In this document: one piece after another, positions 1-50,464 of the stretch
Layout of the letters: each line of letters starts with the position of its first letter
Position numbering within the stretch: the stretch's first letter is position 1
Assembly (NCBI GenBank): GCA_017470735.1
Contig: JAFUYB010000053.1
Span: forward strand, 1 to 50,464
Direction of reading: 5' to 3'
DNA length: 50,464 bases
DNA from: Lachnospiraceae bacterium
GTDB lineage: Bacteria; Bacillota; Clostridia; Lachnospirales; Lachnospiraceae
The notes under the pieces: generated by a model
Seen by the model: the letters and a program-made list of their open reading frames with translations, nothing else
The model's database searches: none
Told to the model about the DNA's origin: nothing
Program-made: the position numbers and the translations under genes

Positions 1-24
1 AAGATTAGCTACTTCCAGTAGCAC

Positions 25-140
25 TTTCAGTCGGCTTAAGCCGACCACAAGAGGTGGGCTTTAGCCCAAGGCAATGACTTTCAGTCGAAACGGACTTTAG
101 TCCGGTTAACCCACCGGCTTCAGACGGTGGTTGTTAAGTT
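25..140. repeat. Cluster of four short GC-rich perfect palindromes, all centred on CTT(T)A(A)G
   Basis: Read directly: GTCGGCTTAAGCCGAC, TGGGCTTTAGCCCA, CGGACTTTAGTCCG and CCACCGGCTTCAGACGGTGG lie within about 115 bp at the window edge. Confidence 0.5.
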
Positions 141-404
141 CAAACTATGAGCATTATGGATATGACAGCAAGGAAGAGGCTGCTGATAAAGTTAAAGAAA
201 TAATAGATGAAGTGGAGAAACTTCTTGGATTATGACAATTGATCATATTCTTACGATTGTTTCCTTTGGTATTGCGGTTTTTGGTACGGCATCTGGCTGG
301 ATATATACATCAATAACGGATCGAAGAAAAGAGCGAAAAGAAAAACAGTTAGAAGATCATAAACTCTCTGTACAATATATCACAAATAAGCGTGTGGACT
401 GGAT

Positions 405-985
405 ATGAAGAACTATTTGATAGGGCGTATAAAGAGGAATTATTATAAAAAGCTGAGAAGGCGATTTTCTTTTGGAGAATGGCACATTGAGCCATATGAG
501 CTGCGTCCGTATGCGCTTGACATAAAGAATTATATTAATAGTGTGGGAGCTAAGGAATACTGCGTTTGTGAAATTGGTTGTGGTCTTGGTGATATCATAC
601 GAAACATTCACGCCAGAAGAAGGATAGGGATTGATTTGTCCCCGGAGGCAATAAGCTGCGCTGAATATTTGAGCAGATTTTCAAATAGGGGGGTATTGAG
701 TATTACGTAGGTTCGTTTGGTGATGTGAGCGGATTTGTAGAAAATGATAAGATTGATTATTTGATTACCGTAAACTTTATTCATAATATCAAACCGGATG
801 ATTTGAGAACTCAGTATAATAATCTTAAAATCATAAGTGCTTATGGGAGGAGAAATGTAAAATATGCTGATAAGGTTTTGACGGATAACCCTTTTGTGTT
901 CATGAAATACTTCATAAATGCGGATTATGTGGTGACAGATACATTCCATCAAAGAATCTCGATGACCATGAAGCACGTGAGATGA
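405..985 (+). pseudogene. Small class I SAM-dependent methyltransferase split by a frameshift at a G6 homopolymer (688-693)
   Basis: ORF 405..710 carries motif I (VCEIGCGLGD) and post-I (GIDLSPEAI). ORF 725..985 carries the downstream region (DYLITVNFIHNI). Frame 0 stops at 708. Adding one G to the G6 run gives the reading FSNRGGIEYYVGSFGDVSGFVEN and one continuous 193-aa ORF. Confidence 0.55.
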
Positions 986-1455
986 TGAGTTTTGCAAGTC
1001 ATATCATGGGATACAATGTTAGAAATATTGGTAATTGTCTGCCACATCGCCTTCAGTATCCTGTCGGAGTTGCAACGGAGACAAGTCATGGAGCAGGGCT
1101 AATAGCTCTGTATCCAGCATGGATAAAACATGAGAGCAGGGTGAATGCGTCGCAATTAGCGCAGGATTTGAAAAACAATCCAACAAGCAAGAATGTGGCT
1201 AAGGTGACCAGCAAGCTGTTAAACACGAAGAATAATAACAATGAGCTCATTTCTGAATCCATAGTCATGGAAATTGTTGAAATGATTGAAGATGAAGTCG
1301 GCGATCTTCAGATGCTTAACGAGCAATTTGATAATAGAGAGCAGATAAAAGTTATGCAGCAGATGCATAAACTAATGGATCAGGCCAATAAGGCTAAAGC
1401 CCAGAGTATACAGACATCTACAAGAAGTTCCCAGACAACTGGAGGAAGAAAGTAG
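982..1455 (+). CDS. Hypothetical protein whose N-terminal ~50 aa look like a C-terminal fragment of an iron-containing alcohol dehydrogenase
   Basis: The ATG overlaps the upstream stop (ATGA). The segment LPHRLQYPVGVATETSHGAGLIALYPAWIKHE resembles the Fe-ADH His/PHG...LP.V region. The rest is Asn/Gln-rich and coiled-coil-like. Confidence 0.35.
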   Translation: MMSFASHIMGYNVRNIGNCLPHRLQYPVGVATETSHGAGLIALYPAWIKHESRVNASQLAQDLKNNPTSKNVAKVTSKLLNTKNNNNELISESIVMEIVEMIEDEVGDLQMLNEQFDNREQIKVMQQMHKLMDQANKAKAQSIQTSTRSSQTTGGRK

Positions 1456-2027
1456 TGAGCGCAAGCGCTGTGGCTGACCAGGTATGTAATTGTAGCCCTG
1501 TGTCCGTTGCCGATTGGATATCTATTGCTATAGCTGGTGTTGCGCTACTGTTCGCTGTGCTGAATTATCTGAAATACCGAGAACTTCAGAGAGAAGCCAA
1601 TGATCTTCAAGAAAAGAGTAATGACTTACAGAGACAAAGTAATGAGCTTCAAGATAAAGCGAATAAGATGTCTGATATACAGACGCTAACAGCACAGGGT
1701 GCTTTAGAATCTCAATTAAGGGCGGCTATATCTGACGCATATATGAGAATTGCAGAAATGGCAGTTACGTTAGCAAAGGATCCTGGAAATGAAGAACTAC
1801 AGAGGATATACAAGAGCACAGAAGAGTTATATCGGAATGCTTACGAGGATGCATGTGCCAAATATCTCGAAGGCAAAGTAGATACTGATAGCTTTAAGAC
1901 TATGTATTATTTGGAAATCAAGAGACTTGTTGATGAAAAACCTCATAGCGAAGTATATGCATCCAATCGTATGATTTATAAATGTACATTGAAAGTGCAT
2001 GAGAAGTGGTTCGGGAAGAAAAAATGA
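1455..2027 (+). CDS. Membrane-anchored coiled-coil protein (hypothetical)
   Basis: GTG start overlaps the previous stop. One N-terminal TM helix (WISIAIAGVALLFAVLNYL) is followed by heptad-like repeats (NDLQEKSNDLQRQSNELQDKANK). Confidence 0.4.
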   Translation: MSASAVADQVCNCSPVSVADWISIAIAGVALLFAVLNYLKYRELQREANDLQEKSNDLQRQSNELQDKANKMSDIQTLTAQGALESQLRAAISDAYMRIAEMAVTLAKDPGNEELQRIYKSTEELYRNAYEDACAKYLEGKVDTDSFKTMYYLEIKRLVDEKPHSEVYASNRMIYKCTLKVHEKWFGKKK

Positions 2028-2265
2028 TGAGAGTATGAAATAGGGATTGACGAAGAAACGCATATCTGCTATGAATGGAGACAAAAAGAATCTCGTATTA
2101 TTATCCATAGTCGTGTCTTGCGTCATGGATAAGGGGCGAAGGATATAGCTTCAGCTTTACCAGCGACTGAATTCACCGGGCTGGAAGTAGGATGGAAGCT
2201 CCGAAGGGCGAAGCTATGATTAAAATGATGATATTAGCACTTTATATGATAGAGGTAATAAAGCT

Positions 2266-2758
2266 ATGAGTAATAATCTGATAAAAAAGAATGGTTCTGT
2301 TCCAGGTTTTCCAGATAGAAAGCCAGATAAAACGGAGACTTATGCCGGTAAACATACTGCTCGTGTAACCAAGGTTTACAATAATGATGATGGATCTCAA
2401 TTTATATATGAACTGTTTTTGAGAACTTCAATTTATCTGAAAGATGAGAATCGAGAAAACGATAGAAGAAGAACAAGAGAATATAAATGCCATTCTCATA
2501 GCTGGTCTCAACGCCGGCCGTTTAACACAGGAAGAAGTAAACTATGCGAAGACTCTGACATCCTGGTCTTCTCTCCAGCCAATCCTAGACCGTGCGCAAG
2601 GTTTCGATTTTTCAGGTGATAAAGAGGGAAAGAGAGAGGCATCAGAAGAACTACGGCTAGCAAGAGAAATCACATCGCTGAATAAACAGGACTTCACAAA
2701 AGCAGAGTTAGAGAAGCTGAAGACCTTAGCTCCAGGTGAATATAAAATGTTGAAGTAG
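2266..2758 (+). pseudogene. Hypothetical gene, apparently frameshifted across two overlapping ORFs (2266..2619 and 2444..2758)
   Basis: There is an RBS (GAGGT) before 2266 but none before the 2444 ATG. The 2266 frame turns into Arg-rich nonsense after ~60 aa, exactly where the second frame begins to look protein-like. This is an inference only. Confidence 0.3.
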
Positions 2759-2830
2759 TTACCCCGTTTGCTTGAGGATTGGTACGAATTCCGTGACAAC
2801 TGTTACAGAAGCAGAGCGGAGGAGTGGTGT

Positions 2831-3250
2831 ATGGCGCATGATCTGGAGTGGGAGGAAGATGATAGTATGGATGAGATATCACACGAGAATGAGTCTCTGA
2901 TAAAGGAATTTGAGGCGTATCTTATTGCAGAAGGTTATGCGAAGAAGACCATTCGGCTTTACACCCATCATGCCAAAGCTTATATTGACTATATTATTGA
3001 TGGGACAGATGGGTTGATGGATGATGACCATGAGGATACTCCGGTTCGTGCTGTTGACGGCGTAAGGCATATTTCGTGGTATCTGCAGAGGCTGTGGAAT
3101 AAATTTGGGTTATCAAAGGGAGCTGTTGAGGAAGAGGCAAGAGGAATCAAGAGATTCTATTCGTGGATGAAAGAGCATGGCAGGATTGATGAGGTGGCGT
3201 TTGCAACGGTGGGGGAGCAGATTGAGGATGCCTTGCTATCTATGGAGTAA
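2831..3250 (+). CDS. Stand-alone phage-integrase N-terminal SAM-like (core-binding) domain protein with no catalytic domain
   Basis: GGAGG lies 9 nt before the 2831 ATG. The segment EFEAYLIAEGYAKKTIRLYTHHAKAYIDYI is typical of the tyrosine-recombinase N-terminal domain. No recombinase catalytic domain follows. Confidence 0.45.
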   Translation: MAHDLEWEEDDSMDEISHENESLIKEFEAYLIAEGYAKKTIRLYTHHAKAYIDYIIDGTDGLMDDDHEDTPVRAVDGVRHISWYLQRLWNKFGLSKGAVEEEARGIKRFYSWMKEHGRIDEVAFATVGEQIEDALLSME

Positions 3251-3374
3251 GTGTTGAAAAGATAAGAAATTTTGCAAATGTAGGAAGGAGAGCTGATAAA
3301 ATCGGCTCTCCTTCGTGCGTTACTGGATTCGTTGTTTGTTGAAATTTCGGCGTTTTTGTGATAGTATGCCTGAA

Positions 3375-3722
3375 TTATACCGTCTGCATATCTCCCGGAA
3401 TGATGCAGTCTAAAAATTCAATCCTTCCGTCTTTGTACCAGACATTGCAGGTCGCCTTGTATGGCCATTTTGAATCTCCGTCAAGGATGAGTTCGTGTGA
3501 GCCAAAGCTTGGCTCCGAATGGTTGTCGATCCCCACGAAACAGAAGGCATACTGATCGGCATCGCCGTAGCTGGTACAGGAATACTCCCGGTTCTTTTTT
3601 ACAAAGTCCCTTCCGAGCTTGTCAACGCATGCGTTTATTCCGATTTTCTTTGCTTCTTCAAATGTCAGCAATTCAATCACCTCCCCATATGTATTCAAAT
3701 TGGTTTGGTCCGAACACGGCAA
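3375..3722 (-). CDS. Hypothetical protein (115 aa), downstream of and overlapping the JAB gene
   Basis: ORF only; Cys-containing, no recognisable motif. The true start is probably internal (GTG near 3683). Confidence 0.3.
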   Translation of the reverse strand: MPCSDQTNLNTYGEVIELLTFEEAKKIGINACVDKLGRDFVKKNREYSCTSYGDADQYAFCFVGIDNHSEPSFGSHELILDGDSKWPYKATCNVWYKDGRIEFLDCIIPGDMQTV

Positions 3723-4149
3723 CCCGTCCGGTTCGTGCGGAAATAATCCGGCTCTGGCTCTGTCCGATCTCTTTTAAGACTTTCCGGTCATCGGAAGACG
3801 GCTCCGGAATGTCCTCTCCAGGATGGGCGTGTCCGATGATTTCCAGTTTATGGTCGTTGAGAAGATCCACAAGGATGTCTTTAAAGCGGCATCGTCCATG
3901 CTCACCATGAAACAAGATGTCCTCACGCTTCCCGCGCAACAATGCAAATTCGTCGCCGCTTTTTGCGGACAGATAAGCAAGATCTTTCAGTTCGATGGAA
4001 TCAAGGTCAAATCTTGCCCAATCGCCTTGTTCCGGTACCCTTTCAAGTATCCGCTGCCTGTGGGGATTCAGTCCGGCTTTCCCGCTTCTTACTGCCTCCA
4101 AAGAAGTCTGTGTGGATCTTGTGGAGGAGAGGATCAGCTCATTTTCCAT
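3673..4149 (-). CDS. RadC-like JAB/MPN domain protein
   Basis: GDEFALL...IIGHAHPGEDIPEPSSDD matches E...HxHPx(6-8)PSxxD. Confidence 0.5.
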   Translation of the reverse strand: MENELILSSTRSTQTSLEAVRSGKAGLNPHRQRILERVPEQGDWARFDLDSIELKDLAYLSAKSGDEFALLRGKREDILFHGEHGRCRFKDILVDLLNDHKLEIIGHAHPGEDIPEPSSDDRKVLKEIGQSQSRIISARTGRVAVFGPNQFEYIWGGD

Positions 4150-4335
4150 GGTTCCTCCACCTTCTTCGGTATGTCTGTCGTCAGTATAAACGCTAAAATC
4201 AAGTCCGTCAATAGCAGAGGAGTCAATTCATCAAGGATTTGTTGGCGGTGGCGTTCATTTATTGAAGAATAGTAATAGGCAAAGGACACAGAGCACCAGA
4301 GGACTCTTGTTTGATGGCAATGTGCCTTCTTTGGA

Positions 4336-4971
4336 TTGCTTCTGGAGCCAGTTCCTTGCTTCCTTATAGCTGTCTATGCGGGTTTTGTATTTCTTTCTGT
4401 ACGCTTTTTTGTTTGCGGAATCCAGAAATGCCGCATAGGTTTTTCTGTTTGCGAGGTATGCGCCGGTACAGTGAATCTGGGCATTGAGGTTTGTAATATC
4501 GGTATTGATGACTATGGCGGATATTGCCTGCCGAAGGATTCCAAACAGCTTCTGGCGAATTATGAGAATGTACCGGAGGAGCTGATCCGGGCAATTGTGG
4601 AATCCAACAGGACAAGAAAGGATTATATTGCTGGGTTATATGGAAACAGCGAGGAGTACAGTGATGACCGTGAGGAGCAAACGAGCGCCGTGACGGTCGG
4701 GGCATACAGACTGACGATGAAATTTAATTCCGACAATTTCAGGCAGAGCAGTATACAAGGCATGGTGAAGAGAATTAAGGCGAAGGGTGCAAAGGTGATC
4801 GTATATGAGCCGACGATTGAAGATGGAAGCACATTTTTTGGAAGTGAGATTGTGAATGACATTGAGGATTTCAAGAAGAGGGCAGACAGCATTATTGCTA
4901 ATCGGTATGATAAGGTTCTCGATGATGTAAAGGACAAGGTCTATACGAGGGATGTATTTAGACGGGATTAG
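4336..4971 (+). pseudogene. ugd: Fragment of UDP-glucose/GDP-mannose 6-dehydrogenase (C-terminal domain only, with an internal deletion)
   Basis: The hallmark [15 protein letters not shown]...NRTRKDYIA is present. The N-terminal Rossmann domain is absent, and the segment expected before YGG (RIG..LNPGFG) is deleted. The first ~40 codons of the ORF look non-coding. Confidence 0.6.
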
Positions 4972-5443
4972 TATCATAGCTGTTGCTGCTGGAGGAACAT
5001 CAAAAAGCAGTGAGGGATTTGTGGTCGGACTGAAAAAGGATGGAAGCGTCGTTACAGCAGGAAAGACACAGTATGGCATTAATGAGGCTGAAGGATGGTC
5101 TGATATGAAGAAGATCTCTGCGGGGGATTATCATTTGGTGGGACTGACAGCAACTGGTGAACTGGTGGCGGTAATGAATGATGATCCAAACGAGAAGAGG
5201 GCATACCGGGATGCCTGCTGTAAATTTGAGACATGGCCAGCAGAGGAGAATATTGTAGACATATCAGCGGGGAATGGTACCATGCTGGGACTGTCATCGG
5301 ATGGAACGGTATATAGCTGCGGATACGGAGGTGGCAGGCAAGGAAAAGCCCGCTGCCGTGGATTGACAGCGGACTTTGGGAGGCGGGACAGGAAAGCAAA
5401 TCAAAGGCGTGAAGAAGAAACATTGGGATTCCTTATTTGTTGA
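4952..5443 (+). pseudogene. Fragment of an RCC1-like beta-propeller repeat protein
   Basis: Repeats ISAGDYHLVGLTATGELVAV and DISAGNGTMLGLSSDGTVYSCGYG. The ORF starts inside a repeat and ends in an Arg-rich, off-frame-like tail. Confidence 0.4.
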
Positions 5444-5620
5444 TATTACAGCGTTTTCGTGGTAGTATAATGGCGGATGCAGATTGGCGGGGGGCGATAG
5501 GTCGATGGACAATGAGATGGAATCGAACAAGCGGGATCATAAGGTAGAGATTACGGATATTGCGATCTCCAAAGTCCCATATGTTAGATACGGGAGATTC
5601 CGGAAGAATATTATGAGACA

Positions 5621-6112
5621 TTGCATCAAATCGCAATAGCGGTATTGGAATATTCAAAATCCCGGAATGACAGCAATGAAACGGCAATCACTTATAGTTT
5701 GGATGAAGATATTCCAGAGGGAGAAATGAGCCTGGCTGTAGCATACGGGGACGAGCATAGTGTGGACCCGCTGAATAATGCGGATGCATACCATATGCTT
5801 ACGACAGCGGAAAGCTGTGTGATTGTTATTGTACATAACCATCCATCCACATCAAAGGTTTCATTAAGTGATGTGGGATTCCTTTTTGGATACAAAGCGG
5901 TGAAAATGGTTGTGGTTGTTACCAATCTTGGCAGCATAAACTATATTGTTAAAACGGATCACTACGACAGGGAACAGGGTGTGAAGTTATTTCGTGAAGC
6001 AGTACACAAAATTGATAATATGCAAAACTTGAAGCAAAAGCAGGATGCAACGGATTATTTTTTGAAAAATTGCTACAAAGCGGGATTGATCTTTGAGGAT
6101 GGCAGGAGGTGA
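5621..6112 (+). CDS. RadC-like JAB/MPN domain protein (second paralog)
   Basis: VIVIVHNHPSTSKVSLSD is a RadC-type HNHPS...S..D motif. The start codon is TTG. Confidence 0.5.
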   Translation: MHQIAIAVLEYSKSRNDSNETAITYSLDEDIPEGEMSLAVAYGDEHSVDPLNNADAYHMLTTAESCVIVIVHNHPSTSKVSLSDVGFLFGYKAVKMVVVVTNLGSINYIVKTDHYDREQGVKLFREAVHKIDNMQNLKQKQDATDYFLKNCYKAGLIFEDGRR

Positions 6113-6116
6113 TCAT

Positions 6117-6320
6117 ATGGCGAAATTCAGACCAACGGTATTAAGTGAGGATCCGAAAGCGCTTGATGGCGCATTAGAGTGGGCTGATGAAGAAATTAAA
6201 AGGATTGAGAGGGCGAAGGAAGACTCCAAGCGGATAGCGGAAAGGATAGAACCCTACCGCCAAGAAGCAATCCGAAAAATTAAGGCGAGGAAAGAGGTAA
6301 CAGCAACAGTTACAGCATAA
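6117..6320 (+). CDS. Small hypothetical protein (67 aa)
   Basis: GGAGGTG lies 6 nt before the ATG at 6117. The protein is charged and helical. Confidence 0.35.
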   Translation: MAKFRPTVLSEDPKALDGALEWADEEIKRIERAKEDSKRIAERIEPYRQEAIRKIKARKEVTATVTA

Positions 6321-6418
6321 TATTCCATGAAAAATAGATGACCTGCTGTCGGCTATTGACGATGAATATCCGTTTTACGCAGTAAAAACACCCGTCAATA
6401 ATTATATCAAATTATAGA

Positions 6419-6736
6419 TTAATGATATATTGTAAAATGTCCCGTCAACCATGATATAATAATTGTCGCAACGGCACCTACAACTGCCGTTGCCAGCCAC
6501 ATAGCTCCTTTTAAAAATCGCATTTTACTTGATAGCTCCGCTTTAGCAACCTCCAATTTATTTTCCAGATCCTCGCCCATTCCCTTTCTGAGTTGTATTT
6601 CCTCTTGCAAGCCGCCCCTAAGCTCCGATACATCTAGGCTCAATCGCTTAACGGATTCCGTTAATTCGTAAATGCTCAATAGTGGGTACCTACCTATAAA
6701 AATAAAGATATGGGATAATGGGTTCACCAAATTCAA
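6419..6736 (-). CDS. Small protein with a coiled-coil N-terminal part and a C-terminal TM helix (possibly an XhlA-like phage membrane protein)
   Basis: LEVAKAELSSKMRFLKGAMWLATAVVGAVATIIISWL. There is no RBS before the first ATG. Confidence 0.3.
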   Translation of the reverse strand: MNLVNPLSHIFIFIGRYPLLSIYELTESVKRLSLDVSELRGGLQEEIQLRKGMGEDLENKLEVAKAELSSKMRFLKGAMWLATAVVGAVATIIISWLTGHFTIYH

Positions 6737-6751
6737 GGAGGTGGATCCATC

Positions 6752-7318
6752 ATGGAAAAGAAGAAGCGGGAGGAAGTCATTGAAGAGTGGAAAGGGCTGA
6801 TAAGGGACTGTGAAAACAGGCCTGATGACGTGAGGTTCGATGACTGGTGCAGGAACGCCGGAGTCAGTAAGTCGAATTATTACTATTGGAAGCGCCGGAT
6901 CCGGGAAGCGGACGGGGAAAAGCAGCTTCCGGCTGTCGTAAAGACAGGCCCGGAGACTTTAAGCAGTAAGAAAGACAGGTTTGTGGACGTTGAAGCGGGC
7001 GGCGTGAGGATACATGTGACGGAAAGCACGCCGATGGGGCTTTTAACAAAAGTCCCCGGGCGGTCACCGATGCTTAAGGATGCCACATGCTTTAAAAACG
7101 TATACATCGTGTGCGGCTTTACGGACTTAAGAAAAGGCATAGATTCCCTGGCAGAGGTCATCGCGGACAGGACGGACATCAGCCCGTCCGTGCCGGACAC
7201 GCTGTTTCTCTTTTGCGGAAGGCGGCACGACAAGCTGAAAGGACTGGTGTGGGAAAAGGACGGATACCTTCTTCTGTATAAAAGACTGTCAGACGGATAT
7301 TTCCAATCTGGGAGGTGA
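6752..7318 (+). mobile_element. tnpB: IS66-family remnant: tnpA-like (Orf1 HTH) and tnpB-like (Orf2) fused in one 188-aa frame, C-terminally truncated, with no tnpC transposase
   Basis: AAGGAGGTGG RBS. WCRNAGVSKSNYYYWKRRIRE is the IS66 Orf1 HTH. VYIVCGFTDLRKGIDSLAEVI...TLFLFCGRRHDKLKGLVWEKDGYLLLYKRLSDGYFQ is the IS66 Orf2 signature. No large DDE transposase ORF follows. Confidence 0.65.
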
Positions 7319-7569
7319 CGGCCAGACCCAATGCTACACTCATTCTACAGCTTAAGCAATAAGATGGATAACATCCTAGCTGGATATTAGGAATATTAAC
7401 CATAAATATATAGTAGTAGATTGATCGCAGTGCCGCCTTTTAGCATAAGTTTTTGTGATAGCAGGTTATGCTGATTAAAGAATGTGAGGATTTCCTTAAG
7501 TCGGAGAACTTTTTCAAAAGTATCTCTTGAAAAACCTGTTTCCCGTGCAACCTTGTTTAATGTTTTTTA

Positions 7570-8340
7570 TCATAATGTGGCATTTAGTTCTATACATCCA
7601 TTTTTCTGCAAGAAAACATTTGCGTTAAAGACGACATTCCATTGCTTGTCATATGATCCTGATACACTGTCTTTTGTAAAATAGCGCTTGCTGAACTTAA
7701 TGTGACTTTTGCATTCCTTAAAGAAAGTTTCAGAAAGTCCAAGAGTATCCCGATAATAACTAAGAATAAAACCGGTCTTCTGATATAGGAACTGGTTATC
7801 ATAAAGCGAAAGGTACTTTAGAAGCTTTTCCTCATTCAAAAATGACATAGAGGCAATATTGTCAATCACTTCTTCCGCACCGGAAATGCGTTCCATATTT
7901 TTTATTGAGTCAACAACAGTGCGTTCACGGTCGGAAATTCGGATACCGCCACTGAAAACAGGCGACTCGACACCAACATCAATCTTTGAGTGGATAAAGC
8001 GATAGGTATAGCCATCAAAGGAAAATTCTTTAAATTTACATTTTGATCCAACATACACATCATAAAATACCTGATCGGAAGTACCGTAGTATTCCATTGC
8101 TGTATGATTTGAAACGAAAGAATCTGCATTGATCGTACTGGCAATCTGGAATCGGTTAGCGACAGGGCTTCCGGTTTCACCGCTTATACATGTATAAAGA
8201 TTGTTCCTTATTTTGACAATCATTTTATCCGCCAATAGCCGCTCCAGAGCGGAGTATGCACTGGATCGGTTATGGTAGTATTCATTAACATCCTGAACAG
8301 TAAATGTTGGTTTGTTCAGTAATTCATAGTATAAGTTCAT
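7570..8340 (-). CDS. AbiEi-like protein (abortive-infection / type IV TA antitoxin family) with no cognate AbiEii partner
   Basis: N-terminal wHTH-like segment (FTVQDVNEYYHNRSSAYSALERLLADKMIVKIRNNLYTCI) plus a ~200-aa C-terminal domain of the right size. The family call is from memory and not verified. The downstream position is occupied by the IS66 remnant. Confidence 0.4.
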   Translation of the reverse strand: MNLYYELLNKPTFTVQDVNEYYHNRSSAYSALERLLADKMIVKIRNNLYTCISGETGSPVANRFQIASTINADSFVSNHTAMEYYGTSDQVFYDVYVGSKCKFKEFSFDGYTYRFIHSKIDVGVESPVFSGGIRISDRERTVVDSIKNMERISGAEEVIDNIASMSFLNEEKLLKYLSLYDNQFLYQKTGFILSYYRDTLGLSETFFKECKSHIKFSKRYFTKDSVSGSYDKQWNVVFNANVFLQKNGCIELNATL

Positions 8341-8549
8341 GATATCACCCCTGTGGTTTAAAATTGGAGATATTTTAGCCTATCAAAGAAAGAAAATATC
8401 CACAAATAAACTATATATCTTATGATTAGGGTTGTCAAGTTTAAAATGGGATAGTTATTCTTTAATATGGGGGAATAAATGGAAAATAATAAACTGTGGC
8501 AGTGCAAGGGAAGTCATCATCTCGATTTAGACAAAACCCGTAAAACCAA

Positions 8550-9281
8550 TCATTTTACGGATTTTATGCAAACATAGACTATCTCCGGGCAGTTGTTGAT
8601 CCGTGGAATCCAAGTCGTGTTGGAAAGCCCACGGCTGATGACCATACTTCCGTAGCTGCCTGTATGGATGCCAGCAGTGTATTTTGGAAAGAATCCCTGC
8701 CCGGGGGCGTATAGACCCTGCCCGCCGACACGGATCTGTCCGCCATGTGCATGACCGGAAAAGACAAGATCAATACTGCGATAGGCAAGTTTTGGATCCT
8801 GAAGCATAAAATATTCCGGTCTGTGGGAGAGCAGTATCTTGTATCCGTCGGACTTCTGAAATTTCGACAGCCAGATATACTCCGAAGTCTGATAGGAGTA
8901 CGCCGCTGCCGATAACCCGCCAAGATAAATACTGTCTGTCAGTTCTATATATCTATTATCAAGTATCATAATATCCGTCTTTTCGATATCTTTTAGCTGC
9001 ACTGCGGGAGCGGCACACTCATGGTTTCCATAGGAAAGATAGGTCGGGGCAATCGCCGCACATTCATTCAGAAAATCCAAAGTGTTACCATATGAGACAT
9101 GGCGGTAGTGCCTGTGCCGGACATAGCCGTTGACCAGATCCCCGGCAATACAGAGGCTGATCCCAAGTGCATTTGCAATCACTTCTAGCCGGTCTATTTT
9201 TGGGATTCTGGCACCGATTTCATATTTTTTTATCATGGAGAGGTTAATATCGGATTCCCGGCTTAAATCCTCTTGGGACAT
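8550..9281 (-). CDS. Chimeric XRE-type HTH fused to a truncated metallophosphoesterase
   Basis: The HTH (MSQEDLSRESD...RLEVIANALGISL) continues upstream in frame to 9347 as ...NIAGRIKLFRRLRG, but no ATG/GTG/TTG is available there. The C-terminal part carries GNHE and SGHAHGGQIR motifs, while the N-terminal DxH/GDxxD metal motifs are missing. Confidence 0.5.
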   Translation of the reverse strand: MSQEDLSRESDINLSMIKKYEIGARIPKIDRLEVIANALGISLCIAGDLVNGYVRHRHYRHVSYGNTLDFLNECAAIAPTYLSYGNHECAAPAVQLKDIEKTDIMILDNRYIELTDSIYLGGLSAAAYSYQTSEYIWLSKFQKSDGYKILLSHRPEYFMLQDPKLAYRSIDLVFSGHAHGGQIRVGGQGLYAPGQGFFPKYTAGIHTGSYGSMVISRGLSNTTWIPRINNCPEIVYVCIKSVK

Positions 9282-10043
9282 CCCACGCAGTCTGCGGAAA
9301 AGTTTGATCCGTCCAGCTATATTCTTTGAATGTATATAAAATAGAGCTTAATAAAGGTTTGATTTACATCTGGACAGCAATACAAAGAGATGTTCTACTA
9401 GGTCTGTGATGTATTTGGGAATCAAGTCCGATTATGATTTGGAGATTATGAAGGCTGGAGAAGATCTGTTTGATATCAATATCCTCCAATGACGCGCCAT
9501 TTTTATATTTTCGGGTCATGGGATTATAAAACAGGGTTTTATAACCGCCAATCTGTGCATAATTATGAGATGTCCTTGAGCACGGAAAAAGCAATATTTC
9601 TGTCAGTTACGACCAAACCTTTTATTTTCAGCTAGATTTGTAATTTGATTTTCATAACTAAAGAAAGTATCTGCCATAAATTCACCATTGCTTTCAAAAA
9701 GAAAGAGACCTACAGGCCTCCTTCCCGGTCGCAGGCATCTCGAGTTTCTGCAACCTGATCACTTCAAACATTCTATGATATATCGCCATTTGTGTCAATA
9801 GAATTATTATAGTCGCCAGGGTTCTTTCTCATGATTCTTGCAACAGCGATAGTGGAAGAACTTGTTCTTATTAGCACGGATGAGCGTATGAGAAAAGAAG
9901 AATTACAATGCCAAGGTGAATTGCTGAAGGACGGCAGGATGGAAGAATAAAAGCAATTGTATAAAAATAGATATTATAGAAATAGCCTGAGCGGGATGCC
10001 CAGGCTGTTTTTGTGTGGGATATGTTTTGTTTTTACTGTTATG

Positions 10044-10436
10044 TCAGTGTGTAGAAGCTTGTGATATATGTTTTACATCATTCATGGCTAACAGGTAATT
10101 GCAATACTGATTCATGCTGATTCCTTCCCGCTTGGCATTCAGGGAAAGTGAACGGTGGAGACTTTTTGGCATCCGGAGTTTGAATTGTCCGGAATATTCG
10201 ACGGATTCATCTTCGGATGATGGCTCAGCAATGAGAAAGTTATCTTCAATAGCAGCTTTGAGCCAGGCTTTTTTTGCGTCAACGGCATTGGAAATAAGAT
10301 CTTCTATTGTGTCGGCACAGGTCAGACAGCCGGGAAGATCGGGGAATTTTGCGGTGAAGCCACCCTCCTCGTTATCAGGGATGATTTCCATGCGATAAGG
10401 TAATTCCATATAGTAATCAATATTTTTATTCATCAT
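10044..10436 (-). CDS. hicB: HicB-family antitoxin
   Basis: GFTAKFPDLPGCLTCADTIEDLISNAVDAKKAW plus a C-terminal RHH-like segment SGQFKLRMPKSLHRSLSLNAKREGISMNQYC. GAGGA precedes the overlapping ATGATG. Confidence 0.7.
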   Translation of the reverse strand: MMNKNIDYYMELPYRMEIIPDNEEGGFTAKFPDLPGCLTCADTIEDLISNAVDAKKAWLKAAIEDNFLIAEPSSEDESVEYSGQFKLRMPKSLHRSLSLNAKREGISMNQYCNYLLAMNDVKHISQASTH

Positions 10437-10686
10437 TTTCCTCGCTTTCTTCATTTTCTATGATCTTTTTCACTTCTTCCACATAGACACGTTTTATCGG
10501 GTCGTGCTGTGGTATCGTAATCGGAGGCATTCCTTCCTTGCGAAAGGTTTTGTGGCTGCTCCCGCCGGACGGCCCTTTCATGGTATATCCGTAGTAGTCG
10601 AGGATCTTTCGGATTTCTTCGAAGCGGAGACCCTTATCCAAGGATTTTATCCGTTGTAGTAATTTTGCAAATTGTGACATGGTCAC
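10426..10686 (-). CDS. hicA: HicA-family mRNA interferase toxin
   Basis: KGPSGGSSHKTFRKEGMPPITIPQH...VKKII. A TATAAT lies just upstream, and the gene overlaps the hicB start. Confidence 0.65.
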   Translation of the reverse strand: MTMSQFAKLLQRIKSLDKGLRFEEIRKILDYYGYTMKGPSGGSSHKTFRKEGMPPITIPQHDPIKRVYVEEVKKIIENEESEENDE

Positions 10687-10788
10687 ATCCTGAATATCAT
10701 TATAAGTGGTGTCATATACGATGTCAATAGAGGGAATAAAAACAGAAGTTATTGCAAACCGCGCCGAAAAATTCTATAATACAGTATT

Positions 10789-13425
10789 ATGGAGCAGAAG
10801 ACGAATTATCCGGACAACGAAATACTTGAGAATCTGCAGCAGGTCTTTGAGGAGACCCTGTCAGTGTATGCGTTCTGTTATGGCAGACCGTATGTCAGTC
10901 TGCTTTCGCCCCGGGCGGAGGGGAGCATACTGGAATTGGCAGAGCAGGCTGTGTCAAAGGAAGAGCGGCAGCTTCTGGTCGCTTCTTTTTCCGATCATCC
11001 GATTGAGAATATTATCATAGGGGAGAGTGCGCTTTCCTATGCGAAAAACTGTGCAGTGGCGATCCGGGACAACCGGGGCCGCTGCATTGCTGTGTGGATT
11101 TTTGTGGCGTTTTGTTCGGATCTGATGAAGGACGGGGAGCAGACGCTTCTGCCCGAAGGGATCCGTCGGACAACGGAAAAGGACTTCGAGGATTCCATGC
11201 CGATGGTGGAGCGGATGGGGAGCATGTATTTTTCGCTTCATGACCGTGAGGTATCCTTAAACAGCGAAGTCGAGGAGCTTACCGGCGTCAGGAAAGCATT
11301 AGACCGCGAGCGCCGCAGGAACGAAGTGCTCGGGGAAATATTAGAGCTGCTCGAATCGGACCAGGATTTTTCCAAGGTGATCGACAACATTCTTCATATC
11401 GCGGGAGAATATGTCGGAGCGTCGGACGCGAACCTGCTGCGGATGCACCAGAGCACGGGCAGGGTCGATATGATCTGCGAGTGGAAGGCGAACAAGGACG
11501 ACCAGGATCTGATGATGCGGTTTATCAATTTAGAGCCGCGCCAGCTTCCGTTTTTCAATGACAGGCCGTATACGATTTCGTCGGGGGCGTCGCTTCCGAG
11601 GGAGTTCGCGGATTTCTTTGCCAAATACGATATTACCGCAGGCATCTTCTTACCGCTTGAGATCAATGGGCGGGTGTCGATGTATGTCTGCTTTTTGATG
11701 ATCAAAAAGCCCCGGCAGTGGGCGGTGGAGGAGCTGCATTTCTTCAATTCGATCAAACGGGTGATGCAGTCGATCCTGAACCGCCGCATGACCAAAAATT
11801 CGCTGGCCGGATCCTATGCGGCGCTGGATGCGATTTTGGACAACAACGGCTGCGGCATTTGTGTTGCCGTGCCCGGTGAAAAGGACTATCTCTATTCCAA
11901 CGAATTGTTCGGGGAGATGCTTTCCGATGCCAAGGACGCACAGGATTTTGCCAATCTGATCGCGGATGTCAAGGAAGAGACGGCTGAGGTCAAGGAATAT
12001 TTCGCGGAGAGCGCGAAGCGGTGGTTCCATATCCAGATGGCGACGATCAATTGGGTGGACGGGCGCAGGGTGCGGCTATCCACGCTGTTTGAGATCACTG
12101 AGTCCAAGCTGTATCTTGAGCGGATGAAGCGCGCTTCTTATACGGATTATCTGACCGGGCTTTACAACCGCCAGCGGTTTGAGAGCGATTTTGCGATGCT
12201 GATCAAGGATGCGATCCGCGCGGACGAAAGCGGCAGCTTCCTGTATCTGAATCTGGATGATTTCAAGGATATCAATGGCGGTCCGGGGCTTCGCGTCGGT
12301 GACAGCTTATTAAAGGATGCGGCAAAGGCGCTTCTGGCGATCTGCCGTTCCAAAGCGACCTGTTACCGGATCGGCGGTGATGAGTTCGGCATGCTTGTAG
12401 CGTATTCCGAACAAGAGCACGCAAAGCATCTGGTAGAAACGATTCAGCACCGTTTTGAACAGCCGTGGAGGATCGGAGAGGAAGAATATCACTGCACGAT
12501 GAGTCTCGGCGTGGTATCATTCCCGCATGACGGCACAGAGGTGGACGAGCTGATGCAGCGCGCGCAGCTTGCATTATCGATTGCGAAAAAGAACGGACGC
12601 GGGCAGGCAGAATATTACAGCCTTGCGGATGAGGAAGGCAATGCCAAGCGTCTGGAGATGGAAAACGCGATGCGCGATGCCGTCAATGATGGCTGCGGCG
12701 AATTTGAAGTGTACTATCAGCCGCTGATGGACGCGTCTGATCCGAAGCACGGCTGCATCGGGGCGGAGGCTCTGGTGCGCTGGAATTCCAAGGCGCTCGG
12801 TTTTGTCAAGCCCGACGAATTTATTCCGATGGCGGAATATTTGGGGCTGATCGTGCCGATCGGCTGGCATGTGCTCCATCAGGCCTGCCGCAGCTGCAAG
12901 CAGTGGAACGATTTTGGCAACCCTGATTTTACGATCAGCGTGAATCTGTCTGTCGTGCAGCTGATGCAGAGTGATGTCGTGAGCGTGATCCGCAGCATCG
13001 TTGAAGAGACCGGGATCAATCCCAAGCGCCTGATCCTGGAGATCACGGAGAGCGTGGCGATCCACGATATGCAAAAGATCAAGGCAGTCCTGCAGGAGAT
13101 CCGCGATATGGGGATCAGCATCGCGCTGGATGATTTTGGCACGGGCTATTCTTCGCTGAGCCGTCTGAAAGAACTGCCGCTGGATGAGATCAAGATTGAC
13201 AAGAGCTTTGTCGACGGACTGACCGAAGATGAGTTTTCGGATGCGTTCGTTGAGACGGTGACGAATCTCGCCGACACGATCAGTGTCAATGTCGTCGTAG
13301 AGGGCGTTGAGCAGGAAAAGCAGGCGCGGGAGCTTGACAATATGAAGGTCGATATGTTCCAGGGCTATCTGTTTGACAAGCCGTTGACCGAGGAAGAGTT
13401 TGAGAGAAAATATATGCTGAAATAA
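10789..13425 (+). CDS. Bifunctional GGDEF-EAL protein with an N-terminal sensor region (GAF/PAS-like)
   Basis: YTDYLTGLYNRQRF...RIGGDEFGMLV (GGDEF) is followed by EVYYQPLMD...GAEALVRW...DDFGTGYSS (EAL). Confidence 0.85.
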   Translation: MEQKTNYPDNEILENLQQVFEETLSVYAFCYGRPYVSLLSPRAEGSILELAEQAVSKEERQLLVASFSDHPIENIIIGESALSYAKNCAVAIRDNRGRCIAVWIFVAFCSDLMKDGEQTLLPEGIRRTTEKDFEDSMPMVERMGSMYFSLHDREVSLNSEVEELTGVRKALDRERRRNEVLGEILELLESDQDFSKVIDNILHIAGEYVGASDANLLRMHQSTGRVDMICEWKANKDDQDLMMRFINLEPRQLPFFNDRPYTISSGASLPREFADFFAKYDITAGIFLPLEINGRVSMYVCFLMIKKPRQWAVEELHFFNSIKRVMQSILNRRMTKNSLAGSYAALDAILDNNGCGICVAVPGEKDYLYSNELFGEMLSDAKDAQDFANLIADVKEETAEVKEYFAESAKRWFHIQMATINWVDGRRVRLSTLFEITESKLYLERMKRASYTDYLTGLYNRQRFESDFAMLIKDAIRADESGSFLYLNLDDFKDINGGPGLRVGDSLLKDAAKALLAICRSKATCYRIGGDEFGMLVAYSEQEHAKHLVETIQHRFEQPWRIGEEEYHCTMSLGVVSFPHDGTEVDELMQRAQLALSIAKKNGRGQAEYYSLADEEGNAKRLEMENAMRDAVNDGCGEFEVYYQPLMDASDPKHGCIGAEALVRWNSKALGFVKPDEFIPMAEYLGLIVPIGWHVLHQACRSCKQWNDFGNPDFTISVNLSVVQLMQSDVVSVIRSIVEETGINPKRLILEITESVAIHDMQKIKAVLQEIRDMGISIALDDFGTGYSSLSRLKELPLDEIKIDKSFVDGLTEDEFSDAFVETVTNLADTISVNVVVEGVEQEKQARELDNMKVDMFQGYLFDKPLTEEEFERKYMLK

Positions 13426-13483
13426 TAAGTCATGCAAAATGCATCAGTATTTTTGAGATTTGTTGTTTTGACGGCATAACTCC

Positions 13484-16400
13484 TTATTTCAGATCTTCCA
13501 CCTCAAAACTTACCTCATACTCCTTCGACTGCGGCCATTCCGCCACAATTTTTTCTATGAGTGCAGTGCGGTCTGAATCTTTATTGCCTGTCAGTATCGC
13601 CAAATATTCACAATCCCCATTCCGTGACACGATATCGCTGGAACCAAGCGACAGCGTCAGATGCTCAAAAAAGCTGTCCGCGTCTGCGGGCAAAACGGAT
13701 GAGCCGTCACCCTTTGGCACGATCACGAACCGGACGAACAGCACATGCATCGGATGTGCCTGCGAGAAGCGGACGAAAAAGCGGTAGATCACGCCGAGCT
13801 TTTCAAAACTGAGCGTGTAGGCTCCTTTGTCGACATTCCGCTCGCCGAGGATCATGCGTAGGTTTGACAGACTGGCGATGTCCGCCTTTTCCGACGCGGC
13901 ATTGGAAGCGGAGCCTTTGCGGTAAAAGGCATAGCCGTGCTTGCCGTTCTGCTTGACATTGTAAAGCGCCTTGTCCGCTTTCTGGTAGAGCGAGGTAAAA
14001 TCTGCCCCGCCATCCGGCACGCGCACCGCGCCGATCGAGGTGCCGAGGGGGATGTTCATGTCGTCGCCCATATAGGAGCGGGCGGACAGCACAAGCTCAT
14101 CGTTGATATAGCGGGCAATGTCCGCAACTTTCTGTTCTTCAACGTTTCCATGGAGAAAAGCGATAAACTCGTCGCCGCCCATGCGCCCTGCGAGGTCGTC
14201 AGGCTGGATGGATGCTTTGATCAGTTCGGAAAAGCAGATCAGGATCCAGTCGCCCATATCGTGTCCGTAAATGTCATTGACCAGCTTGAAGCTGTCGAGA
14301 TCGAGCATCATCAGGACTCCTGCGCTGCCATCGGCACAGAGCCTGCCGATCTCGCTTTCGGAAGCCGCTTTGTTCAGCAGTCCGGTCATTGCGTCGGTCG
14401 TCACCCGCTGCTGCAGACCGCGGACGCGCTCGGCGTGCTTCTGCAATTCACGGATCAGCCACACGAAGAATGAGAAAAACAGCAGGATCACAAAGAGCAG
14501 GTACGCCTTGAAATAAAACCGCTCAAACAGCTGGGATTCTTTCTCGACAGAAAAGCTCTCTTCCCGCGTCACTTCGCCGGTCGTCTCATCCAAAAGCTGC
14601 ACATGAAGCTTGTAATCCCCATAGGGCAGATTGGTGTAATCGAGAGGCTTCAGTTCGTTCTGATAGCAGGTAATGCCGGTGTCCTCGGCGCCTTCCAGAT
14701 AGATGTGGATCAGCGGATTGGACATTGTAAAATTCAGCACCGCGACCTGGATCTGGATTCTGCCTGAGACTGCGGGGATATGGAATGTGCCGTTGGTTTC
14801 AGGCACGGCCTTCCCAGCCGCTAAAATCGAGCTGACCCGGATCTGGTAGTCGTCGTTGAACGCATTGTAATCCACTGTGGAGATCCGCCGCACGCCGTCG
14901 GTGCAGCAGAGGTAGAGCAAGTCGTCTTCGGCGGCGTTCCAGGCGTTTGCGGTCAGGGTCGTAAAGAACCCGCGGGAGCGGTTTAGCAGCACATAGAGAT
15001 AATCTTTTTTATCGGCCAGCAGATCATTTTCCCGCACCAGATAAATGCCTGCGGAGGAACAGATCCACGCGATCCCGTCATCGGTGATGTGGATATCGTA
15101 ATTGTTGCTGTACGGGAAATTGGAAAGCTTTTTGATCTCACGCCGGTTGTCGTGGTAAATCGCGTTGCTGGTCACATACAGATACCCGTCCTTGCACTTG
15201 ATGATCCGCAGGACGACAAGCGTGTCCAGGCCATTTTTGCTGTCAATCGTGCCCGCGACCTTGTCATCCCGGATGATAAAAATACCTCCGCCGTCAGATG
15301 CCGCAAGGATGCTGCCGTCGTCGCGCTCCATCATCGAAAGGATCTGCGGTGTCGAAAGGCCGTCCGCTTCGCCGATGGCCTGCTTTACTTTTCCGTTTTT
15401 AATGAAATTGATCCCGGAAACGCTCGCTGCGGCAATCCGTCCGTCCGACAGCTCGATCGCCAGGCGGAACTCTCCGCCGACCGTGCCGTTTTTTTCATTA
15501 TAAGTCGTGATATCGCCGTCGGGAGCGATCTGCGCCAGGCCGTCCGGACCGTAGCTGCTGACCCAGATATTGCCCTTGCTGTCTTCCGTAATATGGCGGA
15601 TCCGCACATGCTCAAAGCGGGAGAGCCAGTCAAAGGATTCTTTGCGGTAAGAGGACAGATTTATCGCTTCCAGCCCGTCGTTTGTGGCAATGTAAAGGAT
15701 GCCGTTTCGCACGAGCAGGCTGTTGACAACGCTTGCGTTAAGACCAGCTTTTTTGAAAATGTCTTCGAACGGATTCCAGGAGTAACGGAGGATGCCCTGC
15801 TTGTTGGATGCGAACCAGATATTGCCCTGGTAATCCACGATCACATCGGAAATCGAGCTATCAAAGCCCGTGACAGTCAGGGCAGTCGGCTGAGCGGTCT
15901 TGCCGTCCCAAAAACCGAATCCGCTTTCACAGCAGAAAAAGAAACCGCCGGCATCGGCATTGTAGATCAGGTCGTTGAAAAAGGAGGCGGGCGAAAAAGA
16001 TACGCGTGCGCCCTTGACGATTCTTTCACCTTCGAGCGTGATATTGATCGCGTAGGATGAAGTCGTCCCGACCAGATAATGATTTCCGCCGTCGCAGGCA
16101 ACAGCGCGGTAATCGATGCCGTCTTCTTTGTGCAGTGTCGTTTTTTTGATGAGCCTGCCGTCCTTTATGAAAAATAATGTGCCCGAACCGGATACGCCCG
16201 CGATCGTGCCGTCCTCATTTTCGGCAAACGAGTGAACACCGCTCATATCCGTCCATTTGTCAAAGGTCTCCACCGTGCCGTCGGGATGAACGACCGACAG
16301 CAGGGCGACCGTTCCGACATAGATGTCGCCGTTTTTGTCTTCGCAGATGGCGCGGATCGCATTGGCGGCAAGTCCGTCTTCGGTCGTGTAAAATGTAATC

Positions 16401-17380
16401 TGTCCGGTCTTCGGATCGTAGCAGGCGATGCCGCTGTCATTGGTTCCGATCCACAGGCGGTCGTGGGAATCGACATACATTTGCATGACATTGTTGATGC
16501 GCTCGTCCAGATCAGGCTTTGTGAAAACAGACCCGTCATAACGGTAAAGTCCCGAATAAGTGCCCGCCCAGATAAAGCCGTCGGAAGTCTGCGCGATCGC
16601 GTTGATCTCAGCGGAATCCAGACCGTCGTCGGTATTGTAGGTGACCGCGGCGTATTCCGTGGCGTAATCCGCGGCATATACGGTATCCGTCTGATGGAAC
16701 AGCAAAAATGTCCCGAAAAGCGGAATGATAACGGCGGTCAGGGCCGATATGGATTTTATGCGCGTCAAAAGCCGCTTGAAGCATTCGATCAGCCCGCAGG
16801 CAATGATAATGGAAAACGCCTTGTCGGGCATATCGACAAAGGCTTCGCCTAAGATACTGTAAATCAGGGGAACACGGATATCGCCGGAGATCATATCGAT
16901 CAGGGCATCGCCCCAGATATTGCCGGTGTAGCCATCGTAGAGAATGATATTGAGCACTGTGGAAAGGATCACGCTGACCAGTCCCGCCAGCATAGCGGTA
17001 GAAATCACCGTAAATGCTTCCCGGGTGCGGTTCCGCGGAAAGAAGATGCCGACCACGAGCCCGACGCCGGCGCTGACGATGATATAATATAAAGAAGAAA
17101 AATCATCCATCCCGCGCAGAATGCTGCACGCGCCCCCGGCGATCATGCCTGCGGCGGGGCCGAGCTGGATCGCCGCAATAAAGGTGCCGATGCAGTCGAG
17201 CCAGAACGGAAGCGACAGCCTTTCTGCCAGCTTGCTGCCGCCATAGTTGATCATCACACAAAAAATGACCAGCAGGATATTTGCGCGACCCGCCGGGAAG
17301 CTCCGGCGTATCTTCAGATGGGTCAGTTTTTGTAAGGATTCCGTCAGCATGGCGCTCGTTCCTTTCAAAAGGATATACAA
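13484..17380 (-). CDS. Large sensor diguanylate cyclase: N-terminal polytopic membrane domain, periplasmic beta-propeller repeats (two-component-regulator propeller / Y_Y_Y type), TM, GGDEF, and a ~200-aa C-terminal domain of unknown function
   Basis: Repeats such as DGFIWAGTYSGLYRYDG and DRLWIGTNDSGIACYDPKTGQ, then TGLLNKAASESE...RMGGDEFIAF. There are multiple hydrophobic helices in the first 210 aa. Confidence 0.8.
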   Translation of the reverse strand: MYILLKGTSAMLTESLQKLTHLKIRRSFPAGRANILLVIFCVMINYGGSKLAERLSLPFWLDCIGTFIAAIQLGPAAGMIAGGACSILRGMDDFSSLYYIIVSAGVGLVVGIFFPRNRTREAFTVISTAMLAGLVSVILSTVLNIILYDGYTGNIWGDALIDMISGDIRVPLIYSILGEAFVDMPDKAFSIIIACGLIECFKRLLTRIKSISALTAVIIPLFGTFLLFHQTDTVYAADYATEYAAVTYNTDDGLDSAEINAIAQTSDGFIWAGTYSGLYRYDGSVFTKPDLDERINNVMQMYVDSHDRLWIGTNDSGIACYDPKTGQITFYTTEDGLAANAIRAICEDKNGDIYVGTVALLSVVHPDGTVETFDKWTDMSGVHSFAENEDGTIAGVSGSGTLFFIKDGRLIKKTTLHKEDGIDYRAVACDGGNHYLVGTTSSYAINITLEGERIVKGARVSFSPASFFNDLIYNADAGGFFFCCESGFGFWDGKTAQPTALTVTGFDSSISDVIVDYQGNIWFASNKQGILRYSWNPFEDIFKKAGLNASVVNSLLVRNGILYIATNDGLEAINLSSYRKESFDWLSRFEHVRIRHITEDSKGNIWVSSYGPDGLAQIAPDGDITTYNEKNGTVGGEFRLAIELSDGRIAAASVSGINFIKNGKVKQAIGEADGLSTPQILSMMERDDGSILAASDGGGIFIIRDDKVAGTIDSKNGLDTLVVLRIIKCKDGYLYVTSNAIYHDNRREIKKLSNFPYSNNYDIHITDDGIAWICSSAGIYLVRENDLLADKKDYLYVLLNRSRGFFTTLTANAWNAAEDDLLYLCCTDGVRRISTVDYNAFNDDYQIRVSSILAAGKAVPETNGTFHIPAVSGRIQIQVAVLNFTMSNPLIHIYLEGAEDTGITCYQNELKPLDYTNLPYGDYKLHVQLLDETTGEVTREESFSVEKESQLFERFYFKAYLLFVILLFFSFFVWLIRELQKHAERVRGLQQRVTTDAMTGLLNKAASESEIGRLCADGSAGVLMMLDLDSFKLVNDIYGHDMGDWILICFSELIKASIQPDDLAGRMGGDEFIAFLHGNVEEQKVADIARYINDELVLSARSYMGDDMNIPLGTSIGAVRVPDGGADFTSLYQKADKALYNVKQNGKHGYAFYRKGSASNAASEKADIASLSNLRMILGERNVDKGAYTLSFEKLGVIYRFFVRFSQAHPMHVLFVRFVIVPKGDGSSVLPADADSFFEHLTLSLGSSDIVSRNGDCEYLAILTGNKDSDRTALIEKIVAEWPQSKEYEVSFEVEDLK

Positions 17381-17548
17381 AATGTTTTTATCAGTTTAGC
17401 ATATCAGGGGAATGGTCTGCAATAGATATTATTTGGGTTTCCGGGATGGATGTGTTATACTGATCCTGGTGCTGCCAAAGACGGTAGGCGGTTAGCCCCA
17501 TTCTGAACGAAAGGAGGTAAAAATCCAATCGGAAAGGTGGGGATGCGT

Positions 17549-17635
17549 ATGGTGACATGGAATGAGTTGATCCAGTTCGTGATCATGCTCGCCGCAGTTG
17601 CGACGCTTGCTTATATTATAGGCAAAAGAAAATGA
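17549..17635 (+). CDS. 28-aa hydrophobic peptide MVTWNELIQFVIMLAAVATLAYIIGKRK
   Basis: Below the ORF-track cutoff. AGGTGGGG RBS about 8 nt upstream. A single TM helix with a basic C-terminus. A hairpin terminator follows immediately. Confidence 0.35.
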   Translation: MVTWNELIQFVIMLAAVATLAYIIGKRK

Positions 17636-17665
17636 CCGCCCTCAGCCAAGGTTTGCGGTCATTTT
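17633..17665 (+). terminator. Rho-independent terminator after the small peptide gene
   Basis: tGACCGC..14 nt..GCGGTCa followed by TTTT. Confidence 0.45.
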
Positions 17666-17773
17666 AACCAAAACTTTGGGCTAACCGTCTACTACGGCAG
17701 CACCGTTTATAATATAGCATGGATGGGGAGAAAATGCAATGTGATTGGCGCAATCTGGCAACATTAATATATG

Positions 17774-18202
17774 TCATATGTGCTGGGAGGATATATCGTC
17801 AACCGTTACGCAGGAAATTTCCGAGAACTGCCGGAGCTGCTTGTCGTTCGTGAGGAAGAGGTCGCAGCCGGCGATAACCGCTGTCGCAAGCTGCAGGGAG
17901 TCCATGCCCTTGAAACTGAGGTATTCTGCACGGATTCGAGCTGCTTTTTCAGCAATAGGGCGGTCTATGCTCATTACATTAATGCACATTGTCGTGATGA
18001 AATGATTAAACGCGTCAATCAAGGCCAGATCGTCGTTACGATATGGCAGAGGGAAATACTCCGCGATGGTTGCCACGGAGGTGACAAATTCAGCATTCGA
18101 ATGCTCTGTGAAGAATTGTGCCATAATGCCATAAAAAGATTCGCTTTTCTCTAAAAAATAGATCAGCGGCGAAGTGTCGAGGAATATTTTAGAATCGGTC
18201 AT
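17774..18202 (-). CDS. vapC: PIN-domain toxin (VapC-like)
   Basis: IFLDTSPLIYFL...LTNDKQL. The gene overlaps the upstream antitoxin gene by 14 nt. Confidence 0.65.
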   Translation of the reverse strand: MTDSKIFLDTSPLIYFLEKSESFYGIMAQFFTEHSNAEFVTSVATIAEYFPLPYRNDDLALIDAFNHFITTMCINVMSIDRPIAEKAARIRAEYLSFKGMDSLQLATAVIAGCDLFLTNDKQLRQFSEISCVTVDDISSQHI

Positions 18203-18425
18203 TGTCGCGCATCTCCTTTATGTAACTGTCAATTTCTTCGGCTGTCCTTCCGGTTGGTTTTGCATTGGCGCTATGCCATGCAAGGTATTCCGTGCGCTGG
18301 TCGGCAACGGATAATTCCTTCGTTGGTTCGTTGATGATAATTGTCACGGTCCGTCCGCTGAACGGACGGAGGTCATCCGATACAATGGAGTTTCCCTGTA
18401 TCCTGCCCTGCAATGCTGCTAACAT
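18189..18425 (-). CDS. MazE/AbrB-fold antitoxin (VapB-like)
   Basis: QGRIQGNSIVSDDLRPFSGRTVTIIINE fits the swapped-hairpin (W/Q)GNSxAVRIP...GDxV pattern. Direct repeats TTGACTACCA x2 lie in its promoter region. Confidence 0.5.
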   Translation of the reverse strand: MLAALQGRIQGNSIVSDDLRPFSGRTVTIIINEPTKELSVADQRTEYLAWHSANAKPTGRTAEEIDSYIKEMRDNDRF

Positions 18426-18643
18426 ATTTTCTCCTTTCGTTGCTTTAGAAGCCCTGTGAGCCGTTTTGGCTGCCTTGGGGTATTATTTTTGACTACCACT
18501 TTGACTACCAGCAGGGGTAAAAAAGGGGGTGTTTCGGCGAATTATGATAAACTTCAATAAAAGGGGTGTGGGTACTGTGAAGCCAGTGCTTACAATGGTT
18601 AGCGGTACTTATATGAACGATGGTAAACATTGGCAAATAAAAA

Positions 18644-18727
18644 TGCGGAGGATGGGACTTGAACCCACACGACATTGCTGCCACTAGATCCTTAGTCTAG
18701 CTCGTCTGCCAGTTCCGACACCTCCGC
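18644..18727 (-). tRNA. tRNA-Leu (class II, long variable arm); the anticodon loop as read is CUAAGGA, i.e. anticodon AAG
   Basis: Reverse complement is GCGGAGGTGTCGGAACTGGCAGACGAGCTAGACTAAGGATCTAGTGGCAGCAATGTCGTGTGGGTTCAAGTCCCATCCTCCGCA. T-loop is GGTTCAAGTCC. A34 is unusual for bacteria and needs checking. Confidence 0.75.
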
Positions 18728-18805
18728 ATTCGTCCGTTGAACGCAACGACTATATTACCAAAGACCCGGAAAAAAGTCAAGAAAGTTGCGGTCAGAAACA
18801 AATTT

Positions 18806-18836
18806 TTTTTCACAAACGCGAAAATTATGCTATACT
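18806..18836 (+). promoter_or_regulatory. Candidate promoter for the HD-GYP gene (extended -10 TGcTATACT)
   Basis: TGCTATACT at 18828-18836. The -35 is weak. Confidence 0.3.
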
Positions 18837-18875
18837 AATACGGCAACTTTGCAGGATTGGCATGGGAGAAAAGTT

Positions 18876-19970
18876 TTGGCGATCAAACAAAAGCGTGTCA
18901 GTATTCGGAAATTGGAAGAAGGGATGAAGCTCGGTCAGCAGATCAGGGATGCGACAGGACGGGTCTTGATCCAGCAGGGGACACAGCTTGAAGGGCATTA
19001 TATCCAGTACTTGGAGGAGCATGGCATCAACTCCATCATCATCCAGGAGGGTGAGGAGGACGGACCGCAGGTGCAGCTTTCGGACAAGGCAAAGCGCGCC
19101 GTTGAGCGGACGAGGGTGGATGATCCGGTCAAGGTTTCGCTGCGTGAAGATGTCAAAAAGCGTGTCGGCGAGGGCGTGCAGTTTTTATTTGACAATACGG
19201 AGTCCAAGAATTTTTTGGAGACGACGAACAATGTTTCCGAGGAATTGACGCGGGCGATCACCAAGTATGACGCTGTGGCGATCGATATTGCGCAGCTTAA
19301 AGTTTCAGATGAATACACATTCAAGCACAGCGTGGATGTGGCTTCCCTGTCGATGATCATTGGCAAGAAATACGGGCTGAAGAGGGACGAGATCCGGGAG
19401 ATCGGTATTGCGGGACTGCTGCATGATGTCGGCAAGTCCAAGATCCCAAAGCAGATTTTAAACAAGCCTGACCGTCTGACCGATGAGGAATTTCATCAGA
19501 TGAAGTTCCATTCCTTGTATGGTTACAAGATTTTGGAAGAAAACAACGGATTTTCCGTCGGCATCAAAAGCGGCGTGCTCCAGCACCATGAAAAGATGAA
19601 TGGAAAGGGTTATCCGATGTCGGTCGGCGGAGCGAAGATCCATCCGTTTGCGCGGATCATTTCGGTTGCGGATGTTTACGACGCATTGGTCACGGAACGC
19701 CCTTATAAAAAAGGTTTTCCGAAGAAGGACGCGATCGAGATCATTATGACGATGACCGATGACCTGGATATGAAAGCGATGAAGAGCTTTCTGACGAGCG
19801 TGATCCTCTATCCGGTGGACAGCATCGTCAGGCTTTCAAACGGCGAATACGGCAAGGTCGTTGAAAACAATCCCGATTACCCATTACGCCCCAAAGTCGT
19901 GGCGACCGAGACAGGCGCTGTGTACGATCTGAACAATGATGTCCACTGCCAGAGCATTGTGATTCTATAA
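18876..19970 (+). CDS. HD-GYP domain c-di-GMP phosphodiesterase
   Basis: HSVDV...LLHDVGKSKIP...HHEKMNGKGYP...VADVYDALVTERPYKKGF. TTG start at 18876 after GGGAGA. An alternative ATG lies at 18924. Confidence 0.8.
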   Translation: MAIKQKRVSIRKLEEGMKLGQQIRDATGRVLIQQGTQLEGHYIQYLEEHGINSIIIQEGEEDGPQVQLSDKAKRAVERTRVDDPVKVSLREDVKKRVGEGVQFLFDNTESKNFLETTNNVSEELTRAITKYDAVAIDIAQLKVSDEYTFKHSVDVASLSMIIGKKYGLKRDEIREIGIAGLLHDVGKSKIPKQILNKPDRLTDEEFHQMKFHSLYGYKILEENNGFSVGIKSGVLQHHEKMNGKGYPMSVGGAKIHPFARIISVADVYDALVTERPYKKGFPKKDAIEIIMTMTDDLDMKAMKSFLTSVILYPVDSIVRLSNGEYGKVVENNPDYPLRPKVVATETGAVYDLNNDVHCQSIVIL

Positions 19971-20000
19971 TATTTGGTATATAATATTTTAAATTTTTGT

Positions 20001-20035
20001 TGACTTCGGAGGAAAAATCAGTATAATTATCTAGT
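20001..20035 (+). promoter_or_regulatory. Strong sigma-A-type promoter for tRNA-Leu (TTGACT, 16 nt, TATAAT)
   Basis: ttgacttcggaggaaaaatcagtataat. Confidence 0.55.
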
Positions 20036-20069
20036 ACGGCTTGAGACAGAGCCGCTTTATATGGGAAAT

Positions 20070-20154
20070 GCACGAGTGGCGGAATTGGCAGACGCGCAGG
20101 CTTCAGGTGCCTGTGGTCGTTAAGATCGTGTGGGTTCAAGTCCCACCTCGTGCA
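20070..20154 (+). tRNA. tRNA-Leu (anticodon CAG)
   Basis: GCACGAGTGGCGGAATTGGCAGACGCGCAGGCTTCAGGTGCCTG...TGGGTTCAAGTCCCACCTCGTGCA. Anticodon loop is TTCAGGT. A T-run follows and no CCA is encoded. Confidence 0.85.
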
Positions 20155-20206
20155 TTTTTTGTGTATAATTGAGAAAACATTTCAAAACGACAAGGGAGGA
20201 ATGATT

Positions 20207-21232
20207 ATGTCATTATTCAAGAGCAAGCAATTCAGTTCGGTGATCGAGTGGGCGGATCCCGAGGAGGGAGTGCTGTTTCACCGATTTGACAATATCGAGC
20301 TCAAAAAAGGGTCGGTCTGCATCCTGCGCCCGGGGCAGGATGTGATCATTGTCAGCAACGGCGAGGTCAACGGCGTATTTACAAAGGACGGACGCTACAA
20401 TGTGGAGTCGGACATTATTCCGTTTCTGTCTACGGCTGCGGGCATTAAGTTCGGCTTTGACAGCGGACGGCGCATTGAAGCGGTTTTCGTCAACACCAAG
20501 GATATTTTGCAGAACTGGGGCACGCGCAGTCCGATCAATATCGAATTTCCGGGACTGCCGGGAGGCATACCGGTACGGGCAAACGGCAATTTTGTCTGCC
20601 ATGTCGATGAGGAGAAATACCCGGTTCTTGTCGAAAACATCGCCGGTATCCAGACCGAATTTACGGTAGAGGATCTGCGGGAACGGTTGCTCGGATCGAT
20701 CGAACAGTCGCTGATGCAGCATATTTCCCAGCTCGCGGGGACGATTCAGACCCTGCAGTCACAGGTGAGTACGATTTCGGCGGAGATTCTGCCGGAGATC
20801 GATGCGGAGACATCAAAATACGGCATCCGTATCCGTGATTTCAAGGTGATGAGCTTTTCCTATCCCGAAGGCGTGCAGGAGAAGCTCGAACAGGCCGCGG
20901 GTATCGGATTGCTGGGGAACAACATCGCGGCTTACCAGCAGGTGGCGCTGGCAGACGGCTTGCGCGAAGGCGGCGGAGCTGCAGGCATGGCAGGCATGTT
21001 TGTCGGTGCTCAGGCAGGCGCGCAGATGGGACAGAATTTCGTGGCAGGCGCAGCCCAGAACGCGGCAGGCGCAACTCAGAATGCAGTAGGCGGTGCCGGA
21101 ATGGGCGCAGCACAAAACGCGGCGGGAGCGGCACAGCAGCCGTCAGGCGGCGGTTTCTGCATTAAGTGCGGGACAGCGCTTCCGGCAGGCGCGGCATTCT
21201 GCCCGTCCTGTGGTAACAAGGTCGGTGCGTAA
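20207..21232 (+). CDS. SPFH (band-7/flotillin-like) domain protein with a Gly/Ala/Gln-rich tail and a C-terminal zinc ribbon
   Basis: AGGGAGGA RBS. The ORF-track start at 20150 overlaps the tRNA, so it was trimmed to the ATG at 20207. The C-terminus reads ...GGGFCIKCGTALPAGAAFCPSCGNK. Confidence 0.65.
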   Translation: MSLFKSKQFSSVIEWADPEEGVLFHRFDNIELKKGSVCILRPGQDVIIVSNGEVNGVFTKDGRYNVESDIIPFLSTAAGIKFGFDSGRRIEAVFVNTKDILQNWGTRSPINIEFPGLPGGIPVRANGNFVCHVDEEKYPVLVENIAGIQTEFTVEDLRERLLGSIEQSLMQHISQLAGTIQTLQSQVSTISAEILPEIDAETSKYGIRIRDFKVMSFSYPEGVQEKLEQAAGIGLLGNNIAAYQQVALADGLREGGGAAGMAGMFVGAQAGAQMGQNFVAGAAQNAAGATQNAVGGAGMGAAQNAAGAAQQPSGGGFCIKCGTALPAGAAFCPSCGNKVGA

Positions 21233-21299
21233 GCGTCGGGCAGTGTTTCACATCATTGGTATTTGAAAATGGCAGTTGACAAATGGGAGGTGGCGGTCA

Positions 21300-22826
21300 A
21301 TGAGGTCATGCCCGAATTGCGGAGGCGGTCTGAAATTTGACATCGGATCGCAGAAATTAAAATGTCCAAGCTGCAGCAGCATGTTTCCGGTGGGGGAGAT
21401 ACCGGAGGTGCGGGCGGCAAAGGCGGACGGGACGATGGATGCGATGATCTTTTCCTGCCCGCAGTGCGGCGGGGAGGTCTGGTCTACATCAGAGACAGCG
21501 GCAGGCTTCTGTTCATTCTGCGGCGCGTCCGTGCAGCTTGAAGGCCGGATGGCGGCGGAAAAGATGCCCGAGCAGATCATTCCGTTTCAGATTACCGGAA
21601 AGGAATGCGGCAAACGGTTCCGCGAGCATGTGAAAAAATATTTCTTTTCGCCGTCCGATTTGAGCCAGGAAAACGCGAAAATGGAATTCCGCGGGATCTA
21701 TATGCCTTATTGGGATTATACGGTGCACCAGGAAGCGCATATCGACCGGGAATACAGGGATGAGCATCGCAGCGGCGATTACCGGATCGTCCGGTACTAT
21801 GATTTTGACTGGGATCTGAATGAGGATATCGAAGCGATCCAGCACGATGCGTCGCGCTCGTTCAATGATGATGTCGGAGTGGCGATCGCGCCGTTTGAAC
21901 CGGAAAAACGGGTGGCGTTTGACTCCGGCTATATGGAAGGCTTCTATGGCGATGTGGCGGATACGCAGTGGGAGGATTACGCCGATTTCGCGATTGATGA
22001 AGCGGTTGGTTATACGGAGCGCGCGATCCGAACCAAGACAAAGGGTACCCGTACGGACAAGGGACCGACCGGCAATGATGAGTTTCATGGCCGGATTATA
22101 AAGCGTCAGCTTTCGCTGTTTCCGGTCTGGTTTTTGTCATACCGTTCCGGCAACCGGGTCGCGTATTCGGCGGTCAATGGACAGACGGGAAAGGTACATG
22201 TGGATCTGCCGGTGTCGCCGGCCAAATTCGCGGGACTGACTGCGGCGATCACGGCGGTACTGTTTGTGTTCTTTTTGCAGCTTTTTACTCCATCGCCGCA
22301 GACGGATGTCGGGATCGCGATGATCATGTCGATTGCCGCGTCCGCAATTTTTACGGTGATGACGCAAAAGATCCTCGAACGGGATGAACTGCTGGAAAAG
22401 AAAGAGAAAAAAGAGGGAAGCAATCGAAAAAAAGGACTGATTTTAGGCTGCACAGGCAGCTGCCTGATCGTCATTGTCCTTTTCGTATCGATTCTTGTGG
22501 GTTTGGTTTTCTTTATTGAAATAGCGGCAGCAGTGATCGCGCTATGGGCACTGGTCCGTTATTTGCAGAGGAACAAGCTGTTTGTCAAGGCAAACGGACA
22601 GGGCGTGTTCCCGTCGCCGCTTCTGGCATTTGCCGCGGCGCTTTTGGGCATTGCCGTGGTTTTGTGGAATCCGGTTTCCGATTTCTGGTACTACGGCATC
22701 ACGGCGCTGGCAATGGCAGCGGCCGCGATCTCTCTCGGTTCGATCATTGCGCTGCGGAATATGCTTTCGACGAGGCGCTTGCCGCAGTTTGACACGCACA
22801 AAGGAGGTGATCACCGTGCAAGGTAA
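21300..22826 (+). CDS. Multi-zinc-ribbon membrane protein (hypothetical)
   Basis: GGGAGGTGG lies 6 nt before the ATG. There are three CxxC pairs in the first 90 aa (CPNCGG, CPSC, CPQCGG, CSFCG). About six TM helices are predicted in the C-terminal half. Confidence 0.6.
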   Translation: MRSCPNCGGGLKFDIGSQKLKCPSCSSMFPVGEIPEVRAAKADGTMDAMIFSCPQCGGEVWSTSETAAGFCSFCGASVQLEGRMAAEKMPEQIIPFQITGKECGKRFREHVKKYFFSPSDLSQENAKMEFRGIYMPYWDYTVHQEAHIDREYRDEHRSGDYRIVRYYDFDWDLNEDIEAIQHDASRSFNDDVGVAIAPFEPEKRVAFDSGYMEGFYGDVADTQWEDYADFAIDEAVGYTERAIRTKTKGTRTDKGPTGNDEFHGRIIKRQLSLFPVWFLSYRSGNRVAYSAVNGQTGKVHVDLPVSPAKFAGLTAAITAVLFVFFLQLFTPSPQTDVGIAMIMSIAASAIFTVMTQKILERDELLEKKEKKEGSNRKKGLILGCTGSCLIVIVLFVSILVGLVFFIEIAAAVIALWALVRYLQRNKLFVKANGQGVFPSPLLAFAAALLGIAVVLWNPVSDFWYYGITALAMAAAAISLGSIIALRNMLSTRRLPQFDTHKGGDHRAR

Positions 22827-23775
22827 ACAGAAAAAGCAGGGAAGAACGCCTTTTGCGCGGCTGGAATCAGGCAGGCACGCCCGCTGTGCGGGATGGAAGA
22901 TGAGAATGGCATTTTTCGGTCTGCTGGCGGTTCTGTTGTGTGCGATAGTGCCGGGCAACGCGGTCTGTGCCGCGGAGGAGCTGACGGAAACGGCGGACGA
23001 ATTAAACGGTGCGTCAGATGAACTGTCTGATCCGGCGGACGGGACTGACGAAGCGTACGGAGATGCGGATGCGCAGGAGCAGAGCATCGAACTGGCATAC
23101 AAGAGCGACAAGAGCGGGAAGACGCTGGTCGTAGAGGACGGGGAGAACCTGTTTTCCGATAGTGAGATCCGGCAGTTTATAGAATCCGCCTCAGGCGTGC
23201 TGGAATATGCGAATGTCTATATCGTGACTTCAAGCGAAGAAAATTACGAAGGGTACGCGAAACGGCTGATTGACGATACCTTTGGCAACGGCTCGGATTC
23301 GACCTTGTTTATGATCAACATGAATCCGCGGAAGCTCTATATTTTCTCGGAAGGACAGGCGAAAAAGACACTGACGAAGGACAAGGCGCGGACGGTCACC
23401 GACAATATTTACCGTCAGGCGAGCCTCGGAGCGTACTATGCCTGCGCCGAGAAAGCGCTACGCCAGGAAGCGACGCTGCTTTCGGGAGGACGGATATTGG
23501 AGCCGATGAAGTATATCGGCGATTTCTTCCTCGCGTTTATGGTCGCCATCCTGCTGGTATTCGGGCAGACATTCTGGCTGCGTCCGAGGGAGAAGCGGGA
23601 AGTGATCGCCGGCATCGACGAAGCGGTGCTGGCAGCGATCGCATCGGGCATTGCGTTCAGCTTCAGCCGGGAGGAAAAGATTTACGATCCGCCAAGCAGC
23701 AGTGATTCCGGCTCCGGAGGAGGAGGCGGATTCAGCGGCGGTGATTCTGGTGCCGGCGGCGGGCATTCGTTTTAA
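22816..23775 (+). CDS. TPM-domain (YgcG-like) secreted/membrane protein
   Basis: AAGGAGGTG + 6 nt + GTG at 22816, overlapping the previous gene by 11 nt. There is a signal peptide. An acidic linker is followed by the TPM fold, one TM helix and a C-terminal SGGGGGFSGGDSGAGGGHSF tail. Confidence 0.6.
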   Translation: MQGKQKKQGRTPFARLESGRHARCAGWKMRMAFFGLLAVLLCAIVPGNAVCAAEELTETADELNGASDELSDPADGTDEAYGDADAQEQSIELAYKSDKSGKTLVVEDGENLFSDSEIRQFIESASGVLEYANVYIVTSSEENYEGYAKRLIDDTFGNGSDSTLFMINMNPRKLYIFSEGQAKKTLTKDKARTVTDNIYRQASLGAYYACAEKALRQEATLLSGGRILEPMKYIGDFFLAFMVAILLVFGQTFWLRPREKREVIAGIDEAVLAAIASGIAFSFSREEKIYDPPSSSDSGSGGGGGFSGGDSGAGGGHSF

Positions 23776-23787
23776 ACGGATGTCCGC

Positions 23788-24858
23788 TTACAGTTTGCGC
23801 ATACGGTCAGGATTGATCGCATAGGTCATTGCAGTTTCCCGCGTGATGCGCCCTTCGTGGTAAAGCTCCTTTAAGCTGTCGTCCATCGAGCGCATCCCGC
23901 CGCCGGTTCCCGAATAGATCATACCGTCAATCTGGTAGATCTTGTTGTCGCGGATCATGTTGCGGATCGCGGGCGTGACGGTCATGATCTCAAAGACCGG
24001 CACGATGCTGTTGTCGATGGTCGGCACGAGCTGCTGCGAGACGACGGCATGCAGCACGGTCGAAAGCTGTACCGCGATCTGGTGCTGCTGGTTTGCCGGG
24101 AACACATCGATAATACGGTTGATCGTATTGGCGGCACCGATCGTATGCAGCGTGGACAGCAGCAGGTGTCCGGTTTCCGCGGCCGTCATTGCGACAGAAA
24201 TCGTTTCAAAATCACGCATCTCACCAAGCAGGATGACATCGGGACTTTGGCGGAGCGCCGCGCGCAGGGCGGCGACATAGCTTTCGGTATCGACGACAAC
24301 CTCGCGCTGGCTGACGATGCTTTTTTTGTGCCGGTGCAGATACTCGATCGGGTCTTCAAGAGTGATGATGTGCGCTTCCCGCTTTTCGTTGATATCTTCA
24401 ATGATACACGAAAGTGTCGTGGATTTGCCCGAGCCGGCCTGGCCGGTCACGAGCACCATGCCGTTGGAGAAATTGCCGAGGTCGATGATCTCCTGCGGGA
24501 TGTGCAGCTTTGACGGATCGGGCAGCTCAAAGCTGATGATACGCATAACCGCGGACAATGCGCCCCTCTGTTTGTAGGCGCAGACACGGAATCTTGAGAA
24601 TCCGGGGATCGCAAGGGAAAAGTCGTCGTCGCCGCGGTCGATCAGGATGCGGATATCACGGTCGGCAAGGCGGTAGATTTCCCGCAGCAGTTCTTCCGTC
24701 TGCGCCGGGAATACCTTTTCTCCGCCGTCCATATTGATCACGCCGTTCTTGCGGAAGGACACCGGTATACCTGCGACGATGAACACATCGGATGCGCGTT
24801 CCCGTACTGCCCGCTCTAAGATCTGCTCGATTCTCGTTTTCTCTTCCATAGTAGTCAC
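23788..24858 (-). CDS. pilT: PilT-type type IV pilus ATPase (retraction-ATPase family)
   Basis: Walker A (GQAGSGKST). PilT signature AIRNMIRDNK. 356 aa. Confidence 0.8.
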   Translation of the reverse strand: MTTMEEKTRIEQILERAVRERASDVFIVAGIPVSFRKNGVINMDGGEKVFPAQTEELLREIYRLADRDIRILIDRGDDDFSLAIPGFSRFRVCAYKQRGALSAVMRIISFELPDPSKLHIPQEIIDLGNFSNGMVLVTGQAGSGKSTTLSCIIEDINEKREAHIITLEDPIEYLHRHKKSIVSQREVVVDTESYVAALRAALRQSPDVILLGEMRDFETISVAMTAAETGHLLLSTLHTIGAANTINRIIDVFPANQQHQIAVQLSTVLHAVVSQQLVPTIDNSIVPVFEIMTVTPAIRNMIRDNKIYQIDGMIYSGTGGGMRSMDDSLKELYHEGRITRETAMTYAINPDRMRKL

Positions 24859-24888
24859 CTCGTGTATGGTCGTTTGTTGTCAAAATAA

Positions 24889-25350
24889 TTACCGTATGAC
24901 ATTTACGGTATCGTCGCCCTCCCAATTCTTGGTGGCGATTGTTTTAAACTCCGAAAACCGGTAGGCATTGGTTTCTTTGTCGTATTTAAAGACAACGGAC
25001 AGCGCCTGGATATCGGAAAGCTCATACTGGCGGCTGATTTTTGTTTCTAGTGTATCCGGGGTGGCATTGTCGGCTGTATCCGCTGCATCCGGTTCTGTGC
25101 CGGCTGCATTATTTCCACTGCTTGCCGCCGCCTTTCGGTTCAGCTCCGCTAAGTCCGTCTCCGCCTGGTTTGCCGCGGCATAATAGGCGTCGCGGCTGCT
25201 TTTGGTCAGTCCTGCCTGATGCCATTCGTTTTCCGCCTGCACGAGTGCGATCGCGGAAAAGGTGAACAGGCACAAAATCAGGAACACGACTAGAAGCAGT
25301 GAGATGCCGATATTCGCGGGTGGCGAAGCGTTGTTGCGTTCTGTGTTCAT
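24889..25350 (-). CDS. Small membrane-anchored protein (pilus-associated, hypothetical)
   Basis: A single N-terminal TM helix. The gene is co-directional and tightly spaced within the pil-like cluster. Confidence 0.45.
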   Translation of the reverse strand: MNTERNNASPPANIGISLLLVVFLILCLFTFSAIALVQAENEWHQAGLTKSSRDAYYAAANQAETDLAELNRKAAASSGNNAAGTEPDAADTADNATPDTLETKISRQYELSDIQALSVVFKYDKETNAYRFSEFKTIATKNWEGDDTVNVIR

Positions 25351-25369
25351 AAAAAGAAGCTCCTGTCAC

Positions 25370-25834
25370 TTATGGCGATGGTTGCTTTGCGTGATTGACG
25401 GACAGACTGTACACCTCGTCGCCATTCACATTGCGAAAGGTCAGATCGGCGTTTAGCATGTCGTCCGTTTCCGTCAATTGTACCGTCTCGACCTGCGCGA
25501 GCGTGCTCTTTGCCGTCGGCAGGTAATTGTCGTTAAAGTAGATCGAGATTTCATAGGGATCGGATTCCTGCGAAAGCTCCGCGTATTCATATACCCGCCC
25601 GATCTGCTGGGATACTTCCTCGATCGAGTTGGAGGTCCGTACCAGCTCCGCCGTGTCCGAGCAGATGTTCAATGCGTGGTTCAGCGCCTTGGCGCGTTCG
25701 CTCTGGATGTGCGCCTGCACGAAAATGGTAATGCACACGGACGCCGCCAATGTAAAAAACAAGATCGCGACGACAAGCTCCATCAGAAAGAGAGAGGAAG
25801 CAGACGCTCTTTTTCGCTTTAATTCCGCATTCAT
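25370..25834 (-). CDS. Prepilin-like protein (type IV pilin / pseudopilin candidate)
   Basis: The N-terminus KRKRASASS|LFLMELVVAILFF has Glu at +5 from the putative cleavage site, with Ser instead of the canonical Gly at -1. The stop overlaps the next gene's start by 4 nt. Confidence 0.5.
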   Translation of the reverse strand: MNAELKRKRASASSLFLMELVVAILFFTLAASVCITIFVQAHIQSERAKALNHALNICSDTAELVRTSNSIEEVSQQIGRVYEYAELSQESDPYEISIYFNDNYLPTAKSTLAQVETVQLTETDDMLNADLTFRNVNGDEVYSLSVNHAKQPSP

Positions 25835-26415
25835 GGTGTTCCTCCGGTTGATGTATCCGTGCTCTGGCCTGTTGCCGCAGCTGTCCCCGGTGTCTTGCTG
25901 CTTTCCGTGAAGCTGTTATCGACAACCAGATCCCCCGCATACACGCCGACCCGCGCTGTCGCCGTCTGTCCGTCGTTGTCCGTGCAGGAGAAAGACAGCA
26001 GGCGGTCTCCGGCGACCTCTACATTGAAATCCGCGATCTCGAGGATCGCCTGGCCGGAGGATGCGGTGAAATTCGCTTCCATGCCGTCCTTGATGAACAG
26101 CTCCCTCAACGCGCCGTTTGCCGCGTAAATATAAGTAGCGTACCAGTCATCGCCGAATTTTTCCTTCATCACGACTGCCTTAGAACCGTCAAAGGTCGTC
26201 ACGCCGATCCGCCCGTTGTCGTGCTGGTGGATCTTCTCGCGGATGTAGGAGAGCGAGGTGTTGGCGTTGTAATTCATGGCCGCGTCGGCAACCGTCCGCT
26301 GGTATACCTGCGCCGCGAAAAGAATGACGATCAGCGCAGAAAGTGTGAATGCAAAAAAAATCATAACAGGAAATACAAATTCAATTTGCCGGTTTTTTGA
26401 AACAGGTTTCCGCAT
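25831..26415 (-). CDS. Membrane-anchored protein (pilus-assembly accessory, hypothetical)
   Basis: N-terminal TM helix with a Thr/Gly-rich C-terminus. Confidence 0.45.
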   Translation of the reverse strand: MRKPVSKNRQIEFVFPVMIFFAFTLSALIVILFAAQVYQRTVADAAMNYNANTSLSYIREKIHQHDNGRIGVTTFDGSKAVVMKEKFGDDWYATYIYAANGALRELFIKDGMEANFTASSGQAILEIADFNVEVAGDRLLSFSCTDNDGQTATARVGVYAGDLVVDNSFTESSKTPGTAAATGQSTDTSTGGTP

Positions 26416-26434
26416 ATTGTTACTTTCCTTGGTG

Positions 26435-26902
26435 TTACCTTAAAATAGTGCGGTTTTCGGCGCGTTCGAGGATATTATTCTTCATCTCCTCTTTCTTTTC
26501 TAACACCGCATACACGGTCTCCTGCGCGAAGCCGATTGCCTTTTGCGCAGGCGTGCGGGTGTCTTCGGGATGCAGCTCGATGATCGTCACATCGGGAATA
26601 ATGTTCTGCGCCCGCACCTGATAATCCACATAAAACAGGTCTTCATTGTAATACAGTCCGTAATCCGAGCGGATGGCCTCAAGGGATTCCGGATAATGTC
26701 CGGTCGTGGCGTAGCAGTAGACGATGTCGCGGGAGAGCGCGTCGGTCAGGCTTTCCTTCTGTCTTTTGGTGGAGCCTTTGCTTAAAGAACCCGTGCCGAC
26801 CACAAAAAGCACGATGACCATCGTAAACAGCAGCAGGGTCGGAAGCAGTGAGGCAAGCGTGCCGGTATGCCGTTTGGTTGTGATATAAGAAAACCGTGCC
26901 AT
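26435..26902 (-). CDS. Membrane-anchored protein (hypothetical)
   Basis: N-terminal TM helix. No canonical prepilin motif. Confidence 0.45.
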   Translation of the reverse strand: MARFSYITTKRHTGTLASLLPTLLLFTMVIVLFVVGTGSLSKGSTKRQKESLTDALSRDIVYCYATTGHYPESLEAIRSDYGLYYNEDLFYVDYQVRAQNIIPDVTIIELHPEDTRTPAQKAIGFAQETVYAVLEKKEEMKNNILERAENRTILR

Positions 26903-26970
26903 AAATCAACTCCCCGGCACTCCCGGGACAGATGCTTAAAAACCAGCAGCACATCCCGGCAGCATTCCCA

Positions 26971-28107
26971 TTACAATGTCGCCATAATCCCAAGCAGCGG
27001 GAACATTACGGACAGCAGGATCACACCGACCACGACCGAGAGCACGACGATCAGCGCGGGCTCTAAAACCGCCAGCCGGTTGGAGATTTTTGTGTCTATT
27101 TCATCTTGGTAAAGCGTTGCGATCTGCCCCATGACCTGGTCGAGCGAACCGGTCTTGTTGCCGATTGAGGTCAGGCGCGAATACACGCCGGTAAAAATGC
27201 TCGTCTCGTGAAGCGCGTCGGAAAGCGATGTGCCCTCCAGCATCTTGGCGCGGCACTTGTCAAGCTTCTTGCCAAAGTCTTTATCTTCGTTCAATTCCGC
27301 CACCAACTCAAAGCCGCGGTCAGGCGAGAGTCCGCTCCGCAGGATCAAAGACATGCCGTCCGCAAAACGGCAGGAGGCGATGCGGTCGTTCAGTTCCCTT
27401 GTCGCCTTGAACCGTCTTGTAACTCTTCTCGATAAGGCTTTTCCGGCATCGGTCTTGACGCAGAAGAACGCAAAGATAATGATGACGGCGAGCAGGATTA
27501 CAAACAGCAGCGCGTAGGTGCTGATGAAGTTGGACGCTGCCATCAGTCCCGCGGCAAAGCCTGTCATTTCGGTGCCGAGCTGGCGGAATACCTGGTTGAA
27601 GATCGGCATCACACGCACCAGCAGAATGATAATGACCGCAATGATCATGCCCGACATGATCAGAGGGTAGGTGACCGCGCTCTGGATCGACTGCCGCAGC
27701 TGTTCCTCGCGGCTGTAATGCTCTTCAAGCGCTTCCATGACCTCATCGAGATTGCCGGTTTCCTCGCCGATCGCGACCATATGGATCATATAGTCGGGAA
27801 AAGCTTCCGTAGCGGCCAGGCCGACCGAAAGCTGCCCGGTCAGATGCACGGTCTCCACGATGATCTCGACGATTTGCCGGTCCGCGCCGGTGGAGAAGTC
27901 ATCCTCCATCATTTCCACGCCCTCGATCGAGGAAATGCCGGACTTTAAGATCAGAGCCATCTGCCCGCAGAAATAGGACAGCTCCAGATAAGAGAGCGGA
28001 CGGATTTTTTTCCGGCGGCTCTTTTTGGGCTTCTTTGCCCGTGGCTCCTTTTTTGGTTTTTCGGTTTTTATTTTTGCTCTTTTTCGTGGCATAATCTTTC
28101 CCGTCAT
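26971..28107 (-). CDS. pilC: PilC/GspF-family platform protein with an unusual ~45-aa Lys/Arg-rich N-terminal extension
   Basis: Two T2SSF repeats (GISSIEGVEMM...; GLSPDRGFELV...). The N-terminus reads MTGKIMPRKRAKIKTEKPKKEPRAKKPKKSRRKK. Confidence 0.75.
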   Translation of the reverse strand: MTGKIMPRKRAKIKTEKPKKEPRAKKPKKSRRKKIRPLSYLELSYFCGQMALILKSGISSIEGVEMMEDDFSTGADRQIVEIIVETVHLTGQLSVGLAATEAFPDYMIHMVAIGEETGNLDEVMEALEEHYSREEQLRQSIQSAVTYPLIMSGMIIAVIIILLVRVMPIFNQVFRQLGTEMTGFAAGLMAASNFISTYALLFVILLAVIIIFAFFCVKTDAGKALSRRVTRRFKATRELNDRIASCRFADGMSLILRSGLSPDRGFELVAELNEDKDFGKKLDKCRAKMLEGTSLSDALHETSIFTGVYSRLTSIGNKTGSLDQVMGQIATLYQDEIDTKISNRLAVLEPALIVVLSVVVGVILLSVMFPLLGIMATL

Positions 28108-28166
28108 CGGAATGCCTTAAGACGCGCTGTCCGGCGTCTGCGGCAATCCCTGCACTTAAGCCAAGA

Positions 28167-29096
28167 TCAATAGGTATATTTTGTCGTGTAATTGCTGCCG
28201 TCTCCGACATAATCCTTCACCGATTCGTCGTCGTTGTTGGCGGCAAGCGTCGGATCCATCAGAGACCAGTTCTGGCCGTTAAACTGGATGATGTCGTCCA
28301 CCCAGCCCTGCTCCGCCAGATAGACGGAAATCCATGCGTGGTAGGCCGTGCCCGAATAGCCGACCTCCAGCTTGGTCGGGACGCTCTGGGAACGCAGCAT
28401 GGCGCTCATGACCGAAGCGTAATCGAAGCAGATGCCGGTCTTGGATTCTAAGGTCGCGTCCACATCGGGGATATAGTTGACCGAAATGTCGGCCGCCTTT
28501 TCATTGTCATAGGAAATATTTTCGGTGACATATTCGTACACATTGGTCACGAAATCCAGGTCATCCGAGGAGTCATTGGAAATATCGACGCCCAAAGAGA
28601 CCGCGGCGGAATCCGGTGTGTAATTGACATACTGGTTCGGATAGAGGTACGGGCGGAATTCGTCCGTCAGTGCCACATCCACGGGCTGTGAAAGCCCAAC
28701 GGAATACATATCATCCGAAACGTGCTCCAGCACATCGATCTGGTACGAACCGTCGCCGCCGGTCAGAGGCAATGTCTGGTAATCGCCGATCGGCAGGGGA
28801 TACTGATACAAAGTGCCGTCGGGATTCGTGATCTGTACCTGGATCTTGTCCGCGGCACCAGTGTATTTGACCATCACATAGCCGTCTGCCGTGTTGGAAG
28901 CATCGATGGAAATGGTATCGCCGCCGTAGACCACCTCGCCGGAGGCTTCCGGCATCAGCGTGGATGTCGTCGTCTCGCGTGTGCCGCCGGATGAGTCGTT
29001 GCTTTTGGCTTTGCCGCCGCCTTTGGAGCATCCTGAAAGGATGAGCGCGCCGGAAAGCGCAGTGACGCAAAGCAGTGATAAAAATTGTCGTTTCAT
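28167..29096 (-). CDS. Transglutaminase-like cysteine-protease-fold lipoprotein
   Basis: Lipobox LILSGCS. Catalytic triad context: GICFDYASVM, YHAWISVY and LMDPT. Confidence 0.7.
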   Translation of the reverse strand: MKRQFLSLLCVTALSGALILSGCSKGGGKAKSNDSSGGTRETTTSTLMPEASGEVVYGGDTISIDASNTADGYVMVKYTGAADKIQVQITNPDGTLYQYPLPIGDYQTLPLTGGDGSYQIDVLEHVSDDMYSVGLSQPVDVALTDEFRPYLYPNQYVNYTPDSAAVSLGVDISNDSSDDLDFVTNVYEYVTENISYDNEKAADISVNYIPDVDATLESKTGICFDYASVMSAMLRSQSVPTKLEVGYSGTAYHAWISVYLAEQGWVDDIIQFNGQNWSLMDPTLAANNDDESVKDYVGDGSNYTTKYTY

Positions 29097-29151
29097 TGGT
29101 TCCCCTCCTGATTCATAATGACCTGCCGCCGGAATATGGCGGATGTCCGTT

Positions 29152-30153
29152 TTATTTATGGTTTACGACCGCGTGCAGGACATTGCCGGTGCGGTCAGGT
29201 ATGTACACATTCAGGTAATCATCCGGATACTGGAAGATCAGCTCACCGATGATCGCGTTGTAGGATGCAGGTTCAACCTTGTTGCCCGCCGAATCGAGGG
29301 CGTATATCCGCTTCCAGTTGACGCCGCTGCCCGTATCCTTGATGTACAGATACACCTTGTCGTCCACGGTCTTGCTCGAAACCAGTTCCGGCACATCGCG
29401 GTCTACGCCGGTCACATTGGTTGTCTCGACGACCGTACGCTTGTTGAGGAAGTTGACCGTCACATCCATCTGCCCATTGGCAGTCGGCAGAATATAATAG
29501 CTCTTTTTTCCGTCCTGCAGGACAGGCATGACCTTGTCGCCGATCTGCGCCGTCGCCGTGTCCACGGGAATGAACGAATCGATAGTGAAAGTGTATTTCA
29601 ACTGCCCGCTTTTCGCTGCCGCCTTGTCGATGTCGAGCGTGTATTCCGGCGTGATCGTAAACAGCGGAATCGCGGCAAAGCAGAGGATGATGAAAAACAC
29701 AAAATACCGCTGCAATGCGTGTCTCTGCATCCGGTATTCATTGTACTCGATCAGTGTCACAAGCGGAATCGTGTTTGGTTTGCGTCCTTCCTCATAAAAG
29801 ACGAATTCTAAAAGCCGCTCGGCATCGTCCAGAGAAAAATCCGGTATTTTCGGACGGCCTTTGGGCGGGACAATGTCCATCGCATCGGCAAGCACCTCGC
29901 ACATTTCGATGTTCATATTGTTCATCCACTTGATGAAATTCTCCGACCGGTTGAGCCGGCTGATCGAGTGCAGGGCGTTTAAATAGATATCAAGGAGCGT
30001 ATCCTGCACTAACGCCTTGTCCCAAAGATAGCTGTATGCCAGCTTGTACTGCTCTTCGTAAGTAATGGCAAAAAGACTCGCAAAGGCATTGCTGTCTTGG
30101 AGTCTGGCATCTTTCACAAGGGATGCAATATATTTGAAATCGATACTTGCCAA
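29152..30153 (-). CDS. Membrane protein with an N-terminal sigma-70 region-2-like domain only (no region 4), one TM helix and a C-terminal extracytoplasmic domain
   Basis: The first ~90 aa (LVKDARLQDSNAFASLFAITYEEQYKLAYSYLWDKALVQDTLLDIYLNAL...FIKWMNNM) match the ECF sigma region-2 pattern. The TM helix is YFVFFIILCFAAIPLF. Confidence 0.55.
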   Translation of the reverse strand: MASIDFKYIASLVKDARLQDSNAFASLFAITYEEQYKLAYSYLWDKALVQDTLLDIYLNALHSISRLNRSENFIKWMNNMNIEMCEVLADAMDIVPPKGRPKIPDFSLDDAERLLEFVFYEEGRKPNTIPLVTLIEYNEYRMQRHALQRYFVFFIILCFAAIPLFTITPEYTLDIDKAAAKSGQLKYTFTIDSFIPVDTATAQIGDKVMPVLQDGKKSYYILPTANGQMDVTVNFLNKRTVVETTNVTGVDRDVPELVSSKTVDDKVYLYIKDTGSGVNWKRIYALDSAGNKVEPASYNAIIGELIFQYPDDYLNVYIPDRTGNVLHAVVNHK

Positions 30154-30195
30154 AGGAGCAACACCTTCCTTTGCCTGGATAATCCAAAAACGCCG

Positions 30196-31128
30196 TTACA
30201 ATGCCATCCGCTGGCGGAACAGCTGTACGCGTGTCCGCTTCGTGTCGAGCATCTGCAGCTTCTGCGCGCCGATCAGCGCGATGTCCTCCTGCGTGAAGGT
30301 CACGGAAAGAGGCAGGGGTTCGAGCTGTTCTTCTTCGATCAGCTCCTCAAACGGAATGATTTCCTGCAGCAGCTTTTCATTTTCGCTCTGTTCTTCTTCG
30401 ACAGCGGCTTCGCCGCGGACTTTCTCGGTCAGACGGTTGGATGAAAGAGCAATCAACCGCGTGATCGAGGTGATATCGTCCCGCGCGGCATAGGCCACGC
30501 CAAATTCGTACTCGATGTGATGGTTCTTGGTATTGGCATTGTAATCCCGCACTTTATCCGCCAGGCGGTCCAAAAAGACCGCGAGATGCAGATCGGAGCT
30601 TTTTTCATATAATATAATGAAGCGGTTGCCGCCGTTGCGTCCGACGATGCATTCGTCCAGTGAAGCCATCGACAGAATGATCGAAAAGGCGCGGATCAGG
30701 TTGTTGCCCTCAACGCGTCCATAGTTGGAGTTGACCTCTTTTAATGAAGTCAATTCGATCATCGCGGCGCCCATCTCGCCCGGAATGTCCTTGTCAGCGT
30801 ATTCATCGATGATCGAGTCGATCGAATAGCGGTTGGCGATCCGCGCGACCGAGTCGGTATTGGCGGCTGCGGTCAGGCTCGCTAAATTTTCGTTCTGTTT
30901 TGAGTATAGGGAGAAATCGACAAAGATGCAAGCAAAACTCAAAAAAAGTGATACCCAAAGGAAAATACACAGATGCATGACATTTTTATCCGTGGTGATC
31001 TGCTGGTAGATATCGCTTGCGATGACGATTTGGTAGAAGCAGACGCCTGCGAAGGCCATGAAGACGACGAGTTCTAAGGTTTTCATTTGGTCGAATTTTT
31101 TCATTTGTACACACACCTTTCTCAGCAC
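30196..31128 (-). CDS. Membrane protein with a degenerate GGDEF domain (GGNRF in place of GG[DE]EF)
   Basis: Two N-terminal TM helices. DSVARIANRYSIDS...RVEGNNLIRAF...IVGRNGGNRFIILYE. Confidence 0.6.
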   Translation of the reverse strand: MLRKVCVQMKKFDQMKTLELVVFMAFAGVCFYQIVIASDIYQQITTDKNVMHLCIFLWVSLFLSFACIFVDFSLYSKQNENLASLTAAANTDSVARIANRYSIDSIIDEYADKDIPGEMGAAMIELTSLKEVNSNYGRVEGNNLIRAFSIILSMASLDECIVGRNGGNRFIILYEKSSDLHLAVFLDRLADKVRDYNANTKNHHIEYEFGVAYAARDDITSITRLIALSSNRLTEKVRGEAAVEEEQSENEKLLQEIIPFEELIEEEQLEPLPLSVTFTQEDIALIGAQKLQMLDTKRTRVQLFRQRMAL

Positions 31129-31177
31129 AATAGAACTTTAGCTGTCTACTCCACACATAGTAGACTCTTGCATCAAC

Positions 31178-32509
31178 TTAAATGCCGATGGCGATATCGA
31201 GGAAAAATTCGCTGTCGGTTGTCGAAATTCGTAAAGTTCCGTTATATTTATCGACCGTTTCGCGGATTGACTGAAGACCTATTCCGTGATGTTTTTCTTT
31301 TTTTGACGAAAAAGTGGGATTTTCGCCGGTTGTATCTAAAATCAACTCACCGTCATAGCTGTTTGAGGAGACGATGTAGAGCATCGAATCGTTCTGGATG
31401 CGGATGGAGATCGAAAATTTCCGCGCGGCGACAGGGGCGTCCTTGGCGGCGTCGATCGCGTTTTCCATGATGTTGCCGAGCAGGGAACAGAATTCCGGAT
31501 CGCTCATGGGAAGCGGACGGGGCAGGTCGACCTGCAGGCTGGCGATCACGCCTTCTTCGGCGGCGCGGGTCTCGTAATAATTCAGAACGGCGTTGATCGC
31601 CGGATTTTTGCAGTATTTTTGCATGATCGTGCCGGCGCTTTCTTTGGCGTATTCACGGATGTAGCTGCGCAGACCTTCGGTATCGCCGGAGGCCGCAAGC
31701 TGTGAGAGCAGGTGCAGCGTATGCTTGAAGTCGTGGCGGGCGTGGCGGTCGGATTCGATCTGTGACAGCAGGCTCTTGTACTGCAGGCTTTGGATATCAG
31801 AAAGCCGCTGCGCCTCTTTGTACTCGCTGATGTGAATGTATTCCAGCAGGTAGGAGTAAAAGATCGAGGTCAGGTAAGCGTAGAGGACGAACAGGGAGAC
31901 CGAGAAAAACAGGTAGGTGCCGTATTGCGAATAGGCGTGCAGGACACGGTAATCATTCGGCAGCATCGCGATATTCAGCCCGAGAAACAATATCGGTACG
32001 GAAAGCCAACCCATCCAGAGGCTTTCCGGCGTATAGTGAGGTGAAAAAATACGGCTGTCCCATTTTGCGACGACGAAATACGCATAGAGGCAGAGCGCGA
32101 TATTTAAAACCAGGTGCATCGTAAATTCATTTACCCCGAAGGACATCGTGACATGCTTCGGGTGAGCCGCCGCATCGATCAGGCTGGTGATATTTGCCGG
32201 AAACATCATCAATACCACTGCCCACAGGTAGACGGTCAGGCTCCGCGCGGGCGTCAGATCGACGGAGAAGAAAAATATCGGAAAATAAATCGCGAAAAAG
32301 ACCAGAAGCGCCCGGTTGTCGATCAGAAAGGTGTGCGTCTGTATCAGTGACATTGCCGGTACGCAGGCGAGGCTGAAAACGGCGCAGTCAAGCACCAGTA
32401 CCGTCGTGGAAATACGCAGGGCAGGTTTTGCGATGATGTAGGCGCAGAAAAAGACACAGAGCAGCTCAAATAAGGCGGAAAGGCTGTTGTAATCGGAAAA
32501 ACCGTTCAT
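31178..32509 (-). CDS. Sensor histidine kinase of the AgrC/LytS-type (HPK10), partner of the LytTR regulator
   Basis: Polytopic N-terminus. H-box RHARHDFKHTL. HATPase G-box HHGIGLQSIRE. Confidence 0.8.
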   Translation of the reverse strand: MNGFSDYNSLSALFELLCVFFCAYIIAKPALRISTTVLVLDCAVFSLACVPAMSLIQTHTFLIDNRALLVFFAIYFPIFFFSVDLTPARSLTVYLWAVVLMMFPANITSLIDAAAHPKHVTMSFGVNEFTMHLVLNIALCLYAYFVVAKWDSRIFSPHYTPESLWMGWLSVPILFLGLNIAMLPNDYRVLHAYSQYGTYLFFSVSLFVLYAYLTSIFYSYLLEYIHISEYKEAQRLSDIQSLQYKSLLSQIESDRHARHDFKHTLHLLSQLAASGDTEGLRSYIREYAKESAGTIMQKYCKNPAINAVLNYYETRAAEEGVIASLQVDLPRPLPMSDPEFCSLLGNIMENAIDAAKDAPVAARKFSISIRIQNDSMLYIVSSNSYDGELILDTTGENPTFSSKKEKHHGIGLQSIRETVDKYNGTLRISTTDSEFFLDIAIGI

Positions 32510-33237
32510 TATTTCTGCCCCTCCCGAAGCTGGTCAAACATGTAATTCTGCCATTGCTGCTCGATCTGTCCCGCTTCCCTTACCTTGATCGGGAATGAGG
32601 TGCCGTCGGTCAGGGAGCAGCTCCCTTTTTCGATGCGGCGGATCTGGTCCATATTGACGACGATCCCTTTGTTGATGATCAAAAAGCGCTTGTCCCCGTT
32701 GACAGACCCGAGGAATTCTTTGGTGGTCATCCGTGTCGTATATTCTTCGCCGCTGCGCGCTTTGATATGCAGGTAATGTCCCTGGCTCTGCGTCCAGACC
32801 AGTTCGGAGAGCGGCAGGCGGATTTCCTGGCGGTTGGACAAGAAAGAAATGTACTTTGTCAGCTCAGGAAGCACTTTTTCGGCATCCGCTAAAAGCGTCG
32901 TCACCCGCTCCTGGGAGATCGGCTTGACGAGATAATCAAAGGCGTGGAAGCGAAACGCTTCGGGCATATTTTCCCTGCTTGTCGTGCAGAAAATGATCAT
33001 CGTGCTTTCGGAGGTGCCGCGGATCTTGCGGGCAAGCTCCAGCCCGTCGGTTTCATCGATGTAGATATCCAGAAATACGATCTGGTAGGAATCCGGGGAA
33101 AACGCCGATAAAAAGGAAGCGCTGTCAGAGAACCCGTCGACCGTCATGGAGATGCCGAGACTGTCCGCGGACAGCGCAAGCAGGTCGCGCAGTGTGCGGA
33201 TAGCTTCTATTTCGTCGTCTACAACAGCAACTCGCAT
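32509..33237 (-). CDS. LytTR-family response regulator
   Basis: AAGGGGGA RBS + ATG at 33237. Receiver domain (VAVVDDE...FLDIYIDE) plus LytTR domain (LSELVWTQSQGHYLHI...KRFLIINKGIVVNMDQI). Confidence 0.8.
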   Translation of the reverse strand: MRVAVVDDEIEAIRTLRDLLALSADSLGISMTVDGFSDSASFLSAFSPDSYQIVFLDIYIDETDGLELARKIRGTSESTMIIFCTTSRENMPEAFRFHAFDYLVKPISQERVTTLLADAEKVLPELTKYISFLSNRQEIRLPLSELVWTQSQGHYLHIKARSGEEYTTRMTTKEFLGSVNGDKRFLIINKGIVVNMDQIRRIEKGSCSLTDGTSFPIKVREAGQIEQQWQNYMFDQLREGQK

Positions 33238-33375
33238 GGCAATCCCCCTTTTTGCGTTCACATTTTGCCAGAGCCTTCGCCATAGCCGTCCAGGCTGTGC
33301 TGAACCGTTTCCGCTATGGAGAATTAAATGCTATTATAATTCATTTTCAGGGGAAAGAAAAGTGGTGGGAATATT

Positions 33376-33428
33376 TGAAAATAAAAAACGCCGGCGGCCA
33401 CGGGATATGTGGGACCGCCGACGGAGAA
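33376..33428 (-). terminator. Rho-independent terminator after the ECF S-component gene
   Basis: On the minus strand: CGGCGG-tcccacatatcccgtgg-CCGCCG followed by GCGTTTTTTATTTT. Confidence 0.6.
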
Positions 33429-33431
33429 GTT

Positions 33432-33938
33432 TTATAAGAGCGGGAACAGCACCAGTGCGATGATCACGCCGAATACGCCCTGGAGCAAATTGAACGGAAG
33501 ACCCGCTGCGGCGGCAGGGGGACCGTAAAGCGCGCTTTCAAACAGAAAGTAGCCGAGCACCATGCAGATTTCCCCTGCAATGCCTGCCAAAGCCAGATGC
33601 AGGCGATCACGGGCGCGGAGCGTATGCAGTAATTTGGTATAGAGCAGGCTTGCGGTCAGCGCGGTCACGCCTTTGATGACCAGCGTCGCCGGGGCATACA
33701 CGAGGTAGCCCGAGAGCAGATCCGCAAGGGCGCTGCCTGCCCCCGCGGCAAAGGTGCCGTACACCGGACCGAGCAAAAAGCCCGACAGCAGGACCAACCC
33801 GTCGCCGGGATGGATGTATCCGCCGGTCGCCGGAACCGGGAGCTTGATGATCATCGTGCTCACTGCCGTCAGCGCGGTCAGCAGGGCGGTGATGGTCAGG
33901 CGTTGGACTTTGTCTGTGGGGTATAATTTCATAATCAT
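33432..33938 (-). CDS. ECF-transporter substrate-specific (S) component, possibly FolT given the leader
   Basis: AAGGAG RBS + ATGATTATG. About 6 TM helices. Gly/Ala-rich S-component-like helices. Confidence 0.6.
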   Translation of the reverse strand: MIMKLYPTDKVQRLTITALLTALTAVSTMIIKLPVPATGGYIHPGDGLVLLSGFLLGPVYGTFAAGAGSALADLLSGYLVYAPATLVIKGVTALTASLLYTKLLHTLRARDRLHLALAGIAGEICMVLGYFLFESALYGPPAAAAGLPFNLLQGVFGVIIALVLFPLL

Positions 33939-33962
33939 TCTCCTTGTAAACTTGTAACCTGG

Positions 33963-34099
33963 GAAAAATGCATATATATTATCATTCCGGAACGCTCTCG
34001 CTTCGGCACTCACGCAACGGTACTAAATTCGTGCCTTGCACTCATTAAGTGCCGGCGTTCGTAACGATCCGTAATAATATATGTATGCATTTTTCCCAA
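33963..34099 (-). ncRNA. Riboswitch-like structured leader, probably a THF (tetrahydrofolate) riboswitch, enclosed by a ~35-bp imperfect AU-rich stem
   Basis: The minus-strand RNA contains ...GCCGGCACUUAAUGAGUGCAAGGCACG...GUUGCGUGAGUGCCGAAGCGAGAGCGUUCCGG.... The CGAAGCGAGAGCG core matches my recollection of the THF aptamer. Flanking inverted repeats are gggaaaaatgcatatatattatcattccggaacg and cgtaacgatccgtaataatatatgtatgcatttttccc. Confidence 0.5.
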
Positions 34100-34301
34100 T
34101 ATACTTTCTGTAAATTTTAGATTAACGGTACTACAGATATCCTAGCACAAATATTTTGGAGAGTAAAATAGAAAATAATTATTACCACCGATAGTCACAA
34201 GGGAAATTTTGTGGTATGATATTTGAAGTGTGGAAAGAGGGGCCTTTTTATAGAAGATAATGGTGTGTGTTTTGGCTGGCTTGTGTGTGGCGAGGTGAAA
34301 G

Positions 34302-35540
34302 ATGTTTTATCCGGAAAAAGGGAAAAAATATGTGCGGATTCGCAAGAATCACCGGAACTATCAGGAAGAGATGCTGAAGAAACGTTGGATAAAGACGGCT
34401 GTTATTTTAGTGATCGTAGTTGCACTTGTCGGGGCAGGCGTCTTTTTTCGCGTGCCGCAGAAGCTCGCGACGGCAGCGGTAAATGTCTATGGGCAGCTGC
34501 AGAGCGGAAAAAAGGTGACGAAAAAGGAGCCAAAGGCAGCGACAGAACCGGAGCAGGAAGAGGTCGTTGAGGAGCCGGAGGAGGAAGTGATCGAGCCTGC
34601 CACGCTGATTTTTACGGGCGATGTGGAGTTGTCCACCTATGTGCAGGCGAATTATGACGCGTCCGGGATCGATGGCGTGACGAGCGCGGCGCTCCGCAAA
34701 GAGCTTAAAGCGGCGGATATTGCGGCGGTCAACAATGAATTCGCTTTCTCCGAGCGCGGTACGGCGGCGGACAAGCAGTACACCTTCCGTGTCGCGCCGC
34801 ATTATGTGTCAGCGCTCAATGAATTAGGGATTGATGTCGCGGGACTTGCCAACAATCATTCTTTGGATTACGGGCAGGACGCGCTTTTGGATACGATTCA
34901 GACCTTAAACGACGCAGGCATTGACAATACCGGCGCAGGCAACAGCATGGATGAGGCGGCGCGGCTTGTCGTCAAAGAGATTGACGGCATCCGCTATGGC
35001 TTTTTGGCGTGTTCGCGGGTGATTCCCTATGCGAGCTGGGATGTGCGCAATGTACAGCCGGGCTTGTTTACCTGCTATGACCCGTCGGAGCTGATCGCGC
35101 GGACGCAGGCGGCAAAGGAGCAGTGCGATTATCTGTTTGTGCTTGTCCATTGGGGAATCGAGCATACGACACAGCTTGAAGCCTACCAGAGCCAGATCGG
35201 ACAGGCGGTGATCGATGCCGGCGCGGATGCGGTCATCGGCGCGCATCCCCATGTGCTGCAGGGGATCGAATATTACAACGGCAAGCCGATCTTTTACAGC
35301 CTCGGCAATTTCATTTTCAATCAGGACATTGACCAGACGGCGATCGTCAAAGTGACAGCCGATCCGGAGGCAGGATTGAGCTTTTCCCTGATTCCGGCCT
35401 ATGCTCGCAACGCCACGACGCGCCTTGCCAGCGAGACCGAAGCGGCAGGCTACGACAAGACCGAAGAAATACTGAATACATTGCGTGAGTTATCACCCAA
35501 TGTAGAAATAGACGAAAACGGAAATATGTCAGAAAGATAA
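34302..35540 (+). CDS. capA: CapA/PGA_cap-family metallophosphatase-fold protein (poly-gamma-glutamate capsule-synthesis-like), membrane-anchored
   Basis: LIFTGDVELS...VNNEFAFSERG...ANNHSLDYG...GAHPHVLQGIEYYNGKPIFYSLGNFIF. Confidence 0.75.
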   Translation: MFYPEKGKKYVRIRKNHRNYQEEMLKKRWIKTAVILVIVVALVGAGVFFRVPQKLATAAVNVYGQLQSGKKVTKKEPKAATEPEQEEVVEEPEEEVIEPATLIFTGDVELSTYVQANYDASGIDGVTSAALRKELKAADIAAVNNEFAFSERGTAADKQYTFRVAPHYVSALNELGIDVAGLANNHSLDYGQDALLDTIQTLNDAGIDNTGAGNSMDEAARLVVKEIDGIRYGFLACSRVIPYASWDVRNVQPGLFTCYDPSELIARTQAAKEQCDYLFVLVHWGIEHTTQLEAYQSQIGQAVIDAGADAVIGAHPHVLQGIEYYNGKPIFYSLGNFIFNQDIDQTAIVKVTADPEAGLSFSLIPAYARNATTRLASETEAAGYDKTEEILNTLRELSPNVEIDENGNMSER

Positions 35541-35780
35541 TGTTGTAATCAGAAAAGTGAGCGTGTGATGAGATAATAAGGAGTTTTCTTTAAGTGAAAT
35601 GGAGATGAAATCGCCGCTTACTTGAGACACGATTTTACACCATGAACCAAAGCCGTCGGTGAATGGTGCAGAAAATCGATGTCGATGTTAGCGGGGAGTT
35701 CATCGGAATGGTCTGAGCGCAGAAAAATCCTTATTATCTCATCATACGCGCAGTTTCCGGAAAAGAAAGGAAAATCTTAA

Positions 35781-36695
35781 ATGCAACACCTAATGAGCCC
35801 AATGGATATGACAGTCGACGAGCTTGAAGACCTGATGCGGCTGGCAGAGTCCATCGAATCGGATCCGGCGAAATACGCCCACGCCTGTGACGGCCGCATT
35901 CTCGCGACCTGTTTTTATGAACCCTCCACCCGTACCCGCTTATCCTTTGAATCGGCGATGCTGCGGCTTGGCGGGCAGGTGCTCGGCTTTGCGGACGCGG
36001 ATTCCTCATCAGCGGCAAAAGGAGAGAGCGTTTCCGATACGATACGGATCGTTTCCTCTTATGCGGACATCTGTGCCATGCGCCATCCCAAGGAAGGCGC
36101 TCCGCTGGTTGCGTCTTCAAGATCCCTGATCCCGGTTATCAATGCGGGGGACGGCGGACACGAGCATCCGACCCAGACTCTGACGGATCTTTATACGATC
36201 CACAGCTTAAAAGGCGGCATCGGCCATTTGACGATCGGACTGTGCGGCGACCTCAAATTCGGCCGTACCGTCCATTCCCTGATCAATGCGCTGGTGCGTT
36301 ATCCGGATATTACCTTTGTGCTGATCTCACCGGAAGAGCTTAAAATTCCAAGCTATCTCCGTGAGGATGTGCTGATGGCGAACCATATCCCGTTCACCGA
36401 AGTGGAAAAACTCGAAGACGCGATGCCCGACCTTGACATCCTCTATATGACGCGTGTCCAGAAAGAGCGTTTCTTCAATGAAGAAGATTACCTGCGGATG
36501 AAAGGGTTCTACATTTTAGATAAAGAAAAACTGACCCTTGCAAAAGAGGATATGCTCATCCTCCATCCGCTCCCCCGCGTCAATGAAATCTCCGTGGAAG
36601 TCGACGACGACCCGCGTGCGGTGTACTTTAAGCAGGCGAAGAAGGGAGTCTTTATTCGTCAAGCACTCATTTTACGACTGCTTGAGATAGCGTAA
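35781..36695 (+). CDS. pyrB: Aspartate carbamoyltransferase catalytic subunit
   Basis: [13 protein letters not shown], and HPLPR present. Confidence 0.9.
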
Positions 36696-36808
36696 ATGAT
36701 AGATAGCAATTTATATTTATAATTTCACAGGATTGTAAGCCGCTGGAATGGTCTGAGTGCAGAAAAGCACCCAATCATTTTAGCGGCATAGCAAGAGAAA
36801 GGAACGAT

Positions 36809-37264
36809 ATGCTCAACATCAGCGGCATCAACGAAGGCTATGTCCTCGACCACATCCGTGCGGGAATGAGCCTCCAAATCTACCACGACCTCAAGCTCGA
36901 CACCCTCGAAGACTGCATGGTCGCGATGATCACCAATGCAAAAAGCAACAAAATGGGGCGCAAAGACATCATCAAAGTCGAATGCCCGATCGATGCAATC
37001 GACCTTGACATTCTCGGATATCTCGACCACAATATCACGGTCAACATCATCAAAGACGACCGGATCGTCGAAAAGCGCGCGCTGGCATTGCCCAAGCAGA
37101 TCAAAAATGTCATCCGCTGCAAGAATCCGCGCTGCATCACAAGCATCGAGCAGGAGCTGGACCAGATTTTCATTCTGACGGATGAAGAGCGTGAGATTTA
37201 CCGCTGCAAATACTGTGAAGAGCGTTACCGCGGGCACCACCGGAGGCATGCGTCAAAACGCTAA
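36809..37264 (+). CDS. pyrI: Aspartate carbamoyltransferase regulatory subunit
   Basis: N-terminal allosteric domain plus a C-terminal zinc domain (CKNPRC...CKYC). Confidence 0.85.
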   Translation: MLNISGINEGYVLDHIRAGMSLQIYHDLKLDTLEDCMVAMITNAKSNKMGRKDIIKVECPIDAIDLDILGYLDHNITVNIIKDDRIVEKRALALPKQIKNVIRCKNPRCITSIEQELDQIFILTDEEREIYRCKYCEERYRGHHRRHASKR

Positions 37265-37346
37265 ATAGGCAAGATTTTCATATGTTCCTGATGCGGCAAA
37301 TGATGGCACGCTGATGGAACAAGAGACAAATGGTAAGGAGCAACAG

Positions 37347-38843
37347 ATGAAAAAGATACACGGACTGTTTGAAGAACTGGATTACCGGATTTTACAGGGC
37401 GGCATCGACGGCGATATTACGGAATTGATCTACGATTCCCGGAAAGCGTGCGAGGGCTGCCTGTTTGTATGTATCAGCGGTGCCAATGTGGACGGGCATT
37501 CTTACGCGTCGGCGGTGGCGGACAATGGCGCGAAGGTGATCGTCGTGGAAAAGCCGGTGGATGTCCGCAGCGATGTGACGGTCGTGCAGGTGACGGATAC
37601 GCGTGAGGCGCTGGCCAAGCTGTCAGCCGCGTATTTCGATCATCCGGCAAAAGAGGTCCGCTGCATCGGGATTACCGGAACCAAAGGCAAGACTACGACG
37701 ACCTACATGGTGCGGTCGATATTGGAGAACGCAGGCTACCATGTCGGACTGATCGGAACGATCGAGACGATCGTCGGTGACGAACATACGCCGGCGCTTA
37801 ACACGACGCCGGAGTCTTACGCGATACAAAAGGATCTGCGCAAGATGGCGGATGCCGGGCAGGATGTCTGCGTGATGGAGGTGTCTTCGCAAGGGCTGAT
37901 GATGCACCGTGTGGACGGGATGACCTTTGAGGTCGGCATTTTTACCAATATCGAGCCGGATCATATCGGACCGAATGAGCACAAGGATTTTGACGACTAT
38001 CTTCACTGCAAGAGCCTGCTGTTTAAAAAGTGCAGGCTGGGTATTTTCAATGCGGATGATGCGCATCTGCGGGAGATCCTTGTGGGACACACCTGCGAGG
38101 TGAAGACCTGCGGTTTCGCGGAAAATGCGGATATCCGTGCCGTTCACAAAAAGTTGCTGACTGAAAACGGGTCGCTTGGCGTTTCCTATGATACAGTCGG
38201 CGATGTGGCGGCTCATTTTGAGGTGCCGCTGCCGGGGACATTTTCCGTGTACAATTCCCTGACGGCGATCGCGATCTGCCATCATTTCGGGGTAGGCGTG
38301 GACGAAATGCAAAAGGCGCTCGACCGTGTCCATGTCAAGGGCAGGATCGAACCGGTCAGGATTTCGGATAAGTTTACATTATTGATCGATTACGCGCACA
38401 ATGCGATGAGCCTGAAAAGCCTGCTGATGACCTTGCGGGACTACGAGCCAACACGGCTGGTCTGCCTGTTCGGCTGCGGCGGCAACCGTTCCAAGCTGCG
38501 GCGGTTTGAGATGGGCGAGGTATCGGGCGAACTGGCGGATTTTACGATCATCACTTCCGACAATCCGCGGTTTGAAGAACCGGCAGCGATCATTGAGGAT
38601 ATTAAGAGCGGGATCAGCAAGACCGATGGTGAATTCATCGCGATAGAAGACCGGAAAGAGGCGATCCGTTACGCGATCGAAAACGCGCAGGACGGCGATG
38701 TGATCGTGCTCGCAGGAAAAGGACATGAGGATTACCAGGAGATCCGCGGGAAAAAGCATCATATGGATGAGCGGGATCTGATCGCTGAGATCGTTGCAGA
38801 GGGCACGCCGTTTATCGGGCGCCTGGAAGGGGCTGATTCGTAA
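37347..38843 (+). CDS. murE: UDP-N-acetylmuramoyl-L-alanyl-D-glutamate--2,6-diaminopimelate ligase
   Basis: GITGTKGKTTT. A DNPR motif (ITSDNPRFE) suggests meso-DAP specificity. AAGGAG RBS. Confidence 0.85.
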   Translation: MKKIHGLFEELDYRILQGGIDGDITELIYDSRKACEGCLFVCISGANVDGHSYASAVADNGAKVIVVEKPVDVRSDVTVVQVTDTREALAKLSAAYFDHPAKEVRCIGITGTKGKTTTTYMVRSILENAGYHVGLIGTIETIVGDEHTPALNTTPESYAIQKDLRKMADAGQDVCVMEVSSQGLMMHRVDGMTFEVGIFTNIEPDHIGPNEHKDFDDYLHCKSLLFKKCRLGIFNADDAHLREILVGHTCEVKTCGFAENADIRAVHKKLLTENGSLGVSYDTVGDVAAHFEVPLPGTFSVYNSLTAIAICHHFGVGVDEMQKALDRVHVKGRIEPVRISDKFTLLIDYAHNAMSLKSLLMTLRDYEPTRLVCLFGCGGNRSKLRRFEMGEVSGELADFTIITSDNPRFEEPAAIIEDIKSGISKTDGEFIAIEDRKEAIRYAIENAQDGDVIVLAGKGHEDYQEIRGKKHHMDERDLIAEIVAEGTPFIGRLEGADS

Positions 38844-38850
38844 AGCCATG

Positions 38851-40923
38851 CAGTACGCGGATATTATTATTGATATCAGTCACGAACGGCTGGACCGGAG
38901 CTTTCAGTACCGGATACCGGAGGAGCTTTGCCCGTCCATCCGTATCGGTTCGGTTGTCGCCGTGCCATTCGGAAATGGCGCACGCAACAGGCAGGGCTTC
39001 GTGGTCGGGCTGTCCGATGAGCCGAAGCTTCCCGAAGAAAAGATTCGCGATATTGTTTCCGTCAATGAGAAAAAGGTGCCGGTTGAGTCGCAGCTGATCG
39101 AGCTGGCGGGATGGATGCGGCAGCATTATGGCGGGACGCTGACGCAGAGTCTGTCAACGGTGCTTCCCGTCAAGAAAAAGGTGCAAAGGCGGAAGATTCA
39201 GCCGCGTGAGCCGGAGGCGGAGAGGGCAGAGGCAGAGAAGCTGCCCCGGAAGTCAGATGGGACAAACGGTTCGTTGGCGTCGGATGATGCCGTGCCGCCG
39301 TTAAATACGGCCCAGCAGAACGCGGCAGATACATTCCAAAAGGACTATGAAAACGGAGTCCGAAAGACCTACCTGCTGTTCGGCGTGACCGGAAGCGGCA
39401 AGACCCGTGTCTATCTGGAAATGATCGGGGCAGTGCTTGCTGCGGGAAGATCCGTGATCGTTCTGATACCGGAAATCGCATTGACCAGACAGAATATCGA
39501 ACGCTTTTCGGAGCGGTTCGGTGATAGGGTGGCTGTCCTGCATTCAAGGCTGTCGGACGGCGAGAGATATGAAGTATATGAACGGGCAAAACGGGGCGAC
39601 ATCCGCATTGTCCTCGGACCGAGGAGTGCGCTGTTTGTGCCGTTTTCTTCGATTGGGCTGATCGTCGTGGATGAGGAGCATGAGACTTCTTACAAGAGCG
39701 AGCAGGTGCCAAAATACCATGCTCGGGAGGTCGCGCTGCAGAGGGCAAAAATGGCGGATGCTTCCGTCGTGCTTGGTTCGGCAACGCCCTCGGTGGACAG
39801 CCTGCTTCGCGTGAAAAATGGCGAATACCAAATGCTGTCTCTGCCCCAACGGGTGAAAGAACGTCCGCTGCCAAAGACGACGATTGTCGATATGAGGGAG
39901 GAATTAAAAGCCGGCAACCGCAGCATGATCTCGTCGCTGCTGCGGGAGAAGATTGCCGGACGGTTAGAACGGCAGGAGCAGGTATTGTTGTTTTTGAACC
40001 GCCGGGGAATGGCGGGCTTTGTCTCCTGCAGGTCGTGCGGTCAGGTCATCAAATGCCCGCACTGTGATGTCAGCCTGCATCAGCACCGGGACGGCATTCT
40101 GCGCTGCCATTATTGTGGCCACAACGAGCCGCAGCCCAAGACCTGCCGGTCGTGCGGGTCAAAATACATCGGAGGCTTTCGCGCGGGGACGCAGAGCATC
40201 GAAAACCTGCTGCAGAAGCTCTATCCCAAGGCGCGGATTTTGCGGATGGACGCGGACAGCACAAAGCACAAGGGCGACCATGACCGGATACTGTCGCAGT
40301 TTGCCGCGCATAAGGCGGATATCCTTTTGGGCACGCAGATGATCGTCAAGGGACACGATTTTTCTGATGTGACGCTGGTCGGCGTGCTGGCAGCGGATCT
40401 GTCGCTGCATGGGGGAGATTATACCGGCGGTGAGCGCACCTTTGATCTGCTTGTCCAGGCAGGCGGAAGGGCAGGACGGGGCGAACGGCAGGGAGAGGTC
40501 ATCGTCCAGACTTACCAGCCTGACCATTACGCGATCACAGCGGCGGCAAAGGCGGATGTGAACGGTTTTGCCGAGAGAGAGCTTGCCTACCGCAGCCTGC
40601 TGCGTTATCCGCCGGTGGCGCATATTTTGCTGGTGCAGATTTTTTCCGGCGATCCGGAGGAAGGGCAGGCTGCCGCGCAGGAGATCCATGCGGTCGTGGC
40701 AGCGGAAAAAGGAAAAAAATTATCCGTAGCAAAACCCACGGCGGGAATGATCGCGAAAATGAAAGACCGCTATCGCTTCGCTGTGTATATCAAGGCAGCA
40801 GAGTACGACGCGCTGGTCGGGGTCAAGGATGTGATCGAGGCGCACACGAAGGAAGAGCCGTTTGCCGGGAGATTCTCCCGCACCCGTGTCTTTTTTGATT
40901 TTGACCCGCTGGGGATGTTTTGA
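38851..40923 (+). CDS. priA: Primosomal protein N' (replication-restart helicase)
   Basis: GVTGSGKT, DEEHE, and the zinc-binding CRSCG...CPHCD...CHYCG...CRSCGS are present. Confidence 0.9.
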   Translation, partial: QYADIIIDISHERLDRSFQYRIPEELCPSIRIGSVVAVPFGNGARNRQGFVVGLSDEPKLPEEKIRDIVSVNEKKVPVESQLIELAGWMRQHYGGTLTQSLSTVLPVKKKVQRRKIQPREPEAERAEAEKLPRKSDGTNGSLASDDAVPPLNTAQQNAADTFQKDYENGVRKTYLLFGVTGSGKTRVYLEMIGAVLAAGRSVIVLIPEIALTRQNIERFSERFGDRVAVLHSRLSDGERYEVYERAKRGDIRIVLGPRSALFVPFSSIGLIVVDEEHETSYKSEQVPKYHAREVALQRAKMADASVVLGSATPSVDSLLRVKNGEYQMLSLPQRVKERPLPKTTIVDMREELKAGNRSMISSLLREKIAGRLERQEQVLLFLNRRGMAGFVSCRSCGQVIKCPHCDVSLHQHRDGILRCHYCGHNEPQPKTCRSCGSKYIGGFRAGTQSIENLLQKLYPKARILRMDADSTKHKGDHDRILSQFAAHKADILLGTQMIVKGHDFSDVTLVGVLAADLSLHGGDYTGGERTFDLLVQAGGRAGRGERQGEVIVQTYQPDHYAITAAAKADVNGFAERELAYRSLLRYPPVAHILLVQIFSGDPEEGQAAAQEIHAVVAAEKGKKLSVAKPTAGMIAKMKDRYRFAVYIKAAEYDALVGVKDVIEAHTKEEPFAGRFSRTRVFFDFDPLGMF

Positions 40924-41040
40924 GTTGGAAAAGTCGGAAAAACTAGCCAAAAAAAGTTGGAAAAGTCGGAAAAACCAGCTGAAAAAAGTTGGAAAAGTCG
41001 GAAAAACAAACGCGAAAAAAGTTGGAAAAGTCGGAAAAAT
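40923..41040. repeat. Four tandem copies (period 32-33 bp) of AGTTGGAAAAGTCGGAAAAAC separated by 7-12 nt variable linkers, directly upstream of the AAA-ATPase gene
   Basis: Copies at 40923, 40955, 40987 and 41020. The last copy abuts a TACAAT -10-like box. Confidence 0.8.
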
Positions 41041-41080
41041 GTGTTACAATCGTTGAAAATACAGGGAAAAGGGAGCTTCG

Positions 41081-42433
41081 ATGATAGAGCGAAAAATCCA
41101 AACCGAGATTCGGCAGTGGCTGGATCGGGGAAAAAAGGCGTTGCTGGTGACAGGGGCGCGACAGATTGGAAAAACATACCTGATTCGTTCTGTGCTGGAA
41201 GACAGCGGATGTGACTACATGGAGTTCAACTTTATCGAAAATCCGGAGCTGATTCCGGCATTTGAAAACGCGAGGAATACGGAGGAACTATTGTTTCGGC
41301 TGGGAGCAGTCACATCACGGCCGCTGCCGGAAAAGGATGCGGTCATTTTTGTCGATGAGGTGCAGGAGTGCAAAGAGTTTGTGACGCGTATCAAATTTCT
41401 GGTGGAAGACGGCAGGTATCGGTATGTTTTGAGCGGGTCGCTTTTGGGAATTGAACTGGCGGATTTGCGTTCCGCACCGGTGGGTTATATGGACATTCTG
41501 GACATGTATCCGGTGGACTTGGAGGAATTTTTTGCCGCGCTCGGACTGTCCGAGGAAGTGTTCGCGTATGTGCGGGAATGTTTCTGGCGGCGCAGGGCAG
41601 TCAGTGAGGAAATCCATGCCCGCTTGATGGATGCTTTTTATCTGTACCTGCTGGTCGGCGGGATGCCGGAGGCAGTGCAGAGTTATCTGGATACCAATCG
41701 GATGAATGCCGTGACAGCCATCCACAGGCAGATCGTCCGTCTCTATTATGCGGATTTTTCAAAGTACGAGAAATCAGAAAAACTGCGTCTGCGTGAAATC
41801 TACGATGCGATTCCGAGCGAGCTTCAGGAGAAGAACAAGCGATTTTACATCAATCACATCGCCGGAAAAGCGGAATATGAGGATGTGAAAAATGATTTCC
41901 TGTGGCTGAAAAACGCGGGAGTGGCGATTCCCGTGTACAATGTGACCGAACCGAAGATACCGCTGAAAATCAGCGAAAAACGAAACCTTTTCAAGCTGTT
42001 TCTGTCGGATGTGGGACTGCTGACAAGCCAATACGAACCGAATGTGCGGATTTCCGTGCTGAACAAAAGTGCGGGAATCAACAACGGCGGGCTGTTTGAA
42101 AATGTGGTGGCACAGGAATTTTTGACGAGGCAGAAGACCATCTATTATTACAACAACAAGAAATCGGGCGAAGTCGATTTCGTGACAGAGCTGGACGGAC
42201 AAGTGCTTCCCATCGAGGTGAAATCGGGAAAAGATTATAAACGGCACAGCGCGCTGACCAATCTGCTGTATCACCAAAATTACGGCATACCGGAAGCCTT
42301 TGTCCTGTGCGATGACAATCTGCGCCAGAAAGAGAAAGTCACCTATCTGCCGATATACATGCTGTTCTGCATCAAAGACACCCAGCTGGAAAATGACAGC
42401 TACCCGATGGATCTGTCAACGGTGCAGCTTTAG
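41081..42433 (+). CDS. AAA-domain ATPase of the DUF4143 type (ATP-binding protein)
   Basis: Walker A GARQIGKT. Walker B IFVDEVQ. A C-terminal DUF4143-like region. Confidence 0.7.
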   Translation: MIERKIQTEIRQWLDRGKKALLVTGARQIGKTYLIRSVLEDSGCDYMEFNFIENPELIPAFENARNTEELLFRLGAVTSRPLPEKDAVIFVDEVQECKEFVTRIKFLVEDGRYRYVLSGSLLGIELADLRSAPVGYMDILDMYPVDLEEFFAALGLSEEVFAYVRECFWRRRAVSEEIHARLMDAFYLYLLVGGMPEAVQSYLDTNRMNAVTAIHRQIVRLYYADFSKYEKSEKLRLREIYDAIPSELQEKNKRFYINHIAGKAEYEDVKNDFLWLKNAGVAIPVYNVTEPKIPLKISEKRNLFKLFLSDVGLLTSQYEPNVRISVLNKSAGINNGGLFENVVAQEFLTRQKTIYYYNNKKSGEVDFVTELDGQVLPIEVKSGKDYKRHSALTNLLYHQNYGIPEAFVLCDDNLRQKEKVTYLPIYMLFCIKDTQLENDSYPMDLSTVQL

Positions 42434-43581
42434 GAGGCCCCCTCTTTTTTGGCAAACATCACTTTCAGACTGTCAATATACGGCGGATAGGCAATGCCGT
42501 ACTCGGTCACGATGGCGGTGATATCTTCGCTGTCCGTCACATCAAAGGCCGGATTGTAGATCTTGACATGCTGCGGTGCCATGCGCTTTTCATACCACAT
42601 TTCCGTGACTTCTTCAGGCTTCCTCTGTTCGATAACGATCGCGTCGCCGTCCGGGGTATTCCGGTCGATCGTCGAGGTGGGCGCGCAGACATAAAAGGGC
42701 ACGCCGTATTTTCTGGCGACAGCGGCGACGACGGAAGTGCCGATCTTGTTGGCGGTATCCCCATTTGCCGCAACCCGGTCGCACCCGACAAAGATTGCCT
42801 GGACCTTGCCCCGGCGCATCAGGGAGGCGGACATATTGTCGCAGAGCAAAGTCGTGTCAATGCCGGCTTCCTGCAGTTCAAACGCGGTCAGCCTTGCGCC
42901 CTGCAGCAGAGGGCGAGTCTCGTCACAGTAGACGGAAATGGTTAATCCCCGCTCCTTTGCGAGATACATCGGCGCCGTCGCCGTGCCGTAGCGGACGGTC
43001 GCGAGCTTTCCGGCGTTGCAGTGCGTCAGAATCCCGTCGCCGTCGTGAATCAGGGTAAGGCCGTGTTCCCCGATGCGGCGGCAGACCTCGATGTCCTCAT
43101 GATAAATGGCCAGCGCTTCTTGTTTCAATGCTTCCAAAACCGCACTTTTCCAGTCGGCTGCATTTGCGTTATGAGTGTCAGCATGGCTGGATTCTGAAGT
43201 GTCAGCGGATGGTGTCTGCATATTCTGCATAGCACGGCGAAACACGCTGTCCATCCGTCCCAGCGCCCACGACAGATTGACCGCCGTAGGACGGGCGGCG
43301 TTTAAATATTCTTTGTGCTTCTGGAATTCTTCTGCGAACGCGTCCGGTTCTGTTTCATTGCTTCTCGCCGAAAGCACATACATCCCAAGTGCCGCCGTCA
43401 CGCCGATCGCCGGCGCGCCCCGCACCTTCAGCAGATAGATCGCTTCGCGCATGTCCTCTGCGCGGGTCAGTGAAAGCAGACGGATCTCGTTTGGCAGAAG
43501 CGTCTGGTCAATGATCACAACAGCGGTATTCTCCTCGTCGAGGCATACCGTGTCAATGTTGTCGATGCTTGTCGGTTTCAT
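42430..43581 (-). CDS. mtnA: S-methyl-5-thioribose-1-phosphate isomerase (eIF-2B alpha/beta/delta family)
   Basis: VRGAPAIGVTAALGMYV...GDTANKIGT. AAAGGAG RBS before the ATG at 43581. An internal low-complexity insertion reads QTPSADTSESSHADTHNANAADW. Confidence 0.75.
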   Translation of the reverse strand: MKPTSIDNIDTVCLDEENTAVVIIDQTLLPNEIRLLSLTRAEDMREAIYLLKVRGAPAIGVTAALGMYVLSARSNETEPDAFAEEFQKHKEYLNAARPTAVNLSWALGRMDSVFRRAMQNMQTPSADTSESSHADTHNANAADWKSAVLEALKQEALAIYHEDIEVCRRIGEHGLTLIHDGDGILTHCNAGKLATVRYGTATAPMYLAKERGLTISVYCDETRPLLQGARLTAFELQEAGIDTTLLCDNMSASLMRRGKVQAIFVGCDRVAANGDTANKIGTSVVAAVARKYGVPFYVCAPTSTIDRNTPDGDAIVIEQRKPEEVTEMWYEKRMAPQHVKIYNPAFDVTDSEDITAIVTEYGIAYPPYIDSLKVMFAKKEGAS

Positions 43582-43938
43582 AAAAGCTCCTTTGTGTTGA
43601 AGAATAATTGCCGGCAATCCACAGGACTGCATTGCCATGTATATTGCCATTACCATAGCATAACTGAAGCGGATTTGCCACATGAATTCCCGGAATTGGC
43701 TCTGATAATAAAATAGTTTTGTAGCTATGTCATCCTTTTTCTGATATAATCAAATGGATGTGCATGGAATGAATGCTGGAAATTATATGGAGGGATCCGG
43801 CGGCATCCCTGTCAGGAAAAGTGGAAAGCAAAAGGAGCCAAGTACTGTCCAACGAATACGAAGTATGAGTTGATGACAGCACTGGCATCCGGCAGTGTAA
43901 GTCAGATAATAAACTGTGGTTATTTTGAGGAGGAGACA

Positions 43939-46900
43939 ATGGCACAGAGGACGGACATCAAAAAAGTACTGATCATCGGGTCGGGGCCGATCGTGATCGG
44001 GCAGGCGTGTGAGTTTGACTATTCCGGGACGCAGGCATGTAAGGCGCTGCGGAGCCTGGGTTATGAGATCGTGCTGGTAAATTCCAATCCGGCGACGATC
44101 ATGACCGATCCCGAAATGGCAGACCGCACATACATCGAGCCGCTGAATGTCAAGCGCGTGACGGCGGTGATCGAAAAGGAGCGTCCGGACGCGCTGCTGC
44201 CGAATCTCGGCGGGCAGTCGGGCTTGAATCTCTGTGCGGAACTTTATAAAGCGGGCGTACTGGAAAAATACGGGGTGCAGGTCATCGGCGTGCAGGCGGA
44301 CGCGATCGAGCGCGGTGAAGACCGTACCGAGTTTAAAAACACGATGGACAAGCTCGGCATTGCGATGGCGAGAAGCAAGGCATGTTACAGTGTGGATGAG
44401 GCGCTTGCCGAGGCGGACGAGCTGGGATACCCGGTGGTTCTGCGTCCCGCATATACGATGGGCGGAGCCGGCGGCGGTCTCGTGTACAACCGCGAAGAGT
44501 TAAAGGTCGTCTGTGAGCGAGGACTGCAGGCATCGCTGATCCATCAGGTATTGGTGGAAGAGTCGATTCTCGGCTGGGAGGAGCTGGAGCTGGAGGTCGT
44601 CCGTGACAAAGACAACAATATGATCACGGTCTGCTTCATTGAGAATGTCGATCCGGTCGGCGTCCATACCGGAGATTCGTTCTGCACGGCACCGATGCTG
44701 ACGATCGATGAAGAGCTGCAAAAGGATTTGCAGGAGCAGGCGTACCGGATCGTCGAGCATATCGGTGTGATCGGCGGGACCAATGTCCAGTTTGCCCACG
44801 ATCCCGTATCGGGGAGGGTCGTCGTCATTGAGATCAATCCGCGTACCTCGCGGTCATCCGCGCTGGCTTCCAAAGCGACCGGATTCCCGATCGCGCTTGT
44901 ATCTGCAAAGCTGGCGGCAGGACTGACGCTTGCCGATATTTCGGACAGCCGGTTCGGGACATTGGACAAATATGTGCCGACGGGCGACTATGTCGTGGTC
45001 AAATTCGCGCGGTGGGCGTTTGAGAAGTTCGAGGGAGTCGAAGACAAGCTCGGGACACAGATGCGCGCGGTGGGTGAAGTCATGAGCATCGGCAGGAGTT
45101 TCAAGGAGGCATTCCAAAAGGCGATCCGCTCCCTCGAAAAGGACCGCTACGGTCTGGGACATGTGAAGCATTTTGCGGACCAGTCCAAAGAGGAGCTGCT
45201 GCGCCAGCTGATCGAAGCATCGAGCGAGCGTTATTTTATTATCTATGAAGCACTGCGCAAGGGCGCTACGGTCGATCAGATCTTTGAGATCACCAAGGTC
45301 AAGCATTACTTCCTGGAGCAGATGAAGGAGCTGGTCGAGGAAGAAGAGGCATTGATCAGAGAATACGGGGCAGATGGTGCGGCCTGCGGCAGTCATGCGG
45401 ACGGTTCTAAGGCGGATGGTGCGGACAAGGCCACGGATCGTTCCGTCGGGCGCGTGCCGGATGAGGCGGCGCTGCGGCAGGCAAAAGAAGATGGTTTCTC
45501 TGACAGATACTTGTCTGAAATCCTGTCCGTCTCAGAGGATGCGGTGCGGCATCAGCGTGAAGAACTGGGCATATTGGAAAGCTGGGATGGCGTGCATGTG
45601 TCGGGTACGCAGGACAGCGCCTATTATTATTCGACCTACTGCGGTAAAGGGGAGAATCCCGTTTCGGACAATAAAAATAAGATCCTGATCCTCGGCGGAG
45701 GGCCGAACCGCATCGGGCAGGGCATCGAGTTTGATTACTGCTGCGTCCATGCGGCGCAGGCACTTAAAAAGCTGGGCTTTGAGACGATTATCATTAACTG
45801 CAATCCGGAGACGGTTTCGACCGATTATGATACCTCGGACAAGCTGTATTTTGAGCCGCTGACGCTGGAGGACGTGCTGCAGATCTACCGGAAGGAAAAT
45901 CCGGTGGGAGTGATCGCGCAGTTTGGCGGGCAGACGCCGCTGAACCTCTCGGCAAAGCTTAAGGAAGAGGGCGTCAACATTTTGGGGACCTCGCCGGAGG
46001 TCATTGACCTGGCGGAGGATCGCGATCTGTTCCGGCAGATGATGGAAAAACTGGACATTCCGATGGCGGAGTCCGGCATGGCGTCGACTGTCGAAGAGGC
46101 AAAGGCCATTGCCGCACGCATCGGCTATCCGGTAATGGTGCGTCCGTCATTCGTGCTTGGCGGGCGGGGCATGGAGGTCGTGCATGATGAGAAGAGCATG
46201 ACCGAATACATGCAGGATGCGATCGGCGTGACGCCGGACCGTCCGATCCTGATCGACCGCTTTTTGCAGAATGCGATGGAATGCGAAGCGGACGCGATTT
46301 CTGACGGGACAGATGCTTTCGTTCCAGCGGTCATGGAGCATATCGAGCTGGCGGGCATCCATTCGGGTGACTCTGCCTGCATTATTCCGTCGAAGCATAT
46401 TTCCGGGGAGCATCTGGCGACGATCCGTGAGTACACGAAAAAGATCGCGGTAGAGATGAATGTGGTCGGACTGATGAACATCCAGTACGCGATCGAGAAC
46501 GATACGATTTACGTATTGGAGGCAAATCCCCGCGCGTCACGGACCGTGCCGCTGGTATCCAAAGTCTGCGGGATCCGCATGGTGCCGCTGGCGACGGAGA
46601 TCATTACGGCGGATATCACAGGGAGAAAGTCGCCGGTCGGGGGGCTGGTAAAGAATGCTTCCAATGGGAACGGCGGTTCCGTTGGCGTGACACAGGCAGA
46701 GGGCGGCGCGAAGCCTTTGTTCTACGGCGTCAAAGAAGCGGTCTTTCCGTTCAATATGTTCCCGGAGGTGGATCCGGTGCTCGGACCGGAGATGCGTTCG
46801 ACCGGAGAAGTGCTCGGCATCGCGGAGACGACCGGAGAGGCATTCTACAAGGCGCAGGAAGCAGCGGGATTTGTTCTGCCGCTGTCGGGCAAGGTGCTGA

Positions 46901-47280
46901 TTTCCTTAAACGCGGCGGACAAAGACCATGCCGTGGAGCTGGCAAAGAGCTTTGTGGACAGCGGTTTTGAGATTCTGGCAACGCACCACACGGCACAGAC
47001 GATCGAAGCAGCAGGGCTTCCGGTGCGCCGTGTCTTGAAAGAATATGAGGGACGCCCCAATGTAGAAGATATCATTACGAATGGCGAGGTGCAGCTGATC
47101 ATCAATTCACCGATCGGCCGGGATGCCGAGCACGACGACGGGTATCTGCGGCGTGCGGCGGTCAAGGCACGCGTGCCATATATCACGACGGTCGCGGAAG
47201 GATTAGCCGCTGCGGAGGGGATCCATGTGGTAAAAGAAAATGGCGCCGGACGGATTCACGCGCTGCAGGAATTGTTCTGA
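43939..47280 (+). CDS. carB: Carbamoyl-phosphate synthase large subunit, stand-alone (no adjacent carA), with low-complexity insertions
   Basis: GGAGGAG RBS. KVLIIGSGPIVIGQACEFDYSGTQA. A duplicated ATP-grasp and a C-terminal MGS-like domain. Confidence 0.9.
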   Translation: MAQRTDIKKVLIIGSGPIVIGQACEFDYSGTQACKALRSLGYEIVLVNSNPATIMTDPEMADRTYIEPLNVKRVTAVIEKERPDALLPNLGGQSGLNLCAELYKAGVLEKYGVQVIGVQADAIERGEDRTEFKNTMDKLGIAMARSKACYSVDEALAEADELGYPVVLRPAYTMGGAGGGLVYNREELKVVCERGLQASLIHQVLVEESILGWEELELEVVRDKDNNMITVCFIENVDPVGVHTGDSFCTAPMLTIDEELQKDLQEQAYRIVEHIGVIGGTNVQFAHDPVSGRVVVIEINPRTSRSSALASKATGFPIALVSAKLAAGLTLADISDSRFGTLDKYVPTGDYVVVKFARWAFEKFEGVEDKLGTQMRAVGEVMSIGRSFKEAFQKAIRSLEKDRYGLGHVKHFADQSKEELLRQLIEASSERYFIIYEALRKGATVDQIFEITKVKHYFLEQMKELVEEEEALIREYGADGAACGSHADGSKADGADKATDRSVGRVPDEAALRQAKEDGFSDRYLSEILSVSEDAVRHQREELGILESWDGVHVSGTQDSAYYYSTYCGKGENPVSDNKNKILILGGGPNRIGQGIEFDYCCVHAAQALKKLGFETIIINCNPETVSTDYDTSDKLYFEPLTLEDVLQIYRKENPVGVIAQFGGQTPLNLSAKLKEEGVNILGTSPEVIDLAEDRDLFRQMMEKLDIPMAESGMASTVEEAKAIAARIGYPVMVRPSFVLGGRGMEVVHDEKSMTEYMQDAIGVTPDRPILIDRFLQNAMECEADAISDGTDAFVPAVMEHIELAGIHSGDSACIIPSKHISGEHLATIREYTKKIAVEMNVVGLMNIQYAIENDTIYVLEANPRASRTVPLVSKVCGIRMVPLATEIITADITGRKSPVGGLVKNASNGNGGSVGVTQAEGGAKPLFYGVKEAVFPFNMFPEVDPVLGPEMRSTGEVLGIAETTGEAFYKAQEAAGFVLPLSGKVLISLNAADKDHAVELAKSFVDSGFEILATHHTAQTIEAAGLPVRRVLKEYEGRPNVEDIITNGEVQLIINSPIGRDAEHDDGYLRRAAVKARVPYITTVAEGLAAAEGIHVVKENGAGRIHALQELF

Positions 47281-47310
47281 TCTGAACGCCGGACGCTGTG
47301 ATCGGGCAGG

Positions 47311-47760
47311 TCAGATGAGTGCCTGAAACAATGCCTCGCACCCCTCGCGGATGTCATCGTAAGCCTGCGCAAAATCCCGCGTGTACCACGGGTCGGACAC
47401 CTCGCGCGGGTGATCGGTGTAGTCGAGCAGCAGATGTAATTTCCCTTCCGGATCGCCAGGCCATATCCGGTTCATGAAATACCGGTTCTCATCATCCATG
47501 CCGACCAGCAGGTCAAATTCACCGTAATCGGACTGACGCATCCGGCGGGCGCGGTGCCCGCCGCCGTCGATGCCGTGTTTTTTCAGCTCTTTATACATCG
47601 GCGGATACATGCCGTTGCCAAGTTCCTCGGCGCTGGTGCCCTTTGATTCGATGTGAAACCGGTCAGAGACGCCCTCGCGCCGGACGATTTCTTTCATAAC
47701 AAATTCCGCGCATGCGGAGCGGCAGATATTGCCGTGGCAGATGAATAATATTTTTGTCAT
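47311..47760 (-). CDS. Low-molecular-weight protein-tyrosine phosphatase
   Basis: P-loop ILFICHGNICRS (CX5R). Confidence 0.8.
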   Translation of the reverse strand: MTKILFICHGNICRSACAEFVMKEIVRREGVSDRFHIESKGTSAEELGNGMYPPMYKELKKHGIDGGGHRARRMRQSDYGEFDLLVGMDDENRYFMNRIWPGDPEGKLHLLLDYTDHPREVSDPWYTRDFAQAYDDIREGCEALFQALI

Positions 47761-47763
47761 AGT

Positions 47764-48897
47764 TTAGCCTAAAATCTCATGTACCCTTTCCTGGATCATC
47801 TTACTAACCAATCTCAATCTGTCTGATGAATAATTATATGCACCCACCCTTTGCAGGTTATATGTTAGCATCTTTCTCAATTTTTCTTTTAATCTGCTGT
47901 CAATTACCTTTTTTGCCTCCTCGATATAATCTTCATAGACACAGGGAAGCAAAGTCTCAGCATATTTTTTTAGGAGTTTCTCATTTGTCCAGTTTTCTTC
48001 TCCTGCCAAATTAAATAAGGAATTCCCATGGTCAAACATTGGAGCCGGAGCTATTATCTTGTTCGTTCTGCTATCAACTAACAATCCGAAATTGCCATAA
48101 TGTCGATCAGTATTGTAGATCACAGCATCAAATACTATCATATCGTTAAGAGCATCTACATATTCAGATCCCAGCTTCTCGTAATACTCTCGTACCGCCT
48201 TCATTCCACCAGTTTTTACTATACGGCCGATGGGAACAAATGATATATCTTTACTCGTAAATAACTCACATACAGAACACATGTGTTTTTTCCATTTTGA
48301 GATCTTGTACGGAACAACATTCATATCTAAAGCTGTCCCAATCTCATAAGCATATAATTCCGAAAATGGTTCGTTTCCCGTATTGGATGCTCCCGATGTA
48401 GCTCCTTTGTATAGATAAACTTTTCCGGAAATTCTTCTCCAGCATTTCGGAAGCATTCCGTTTGTTGTAAACTCCGGAGATGATGCCAGCGAAGACCTCG
48501 CACTGCTGCCGTATCCTGTAAAAGCAATCATGGCAAGAATACGGCTGAAATTATTCTCATAGAGATTATTATCTTCAAATGTTCCCTCAAATCCGTCTTC
48601 TACTACCCAATAGGAATCATTCAAAGATACCCCCCTGCATACCAAAATAACATCCATAGGTCTGTTGGCATTAAGTCCGCACTTTGCAAGGAAAGCATTA
48701 ACATAGGCCCGGTTTTTCGGGATAGTCCTGTTTTTCAACCAAGAAGCAAGCCCCTTATCGCTAAGTTCCATACCTAAAGGTAAAAGATGTTTCTTCCCTT
48801 CATTGATCCATGTGATCTGTAACACCGGATCAGAAAGATTCTCAATGATTTTAAACTTTAATAGATTTGTGTTAAACAGTTTTAAAAAGTATTCCAT
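47764..48897 (-). CDS. hipA: HipA-like Ser/Thr kinase (type II toxin family), with no HipB-like partner visible
   Basis: C-terminal catalytic motif NTDRHYGNFGLLVD. AT-rich (~35% GC) relative to its neighbours. Confidence 0.55.
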   Translation of the reverse strand: MEYFLKLFNTNLLKFKIIENLSDPVLQITWINEGKKHLLPLGMELSDKGLASWLKNRTIPKNRAYVNAFLAKCGLNANRPMDVILVCRGVSLNDSYWVVEDGFEGTFEDNNLYENNFSRILAMIAFTGYGSSARSSLASSPEFTTNGMLPKCWRRISGKVYLYKGATSGASNTGNEPFSELYAYEIGTALDMNVVPYKISKWKKHMCSVCELFTSKDISFVPIGRIVKTGGMKAVREYYEKLGSEYVDALNDMIVFDAVIYNTDRHYGNFGLLVDSRTNKIIAPAPMFDHGNSLFNLAGEENWTNEKLLKKYAETLLPCVYEDYIEEAKKVIDSRLKEKLRKMLTYNLQRVGAYNYSSDRLRLVSKMIQERVHEILG

Positions 48898-49414
48898 AAA
48901 GATGCTCCGTGGCAGATGAATAAAAATTCCAATTGTACAATCCGTGTAATTGTGCTAAAATAAAAATGTTATCGAAATCAAGAACAAAGGGTGTCTGATG
49001 TGTACCGCCTGAGGGAGTGGCAGCTCCCACAGGCAGGGCATGGTAAACACACTACCACACGATACAGTCTTTCGGCTGCGATACACGCCTGTTATTGTAC
49101 CACAAGAATTAGTATATGGCAAAGCAGGCAGTTTCATTGTATTTGCGGTTTGAAGCAATCTCTGCGCATTGCGGGGTGTCGGTGTGGATGTACCGGCACC
49201 CCGTTCTTGGTTTCCTGCAAATGATTGTGGGAAATTGGGATTGGAAGGCTGTCCGGAGGCAGATGTTTCAGTCTGTTTTTGGACGGCTTTTTTGTACCTT
49301 GACAATGTGCACAGGGATTGCTTTTTTTGATACAGAAAAATGCATAATCGGGTTTTCTTGCTATATGATTTCAGCGGCAGCAACGCAAACAATTTCAGAT
49401 GGGAGGAACCGGTT

Positions 49415-50449
49415 ATGGCAGTACGAAACAGTGGGACAAACAAGGCTTGCAAAGCGAAACAGGACACCTACGGCATGGGTGACATTGTGACGGCAGAGGC
49501 GATGATCCAGGCGTGCCGGAAGAGGGGCAGGATCGTCTGGGCATACGGGCGGGTCAGCACCGACGCGCAGGAACTCGAGAGGCAGAACCATGTGTTTGAA
49601 GGGCTGGGGATTGACGACGAGCACCGTTTCAATGAAAAGAAATCGGGCAAAGATTTTGACCGTCCCGTATTCCGGGAGCTGATGGAAAAAGTGGAGCCGG
49701 GAGACCTGATCGTATGTCGTTCGGTTGACCGGTTCGGCAGGAATCTGATTGAGAATGAGCGGCTGAGAAACGAGATCACATTTGGGAAAAATGTTGGGAT
49801 CGCTTTTACGGATTCGCCGCTTCTGAACCGCACCGGAGACCAATCCACGATGGGCTACCTGATGTCCAGCATTATGTATATTTTTCAGTCGTTTTTTGCG
49901 GAAACGGAGCGGAATTCCATCCTGCAGAGGACGGCGGAGGGCAGGAGGATTGCAATGGAAAATGGCGTGAAATTCGGACGGCCGTCATATAGGATTCCGG
50001 AGAAATTCCGCGAAATAAAAGATGATATCATTGACGGCCGGATTTCCATCAATCAGGCAAAGAAACAATTGGGAATCAATTACAGGACATTGAAAAAGTG
50101 GCTGCGTACGGCGCGAAAGGAAGAGTTATCAGACATGCTTCGGATCAGAGCGCATGGACTTTTGGACGCTGTGCAGGAAATGGACGGTGGTTCGCCGTCG
50201 CTCCGTTTGGCAGCACAACAGCTTGCGGCACAGATGACCGAAGAGGCAGAAAAACTGTCTACAGAGGAACGCAAAAAGCCTGAATTTGATGAGTCAGGAA
50301 AGGTAAAGAAGCCGAAACGCCAGAAAAAAGAAACAGATCTCGATCTGGAGATAGAGCGGATGGAAAAGGCAACGGCAGAGTTTGTACGGAGAGCGGATGA
50401 AATGATGGAAGCTATGTACGGGGGAAGCTTGTCTGTTGCAGAATCTTAA
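49415..50449 (+). CDS. Serine recombinase (resolvase/invertase family) with a ~120-aa C-terminal coiled-coil extension
   Basis: GGGAGGAA RBS. Catalytic N-domain (WAYGRVSTDAQ, VCRSVDRFGRN) and HTH (INQAKKQLGINYRTLKKWL). Confidence 0.75.
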   Translation: MAVRNSGTNKACKAKQDTYGMGDIVTAEAMIQACRKRGRIVWAYGRVSTDAQELERQNHVFEGLGIDDEHRFNEKKSGKDFDRPVFRELMEKVEPGDLIVCRSVDRFGRNLIENERLRNEITFGKNVGIAFTDSPLLNRTGDQSTMGYLMSSIMYIFQSFFAETERNSILQRTAEGRRIAMENGVKFGRPSYRIPEKFREIKDDIIDGRISINQAKKQLGINYRTLKKWLRTARKEELSDMLRIRAHGLLDAVQEMDGGSPSLRLAAQQLAAQMTEEAEKLSTEERKKPEFDESGKVKKPKRQKKETDLDLEIERMEKATAEFVRRADEMMEAMYGGSLSVAES

Positions 50450-50464
50450 GAATTAGTGCAACGC

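Follow-up and report, generated by a model that had tools for sequence, protein, structure and literature searches.

A rearranged ydjGHI (samGHI)-like gene triad, probably a membrane-docking SPFH module, without an adjacent pspA in a Lachnospiraceae bacterium

Three co-oriented genes, designated g1, g2 and g3, occupy positions 20207-21232, 21300-22826 and 22816-23775 of the + strand, to which all coordinates below refer, in a 50,464-nt stretch of DNA (the window) from a Lachnospiraceae bacterium, an anaerobe of the gut or rumen. These coordinates agree with an initial annotation, made from the sequence alone, of three tightly linked genes, with an 11-nt overlap between the second and the third. 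The products are homologues of Bacillus YdjI (SamI), YdjG (SamG) and YdjH (SamH), respectively, giving the triad the order I-G-H. A tRNA-Leu(CAG) gene (20069..20155; detected by ARAGORN, 53.5 bits with Rfam) ends 51 nt 5′ of g1, and a candidate sigma-70-like promoter, TTGACT-16-TATAAT, lies further upstream at 20000..20027. This element, a match from a consensus scan and inspection of the sequence with 11 of 12 positions in agreement, could direct synthesis of a transcript that includes the tRNA, g1, g2 and g3. A second and perfect TATAAT is present immediately past the tRNA gene, at 20164-20169. Rfam searches of the region from 18.0 to 24.5 kb returned two tRNAs only and so no riboswitch or leader. 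A sigma-W-type motif (TGAAAC-N15-18-CGTA) is absent from the vicinity of the triad, the sole match in the window being at 8110, but this carries little weight as the consensus is that of B. subtilis and regulation in Clostridia may differ.

The location of the triad so close to a tRNA gene, together with mobile-element debris near both ends of the window, would be in keeping with its carriage on a mobile or anti-phage island that had inserted at tRNA-Leu. We consider such an origin very improbable and reject it, based on a GC content of the triad equal to that of the flanking chromosome (0.53-0.57), on searches of the PADLOC-DB defence-system models, which returned no match for any of the three proteins, and on related loci in which the triad occurs without a tRNA. 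There is also no adjacent integrase or repeat, and the neighbouring genes are identified by Pfam as chromosomal c-di-GMP and pilus genes. No tRNA was found beside the triad in three of the related loci described below (L010, L011 and L015), and the tRNA-Leu is therefore a neighbour rather than a conserved part of the module.

Translation of g1, a 341-aa protein, is preceded by a Shine-Dalgarno sequence, AAGGGAGG, 7 nt 5′ of the ATG. Pfam identifies an SPFH domain of the Band_7_1 family (PF13421; aa 24-232, 20276-20902; E 2.6e-33), followed by a Gly/Ala/Gln low-complexity stretch (aa ~253-316, 20963-21154) and a C-terminal CxxC...CxxC zinc ribbon (Zn_Ribbon_1, PF13240; aa 317-338, 21155-21220; E 5e-07) with cysteines arranged as CIKC...CPSC at aa 318-335, so that the SPFH protein with low-complexity tail and zinc ribbon first proposed is upheld by both domain matches and composition. 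Hydropathy analysis of g1 detected no TM segment or hairpin anchor, with no window reaching 1.6. Bacillus YdjI has the same PF13421 domain (E 2.3e-43) and aligns with g1 over the full length with 38% identity (BLAST; E 1e-81). None of g1, g2 and g3 matches an NCBIfam family, and a tblastn search of plasmids with g1 gave only distant SPFH matches (22-28% identity), mainly from Ralstonia megaplasmids.

The second gene, g2, has the Shine-Dalgarno sequence GGGAGG 9 nt 5′ of its ATG and encodes 508 aa. Its four CxxC motifs (C4, C22, C53 and C71) account for two zinc ribbons, at aa 4-25 (21309-21374) and aa 53-74 (21456-21521), and not the three N-terminal ribbons initially assigned. A conserved alpha/beta domain with no Pfam model (aa ~81-301, 21540-22202) is followed by six TM helices (aa 307-489, 22218-22766), recognized by hydropathy and in AlphaFold2 models (pLDDT 81 and 84), as had been anticipated from the sequence. 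The K/R-rich loops at aa 361-379 and 420-433 and the basic C-terminus, a tail that bears a conserved LPQFD..KGGD motif, fit a six-TM protein with both termini inside. In BLASTP alignments aa 4-323 of g2 match aa 7-328 of Bacillus YdjG (27% identity; E 6e-39), with invariant motifs that include G-Y-P, P-V-W and NGQTGK; the alignment takes in all of YdjG, to which g2 adds a C-terminal block with five TM helices. A match of the six-TM half to Bax1-I (E 0.0086; 16 bits versus a cut-off of 34) was taken as chance. The protein is one of the long-form G proteins (440-600 aa), a subfamily found widely in Lachnospiraceae, within a G family of 4539 clusters at 50% identity (E<=1e-3) that is plentiful in Lachnospiraceae of the human gut and rumen. 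The size and abundance of this family, and a central domain for which there is no Pfam match and no close solved structure, make its members sensible subjects for structural and genetic study.

SPFH genes are often paired with the gene of a membrane partner, and the triad could on this basis be an SPFH-NfeD-type pair in the style of QmcA-YbbJ or FloT-YuaF, with g2 as the NfeD-like partner and an SPFH cage that regulates a protease or client. A weak secondary match of g1 to Band_7 (PF01145) is in keeping with such a pair, but at 27.7 bits it falls well below the 115.9 bits obtained with Band_7_1, g1 is without a TM or hairpin anchor, g2 is a YdjG homologue, and the AlphaFold2 model does not suggest an NfeD-like OB fold for the central domain of g2. 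Searches for NfeD families gave no match in g1, g2 or g3 at E<=0.01, nor in either half of g2 at E<=1, and we regard this reading as having very little chance of being correct. The triad does share with SPFH-NfeD pairs, and with HflKC-FtsH, an SPFH protein encoded beside a membrane partner but, unlike these, g1 is anchorless, the partner is not NfeD and no protease gene is linked. An NfeD-type middle gene within a widely annotated operon of defined function was what the initial annotation said would count against it; the first part finds no match, whereas the triad does correspond to an experimentally studied operon.

The start of g3, a GTG at 22816, precedes the g2 stop codon at 22824-22826. 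A Shine-Dalgarno sequence, AAAGGAGG, is positioned at 22800-22807, 8 nt 5′ of the GTG, and is itself encoded by the K-G-G codons of the g2 tail, giving a G/H translational-coupling junction that extends over 22800..22826. This placement of GGAGG within GG[GD] codons was present at the G/H junction in 12 of the 12 loci inspected, Bacillus included. The 319-aa product has a basic N-terminus and a hydrophobic signal or anchor (aa 33-51, 22912-22968), an acidic linker, a TPM domain (PF04536; aa 106-217, 23131-23466; E 3e-08), a C-terminal TM (aa 237-255, 23524-23580) and a Ser/Gly-rich tail that ends GGGHSF (aa ~293-319, 23692-23772). The TPM domain and Gly-rich tail are thus as first described but, based on hydropathy, g3 is not simply secreted; the signal or anchor and the C-terminal TM point to an ectodomain protein anchored in the membrane, with its tail in the cytoplasm. 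The basic N-terminus and an RPREKRE stretch past the last TM suggest that the TPM domain is located outside. The similarity of g3 to Bacillus YdjH is weak in pairwise comparison (BLASTP E 1e-05, 24% identity, over TPM, TM and tail). Profile-profile alignment (hhalign) joins the two H subfamilies over 212 columns, TPM domain, TM and tail included, with a probability of 99.0% (E 3.3e-18).

To our knowledge, work on YdjGHI/SamGHI proteins has so far been confined to B. subtilis, where they were in every case treated as PspA accessories. The Bacillus reference used here is the pspA-ydjG-ydjH-ydjI locus of B. stercoris (L007), as a stand-in for B. subtilis, located by using a ydjG primer sequence from PMC8581546 with a pattern that matched four B. 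subtilis-group species. All three window proteins are homologous to those encoded at this locus (BLASTP, hhalign) and their Pfam families agree (PF13421 plus zinc ribbon; PF04536), so that the resemblance to ydjG/ydjH/ydjI proposed at the outset is substantiated, as is the difference in gene order, I-G-H here versus PspA-G-H-I in Bacillus. The operon now goes by the name pspA-samGHI (Scholz et al. 2021, PMC8581546; Ravi et al. 2024, PMC11237479; Baur et al. 2026, preprint 10.64898/2026.02.06.704340). YdjI was described as a band-7 domain, a region of low complexity and a C-terminal zinc ribbon (PMC8581546), YdjG as two zinc ribbons, a YpeB-related (NTF2-like) domain and a TM, and YdjH as a TPM domain with a low-complexity tail (PMC11237479). 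In B. subtilis YdjG and YdjH are membrane proteins, deletion of ydjG or ydjH results in loss of YdjI and PspA foci, all three Ydj proteins are required for PspA foci, and bacterial two-hybrid assays documented G-H, H-I, H-PspA and I-PspA contacts (PMC8581546). SamG-SamH signalling is held back by SamI, and the samI phenotype is not reproduced by deletion of pspA (10.64898/2026.02.06.704340).

Grouping 85 YdjI-like genes at 90% identity gave 43 clusters, in 25 of which pspA adjoins the YdjI-like gene, with the orders PspA-I (14), PspA-G-H-I (7), PspA-G-I (3) and G-H-PspA-I (1). The order I-G-H without pspA was found in this survey only in the clade closest to g1, in five lineages. Four of the related loci (L010, L011, L015 and L094) have I-G-H with the G/H overlap, and encode I proteins that are 86%, 71%, 49% and 79% identical to g1, respectively, a co-occurrence for which the initial annotation had proposed a search. 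The regions flanking L010, L011 and L094 differ from each other and from the window; the flank comparison draws on these three, as the L015 contig, of 3.4 kb, shows hardly any flanking sequence. The recurrence of I-G-H amid differing flanks confirms that the linkage of the triad exceeds chance. Lachnospiraceae frequently have G-H pairs with neither I nor PspA adjacent, and the pair may therefore function without I. In the G-H dyads L001-L005 and L012-L013, a long-form G, 34-38% identical to g2, is encoded by a gene that overlaps the TPM gene, and in two lineages the dyad is directly 3′ of trkA-trkH. HD-GYP genes also recur next to G-H loci. Nine of the best 150 G-family representatives are G-H fusion proteins, with a topology that fits the model proposed below and junctions read through naturally at the protein level, although selection of the longest sequence as cluster representative could have enriched for frameshift or assembly errors.

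In plants, TLP18.3/Psb32 has a proposed role in repair or assembly. The G-H unit, conserved often without I or PspA in Lachnospiraceae and also found fused, could similarly be centred on an extracytoplasmic TPM enzyme (a phosphatase) or a repair or assembly factor for an extracytoplasmic or membrane complex, with g2 as its membrane partner and g1 an accessory, and phosphatase and assembly hypotheses do compete for TPM domains (PMC11237479). An alignment of both H subfamilies, in which few polar residues are invariant and D108 alone is so inside the TPM domain, argues against a conserved catalytic site, and B. subtilis YdjH acts as an anchor or signalling component (PMC8581546, 10.64898/2026.02.06.704340); we therefore judge a TPM-centred function to be unlikely.

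The absence of pspA, noticed at the outset, holds for the full 50-kb window. Bacillus PspA gave a best tblastn E value of 0.66, and PF04012 (PspA/IM30) has no match among the 41 window ORFs scanned by Pfam. Nor was pspA found in the flanks of L010, L011 and L094, so that PspA recruitment should not be assumed. That PspA is encoded elsewhere in this genome and that it is dispensable have roughly equal odds. In the former case, the triad could belong to an orthodox Psp system that is split over the genome, as a membrane receptor with PspA-mediated repair as the sole output. There is a substantial, if less than even, chance that this is correct: pspA adjacency is frequent in the YdjI-like clusters, PspA-I pairs are found in other Lachnospiraceae and Eubacteriales, a 540-aa long-form G that aligns end to end with g2 is encoded with PspA at the G-H-PspA-I locus L038/L058, and YdjG, YdjH and YdjI are needed for PspA foci in B. 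subtilis (PMC8581546). Against it, PspA is missing from 20 kb upstream and 26 kb downstream in the window and from the available I-G-H flanks, and SamGHI phenotypes in B. subtilis are reported to be independent of PspA (preprint 10.64898/2026.02.06.704340). A more tentative proposal is that I-G-H constitutes a self-contained envelope-stress sensor and scaffold without PspA, in which the widespread long-form SamG and SamH, at times joined in one polypeptide, would be the ancestral transmembrane sensing unit, the SPFH protein an optional brake or scaffold and PspA one of several possible outputs; on this reading, given the HD-GYP genes near G-H loci, the output in Lachnospiraceae might act on c-di-GMP signalling.

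Whichever output applies, it is probable, on the basis of homology, that the triad is a rearranged form of the B. subtilis ydjGHI (samGHI) module with no adjacent pspA, in which a G-H complex would dock g1 at the membrane; its most likely role is as such a membrane complex for the soluble SPFH protein, in envelope-stress sensing or scaffolding. The mechanism envisaged is carried over from one organism, B. subtilis, and in part from a preprint, with the topology also used. The zinc ribbons and alpha/beta domain of g2 would be cytoplasmic, with both ends of the protein and its six TM helices oriented accordingly inside and within the membrane, and g3 would place its TPM domain outside the membrane, return through one TM helix and have its Gly-rich tail inside. 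Together, g2 and g3 would form a membrane-integral complex that watches the envelope and docks soluble g1 at the inner face of the membrane, where g1 could oligomerise as a scaffold and restrain or tune G-H signalling. In Bacillus, the docked SPFH protein has the further task of bringing in PspA to repair the membrane. The additional five TM helices of g2 may provide an enlarged membrane-embedded platform for sensing or anchoring.

The triad extends a known system and does not overturn current understanding. The ydjGHI operon has been studied experimentally; what differs here is the gene order, the lack of an adjacent pspA and the six-TM G. I-G-H loci without pspA provide independent comparative support, as do G-H fusions and the far commoner G-H dyads, for the recent proposal that SamG-SamH is itself a membrane stress sensor, and that the SPFH protein regulates SamG-SamH rather than merely ferrying PspA.

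Among known systems, E. coli PspABC and B. subtilis LiaIH-LiaF resemble the arrangement proposed here in having a membrane sensor complex that a peripheral subunit, regulatory or scaffold in nature, keeps in check (comparison from 10.64898/2026.02.06.704340), but their components are not homologous to those of the triad, with the exception of PspA, which is missing here. The PspA-YdjI dyads and G-H-PspA-I loci of gut Firmicutes metagenomes (L016-L096) encode SPFH proteins 40-45% identical to g1 but, unlike the triad, have pspA immediately 5′ of the SPFH gene, with G and H missing from most, and the other Lachnospiraceae G-H dyads differ in having no adjacent SPFH gene. The Bacillus ydjGHI module forms the membrane portion of a sigma-W-controlled operon with pspA adjacent, whereas the triad has no pspA beside it and no sigma-W-type motif in its vicinity and is present in an anaerobic Lachnospiraceae host; G has six TM helices here (508 aa) versus one in YdjG (341 aa), and g3 has an extra acidic linker of ~60 aa relative to YdjH. 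The three proteins nevertheless correspond in their architecture, YdjI having, as in g1, an SPFH Band_7_1 domain, low-complexity region and zinc ribbon, YdjG, as in g2, two zinc ribbons, the conserved alpha/beta domain and TM, and YdjH, as in g3, a signal or anchor, TPM domain, TM and Gly-rich tail with a final F. In both loci, the stop codon of G overlaps the start of H, with the Shine-Dalgarno sequence located within the terminal Gly codons of G.

The 20207-23775 region of the + strand is occupied by three ORFs in the same orientation. The first, g1 (20207-21232, + strand), encodes a 341-aa protein from an ATG preceded, 7 nt upstream, by the SD sequence AAGGGAGG. The second, g2 (21300-22826, + strand; IJ682_09240 of a Lachnospiraceae MAG), encodes 508 aa and has a GGGAGG SD 9 nt upstream, and g3 (22816-23775, + strand) encodes 319 aa from a GTG start with AAAGGAGG 8 nt upstream. 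As reported in the initial annotation, the last two genes overlap by 11 nt, with the g3 start lying 11 nt inside g2. A tRNA-Leu(CAG) gene (20069-20155) is located 51 nt before g1 and is itself preceded by a near-consensus promoter candidate, TTGACT-16-TATAAT (20000-20027), with a second sequence match to TATAAT at 20164-20169. A short GC hairpin followed by CTTTATATGG (20037-20054), between the promoter-like site and the tRNA gene, was flagged by a terminator scan. No sigma-W-type promoter was found for the triad. A convergent gene encoding a PilT-like ATPase ends 12 nt past g3.

Pfam searches assign to g1 a Band_7_1 SPFH domain (PF13421, E 2.6e-33) and a C-terminal zinc ribbon and, with a Gly/Ala/Gln low-complexity stretch also present, agree with its earlier description as an SPFH protein carrying both of these additions; no hydrophobic segment was found in g1. 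The middle protein had been credited with three N-terminal zinc ribbons, but g2 has four CxxC motifs and so two ribbons. These are followed by a well conserved central alpha/beta domain that matches no Pfam model, and by a hydrophobic C-terminal half with six helices in the structure model, in accord with the approximately six TM helices originally noted. The Lys/Arg-rich loops and basic C-terminus of g2 fit an N-in/C-in topology. The g3 protein begins with a basic N-terminal end, a hydrophobic signal or anchor and an acidic linker, continues with a TPM domain (PF04536, E 3e-08), a second TM helix and the sequence RPREKRE, and ends in a Ser/Gly-rich tail with GGGHSF as the last residues. Given this domain order, g3 is membrane-anchored with the TPM domain outside and the tail inside; the TPM domain and Gly-rich tail of the initial annotation are therefore retained, but the protein is not simply secreted.

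In Bacillus, YdjG has two zinc ribbons, a YpeB-related domain and a TM segment, and YdjH has a TPM domain and a low-complexity tail (Ravi et al., PMC11237479). With the ydjG primer from PMC8581546 as an exact DNA pattern, four B. subtilis-group genomes were matched, and the four operon genes were taken from one of these, B. stercoris (locus L007), as the Bacillus reference. Identity between g1 and YdjI is 38% end to end (E 1e-81), and g2 (aa 4-323) aligns with YdjG (aa 7-328) at 27% identity (E 6e-39), an alignment that spans the whole of YdjG. Relative to YdjG, g2 bears an extra C-terminal ~185 aa that provide five more TM helices. A reading of g2 as an NfeD-type partner is disfavoured in comparison with its assignment to the YdjG (G) family. 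The g3 and YdjH proteins are 24% identical (E 1e-05), with the TPM domain, TM segment and tail included, and profile-profile comparison links the two YdjH (H) subfamilies with 99.0% probability (E 3.3e-18). A reading of g3 as a TPM phosphatase or assembly factor is likewise disfavoured. The likeness to ydjG/ydjH/ydjI noted initially is verified by these direct comparisons, in which all three proteins match their counterparts.

The pspA gene was reported to be absent here, and this holds for the 50-kb window: tblastn with Bacillus PspA gave no match (best E 0.66), and Pfam scans gave zero matches to PF04012 among the 41 window ORFs. For comparison, 80 metagenomic loci with YdjI-like (I) proteins were fetched and their ORFs were scored by HMMs derived from the proteins of the window and of Bacillus. 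Pooled with the window, L006, L007, L010 and L011, these yielded 85 YdjI-like genes that form 43 clusters at 90% identity. PspA-I is the arrangement in 14 clusters, I occurs alone in 13 (some on short contigs), and PspA-G-H-I, I-G-H and PspA-G-I account for 7, 4 and 3, respectively; G-H-I (upstream cut) and G-H-PspA-I are each represented by one. In two further loci, L095 and L096, precomputed Pfam labels place PspA_IM30 beside Band_7_1, consistent with the PspA-I class. The long-form G is present in PspA loci too and not only in PspA-less loci, as the G-H-PspA-I cluster (L038/L058) has a 540-aa G that matches g2 from end to end (E 3e-53).

The I-G-H order is found in exactly those loci with the I proteins nearest g1 (L010, 86%; L011, 71%; L015, 49% identity). 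A targeted look-up added L094, with an I that is 79% identical to g1 and no PspA within 10 kb of its triad. The L015 contig is too short to show flanks. The flanks of L010, L011 and L094 are each unlike the others and unlike the window, and the triad therefore travels as a unit; its reading as a tRNA-linked mobile or defence island is disfavoured. In L011, the triad is followed (10405-12081) by two more genes (321 and 233 aa), both with products that start with Zn_Ribbon_1, and these may be additional lineage-specific partners.

Within the module, G and H are the most tightly linked. In other Lachnospiraceae, g2 has remoter homologues (34-38% identity) that are still overlapped by a TPM gene but have no adjoining SPFH gene. 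At 50% identity, the G family comprises 4539 clusters (E<=1e-3), or 720 at E<=1e-30. Nine of the best 150 G-family representatives (P0140, P0181, P0185, P0187, P0195, P0198, P0210, P0223 and P0227; 709-839 aa) match both G and H profiles and are candidate G-H fusions, with a layout of zinc ribbons, central domain, TM helices, TPM, TM and Gly tail. In these, the H signal-anchor continues directly from the G tail and so becomes a seventh TM helix, which suits the proposed topology, although such proteins may be frameshift artefacts. In 12 of the 12 loci inspected (window 22800-22826, L001, L004, the Bacillus locus L007, L010, L011, L012, L015, L033, L038, L044 and L077), the GGAGG SD of H encodes the terminal GG[GD] of G, so that the protein motif and ribosome-binding site constrain each other. 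The G/H overlap is a conserved translational-coupling junction. In two different Lachnospiraceae lineages, trkA-trkH (K+ uptake) directly precedes a G-H dyad (L001 3114-6014; L012 5106-7972), and in L001 the dyad overlaps the trkH end by 14 nt.

An HD_5 (HD-GYP-like) gene adjoins G/H genes in four separate lineages (window 18786-19970; L001 8662-9759; L094 7450-9558; L061 284-1585), and the window and L001 proteins are 51% identical end to end. No HD_5 gene was found in 67 loci (682 kb) without G. The adjacency could be leftover synteny or a c-di-GMP signalling link, the numbers being small and confounded by taxonomy. Besides the HD_5 gene, c-di-GMP genes are dense at 10789-17380 and 30196-31128, and include those encoding an 878-aa GGDEF-EAL protein, a protein of 1298 aa that combines a multi-TM region with a Reg_prop beta-propeller and GGDEF, and one more GGDEF protein. 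Convergent to the triad, a type IV pilus/T2SS-like cluster (23788-29096, - strand) encodes the PilT-like T2SSE ATPase, T2SSF, DUF4860 and transglutaminase-like proteins, with several pseudopilin-like ORFs of ~150 aa with N-terminal hydrophobic segments. A PIN-domain toxin gene (142 aa) overlapping an upstream 78-aa ORF (17774-18425, - strand) constitutes a VapBC-like toxin-antitoxin pair, adjoined by a second tRNA-Leu(AAG) gene (18643-18728). Positions 1-10000 have a low GC content (0.38-0.47 versus ~0.53 elsewhere) and many truncated gene pieces (ADH_Fe C-terminal, UDP-glucose dehydrogenase and integrase SAM-like fragments, RCC1 repeats) together with IS66 TnpB, and look like decayed mobile-element or pseudogene debris. 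At the window edge, a second low-GC patch (47764-50449; 0.38 at 48-49 kb) carries genes for a HipA-like kinase and a serine resolvase and probably represents one more mobile element.

On grounds of homology and topology, the most likely arrangement of g2 and g3 is a complex integral to the membrane, with a TPM ectodomain that would face the envelope. The cytoplasmic parts of this complex, the zinc ribbons and alpha/beta domain of G and the Gly-rich tail of H, would dock the soluble SPFH protein g1. The pspA-ydjG-ydjH-ydjI operon is under sigma-W control, YdjI and PspA foci require both membrane proteins, YdjG and YdjH, and two-hybrid contacts link G-H, H-I, H-PspA and I-PspA (PMC8581546). The B. 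subtilis SPFH protein recruits PspA (PMC8581546) and also restrains G-H signalling, a phenotype for which PspA is dispensable (preprint 10.64898/2026.02.06.704340). Here, the PspA arm would either be missing or be provided in trans. The comparison supports a role for the G-H(-I) unit that is independent of PspA, and the G family is large and structurally uncharacterised in gut Lachnospiraceae. Relative to Bacillus pspA-ydjGHI, the triad is reordered (I-G-H), has no adjacent pspA and carries a long-form G. As a lineage-specific variant of a module that is already known and has been studied experimentally, it does not constitute a new kind of system.

Follow-up and report, generated by a model that had tools for sequence, protein, structure and literature searches.

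The window analyzed here comprises 50,464 nucleotides of contig JAFUYB010000053.1 from a Lachnospiraceae bacterium. Between positions 23788 and 33237, eleven ORFs were present on the minus strand, in agreement with the co-directional gene string described in an earlier reading of the DNA letters alone (the sequence-only reading). The intergenic gaps computed from the ORF coordinates ranged from 19 to 68 bp, and two overlaps were found, one of 1 nt between the first gene, encoding a response regulator, and the second, encoding a histidine kinase, and one of 4 nt between the genes for two small proteins, s2 and s3. Both overlaps had been recognized before; the upper limit of 68 bp given for the gaps has to be raised to 73 bp if translation of the third gene begins with the conserved ATG at 31104, not with the GTG at 31128. 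The ATG of the response regulator gene at 33237 is preceded by a ribosome-binding site (AAGGGGG), and downstream of the ECF-S gene that precedes the operon lies a hairpin with a T-run, resembling a terminator. At the 3′ end of the string, a convergent gene lies 12 bp away.

The last seven genes encode a transglutaminase-fold lipoprotein, a PilC-like platform, four small bitopic proteins with an N-in/C-out topology, and a PilT-clade ATPase. A check of neighborhood conservation, which the sequence-only reading had recommended, showed that this core is syntenic and in the same order in each of the 21 distinct related loci retrieved, in genomic flanks that are unrelated to each other. The loci correspond to 23 locus ids, as L001 and L007 represent one place twice and L018 and L019 are near-identical. 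Synteny of this extent is far beyond chance and shows that the seven-gene core is inherited as a single block; the operon is real and conserved among Lachnospiraceae of the gut and rumen. The transglutaminase gene was always located directly upstream of pilC, and in the loci compared, the partner of pilC was pilT in every case and pilB in none.

Neither the 50-kb window nor, up to a distance of 10 kb, the surroundings of the core in the other loci contained a second T2SSE or T2SSF gene, apart from a Tad locus with tadA in L017. Likewise, a PilB/GspE gene or an A24 peptidase gene was absent from the window, which extends 23.8 kb to one side of the string and 17 kb to the other, and neither pilB nor a prepilin peptidase gene adjoined the core in other loci, with the exceptions of L017, in which the Tad locus with its A24 peptidase is 6 kb away from the cassette, and L013, in which an A24 gene directly follows pilT. 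The sequence-only reading had considered that pilB plus a prepilin peptidase gene immediately outside would speak for a known Pil operon; both together were found neither around the cassette of the window nor in the other loci. Genes for giant LPXTG or Flg_new adhesins adjoin the cassette in L014, L017, L018/19, L020, L022, and L023, and orthologous genes for an S26 signal peptidase do so in L001/7, L011, L014, and L023, with a remnant in L012. The S26 genes lie downstream of the cassette in convergent orientation or upstream of it in divergent orientation, and the proteins of L014 and L001 have kept the catalytic motifs SM-PT and KR-V. In the window itself, neither an adhesin gene nor an S26 gene is present near the cassette.

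The platform gene (26971..28107, minus strand, as for all genes of the string) encodes a PilC/GspF-family protein with two T2SSF domains (Pfam T2SSF, E 6e-48 over two stretches). The protein matched the NCBIfam models for GspF, HofC, PilC, and ComGB, in all cases below their cut-offs. The best match was GspF with 202 bits (cut-off 424), and the score for ComGB of 115 bits (cut-off 240) was lower than those for GspF or PilC. The Lys-rich N-terminal extension, which had been noted together with the family assignment, is clade-specific and absent in L001, L011, and L014.

The last gene of the cassette (23788..24858) encodes the ATPase (T2SSE, E 3e-44), which scored 410 bits with the PilT model TIGR01420 (cut-off 319), compared to 128 bits with ComGA (cut-off 300), 116 bits with PilB (cut-off 676), 129 bits with GspE (cut-off 630), and 41 bits with the TadA-family model (cut-off 373). 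Its best PDB match was Aquifex PilT (2EWV, E 3e-90), whereas PilB matches reached only 1e-26, and it carries the sequence AIRNMIRD corresponding to the AIRNLIRE-type C-terminal motif of PilT. The ATPase is short, lacks an N1 domain, shows 68-96% identity between the loci when complete genes are compared, and is the sole T2SSE ATPase of the cassette. Judged by these matches, the protein is a bona fide, presumably hexameric PilT, as had been assigned before. Members of the PilT clade classically power retraction (PMC6668835, PMC6916266). Precedents for single or dual-role motors are CpaF in Tad systems (PMC6920026) and a PilT that promotes MSHA extension (PMC9815625).

The four small ORFs encode s1 (26435..26902), s2 (25831..26415), s3 (25370..25834), and s4 (24889..25350), with 155, 194, 154, and 153 aa, respectively. 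Only s2 gave a Pfam match (DUF4860, E 6e-28), and it is the only one of the four for which a trustworthy structural model was obtained. In this model, s2 has a continuous 58-residue N-terminal helix and a fold matching GspJ, EpsJ, and XcpW, which predicts a type IV pilin fold of the GspJ/PilW minor-pilin type; its N-terminal TM helix contains a conserved acidic residue (RQIEFxFP). For s1, s3, and s4, which are named 'hypothetical' by NCBI, neither a Pfam nor a PDB sequence match was found.

The N-termini of these three proteins were aligned over 15 loci. The s3 N-terminus (S-LFLMEL) resembles a class III signal; its Glu is invariant, and position -1 is occupied by S, T, N, or H, not by G. The N_methyl model was matched only faintly and by two of 13 members (E 0.45), and a single-sequence AF2 model was unreliable (pLDDT 56). 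By its alignment, s3 is shown to carry the invariant Glu of a putative pilin alpha1N helix. In s4 (NIG-ISLLLVVFL), residues G15, S17, and A39 are invariant and a Glu at +5 is missing; the invariant Gly before the TM segment is shown to sit at the position where a prepilin would be cleaved. s1 has about 110 aa in most loci, an invariant M-x-R-F N-terminus, and one TM segment followed by KRQ...CYA..G.YP...YGL.YNE..F.VDY, with the Arg-Gln just outside the membrane being invariant. A relationship of s1 to GspG was rejected, as hhalign gave a probability of only 2.5% against the GspG profile; a PilN/O-like role of the protein is conceivable.

Of the prepilin motif, s3 has E+5 but not G-1, s4 has G-1 but not the Glu, and s2 has only the acidic residue; the full canonical G(-1)/E(+5) motif was found in none of the four. 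The sequence-only reading had regarded only one small protein, that with LFLME, as prepilin-like, which was too narrow, since the predicted GspJ-type fold of s2 and the invariant Gly of s4 add to it. The hydrophobic segments comprise 22-25 residues, with a conserved acidic residue within them in s2 and s3, and are followed by small-x-small motifs in s1 (S-x-S), s3 (V-x-A/S), and s4 (x-x-A with invariant Ala). Assembly of unprocessed pilins is not known.

The first core gene (28167..29096) encodes a lipoprotein with a Transglut_core domain (E 4e-18) and the lipobox LSGC, in line with the previous description as a transglutaminase-like lipoprotein, and the papain-like Cys-His-Asp triad is kept in 15 of 16 loci. 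In T4aP systems, no place is known for a transglutaminase gene.

Four genes precede the core. The response regulator of 242 aa (32509..33237) contains Response_reg (E 5e-17) and LytTR (E 1e-7) domains according to Pfam, and the membrane histidine kinase of 443 aa (31178..32509) a HATPase_c_5 domain (E 5e-19). Residues 58-437 of the kinase align to the NCBIfam AgrC model with E 9e-8, far below the cut-off of that model. These matches agree with the LytTR regulator and AgrC-type (HPK10) kinase named earlier; among the window ORFs scanned, both the HPK10 kinase and LytTR regulator domains were present and an AgrB-like gene was not. The regulator gene occurs only in the window, L002-L004, L001/7, L011, and L012, and the kinase gene only in the window and L002-L004. 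The LytTR regulator is limited to the clade of the window and the Lachnospiraceae XBD2001 clade; in other lineages, its place is taken by a BTAD regulator or by an intact ECF sigma factor together with a membrane protein of 237 aa. The LytTR system is not a defining part of the machine, and the sequence-only reading needs correcting on this point.

The third gene (30196..31128, likely start ATG 31104) encodes a membrane protein with two TM segments and a GGDEF domain (E 4e-14) having the motif GGNRF, and it was rightly called degenerate. In all eight loci aligned, down to 40% identity, GRNGGN[RK]F is conserved and IELTSLK replaces DxDxFK, so that the first metal-binding motif is lost. An active diguanylate cyclase was rejected, as both GG[DE]EF and the DxD-type metal site are missing, and no RxxD I-site was present five residues upstream of the GGN[RK]F motif. 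Going by these motifs, the domain is a conserved pseudo-enzyme. The previously suggested link to c-di-GMP is only nominal, because of this pseudo-enzyme character in the eight loci and because no RxxD I-site was seen.

The fourth gene (29152..30153) encodes a 333-aa protein that had been described as a membrane protein with sigma region 2 only. It has no Pfam match, but NCBIfam models of ECF sigma factors align with their N-terminal part to residues 11-86 (E 9e-9). L014 contains the two counterparts as separate genes: the protein shows 38% identity to residues 1-85 of an intact 161-aa sigma factor, which has a Sigma70_r4_2 domain, and 36% identity over 223 aa to a 237-aa membrane protein named 'hypothetical' by NCBI. 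Its first 85 residues form ECF sigma region 2, and a linker joins them to a membrane protein that crosses the membrane once and has a beta-rich domain outside the cell; this arrangement is conserved in L001-L004 and L011. Membership in the ECF sigma factors was rejected, as only region 2 is present and region 4 is replaced by the 237-aa-type membrane protein. The restriction to region 2 was thus correct, but the comparison with L014 indicates that the protein is a fusion of an ECF sigma factor with the 237-aa-type membrane protein in which region 4 has been lost.

The cassette contains the generic elements of type IV filaments, i.e., a T2SSE ATPase, a GspF/PilC-type platform, and, with s2, a subunit with predicted pilin fold. 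The statement that its content and order are unlike Pil, Com, Tad, or T2SS operons and that PilB/GspE, prepilin peptidase, PilM/N/O, secretin, and Tad parts are absent was borne out. PilM, PilN, and PilO gave no Pfam match in any cassette protein or flanking window gene, Flp and TadE none in the cassette proteins, the window contains no secretin domain and no comEA, comEC, or comFA gene, and no ComGC-like pilin was detected among the small proteins.

With the T2SS pseudopilus, the cassette shares the platform, whose best match is GspF, and the predicted DUF4860 fold; it lacks GspE, GspL/M/C, a secretin, and GspG, and it comes from a monoderm. Four pilin-like genes of low similarity are read most economically as encoding a short tip-complex-like assembly. 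The Tad ATPase CpaF/TadA is a precedent for one ATPase performing both extension and retraction, but the Tad platform consists of TadB plus TadC, whereas that of the cassette is a single two-domain PilC, its ATPase is of the PilT clade, not TadA, and Flp pilin, TadZ, and RcpC are lacking. Archaeal T4P loci resemble the cassette in that they cluster regularly with a surface-exposed transglutaminase-fold protein, described as transglutaminase-family surface peptidases (Makarova et al., 2016, PMC4858521). In contrast to the cassette, the archaeal systems have FlaI/VirB11-type ATPases and platforms of the FlaJ type, their class III signal peptides are cleaved by FlaK or PibD, and Archaea lack PilT.

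With monoderm T4aP systems, such as those of S. sanguinis, Clostridium perfringens, and C. difficile, the cassette shares an ATPase of the PilT retraction type (TIGR01420 plus the AIRNLIRE-type motif). It might be an accessory module, i.e., platform, minor-pilin priming set, and retraction ATPase, of a T4aP whose PilB, prepilin peptidase, PilM/N/O, and major pilin are all encoded elsewhere in the genome. The GspJ/PilW-like predicted fold of s2, typical of minor pilins, the bona fide PilT, the missing major pilin, and the A24 gene after pilT in L013 are consistent with this, as are the often scattered location of T4aP genes (PMC6668835) and the pilB-pilT-pilC operon of some Lachnospiraceae such as Clostridium sp. 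L2-50 (Table S1, PMC3244431). We nevertheless consider such a module rather unlikely. The monoderm pil operons tabulated in PMC3244431 nearly always list pilB and pilC together, a pair never seen in the cassette, which has no PilB/PilF, PilM/N/O, PilD, or canonical major pilin within it or nearby, and the small proteins lack the canonical G-1 and E5 of monoderm T4aP pilins (PMC6916266). Moreover, the core order, always including the transglutaminase gene, is kept in unrelated surroundings, and Lachnospiraceae such as R. gnavus scored for Tad only and not for a pil operon.

Alternatively, s1-s4 might not be filament subunits but Sec-exported proteins whose signal peptides are cut by a dedicated type I signal peptidase, with PilC, PilT, and the transglutaminase in a different role, for example export, release, or cross-linking of s1-s4 or of the neighboring giant adhesins. 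The small-x-small motifs and the S26 and adhesin genes adjoining several loci would fit, but the window has neither gene nearby, and the motifs are degenerate. True pilins, too, have such motifs at the end of alpha1N. Segments of 22-25 residues that include an acidic residue in s2 and s3 are characteristic of pilin alpha1N, not of signal peptides, and the predicted DUF4860 pilin fold with its 58-residue helix likewise argues against export, which makes this explanation improbable.

A divergent Com-type pseudopilus for DNA uptake would share with comGA-comGG the compact monoderm operon, one platform gene followed by small pilin-like genes, one short ATPase without N1 domain, and a GspJ-like member, as ComGF is considered to be; a prepilin peptidase encoded away from the pilin operon is known from B. 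subtilis comC. This is very improbable, as the ATPase gene comes last and not first and belongs to the PilT and not the ComGA clade, ATPase and platform stay below the ComGA and ComGB cut-offs, a ComGC-like major pilin and nearby DNA-uptake genes are lacking, the transglutaminase and sigma/GGDEF partners have no Com counterpart, and Com systems are described as lacking PilT (PMC6668835).

We favor, with a probability of about 45%, the reading that the cassette is a self-contained, previously undescribed subtype of the T4F superfamily, here in Lachnospiraceae. In this reading, it is a pared-down relative of type IV pili or of secretion pseudopili whose only motor is PilT. In the literature searched, we found no mention of DUF4860 and no description of such a machine, and the small neighbors are 'hypothetical' at NCBI; as the sequence-only reading had supposed, the cassette appears to be undescribed so far. 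The PilT-type hexamer would dock on the PilC platform and, as only motor, would drive the pilin-like subunits outward from the membrane and return them to it. Since the cassette genes include no obvious major pilin, the product would be a short stub, pseudopilus or tip-complex-like, and not a long pilus. On the outer side of the membrane, the Cys-His-Asp lipoprotein may open up the peptidoglycan, or it may act on the subunits or on a surface substrate by processing or cross-linking them, and the likely output would be surface adhesion or surface-protein display. In the clade of the window, a single promoter in front of the LytTR regulator gene would most likely serve the whole string, and expression, as suggested by the co-location in one operon, would be driven by the AgrC/AgrA-like two-component system. 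The latter would have replaced the commoner pair of ECF sigma factor and membrane protein, with the fused protein lacking region 4 as remnant, and the pseudo-GGDEF membrane protein would be a conserved non-catalytic accessory. The roles of the transglutaminase, pseudo-GGDEF, and fused sigma proteins we purely infer.

A bolder proposal, which we regard as rather doubtful, is a new T4F family in which the PilT-clade ATPase, being the sole motor, is therefore the assembly motor of a short pseudopilus made of four non-canonical pilin-like subunits that no classical prepilin peptidase cuts. The dedicated transglutaminase lipoprotein would then trim the subunits or cross-link them covalently, perhaps at the invariant Arg-Gln of s1, or couple them to the giant adhesins. 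If true, abundant gut and rumen Lachnospiraceae would gain a regulated organelle for adhesion or display. The same bacteria that harbor the cassette also have Tad loci with a short A24 peptidase.

The eleven co-directional minus-strand ORFs noticed in the sequence-only reading were found as described at 23788-33237, with gaps of 19-68 bp and overlaps of 1 nt between the response regulator and kinase genes and of 4 nt between the genes for two small proteins, s2 and s3. A GGDEF gene starting at the conserved ATG at 31104 would lie 73 bp from the kinase gene. The string starts about 140 bp past a hairpin and T-run that terminates an upstream ECF-S transporter gene, the ATG at 33237 is preceded by a good ribosome-binding site, and at the other end 12 bp separate the string from a convergent gene. 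Because of the spacing, the upstream hairpin and the ribosome-binding site, the eleven genes likely form a single operon. No added support came from generic promoter and terminator scans, which gave site counts no higher than in shuffled sequence, or from an Rfam scan of the window, which revealed two tRNAs only and no c-di-GMP or other riboswitch. LytTR-binding repeats were not discernible, the promoter regions of the closest loci being too diverged. The 68-bp pilC-s1 spacer contains a GC-rich hairpin (TCCCGG-GAGTG-CCGGGG; 26912-26928, minus strand), located just 5' of the s1 ribosome-binding site and lacking a proper T-tail, which might influence the subunit genes that follow it in their relative expression or stability.

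All domain calls of the sequence-only reading were reproduced. The string encodes a response regulator with Response_reg and LytTR domains (32509-33237), a multi-TM kinase with a GHKL HATPase_c_5 domain that is AgrC-like over its whole length and scores far below the AgrC model cut-off (31178-32509), a two-TM GGDEF protein with the motif GGNRF (30196-31128), and a 333-aa protein whose residues 1-86 match the N-terminal part of ECF sigma models only (29152-30153). These are followed by a Transglut_core lipoprotein (28167-29096), the platform protein PilC with two T2SSF domains (26971-28107), the four small proteins s1 (26435-26902), s2 (25831-26415), s3 (25370-25834) and s4 (24889-25350), of which only s2 showed a Pfam match (DUF4860), and the ATPase (23788-24858). 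The ATPase reached 410 bits with the curated PilT/PilU model (cut-off 319) and far lower scores with those of ComGA, GspE, PilB and TadA. Among solved structures it is most similar to PilT proteins (Aquifex PilT, E 3e-90; PilB only 1e-26), and it carries the PilT-type AIRNMIRD motif. In the rest of the 50-kb window no PilB, A24 peptidase, PilM/N/O or secretin was found; the adjoining pilB and prepilin peptidase by which the sequence-only reading would have recognized a known Pil locus are thus both missing there.

Searches seeded with DUF4860 yielded 23 locus ids for 21 distinct places (L001 and L007 denote one place, and L018 and L019 are near-identical), originating from rumen Lachnospiraceae MAGs, Lachnospiraceae bacterium XBD2001, Faecalicatena contorta, a Dorea MAG and gut metagenome bins. 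Wherever the contig was long enough, the order transglutaminase-fold lipoprotein, PilC, s1, DUF4860 (s2), s3, s4, PilT was identical, with short intergenic distances and unrelated flanking genes. Compared with the window, complete genes showed identities of 68-96% for PilT and 42-88% for PilC, and the small proteins identities of 39-83% (s1), 38-76% (s2), 29-69% (s3) and 26-73% (s4). This gradient from motor to subunits is the usual pattern for a motor with exposed subunits. The G+C content of the cassette equals that of its housekeeping neighbours. In a library of 1.84 billion proteins, DUF4860 accounts for 2,746 clusters (50% identity, E up to 0.001), and the cassette is therefore common. 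DUF4860 was not mentioned in the literature searched, and searches on DUF4860, PilT in Lachnospiraceae and single-ATPase systems retrieved no description of the cassette; at NCBI, s1, s3, s4 and a 237-aa membrane protein of other lineages (see below) are named 'hypothetical protein'.

The structure model of s2 (pLDDT 79, 97-sequence alignment) shows eight strands after an N-terminal helix of 58 residues. Foldseek gave nothing significant for this model; the top entry by both TM-score and probability was a Thermus pilin. At the N-terminus of s2, an acidic residue is conserved within the motif RQIEFxFP. A TadE-like N-terminus was rejected for s2, as its Pro is located at E+4 and there is no conserved Gly; in TadE, the Pro is found at E+6. 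The N-terminus of s3 is class-III-like (S-LFLMEL) with an invariant Glu and S, T, N or H, not Gly, as preceding residue, and a member-by-member Pfam scan gave a faint N_methyl match in two of 13 s3 proteins. In s4, an invariant Gly is followed by x-S-L-L-L-V-V without a Glu, a pattern that presumably resembles GspK, PilX or ComGG. The sequence-only reading had seen a prepilin-like N-terminus in a single small protein. Its motif in s3 was retained, but more than one protein is pilin-like, namely s2 by its predicted fold and, by N-terminal motif only, s3 and s4. The protein s1 begins with an invariant M-x-R-F, lacks a pilin motif, and could be either a pilin or a PilN/O-like anchor. As a candidate for a GspG/ComGC-like major pseudopilin, s1 was rejected (hhalign probability 2.5% against a four-sequence GspG profile from PDB), and a profile search of PDB with s1 found no pilin; the PulG-like 'Y..G.YP..L' look of s1 was not upheld by these tests. 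Apart from this N_methyl match in s3, PDB sequence searches with s1, s3 and s4 and member-by-member Pfam scans (E up to 10) gave only noise, and a concatenated s1+s3+s4 alignment had no matches in a protein database. The single-sequence model of s3 (pLDDT 56) was too poor for use. Since profiles of s1-s4 could be aligned with each other through the N-terminal helix only, these proteins have no demonstrated common ancestry.

The core always begins with the transglutaminase-fold gene, which encodes a lipoprotein in most loci. Its Cys-His-Asp triad is kept in 15 of 16 loci; in the L013 locus (4257-5228) the catalytic Cys is replaced by Ala (GIAFDY), with His and Asp kept. For archaea, transglutaminase-family surface peptidases have likewise been reported in an unexplained association with type IV pilus loci (PMC4858521), and one experiment could shed light on both.

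The cassette encodes both engine parts that are universal in the type IV filament superfamily, the ATPase and the platform, and, as judged from the s2 model, at least one true pilin-fold subunit. Its gene content and order, which had not been recognized as those of Pil, Com, Tad or T2SS operons, indeed miss the defining features of all four. In comparison to T4aP it lacks PilB, PilM/N/O and a canonical pilin, in comparison to T2SS it lacks GspE, GspG and a secretin, and in comparison to Tad it lacks TadA, TadB/C and Flp, whereas for Com the ComGA and ComGB models do not fit. We classify the cassette as an undescribed subtype within this superfamily.

Our preferred reading, with a probability of about 0.45, is a self-contained machine in which the PilT-clade ATPase serves as sole motor. 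It is favoured because pilC is always paired with pilT, because the block order is kept in unrelated surroundings, and because no second ATPase or platform gene is located nearby. The constant pairing and the kept order also speak against an accessory module of a canonical pilus with PilB, PilD and major pilin encoded elsewhere in the genome, which we consider less likely and the main rival. Precedents for a single or dual-role motor are CpaF (PMC6920026) and the promotion of MSHA extension by PilT (PMC9815625). Because no major pilin is evident, a PilT-driven machine would more likely form a short pseudopilus or tip complex than a long pilus. It would represent a new minimal model of type IV filament motors, composed of a PilC platform and a PilT-type ATPase only, would offer a test of assembly driven by a 'retraction' ATPase, and would assign a function to DUF4860 and three unannotated protein families. 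Lachnospiraceae are among the most abundant bacteria of human gut and rumen, and little is known about their attachment to surfaces or to each other.

The small proteins might alternatively be processed by signal peptidase I. They contain small-x-small motifs after the hydrophobic segments, and orthologous S26 type I signal peptidase genes (44-59% identical) adjoin the cassette in several loci (L001/L007 3806-4327, L011 about 4287-4763, L014 12535-13065, L023 12593-13132) in two different arrangements: divergent on the upstream side, or convergent with pilT on the downstream side. Those of L014 and L001, the two that were read, keep the catalytic Ser and Lys motifs, and L012 contains a remnant. 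In the window, however, the cassette has no S26 gene and no adhesin gene nearby, and this type of processing is improbable. Com-type DNA uptake is very improbable in view of the family models; Com systems are also described as having no PilT (PMC6668835).

Giant surface adhesin genes are located beside the cassette in at least six loci (L014 1-5549, L017 1948-7361, L018/L019 1-5280, L020 1-5292, L022 1-4904, L023 14484-20510). They encode proteins of 1,100 to over 6,000 aa of either the SpaA/Cna_B/VWA type with an LPXTG anchor or the Flg_new/MBG/CLIPPER type, and are divergent and directly upstream in five loci and about 2 kb downstream in L023. This proximity may reflect an adhesion island or a functional link.

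The regulators upstream of the core differ between lineages. In the commonest arrangement, a pseudo-GGDEF gene, an intact ECF sigma gene and a gene for a membrane protein of about 237 aa precede the core and form a ten-gene unit with it (L014, L018/L019, L020, L022, L023; sigma factors of 161-186 aa with region 4). In the Dorea MAG, the sigma gene (called at only 90 aa, with a region 4 match) and the 237-aa protein are present without the GGDEF gene. The subclade of L013 and L017 has a divergent BTAD regulator instead, and L014 and L020 have both kinds. The regulator of L013 (2357-4027) contains a weak Trans_reg_C match, BTAD and a weak GGDEF-like segment, and its orthologs are located upstream of the cassette in L014, L017 and L020. 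The 333-aa protein, previously described as a membrane protein with sigma-70 region 2 only, does contain only this region (residues 1-85, 38% identity), but is actually a fusion in which region 4 is deleted and the remainder corresponds to the 237-aa membrane protein (36% identity over 223 aa). Among loci with enough upstream sequence, the fused form occurs only together with an added LytTR regulator (window, L001-L004, L011); L012 has kept this regulator and lost the fused gene altogether. The kinase is confined to the window's own clade. From these gene arrangements, it looks like ECF-sigma control was replaced by a two-component system, and this swap, with a decaying fused sigma, would be a clean example of regulatory rewiring. 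With regulators varying by lineage and the kinase limited to one clade, the LytTR system cannot be upheld as the general driver of the machine.

In the eight loci aligned, the GGDEF domain has the motif GRNGGN[RK]F, has lost the first metal-binding motif in every case, and shows no RxxD I-site. The domain is therefore a conserved pseudo-enzyme. A link of the cassette to c-di-GMP, as proposed in the sequence-only reading, was not established. Genuine c-di-GMP genes are, however, located a few kb away at 10789-19970, encoding a GGDEF-EAL protein (10789-13425, plus strand), a 1298-aa membrane GGDEF protein with Reg_prop beta-propeller repeats (13484-17380, minus strand) and an HD_5 (HD-GYP-like) protein (18786-19970, plus strand). 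The HD_5 gene is flanked by two tRNA-Leu genes on opposite strands (18643-18728 and 20069-20155; anticodons AAG and CAG). GAF/HD_5 or GGDEF-EAL genes were also found near the cassette in L001 and L014.

On the pilT side of the cassette, three plus-strand genes (20150-23775) converge on pilT in the window, encoding an SPFH/Band-7 protein with a zinc ribbon, a 516-aa zinc-ribbon/DUF7351 protein and a TPM-domain membrane protein with a Gly/Ser-rich tail; none of the other loci showed this trio beside the cassette. In L009 (6906-9596) and L017 (12667-15414), genes for 65% identical C11 (clostripain-family) peptidases of about 900 aa are convergent directly downstream of pilT. In L013, a short A24 prepilin peptidase gene (9400-9969, Pfam E 1e-12) follows pilT on the same strand at a distance of about 220 bp, and its homolog in L017 is the first gene of a Tad locus (A24, TadZ, TadA) lying 6 kb downstream. 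The ends of the window (1-10000 and 47764-50449) have a G+C content of 39-46% compared to 50-57% in the middle, and carry mobile-element-type genes for an IS66 Orf2-like TnpB (6752-7318) and an HTH-metallophosphatase (8550-9281) at one end, and for a HipA-like kinase (47764-48897) and a serine recombinase (49340-50449) at the other.

Follow-up and report, generated by a model that had tools for sequence, protein, structure and literature searches.

An ECF sigma factor paired with its anti-sigma factor is one of the three principal ways in which bacteria signal. In some groups the two partners are fused in a single protein, as in IutY of Pseudomonas putida (ECF243) and in ECF48, ECF52 and ECF53 (for example SCO4117), for which the proposed origin is a translational fusion of the sigma gene with its anti-sigma gene (PMC8999054). 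A different arrangement is found in SigO-RsoA, where sigma region 2 and sigma region 4 are carried on separate polypeptides (PMC7826278). Our literature searches found fused and split sigma factors of these kinds, and no description of a sigma-2/anti-sigma fusion that lacks sigma-4. Such fusions are probably invisible to ECF surveys, since ECF classification models the ECF core as sigma-2, a linker and sigma-4 (PMC7826278).

A fusion of this kind is encoded in the window, by which we mean the whole stretch of 50,464 nucleotides of Lachnospiraceae DNA that was analysed. Its gene and domains are laid out as follows.

29152..30153, reverse strand: whole gene of the sigma-2/anti-sigma fusion, 333 aa, TTG start (from the ORF list and homology)
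29881..30153, reverse strand: residues 1-91, ECF sigma domain 2, with four helices (6-17, 21-43, 46-66 and 70-91)
29833..29880, reverse strand: residues 92-107, short Pro/Lys-rich linker, the deletion junction (from the alignment)
29713..29832, reverse strand: residues 108-147, conserved cytoplasmic two-helix segment of the anti-sigma part
29650..29712, reverse strand: residues 148-168 (approximately), single TM helix with an invariant Pro163
29155..29649, reverse strand: residues 169-333 (165 aa), two tandem extracytoplasmic Ig/FN3-like beta-sandwich domains

The protein is identical to MBR1635236.1, a 'hypothetical protein' from a Lachnospiraceae MAG. The TTG start has a Shine-Dalgarno sequence upstream (AGGAAGGTG) and is common to all six of the orthologous genes compared, counting that of the window; both the start codon and the Shine-Dalgarno sequence are conserved.

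A first, sequence-only reading of this gene had recognised an ECF-like region 2 at the N-terminus, and allowed that the resemblance might be compositional. The similarity proved to be real. The NCBIfam ECF sigma models match residues 11-86 and do so only over profile positions of about 5-80, that is, region 2 (TIGR02954, E = 8.9e-9; SigW, 1.5e-5), and BLASTP aligns residues 1-85 with residues 4-88 of the sigma factor encoded at locus L018, from a Roseburia MAG, at 40% identity (E = 6e-20). The L018 protein is an ordinary ECF sigma factor, which matches SigW (3e-14) and RpoE (4e-7) in the PDB, and Sigma70_r4_2 (1.7e-13) and Sigma70_ECF (6.4e-8) in Pfam. Pfam alone gives a weak match to the window protein (Sigma70_ECF, E = 0.17), and a PDB sequence search with the whole protein as query matched no sigma factor, the sigma part being found by profile and fold methods only.

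Sigma-4 is the helix-turn-helix domain that gives sigma factors their -35 recognition and their binding to the beta-flap. Of the two domains of a group 4 (ECF) sigma-70 factor, the window protein has the sigma-2 domain (regions 2.1-2.4) and does not have the sigma-4 domain. Only 16 residues lie between sigma-2 and the next conserved segment. This linker occupies the position of sigma-4 and a variable spacer in relatives, and precisely where the relatives with Sigma70_r4 carry region 4 and the spacer, sequences of the query clade show a clean alignment gap, 75-100 columns long. The ORF contains no frameshifts or stop codons. When the window ORFs of at least 40 codons were searched in six frames with the family sigma HMM, this gene was the only match (HMM positions 3-94), and the family region-4 HMM found no r4-like ORF at E < 0.1 in the window or within ±10 kb of 11 other loci encoding sigma-2-only proteins. 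Region 4 is therefore missing, as the sequence-only reading had said, and it follows that the protein cannot be a complete sigma factor. That reading had also asked whether a region 4 might be hidden behind a frameshift, or encoded elsewhere as a split partner; the searches just described gave neither.

It is worth adding that the juxtamembrane motif (DDAERLLEFVFYEEGRKPNT...) was considered as a possible degenerate region 4. The idea was dropped, because standalone anti-sigma proteins begin with the same motif, and these have a complete sigma factor encoded upstream.

AlphaFold2 models the full-length protein with a mean pLDDT of 86.5, as four N-terminal helices (6-91), the linker, a helix at 108-122, a long helix at 131-166 and beta structure from 171 to 331. 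The linker and cytoplasmic helices have pLDDT values of 80-91, and the hydrophobic TM stretch falls within the long helix. The sigma-2 fold is intact. When residues 1-147 were modelled alone, the best model was a single compact unit comprising sigma-2 and the cytoplasmic segment (pLDDT 87.5, pTM 0.82), the other four of the five models being poor. The positive residues on the N-terminal side of the TM helix point to an N-in topology. Outside the membrane, the two Ig/FN3-like domains lie at about 171-247 and 256-331, with the C-terminal family signature VYIPDxxGNxLH, and Foldseek matches this part of the protein to tandem bacterial Ig/FN3-like domains such as those of SiiE, CbhA and LdtMt2. A TM helix followed by an extracytoplasmic domain of about 170 residues had been expected from the sequence, and AlphaFold2 and Foldseek bear this out.

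The description of the protein as sigma-2 without region 4, tethered to the membrane, thus stands. What it did not contain is that the C-terminal two-thirds are homologous to anti-sigma factors. Two homologues of 237-238 aa have no sigma part at all, and one of these, P0025, is encoded 12 bp downstream of a 187-aa ECF sigma factor in which Pfam finds both r2 and r4. A profile comprising the juxtamembrane motif, the TM helix and the Ig part (A2, residues ~100-333) was run against 1.84 billion cluster representatives, and matched 772 of them at E ≤ 1e-3 and 200 at E ≤ 1e-30, most being proteins of about 235 aa that lack an N-terminal extension. At each of the five standalone loci for which there is upstream DNA, an ECF sigma gene (r2 and r4, 167-194 aa) lies 12-55 bp upstream, and the sigma-2 of these five sigma factors matches the family r2 HMM. 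Because a complete ECF sigma gene is directly upstream in five of five loci, the standalone proteins are taken to be anti-sigma factors; the window protein is thus homologous to proteins encoded adjacent to, and co-directionally with, an ECF sigma gene. On this homology, residues 104-333 can be assigned to a previously unnamed anti-sigma family, and the N-terminal third to sigma-2 of the cognate sigma factor. Two of the descriptions offered at the outset, a membrane-tethered sigma fragment and an unusual anti-sigma factor, therefore both fit: the one by the presence of region 2 without region 4 and of a single TM helix leading to an outside domain, and the other by the homology of residues 104-333.

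None of the anti-sigma families in Pfam or NCBIfam matches the protein, and no recognised anti-sigma domain was found. The cytoplasmic anti-sigma segment is short, its two helices spanning about 45 aa, and it lacks the Cys/His zinc motif HxxxCxxC. Within it, residues 108-147 carry the motif LLExVFxExGRKPNTIPLxxLxxYxxYRxxRxxLQR, and are presumed to be the segment that binds sigma.

Family HMMs were used to sort 192 collected sequences into three architectures: standalone proteins (118, about 225-260 aa), complete fusions that have both r2 and r4 (41, 384-464 aa), and sigma-2-only fusions (33, 283-387 aa, median 334 aa). The sigma-2-only fusions make up at least 17 clusters at 50% identity, 16 of them beyond the query's own clade. 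The close homologues of the window protein (50-92% identity, 321-347 aa, from Lachnospiraceae MAGs) all have the short architecture, and farther homologues of 395-426 aa carry Pfam Sigma70_r4/r4_2. Scanning species-representative genomes gave 22 loci, all of them in rumen or gut MAGs that carry the labels Clostridiales, Lachnospiraceae, Oscillospiraceae, Erysipelotrichaceae, Eubacterium, Roseburia or Parasporobacterium. Relatives of the protein are named in databases either as 'hypothetical' or, wrongly, as 'RNA polymerase sigma factor' or 'sigma24 family'.

The genes around the fusion gene in the window are the following.

31178..33261, reverse strand: LytTR response regulator (32509-33261) and GHKL histidine kinase (31178-32509), heading the string of genes
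30196..31128, reverse strand: membrane protein with a degenerate GGDEF domain (GRNGGNRF)
28167..29096, reverse strand: transglutaminase-core lipoprotein with lipobox LSGC, first gene of the downstream type-IV-filament block
23788..28107, reverse strand: type-IV-filament (pilus/pseudopilus-like) genes

The fusion gene thus lies between the GGDEF-like gene and the lipoprotein gene, as had been noted from the sequence. The filament block consists of the T2SSF platform (26971-28107), a 155-aa protein, a DUF4860 protein, two proteins of about 154 aa and the T2SSE ATPase (23788-24858); literature searches returned nothing on DUF4860.

The origin of the fusion is best seen at L018. Here the gene order is GGDEF-like protein, sigma factor (194 aa), anti-sigma factor (238 aa), transglutaminase lipoprotein and then T2SSF onward, with small proteins including DUF4860 after T2SSF, followed by T2SSE. 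This is the operon of the window with the sigma and anti-sigma genes intact and separate, and represents the ancestral state. Window residues 104-330 align with residues 10-235 of the L018 anti-sigma factor (38% identity over 227 aa, E = 1e-47), and taken with the alignment of residues 1-85 to the L018 sigma factor, this co-linearity is explained by a deletion in an adjacent gene pair, in which sigma-4 was lost together with the stop codon, the spacer and a few codons at the start of the anti-sigma gene, so that the two frames were joined. Deletion-fusion has recurred, and a natural intermediate is seen in P0168 (387 aa), in which sigma-2 is followed by the linker and by half of sigma-4, the first (...LPPQYSQAIIMRYYNNMSF), with the anti-sigma N-terminus attached directly, and whose C-terminal part is 63% identical to the standalone protein P0166.

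A rough, unbootstrapped NJ tree built on the C-terminal part groups 24 sigma-2-only proteins, that of the window among them, in one clade, and 36 complete fusions resembling P0016 in a separate clade nested among the standalone forms. Parsimony on this unbootstrapped tree gives approximately 10 architecture changes, so that fusions must have arisen several times. Direct derivation of the window protein from the complete fusions of 395-426 aa was considered and rejected, as these fall in a separate NJ clade and the nearest relative at the level of the operon has separate genes. Taken alone, the architecture and origin proposed here for the window protein can be held with high confidence.

Against its three closest orthologues (L001, L029 and L009), sigma-2 is the best-conserved segment, with 81-86% amino acid identity as compared with 62-71% in the Ig domains, although this order fails in the two farther orthologues (L010: sigma-2 44%, Ig domains 50%). 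The dN of sigma-2 is 0.09-0.12 and its dS is saturated, with dN/dS of about 0.05-0.06 where it can be estimated. The anti-sigma segment is conserved as much as in the standalone forms. These values bear on the simplest explanation of the protein, namely that it is a non-functional remnant of a broken sigma/anti-sigma pair that is being lost, or that region 4 is obscured by a frameshift introduced in sequencing or assembly. An ECF sigma factor deprived of sigma-4 would normally be inactive, and the 'hypothetical' label in databases would also suit a remnant. This explanation is nevertheless scarcely credible, and it is already contradicted by the present data: proteins of one and the same architecture, 318-349 aa long, make up at least 17 clusters (50% identity) from independent samples, the gene is found on several independent contigs, the ORF is uninterrupted across a linker of only 16 aa, and the dN/dS of sigma-2 is about 0.05 with saturated dS. 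The sigma remnant, so strongly conserved in rumen and gut Clostridia beside a pilus-like operon, probably serves a purpose other than the initiation of transcription.

The residues that are kept and lost within sigma-2 provide clues as to what this purpose might be. Tyr8, the SNAFAxL motif, Asp51 and Tyr57 are common to all three architectures. We take Asp51 to correspond to D403 of sigma-70, and the Gln and Glu of sigma-2.2 to Q406 and E407, which are sites of core-binding mutants; the Gln, which is near-universal, contacts beta'. In the window protein the sigma-2.2 motif is VQDTLLDIY in place of AQDALQETF, the Gln having become Leu and the neighbouring Glu having become Asp, with the Asp kept. 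The Gln is present in four of the five standalone sigma factors, in 5 of the 41 complete fusions and in 3 of the 33 sigma-2-only fusions. The window clade retains Trp76 of region 2.3, which 6 of 17 diverse sigma-2-only members have lost. Overall, the fold and the N-terminal helices are well kept, and it is positions associated with core binding and DNA melting that have decayed. Since the complete fusions also lack the sigma-2.2 Gln, its loss may reflect tethering and not loss of function.

A further clue comes from the neighbouring genes. The GGDEF-like gene is immediately upstream of the sigma or fusion gene at every locus with upstream DNA, in all three architectures. It encodes a small membrane protein in which the signature GRNGGN[KR]F replaces GG[DE]EF, and we refer to it as the GGN[KR]F protein. 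Sigma-2-only genes with as little as 26-33% identity to the window protein keep this gene (six loci), and five of these six distant loci also keep the transglutaminase/type-IV-filament block. The sixth, L034, is part of a sortase/SpaA pilus locus and has neither transglutaminase nor type-IV-filament genes. L033 is the locus of a cultured carrier, Hespellia stercorisuis DSM 15480 (WP_073111856.1). All complete-fusion loci, and three of the five standalone loci, have a gene for an S26 signal peptidase ahead of the GGN[KR]F gene. Such a gene is also found near four diverse sigma-2-only loci; it is absent from the window.

The LytTR/GHKL pair is present in the window clade and at L032, and absent from L018. 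L030 has a BTAD regulator, and no transcription regulator was seen near L033, L035 or L036. Replacement of the sigma factor by another regulator is therefore not general, and the idea that LytTR replaced sigma throughout was rejected, since sigma-2-only loci other than those of the window clade and L032 have no LytTR. Upstream of the module, counts of bipartite ECF-type promoter motifs were not above those in shuffled sequences, and no motif could be defined. Scans for sigma-70 promoters and terminators gave results at chance level, and a search for riboswitches with Rfam found only two tRNAs in the window.

The reading that we favour, though tentatively, is that sigma-2 is a pseudo-sigma, which acts as a built-in ligand for the anti-sigma part, and that the protein works in the membrane as a sensor or scaffold together with the GGN[KR]F protein. 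With sigma-4 gone, and with the sigma-2.2 Gln and Glu degenerated to Leu and Asp, the protein has most likely ceased to be a transcription initiation factor. Sigma-2 would be kept as a permanently attached, co-folded ligand of the anti-sigma cytoplasmic helices, and the whole fusion would be a single-pass membrane sensor or scaffold. Its partner is probably the GGN[KR]F protein, which is always co-encoded and is predicted to be catalytically dead, at the head of the type-IV-filament operon. In the window clade, control of transcription of the operon has probably been taken over by the LytTR two-component system inserted upstream.

The purifying selection on sigma-2, and the presence of Asp51 and Trp76, would fit a retained contact with RNAP or DNA equally well. 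On a rival reading, a signal received by the Ig domains would lead regulated intramembrane proteolysis (RIP) to free the sigma-2 fragment, which would serve as an RNAP decoy that competes for the beta' clamp helices, as one half of a two-subunit sigma factor whose sigma-4 comes in trans, or as a minimal sigma factor that recognises only the -10 element, in the manner of gp55. The intact fold agrees with such an active fragment, as does the fact that S26 signal peptidase genes belong to the wider module, signal peptidase being the site-1 protease of the anti-sigma factor RsiV. There are also precedents, in that the fused sigma/anti-sigma protein IutY is activated by RIP (PMC8999054) and that split sigma factors exist in SigO-RsoA (PMC7826278). 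We nonetheless consider release of an active fragment unlikely: searches of the window, and of ±10 kb around the 11 other sigma-2-only loci, gave no r4-like ORF, the S26 peptidase is absent from the window, the sigma-2.2 Gln is lost, Trp76 is lost in 6 of the 17 diverse members, and no ECF-type promoter motif could be defined. The loss of the Gln also somewhat weakens the idea of a decoy in particular. A more specific version, in which a signal at the Ig domains triggers RIP, and the released sigma-2/anti-sigma stub of about 150 aa binds the beta' clamp as half of a two-subunit sigma factor, another protein supplying the function of region 4, or as a membrane-gated competitor of sigma factors, is rather improbable. 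If true, it would be a new means of linking signals at the cell surface to transcription, and one that arose repeatedly among gut Clostridia.

The conservation of the anti-sigma segment, which matches that of the standalone forms, raises a different reading. The protein could still be a working anti-sigma factor for a complete ECF sigma factor encoded elsewhere in the genome, its own sigma-2 being an autoinhibitory mimic comparable to PhyR that occupies the sigma-binding helices until a signal from outside displaces it. Such a switch of partners in cis is quite unlikely. No sigma gene was found near any sigma-2-only locus, and no MAG was found to have a second locus of the family (in a scan with a single peptide pattern, of MAGs that are incomplete). 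In addition, a competitor tethered in cis would be very hard to displace.

The clear ancestral state and the half-way intermediate show how a sigma/anti-sigma pair can be remodelled, by simple deletions, into fusions that are stable and under strong selection. It is implied by this that the sigma-2/anti-sigma complex, or the anti-sigma part itself, has a function that is independent of promoter recognition. The fusions also draw attention to a conserved and unstudied module, consisting of an S26 peptidase (often), the dead GGDEF protein, a sigma factor and an anti-sigma factor, and tied to pilus- or adhesin-type loci of rumen and gut Lachnospiraceae and their relatives. The presence of a cultured carrier, Hespellia stercorisuis DSM 15480, opens a route to experiments.

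It remains to compare the window protein with the systems already described. The T4 protein gp55 is a soluble and active late sigma factor that works with gp33 and the sliding clamp; unlike the window protein, it has no membrane anchor and no anti-sigma part. PhyR, from Alphaproteobacteria, has a sigma-2-like and a sigma-4-like half and a receiver domain, is soluble and binds its anti-sigma factor in trans, and the window protein is not a sigma mimic of the PhyR type. RsoA is likewise a polypeptide with sigma region 2 and no region 4, but it is small and soluble, and is encoded beside SigO, which bears sigma-4, whereas sigma-2 in the window is anchored in the membrane and fused to an anti-sigma factor, with no region-4 partner nearby. 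A split sigma factor of the SigO-RsoA type is thus represented here only by its sigma-2 part, no adjacent sigma-4 partner having been found.

The IutY-type fusions resemble the window protein in that a single polypeptide begins with a sigma-derived part and continues through a TM helix to a sensor domain outside the cytoplasm. They differ in retaining sigma-4 alongside sigma-2 and in being released as functional sigma factors, and they come from other phyla and have other sensor domains. The combination of a complete core, a TM helix and a sensor, which characterises the IutY/ECF52 type, is found in P0016-P0024; the window protein has no sigma-4 and so does not share it. Finally, like the anti-sigma factors RsiW, RseA and RsiV (for the RsiV system, see PMC4183432), the protein has a short cytoplasmic N-terminal segment in its anti-sigma part, one TM helix and a sensor on the outside, and its cognate sigma factor is SigW-like; it is distinguished from them by a two-helix segment of about 45 aa with no zinc motif, and by a sigma-2 domain that is covalently attached.

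The gene upstream of the fusion gene encodes a small membrane GGDEF protein:

30196-31128, (-) strand, small membrane GGDEF protein gene

The active site of this protein is dead, and comparison of the sequences from loci L001-L036 of the sigma/anti-sigma family shows that the dead site is itself conserved, with the form GRNGGN[KR]F. In all of these loci that have upstream sequence, the GGDEF-like gene is found in the same position, beside the sigma, fusion or sigma-2-only gene, and its product looks like a third, so far unstudied component of the module. The proteins of the window clade are longer than those of the other loci (303-325 aa vs 223-274 aa), and have an extra acidic C-terminal tail of approximately 70 aa. 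Three genes of c-di-GMP type are located no more than 20 kb from the operon:

10789-13425, (+) strand, GGDEF-EAL protein, 878 aa
13484-17380, (-) strand, Reg_prop beta-propeller and GGDEF sensor, 1298 aa
18786-19970, (+) strand, HD_5/HD-GYP-like protein, 394 aa

A GGDEF-EAL gene is likewise found nearby in the Hespellia locus (L033).

Among the relatives, P0168 (387 aa) looks like a deletion-fusion intermediate of recent origin. Its sigma part runs through sigma-2 and the linker, stops halfway through sigma-4 and is fused in frame to the N-terminus of the anti-sigma; the C-terminal part of P0168 shares 63% identity with the standalone anti-sigma P0166 (244 aa). Perhaps the complete fusions are not releasable sigma factors of the conventional kind either: the sigma-2 domain of P0016-P0064 scores under the Pfam threshold, and the sigma-2.2 Gln is kept in only 5 of the 41 complete r2+r4 fusions, being replaced mostly by Lys, Arg or Glu. 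It is worth adding that, in the database records for P0126 and P0119, sigma-2-only relatives go under the name 'sigma24 family protein' (IMG) or, in one Hespellia stercorisuis record, 'RNA polymerase sigma factor'. Because region 4 is absent, these labels are misleading.

The remaining features of the window are as follows:

8550-9281, HTH_3-metallophosphatase gene
18644-18727, (-) strand, tRNA gene
20070-20154, (+) strand, tRNA gene
20150-23775, (+) strand, gene string just past the T2SSE gene and on the opposite strand to it
23788-28107, (-) strand, type-IV-filament block, with T2SSF, four small proteins (one of them DUF4860) and T2SSE

The filament block contains no prepilin peptidase gene, and no obvious G/FTLxE prepilin motif was seen in its small proteins; no mention of DUF4860 was found in the literature searched. 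The (+) string encodes an SPFH/Band-7 protein with a zinc ribbon, a zinc-ribbon/DUF7351 protein and a TPM-domain protein. Positions 1-10000, where the HTH_3-metallophosphatase gene lies, have a GC content of 39-46%, vs 50-55% across most of the remaining window, and numerous short ORFs; this part of the window is possibly mobile or of foreign origin.

A gene for an S26 type-I signal peptidase forms part of the wider module. It is found in every complete-fusion locus and in three of the five standalone loci, being 5' of the GGDEF-like gene in L004, L005, L012-L017, L019-L022 and L024-L028, and it is nearby in four diverse sigma-2-only loci (L030 and L033-L035). No S26 gene was found anywhere in the 50-kb window. 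The peptidase could process the surface proteins, or could be the site-1 protease of the anti-sigma, the role that signal peptidase has for the anti-sigma RsiV.

Follow-up and report, generated by a model that had tools for sequence, protein, structure and literature searches.

The window analysed here is a whole stretch of 50,464 nt (contig JAFUYB010000053.1, assembly GCA_017470735.1, Lachnospiraceae bacterium), and the gene under study is the open reading frame 30196..31128 on its minus strand, which is present in the list of open reading frames and encodes a degenerate GGDEF membrane protein, for which the shorthand GG* is used below. The ATG at 31104 is the likely start, since an AAAGGTG Shine-Dalgarno sequence lies upstream of it and all the homologues begin with MKKFD, and this gives a protein of 302 aa (30196..31104), an assignment drawing on the reading frame, these two features, Pfam, AF2 and Foldseek; an alternative GTG start at 31128 gives 310 aa. 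GG* belongs to an operon lying, like all the features described here, on the minus strand. The first gene encodes a LytTR response regulator of 250 aa (32509..33261; Pfam Response_reg and LytTR), followed by a membrane GHKL histidine kinase of the AgrC/LytS type with 443 aa (31178..32509; Pfam HATPase_c_5, E=5e-19, and NCBIfam), by GG* and by a fusion protein of 333 aa named sigma2-X (29152..30153). Next come a transglutaminase-like lipoprotein with a signal sequence ending in LSGC (28167..29096; Pfam Transglut_core, E=3.6e-18), a PilC/GspF-type platform protein (26971..28107; Pfam T2SSF, E=5.5e-48, in two repeats, and NCBIfam), four small proteins with N-terminal hydrophobic helices (24889..26902; 155 aa, a DUF4860 protein of 194 aa, 154 aa and 153 aa) and a PilT/PilU-family ATPase of 356 aa (23788..24858; TIGR01420, 410 bits against a cutoff of 319, and Pfam T2SSE). 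The initial annotation had assigned GG* a regulatory position in a pilus-like operon, which agrees with its place after the two-component system, and two other genes stand between it and the pilus genes.

The downstream cassette shows the platform protein, the secretion ATPase and the pilin-like subunit that are features of type IV filaments. At least one of the four small proteins is pilin-like, the one of 154 aa carrying a prepilin-like motif (ASS|LFLMELVVAI) with a Glu at +5, and the PilT/PilU-family protein is the sole secretion ATPase of the cassette. Among the annotated open reading frames of the 50-kb window and in the related cassettes, neither a PilB-type ATPase nor a prepilin peptidase was found, both of which may be encoded elsewhere in the genome, and there were no PilM/N/O genes in the window. 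In the literature library that was searched, DUF4860 is mentioned in no paper.

GG* is a genuine membrane protein with a diguanylate-cyclase (GGDEF) fold. The Pfam profile GGDEF (PF00990) matched residues 89-234 with E=4e-14 and 53.1 bits (cutoff 23.8), TIGR00254 matched with 39.5 bits, above its cutoff of 37.4, and the profile of the GG* family matched the solved cyclase DgcR with E=5.8e-15. The domain was delimited to residues 84-232 (30409..30855) from Pfam, the DgcR alignment, Foldseek and the family profile. AF2 modelled it with pLDDT values of 80-88, and the top 50 Foldseek matches in the PDB were all GGDEF structures (cyclases), with a TM score of 0.73 when normalised to 4urg. Hence, both profile and structure searches found the degenerate GGDEF fold that had been proposed at the outset, and not some other fold.

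Two hydrophobic segments were detected by hydropathy at residues ~10-31 and ~45-67, in line with the two transmembrane helices noted before. The first helix (31012..31077) overlaps an AF2 helix spanning residues 3-29 and contains or adjoins the invariant K8, T9 and L12, and the second one (30904..30972; hydropathy, AF2 and alignment), in whose region L49, W50, F57, D63 and F64 are conserved, extends towards the GGDEF-like domain through a short stalk helix. The conserved K8-T9 pair and the basic N-terminus ahead of the first helix suggest an N-in topology. The acidic tail that had also been pointed out corresponds to a linker at residues 233-268 (30301..30408) with a net charge of -11, which falls in alignment gaps, is predicted to be disordered (AF2 pLDDT <50) and is lineage-specific and variable. 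It is followed by a conserved basic C-terminal helix at residues 269-302 (30199..30300; alignment, AF2 and charge), reading FTQEDIALIGAQK...KRTRVQLFRQRM, which appears only in close relatives linked to a two-component system. As most members of the family have ~230 aa and lack the tail, it is not a family feature.

The degenerate A-site hairpin, R156-N-G-G-N-R-F162 (30619..30639), was defined from the sequence, the alignment and the family table. In an alignment of 25 relatives with identities down to 35% (A1), the pattern R-N-G-G-N-x-F was invariant, while across the wider family, with its ~230-aa proteins, N predominated as the third residue of the motif and distant members carried RNGGNEF. 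Such invariance across a family diverging to 35% identity argues against chance, and on this comparative evidence the motif is selected and not decaying. Relative to PleD, residues E370 and E371 are replaced by N and R, the equivalent of E371 being R, K or V across the family. The guanine-binding D344 corresponds to N134 (N or D in the family), and the first metal-binding Asp, D327, corresponds to E117, at a position that is unconserved (E, D, L, S, T, R or K). Furthermore, the guanine-contacting N125 (PleD N335), G133 and R156 are invariant. Most members of the family, with ~225-245 aa, end at the equivalent of window residues 227-229 and stop short of the phosphate-clamp Lys/Arg of cyclases (PleD K442/R446); GG* itself has K228 and R230 close to the place expected for the clamp, where the alignment is ambiguous. 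One could imagine GG* as a working diguanylate cyclase whose motif is unusual, given that the GGDEF fold, the stalk helix and an architecture like that of membrane cyclases are intact. However, neither acidic residue is left in GGNRF, the family does not conserve the first metal-binding Asp, and we know of no cyclase described as active in which the third residue of the motif is Asn. The early reading of RNGGNRF as a site that has lost its catalytic acids is therefore borne out by the alignments, as is the caution about cyclase activity, which on these grounds is very unlikely for GG*, an active enzyme being the reading given the least credence here.

A second proposal had been that GG* senses c-di-GMP through an I-site, and this was checked by alignment to DgcR (6zxm; I-site RKSD) and in a table of 178 family sequences. 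The RxxD motif is expected five residues upstream of the A-site, where the R-K-S-D of DgcR aligns with L149-D150-E151-C152 of GG* (30649..30660), and RxxD was found at this position in none of the 178 sequences, C152 being nearly invariant there. GG* would otherwise have fitted a c-di-GMP receptor with a canonical I-site, like PelD, PopA, YdaK and PssE, as intact c-di-GMP enzymes lie in the window, 10-17 kb from GG* (RIGGDEF with EALVR, RMGGDEF and HD-GYP), and a degenerate GGDEF membrane protein within the operon of the machine to be controlled recalls the last two. YdaK (B. subtilis) and PssE (L. monocytogenes) are membrane-bound degenerate-GGDEF receptors of c-di-GMP from exopolysaccharide operons, and GG* shares with them the Firmicute origin, the membrane anchor and the location in the operon of a cell-surface machine. 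In contrast, they bind c-di-GMP through an RxxD I-site and are linked to a glycosyltransferase, while the GG* family has no I-site and its genetic links are to a sigma factor and a pilus-like system. With LDEC in place of RxxD, and the motif absent from the relatives as well, the I-site mechanism fails, the candidate was ruled out on the alignment and the family table, and a receptor of this kind is highly improbable.

A different use of the domain, as a nucleotide sensor, is less easily dismissed, although it is still considered unlikely. The vestigial base-reading half of the A-site (N125, G133-N134, R156 and the GG hairpin) would bind a guanine-type ligand with neither metal nor catalysis, the candidates being c-di-GMP, GTP, pGpG, a nucleoside or another dinucleotide, and the signal would pass to the sigma/X pair or to the pilus machine. 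The invariance of N125, G133 and R156, together with the restriction of position 134 to N or D, is consistent with such a role, and so are the intact c-di-GMP enzymes mentioned above. Moreover, some degenerate GGDEF domains are known to bind GTP at the A-site, as in the case of Caulobacter PdeA, and this general precedent also favours it. On the other hand, both metal ligands are lost (E370 being replaced by N and the D327 equivalent being unconserved), E371 has given way to R, K or V, most members stop ahead of the K442/R446 clamp, and the I-site is absent. In addition, the conserved A-site residues are also core residues of the GGDEF fold, so their conservation may be structural.

The open reading frame 30153-29152, located immediately downstream of GG* and holding its sigma partner, had been overlooked by the initial annotation. 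Its product, sigma2-X, was characterised by BLASTP, NCBIfam, AF2 and Foldseek, and consists of region 2 only of an ECF sigma factor (residues 1-85), a cytoplasmic helix, a transmembrane helix and two Ig/FN3-like ectodomains. It is 46% and 34% identical to the separate sigma and X proteins, respectively, of the related locus L003 (BLASTP), the NCBIfam sigma matches span just residues 9-86, and the AF2 model has a pLDDT of 87. The X protein spans the membrane once, with a short helix on the cytoplasmic side and two Ig-like domains outside, for which Foldseek returned only Ig/FN3 tandems. X had no sequence match in Pfam or the PDB and no recognisable anti-sigma domain, and a relationship to solved anti-sigma factors was rejected, as no sequence similarity was found. 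A role of X as an anti-sigma factor and the targets of the sigma are putative, deduced only from the order of the genes and the natural fusions of sigma to X.

The gene neighbourhood was examined in 77 genome loci from related Clostridia with at least 1.5 kb available downstream of GG*. A sigma-like (ECF) gene was found directly 3' of GG*, 5-200 nt away, at every one of them (77/77), X was also present after GG* at 75 of the 77, and the sigma factor was complete (regions 2 and 4) at 67 related loci out of 77, that of L003 exceeding the Pfam thresholds for r2 and r4_2. The same gene order was observed for the distant RNGGNEF members, and it was absent from the one nearest canonical RNGGDEF relative that was examined. 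Cultured carriers include Faecalicatena contorta, in which sigma is intact, Mediterraneibacter agrestimuris DSM 111629 and [Clostridium] symbiosum. The triad of GG*, sigma and X usually stands at the head of a pilus-like operon, with the transglutaminase, PilC and PilT cassette following it at 45 of the 59 loci with enough sequence. At the other 14 loci, no pilus cassette lay within 9 kb of the triad, which in some cases adjoined adhesin or signal-peptidase genes. An S26 signal peptidase is a frequent neighbour, and it might make a site-1 cut in X, as is known for RsiV. Because the triad also occurs with no pilus cassette nearby, the tightest link of GG* is to sigma and X and, as judged from this synteny, GG* heads a conserved three-gene module and is not a stand-alone pilus regulator. 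Across species, X occurs as a protein of its own, in fusions of 395-426 aa with a full-length sigma, or joined to a sigma stub. The last is the state of the window lineage, in which sigma has been cut down to region 2 and joined to X, and it goes together with LytTR genes upstream, either a two-component system or an orphan regulator, two sigma-lacking loci being the exception. Natural fusions of GG* itself to sigma or X were sought among the 178 family proteins and none was found, the long members owing their extra length to disordered tails or to a second GG* domain that is more degenerate.

With no catalytic site, no I-site and a sigma gene next to it at 77/77 loci, GG* is probably a protein-binding partner of a sigma switch and not a c-di-GMP receptor. 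Stated more specifically, it would be a pseudo-cyclase acting by protein contacts inside a membrane switch formed with sigma and X, a reading to which we give a probability of roughly one in two. GG* would be an N-in protein with two transmembrane helices and a cytoplasmic GGDEF-fold domain, expected to dimerise as membrane cyclases do, its conserved transmembrane hairpin would pair with the transmembrane helix of X, and the surface of the invariant RNGGN hairpin would bind either region 2 of sigma or X through its cytoplasmic helix. GG* would thereby determine whether sigma is retained at the membrane, either as a co-anti-sigma factor or as an antagonist of the anti-sigma factor; here we infer both the physical binding and its direction, activating or inhibiting, as well as the handover to the two-component system that follows. 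In the window, the sigma moiety cannot act as a sigma factor, as it has no region 4, and a purely sigma-regulatory role cannot be all that GG* has there. In this lineage, the LytTR two-component system, a new acquisition, would presumably have taken over transcription control, while GG* and sigma2-X would stay behind in the membrane as a complex, attached to the pilus-like machine. A broader and more tentative formulation, which we hold to be rather less probable than the contact mechanism itself, is that the RNGGN pseudoenzyme is the obligate third partner of an undescribed switch between an ECF sigma factor and a membrane protein, present across gut and rumen Clostridia in at least 143 species-level genomes and controlling, or built into, a PilB-less pilus-like apparatus powered by a PilT-type ATPase. 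The GGDEF fold would have been recruited as a sigma/anti-sigma binding module and, in the window, the sigma factor would have decayed to a stub fused to X as the LytTR system took over.

The state of the window lineage also bears on a structural explanation, in which GG* and sigma2-X would form an alignment or platform subcomplex in the membrane that replaces the missing PilM/N/O proteins, with no transcription switch involved. It would account for the retention of both proteins despite the loss of sigma region 4 and for a cassette with PilC, a PilT-type ATPase and pilin-like proteins in a window with no genes for PilM/N/O, PilB or a prepilin peptidase, and it is favoured as well by L003, where the genes form one tight operon with just 22 nt separating X from the transglutaminase gene. 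Nevertheless, 14 of 59 triad loci lack the cassette, and in most species the partner is a complete ECF sigma factor above the Pfam thresholds for regions 2 and 4. A purely structural role is regarded as doubtful, and more so than nucleotide sensing, and a switch based on protein contacts is the preferred reading.

The closest functional analogy to the contact mechanism is provided by RmdB of Streptomyces venezuelae, in which an inactive GGDEF domain binds sigma-WhiG and antagonises the anti-sigma factor RsiG (PMC13232838). As proposed for GG*, a non-catalytic GGDEF domain serves there as a protein-binding surface towards a sigma/anti-sigma pair. However, RmdB is a GGDEF-EAL phosphodiesterase of Actinobacteria, its sigma factor is of the FliA type and the genes are not adjacent, while GG* is a stand-alone protein with two transmembrane helices and a GGDEF domain whose putative partner is an ECF sigma factor encoded next door. 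A degenerate GGDEF domain in the regulatory context of type IV pili is also found in FimX, a degenerate GGDEF-EAL regulator of these pili in Pseudomonas and Xanthomonas (PMC5595344). In contrast to GG*, which is membrane-anchored, has no EAL domain and is accompanied by no PilB, FimX is a soluble protein whose EAL domain binds c-di-GMP and which acts on the ATPase PilB. Among Gram-positive membrane GGDEF proteins, Staphylococcus GdpS has been reported to act independently of c-di-GMP synthesis. Its profile, NF047872, matched GG* weakly (E=1e-6, 28 bits against a cutoff of 400), and GdpS has a 5TMR-LYT sensor domain where GG* has only a hairpin of two transmembrane helices. With regard to ECF sigma/anti-sigma modules, the likeness lies in a sigma gene followed by the gene of a protein that crosses the membrane once, between a short cytoplasmic N-terminus and an ectodomain, while the differences are that X shows no recognisable anti-sigma domain and that the window sigma is a region-2 stub fused to it. 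Neither a constant third partner with a GGDEF fold nor a GGDEF neighbour is mentioned in the main text of the ECF classification paper (PMC7826278).

A degenerate GGDEF protein is usually given the annotation of a cyclase or taken for a c-di-GMP receptor, and the GG* family represents a third outcome, in which a degenerate motif is under strong selection and genetically tied to a sigma factor. In censuses of c-di-GMP signalling, GG* genes should be left out of the counts of both cyclases and I-site receptors. If the proposed contact is real, the recent finding of GGDEF domains as sigma-binding surfaces would extend to Firmicutes, and a new, three-component type of ECF signalling would be defined. 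Moreover, the analysis draws attention to an uncharacterised pilus-like system with a transglutaminase lipoprotein, PilC, DUF4860 and pilin-like proteins and a PilT-type ATPase, which is common in Lachnospiraceae and other gut Clostridia.

Finally, the non-coding regions of the operon were inspected. The promoters of GG* and of the cassette resemble sigmaA promoters with an extended -10 box (TGnTATACT), and an ECF-type autoregulated promoter upstream of GG* or of the separate cassette was discarded, just these sigmaA-like boxes being present; accordingly, neither an ECF-type promoter nor a sigma regulon was identified. A terminator-like hairpin and a TATAAT box upstream of the LytTR regulator were read by eye only, and were not among the sites of a consensus promoter and terminator scan of the operon, whose counts equalled those of shuffled sequence. 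A c-di-GMP riboswitch or other known RNA was also rejected, as Rfam at the gathering threshold gave just two tRNAs in the window. A hairpin with the loop AUGUGUGG lies between the kinase gene and GG* in the window and at the loci L008 and L009; as a conserved RNA element it was dismissed, since RNAalifold returned no consensus structure for six loci, and conservation of this intergenic region is limited to GTGTGTG. The sequence ATGTGTGG occurs exactly once in the window.

The open reading frame at 30196..31128 (−), previously described in an initial annotation as a degenerate GGDEF membrane protein, was present in the window and did show that fold. Translation of this protein (GG*) likely starts at the ATG at 31104, as it is preceded by AAAGGTG and all homologues begin with MKKFD, which gives 302 aa (numbering used here). 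Pfam GGDEF matched residues 89-234 (E = 4e−14, 53 bits vs. a cutoff of 23.8), the GG* family profile matched the solved cyclase DgcR (E = 5.8e−15), and the GGDEF domain of the AlphaFold2 model, based on an alignment of 25 relatives, had pLDDT values of 80-88. Moreover, the top 50 Foldseek PDB matches of the model were all GGDEF structures, with a TM-score of 0.73 for the T. maritima domain 4urg (normalised to 4urg). The two transmembrane helices formerly noted were recovered by hydropathy (residues ~10-31 and ~45-67), the second continuing in the model as a stalk helix into the GGDEF-like domain, an architecture shared with dimeric membrane cyclases. The protein, whose A-site motif R156-N-G-G-N-R-F162 lies at 30639-30619 (−), was aligned to DgcR (6zxb, 6zxm), with positions given in PleD numbering. 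The metal-binding D327 corresponded to E117 and the guanine-binding D344 to N134, K332 and N335 were retained as K122 and N125, GGEEF became GGNRF, and the DgcR I-site R-K-S-D aligned with L149-D-E-C152. GG* thus lacks both the A-site acids and the I-site. The loss of the acids had been correctly anticipated, and the motif contradicts an active cyclase, a function that can be practically dismissed. In turn, c-di-GMP sensing via an I-site, which the initial annotation had proposed, is contradicted by the residues at the RxxD position and is hardly more credible.

Searching 1.8 billion representative proteins with the GG* family profile yielded 113 clusters at E<1e−30. In 178 sequences aligned to the family HMM, the motif was RN[GS]GN[KRVEQ]F, the D327 equivalent was variable, and no member had RxxD at the I-site position. 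Residues R156, N157, G158, G159, N160 and F162, as well as N125 and G133-N134, were invariant in 25 relatives with identities down to 35%, so the degeneracy of the site is a property of the whole family and not a recent decay. Close relatives had N at position 134, and a group with RNGGNEF, more distant, had D; the canonical relatives closest to the family were proteins of 340-360 aa with DLN..K..N..GD..RNGGDEF. Selection is shown to act on the RNGGN hairpin and on the TM-helix residues K8, T9, L49, W50, F57, D63 and F64. Family members usually had 225-245 aa, and most stopped short of the Lys/Arg clamping the GTP phosphates in cyclases. The acidic C-terminal tail already noticed is indeed present (residues 233-268, net charge −11, followed by a basic helix at 269-302), but is a lineage-specific addition, since most members end at the equivalent of residues 227-229. 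In other long members, the extra sequence was either a disordered tail of another kind or a second GG* domain degenerated still further (RNGGCKF, RNGGMGF or RNSGTGF; P0022, P0033 and P0034), and such tandems hint at, and are compatible with, a domain working as a dimer. The long disordered tails of P0015, P0016, P0027, P0028, P0036-P0038 and P0059 shared a terminal motif, DY[RK]Y[ST]xEE...DY..YREA[IV], differing from the basic C-terminal helix of the window protein.

Nucleotide sensing at the vestigial A-site would agree with the conserved base-reading residues (N125, G133-N/D134 and R156) and with the c-di-GMP enzymes of the window, yet GG* has lost its ligands for metal and phosphate, making this reading rather unlikely. 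These enzymes, apparently intact and encoded as a cluster 10-17 kb from GG*, were an 878-aa GGDEF-EAL protein (RIGGDEF, EALVR; 10789-13425, +), a 1298-aa Reg_prop/Y_Y_Y-GGDEF protein (RMGGDEF; 13484-17380, −) and an HD-GYP protein (HHEKMNGKGYP; 18786-19970, +), the RxxD I-site being absent from both cyclases.

The operon begins with a LytTR response regulator (33261-32509, −) and a GHKL histidine kinase (32509-31178, −), followed by GG* (31104-30196, −) and a 333-aa protein (30153-29152, −) whose sigma-factor matches were confined to residues 9-86. At a distant locus (L003), a 231-aa GG* (42% identical) preceded a complete 186-aa ECF sigma, above the Pfam thresholds for regions 2 and 4, and a 237-aa single-pass membrane protein, here called X. 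The 333-aa protein matched the N-terminus of this sigma (46% identity over 85 aa) and X (34% over 225 aa), and is therefore sigma region 2 fused to X without region 4; locus L001 carries the same fusion, as do L008-L012, L050, L066 and L078. Its AlphaFold2 model (pLDDT 87) comprised four N-terminal helices, one more helix on the cytoplasmic side, a long TM helix and a pair of beta-sandwich domains matching Ig/FN3 tandems, and no recognisable anti-sigma domain was found in X. Furthermore, a database search revealed full-length fusions of X to sigma regions 2 and 4 (395-426 aa) and free X proteins. The existence of separate, fully fused and region-4-less forms is strong indirect evidence that sigma and X act together.

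Downstream lies a cassette (23788-29096, −) encoding a transglutaminase-like lipoprotein (29096-28167, −), PilC (28107-26971, −), four small proteins with N-terminal hydrophobic helices (26902-24889, −), one being DUF4860 and another bearing a prepilin-like ASS|LFLMELVVAI motif, and its sole ATPase, of the PilT/PilU family (24858-23788, −; TIGR01420, 410 bits vs. 319). The earlier designation as a pilus-like operon is a fair one for an atypical system: neither a PilB-type ATPase nor a prepilin peptidase was found among the annotated ORFs of the window. Cassettes of this type were conserved across many Clostridia of the gut and rumen. DUF4860 was not mentioned in any paper of the literature searched.

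When one genome per species was scanned, 143 GG* relatives were found, of which 80 loci were fetched, from hosts including Lachnospiraceae, Anaerovoracaceae, Oscillospiraceae, Faecalicatena contorta, Mediterraneibacter, Dorea, Roseburia and [Clostridium] symbiosum; the nearest genome matches were deer-rumen MAGs (80-82% identity), and the window most likely belongs to a Lachnospiraceae genome from the rumen. When proteins of the window and of L003 were mapped to the fetched loci, a sigma-like gene was found 5-200 nt past GG* in all 77 loci with ≥1.5 kb downstream, 75 of which also had X. Transglutaminase, PilC and PilT genes occurred in 45 of the 59 loci with ≥6.5 kb downstream. A structural role of GG* in the pilus-like machine, for which the lack of PilM/N/O in the window cassette and the persistence of the module despite the decay of sigma could speak, is quite improbable given that the GG*-sigma-X triad stood without a nearby cassette in the other 14. 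A signal peptidase I (S26) gene lay nearby in 26 of these 59 loci (10/14 triad-only, 16/45 with cassette). Examples of this arrangement include L003 (8944-9866), L006 (393-4228), L091 (6502-7038) and L050 (8067-8588), with single-TM proteins of 63-67 aa accompanying it in L003 and L006; this peptidase could process X or secreted substrates. Large adhesin-like genes adjoined the triad in L006 and L091 (fetched separately). The order GG*-sigma-X-transglutaminase-PilC-DUF4860 was retained around distant RNGGNEF members and not around the one canonical RNGGDEF relative examined. Sigma region 4 was missing in 10 of the 77 loci, and its loss co-occurred in eight (L008-L012, L050, L066 and L078) with a LytTR regulator and/or kinase directly upstream of GG*, the regulator being an orphan without kinase in L050, L066 and also L057, a locus left out of this count for its short downstream sequence. 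The other two (L017 and L018) had a rearranged layout and no two-component system directly upstream.

Altogether, we favour, with a probability of about one half, that GG* acts as a protein-binding adaptor within a sigma/X membrane switch; where exactly it makes contact, and whether it activates or inhibits, is far less certain. A published precedent for such a role is Streptomyces RmdB, whose inactive GGDEF domain binds sigma-WhiG and displaces the anti-sigma (PMC13232838). Region 2, the sole surviving part of sigma in the window lineage, may persist as the part gripped by GG* or X, transcription having probably been handed to the LytTR system. The only promoters found ahead of the module, and ahead of cassettes transcribed on their own, were of the sigmaA-like extended −10 type. 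Degenerate GGDEF proteins are of a kind already known; for a conserved family of RNGGN pseudo-cyclases linked to an ECF sigma and its membrane partner, and usually to a PilT-type pilus-like cassette, no description was found in the literature searched.

No riboswitch was found in the window, and a hairpin, GUCUACU-AUGUGUGG-AGUAGAC, lies between the kinase gene and GG* (31139-31160, −). Its equivalents in L008 and L009 had different stems and an identical loop, RNAalifold gave no consensus structure, and a GTGTGTG core, recurring at the Shine-Dalgarno sequence, was kept in all six loci linked to a two-component system; the hairpin could be a protein-binding site. Elsewhere, positions 1-10000 (GC 39-46% vs. 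50-55% in the rest) look like a decayed or mobile region, with pieces of genes and of mobile elements, namely a truncated Fe-alcohol dehydrogenase, an integrase N-terminal fragment, a UDP-glucose dehydrogenase fragment, RCC1 repeats and IS66 Orf2. Two tRNA genes were located at 18644-18727 (−) and 20070-20154 (+). Finally, a group of genes that runs towards the pilus-like operon from the opposite direction (20150-23775, +) encodes an SPFH/Band-7 protein with a zinc ribbon, a 516-aa zinc-ribbon/DUF7351 protein and a TPM-domain protein with a Gly/Ser-rich C-terminus, the first of which probably starts further downstream than its listed start (20150), as the second tRNA overlaps it.

Follow-up and report, generated by a model that had tools for sequence, protein, structure and literature searches.

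The pyrBI locus and its surroundings

The window analysed here is a whole stretch of DNA of 50,464 nucleotides from an uncultured gut Lachnospiraceae bacterium (GenBank assembly GCA_017470735.1, contig JAFUYB010000053.1). As shown in Table 1, the operon around the element under study is ordered capA-pyrB-pyrI-murE-priA. A long hairpin, hereafter called the rod (W1), lies between capA and pyrB, and a remnant hairpin (W2) lies between pyrB and pyrI. Genes for c-di-GMP signalling, encoding GGDEF/EAL proteins, GGDEF proteins with Reg_prop repeats, and an HD-domain protein, are abundant nearby (10789-17380, 18786-19970, 23788-28107, and 30196-31128), and the same regions also hold many genes for type II/IV secretion or for pili (T2SSE, T2SSF). 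The only Rfam matches at the gathering level in the window are two tRNA genes, each with a long variable arm (18644-18727, minus strand; 20070-20154, plus strand). At the window end, a HipA-like kinase ORF below the Pfam cut-off (47764-48897, minus strand) and a serine recombinase gene with a Resolvase domain (49340-50449, plus strand) may mark the edge of a mobile element.

Table 1. Positions of the genes, hairpins, motif copies, and promoter-like sites at the pyrBI locus of the window.
Feature	Position	Strand	Remarks
capA (PGA_cap gene)	34302-35540		Pfam
Whole rod upstream of pyrB (W1)	35549-35761	+	Well-paired part 35558-35752
5′ outer arm of W1, GCGTGTGATGAGATAATAAGGA	35561-35582	+	Extended -10-like TGAGATAAT at 35569-35577
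Conserved core of W1	35584-35726	+	144 nt; starts with the U-tract UUUUCUUU and ends with ...GCAGAAAA
Apical hairpin of W1	35625-35684	+	60 nt, identical in W1 and the L085 copy; includes the short variant
Short motif variant, GAATGGTGCAGAAAA	35661-35675	+	Apical hairpin, 3′ strand; partner is CGAUUUUACACCAU at 35630-35643
Motif copy 1, GGAATGGTCTGAGCGCAGAAAA	35705-35726	+	Lower 3′ strand of the W1 rod
3′ outer arm of W1, TCCTTATTATCTCATCATACGC	35728-35749	+	Pairs with 35561-35582
pyrB Shine-Dalgarno sequence, purine-rich, GAAAGGAAAA	35765-35774	+	13 nt past the rod; can also pair with the U-tract
pyrB, aspartate carbamoyltransferase catalytic chain	35781-36695	+	Pfam OTCace_N, OTCace
AT-rich promoter-like stretch, pyrB-pyrI spacer	36696-36752	+	Consensus scan
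Promoter-like site 1, ATGATA-N16-TATAAT	36696-36723	+
Promoter-like site 2, TTCACA-N17-TG-AATGGT	36724-36752	+	-10 reads AATGAT in intact copies
Remnant hairpin (W2), outer arms and motif	36739-36787	+	49 nt; fold of -28.6 kcal/mol
Motif copy 2, GGAATGGTCTGAGTGCAGAAAA	36745-36766	+	GGAATG at 36745-36750 is the deletion junction
pyrI, aspartate carbamoyltransferase regulatory chain	36809-37264	+	Pfam PyrI, PyrI_C
murE	37314-38843		Pfam; priA is next

A repeated motif is one strand of a long hairpin

The motif GGAATGGTCTGAG(C/T)GCAGAAAA, 22 nt in length, was found twice on the plus strand, upstream of pyrB and upstream of pyrI, with one mismatch between the two copies. An earlier note on this DNA had reported such a repeat before these two genes. 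The repeat was confirmed, and so was its link to pyrB and pyrI, both of which are identified by their Pfam domains. The sites had been placed correctly, although the ranges were 2-4 nt too wide and the length is 22 nt rather than 24 nt. Elsewhere in the 50-kb window, there is no further match with three or fewer mismatches. The repeat is non-random, as the earlier note had supposed: the chance expectation is zero, and none of the dinucleotide shuffles gave a match (0/100). A third, shorter variant had been noticed near 35668. It is present, but it belongs to the apical 3′ strand of the same hairpin.

What did not hold is the view of the motif as an independent short site. It was revealed that motif copy 1 is one strand of a hairpin of about 200 nt, while the copy before pyrI is a deletion remnant. 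The RNA structure prediction that the earlier note had called for shows that the 240-nt capA-pyrB spacer folds as a single unbranched hairpin (-96 kcal/mol, z = -8.5). The underlying inverted repeat has two arms of 41 nt each (35549-35589 and 35721-35761), which are 85% complementary. Its outer duplex consists of 22 consecutive base pairs with one G·U pair, and the consensus model of the rod has 67-69 pairs, small internal loops, and no branch point. Within the rod, the AGAAAA tract of the motif pairs with UUUUCU (35584-35589), its UCU with GGA, and its AU with AU. All the copies of the rod found in this study have the same orientation, and 21-31 nt separate their ends from the pyrB or pyrI start codon.

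Is the element a regulon-wide pyr/car site? So far as seen, it is not. The true ATG of the carB gene in the same window is at 43939, the gene ends at 47280, and no carA lies directly upstream. The carB leader of about 255 nt (43684-43938) lacks the motif, contrary to the idea that a car gene might also carry it, and has no Rfam match. Its alignment score against the element is 19 as compared with 18 ± 2.4 for shuffles, that is, there is no similarity. The carB leader has features of its own, a strong promoter-like sequence (TTGTAG-N17-TGATATAAT) and a GC hairpin.

Two paralogous copies, a deletion, and losses

The pyrI-side copy was explained by the locus of a sister species, L085, whose PyrB is 98% identical in amino acids (about 90% identity in DNA). 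L085 has a spacer of only 6 nt before pyrB, with no element there, while its pyrB-pyrI spacer of 248 nt contains a complete rod (z = -9.1). Removing the 138 nt between the two GGAATG repeats of L085 (2706 and 2844) reproduces the pyrB-pyrI spacer of the window. Thus, motif copy 2 is the remainder of a second rod. A covariance model also matches W2 at 36734-36794 (E = 1.5e-5). There are two paralogous rod copies in this clade, and in the window, the pyrB-type copy is intact and the pyrI-type copy has been cut to 49 nt. Between the intact copies, the 144-nt cores of L085 (2722-2865) and of the window (35584-35726) share 89.6% identity. In the outer arms, identity falls to about 50% (12/24 and 11/24), yet the two arms of each copy are complementary to each other; the outer duplex of L085 has 20 bp with one bulge.

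A third species, represented by the contigs L093 and L102 of run SRR32206242 (PyrB 94% identical), has ends of the element before both pyrB and pyrI. The two contigs open with the same 30 nt (positions 1-30 of each), GCTCGTTGGAGTGGTCTGAGTGCAGAAAAA. Thus, the assembly broke inside the element, and therefore both copies of species 3 share an identical core stretch. This suggests gene conversion between the paralogues. Over all five copies seen, the motif is the best-conserved part of the element, with 20-21 of its 22 positions identical.

Conservation in orthologous leaders, which the earlier note had made a point to check, holds within narrow bounds: the element is kept in three related species and absent from about 90 other Lachnospiraceae pyrB loci examined. 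In the syntenic close relatives (L086-L092 and L094-L101), the capA-pyrB spacer is 4-49 nt and the pyrB-pyrI spacer is 16-67 nt in length. L086 groups inside the clade in a neighbour-joining tree of PyrB, and both of its spacers lack the element. In its 43-nt pyrB-pyrI spacer (3088-3136), GCGGGCATAG and ATTTTCTTAC...GGAAATGGA loosely resemble the end of the 3′ arm and the start of the 5′ core, and may be relics of a lost copy. L103, L104, and L105 are other species without the element. The motif was not found in 80 metagenome pyrB loci at 73-81% PyrB identity, whose leaders are unrelated to each other and to W1.

The wider searches gave the same picture. With the covariance model R1, a search of the window plus 98 loci (498 kb) gave only the known copies. 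A 20-mer of the motif had two matches in 185,579 species-representative genomes, one in Saprospiraceae and one in Acidobacteriota, which I estimate to be about the number expected by chance. No match was obtained for the leader among phages and plasmids (blastn), for a 32-mer of the core among viral contigs, or for a chimeric six-frame translation of the core among 5.8 billion proteins, where spurious ORFs on other copies were sought. The element is dispensable: it has been lost before pyrB in L085, its pyrI copy is truncated in the window, and L086 has none.

Other leaders and neighbours were seen at the pyrB loci of Lachnospiraceae. In L061, L062, and L073, and likewise in L028 and L066, pyrB is preceded by GC-rich hairpin leaders of other, unrelated kinds with no Rfam match, and lineage-specific pyrB leaders may be common in Lachnospiraceae. 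In L074 (1696-2027), L044 (3901-4252, minus strand), and L105 (7650-8133, minus strand), the RNase P RNA gene (RF00010) adjoins pyrBI.

Conservation and compensatory changes

For pyrB, the window and L085 differ by a dS of 0.49, and the window and species 3 by a saturated dS of about 2.0. The divergence of the core between W1 and the L085 copy is K = 0.11. The parts of the element available from species 3 are 84% identical to the window or L085, and include fully identical arm stretches of 16-22 nt; a stretch of 20 nt of the 3′ outer arm of W1 is identical in species 3 (L093 1-59). The neighbouring pyrB ends are about 80% identical, the same as the remaining gene, and are not unusually similar. 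These comparisons indicate purifying selection at two fixed orthologous positions and not a recent spread.

Not all of the high identity was counted as conservation. Between the window and L085, the region of about 36650-36990 is 97-100% identical on a background of about 90% identity, and it covers the flanks of the pyrB-pyrI spacer and the first third of pyrI (dS 0.08). I dropped the identity of the spacer flanks as a signal of selection: since the block extends into pyrI, a recombination tract is more likely than selection, and the block is probably such a tract between the sister species.

In an alignment of W1, the L085 copy, and a chimera of species 3, which samples only three species and about 2.5 full sequences and was scored against a structure derived from these same sequences, 98.8% of the cells pair and 19 pairs have changed on both sides. 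None of 500 shuffles reached this result (0/500), and slid controls gave one to three double-sided changes. The motif itself has one such change; GGAAUGG has become GGAGUGG in species 3, and the partner U has become C. The plus strand folds better than the minus strand by 8.5-14.5 kcal/mol, and the L085 copy has six G·U pairs. It is known that template switching in quasi-palindromes can yield paired changes without selection on RNA (PMC8794818). Given the conservation of the element at saturated pyrB dS, the double-sided changes, and the folding of the sense strand together, the element looks like a functional, cis-acting mRNA leader.

Alternative explanations

Could the rod be a selfish or neutral palindromic repeat of the MITE, ERIC, or Correia type, sitting in two operon spacers, with no role specific to the pyr genes and, at the most, the general effect of any hairpin in an mRNA? 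Several traits agree. The element is small, non-coding, and nearly palindromic (about 200 nt, 67 pairs, and no conserved ORF), its presence varies among close relatives, most of which have spacers of 4-67 nt, and copies have been lost or truncated. Co-transcribed MITEs are also known as RNase III substrates (PMC10969869). However, a family of many dispersed copies was not seen in the window, the 498 kb of related loci, the representative genomes (where the 20-mer stays at about the chance level), phages, plasmids, or viral contigs. The conserved terminal inverted repeats of a MITE are also lacking; the paralogues agree at about 50% of the positions in the outer arms and at about 90% in the interior, the reverse of what a MITE shows. 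A target-site duplication is not evident either, and the capA-pyrB junction compared with L085 has only an AGAAAG microhomology and no clean duplication. Moreover, the element keeps the same two orthologous positions, under purifying selection, across species whose synonymous sites are saturated. I consider the selfish repeat to be rather unlikely. A quite different proposal treats the element as DNA: the 5′ outer arm would be a promoter with its start at the G before GUUUU(U)CUUU, and high UTP would lead to reiterative transcription as at E. coli pyrBI. For the pyrI type, the candidate promoter is TTCACA-N17-TG-AATGAT; for the pyrB type, it is TGAGATAAT, recognised by sequence inspection only. 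In favour of this proposal, the promoter-like site of L085 (2685-2713) scores 9/12 with the TG, and both L085 and species 3 keep TTCACA, TGGAATGAT, and the spacing of 17 nt. In both paralogues, reading the sequence 7 nt on from each -10 leads to a +1 at the G before the U-run. E. coli pyrBI starts at AATTTG and shows UTP-dependent slippage on its T-run (PMC7039003). On the other side, the promoter-like matches, including the two sites of the pyrB-pyrI spacer, are not more numerous than expected by chance for the region, W1 has no -35, and species 3 has a C between the G and the U-run (GCUUUUC). The proposal also leaves the complementarity of the 3′ arm to the promoter unexplained, while the U-run is ordinarily explained as the pairing partner of AGAAAA. 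Thus, on balance, such a promoter is improbable. I also rejected an invertible promoter, since the sequence enclosed by the arms is palindromic in its own right.

The two remaining alternatives concern regulators of pyrimidine genes. If the motif were a free-standing operator or RNA-binding site of a pyrimidine regulator shared over a pyr/car regulon, its repetition before two pyr cistrons and its being the best-conserved part in five copies would follow naturally. But the bases of the motif are paired in the rod and co-vary with the partner strand, copy 2 is explained by the deletion in the second rod, and the motif is absent from the carB leader, the roughly 90 related pyrB loci, and the species-representative genomes scanned; such a site is highly improbable. 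A divergent PyrR-type attenuator would share its position before successive pyr cistrons with the three attenuation regions of the B. subtilis pyr operon, where the binding loop has the consensus ARUCCAGAGAGGYU (PMC7430163). The earlier note had doubted a PyrR site, rightly as it turned out. In 35400-36900 and in L085 2600-2960, cmscan found neither RF00515 nor any other Rfam family, whether the gathering score or E ≤ 10 was taken as the limit. No site resembling the binding-loop consensus within three mismatches lies in 34000-38000, and hence none in 35400-36900; the whole window has nine such sites as compared with 9.85 expected by chance. A scan of 35300-37400 for intrinsic terminators gave no terminator-like site, and 20 pyrB loci of relatives also lack PyrR sites. 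The PyrR attenuator is close to refuted. A leader peptide was rejected as well because the small ORFs are not conserved; the ORF is 8 aa long in one copy and 15 aa in the other, and species 3 has lost the ATG.

A possible mode of action

The explanation I prefer is that the element is a clade-specific, unbranched, sense-strand hairpin of about 200 nt that acts in cis at the 5′ side of pyr cistrons, a reading with roughly an even chance of being correct. The element would be transcribed within the pyrB or pyrI mRNA and would act on the downstream cistron. In the rod, the AGAAAA tract of the motif would hold the U-rich tract UUUUCUUU. If freed, the U-tract would pair with the purine-rich ribosome-binding site 13-20 nt past the rod. 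In folding predictions, both AGAAAA and the Shine-Dalgarno (SD) sequence are possible partners of the U-tract. In the folded full W1 transcript, the SD sequence is mostly likelier to be unpaired (unpaired probability 0.33-0.99). In a transcript starting at 35583, its central GGAAA is paired (unpaired probability 0.04-0.37). The SD sequence is predicted to be open in the full-length RNA of the L085 copy, largely open in W1, and more paired in RNAs without the 5′ arm.

The outer duplex of 20-22 bp may also be a target of RNase III, and the conserved internal loops around GGAAUGG may be the recognition site of a trans-acting factor. Since the U-tract could compete for the SD sequence and the duplex is long enough for RNase III, control of translation and/or of mRNA processing and stability is the likely output. 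A rod of -90 kcal/mol is hard to switch, and no ligand pocket is evident in the unbranched consensus structure. Even if the rod is a structural or processing hairpin and nothing else, the repeat before pyrB and pyrI is still accounted for. The case of this motif would then also be a warning that a larger fold should be looked for before short repeats are read as binding sites.

Does the element respond to pyrimidines? A more specific form of the cis-acting hairpin would be a clade-specific, pyrimidine-responsive leader for the aspartate carbamoyltransferase genes. The rod might carry its own promoter and sense UTP by slippage on a GUUUU(U)C start, or a nucleotide-sensing protein might bind at the conserved GGAAUGG internal loops. 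In either variant, AGAAAA would act as an SD mimic, and on it would depend whether the real SD sequence can be blocked by the U-tract. I regard this pyrimidine-responsive form as unlikely. The sequences themselves show the anatomy of the rod, its paralogy, the deletion, its conservation, and the compensatory pairing; transcription of the rod, the SD/anti-SD logic, cleavage by RNase III, and any link to pyrimidines are what I infer.

The classic examples of repression without repressors are the pyrimidine genes, with their PyrR attenuation and NTP-sensitive initiation. The pyrBI loci of gut Lachnospiraceae examined here show neither of the two. A conserved and duplicated long-hairpin leader would be a fresh example of such control coming into being, being copied inside one operon, and decaying again. 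The element is confined to a few uncultured species and is small enough for direct testing.

Comparison with known systems

Among the leaders of pyrimidine genes, the PyrR regions of B. subtilis (RF00515) resemble the element in that a structured sense-strand leader is repeated before successive pyr cistrons. They differ in that the rod is a single 200-nt hairpin, as compared with the short PyrR binding hairpin, and has no terminator/antiterminator pair. The E. coli pyrBI leader belongs to the same operon, and a T-run at a start predicted from a -10-like hexamer can be compared with its AATTTG (PMC7039003). In the element, this T-run (GUUUUCUUU or GUUUUUCUUU) lies 6-7 nt past the -10-like hexamer, the start being a predicted one next to promoter-like matches at the chance level. 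Unlike E. coli pyrBI, the element has no conserved leader peptide and no rho-independent attenuator.

A riboswitch aptamer is usually a multi-helix junction or a pseudoknot. Leaders with SD-sequestering riboswitches are similar to the element in that a pyrimidine-rich tract pairs with an internal SD-like tract or with the real SD sequence. The rod differs from riboswitches in being unbranched and very narrowly distributed, and in having neither an evident ligand pocket nor an Rfam match. 6S RNA (RF00013) is also a rod, with a large central bubble; the internal loops of the element are small, and no Rfam match was found at E ≤ 10.

A substrate of RNase III is typically a double-stranded RNA of some two helical turns, at least 20 bp, with hardly any interruption. 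The outer duplexes predicted in silico have this length, 22 bp in W1 and 20 bp in the L085 copy. The element thus resembles Correia and ERIC elements and the intercistronic RNase III hairpins, which are long imperfect hairpins in spacers with a duplex of at least 20 bp and a patchy occurrence among relatives. Cleavage by RNase III and an effect on mRNA levels are known for co-transcribed palindromic repeats (PMC10969869). Correia and ERIC elements are, however, multi-copy families with conserved terminal repeats, while the rod is known at two pyrBI sites only, its termini differ between the copies, and its copies have kept fixed orthologous positions under purifying selection. Compared with all these systems, the element is a functional-looking, structured cis-leader of pyr cistrons that is of a non-PyrR kind and matches no known RNA family.
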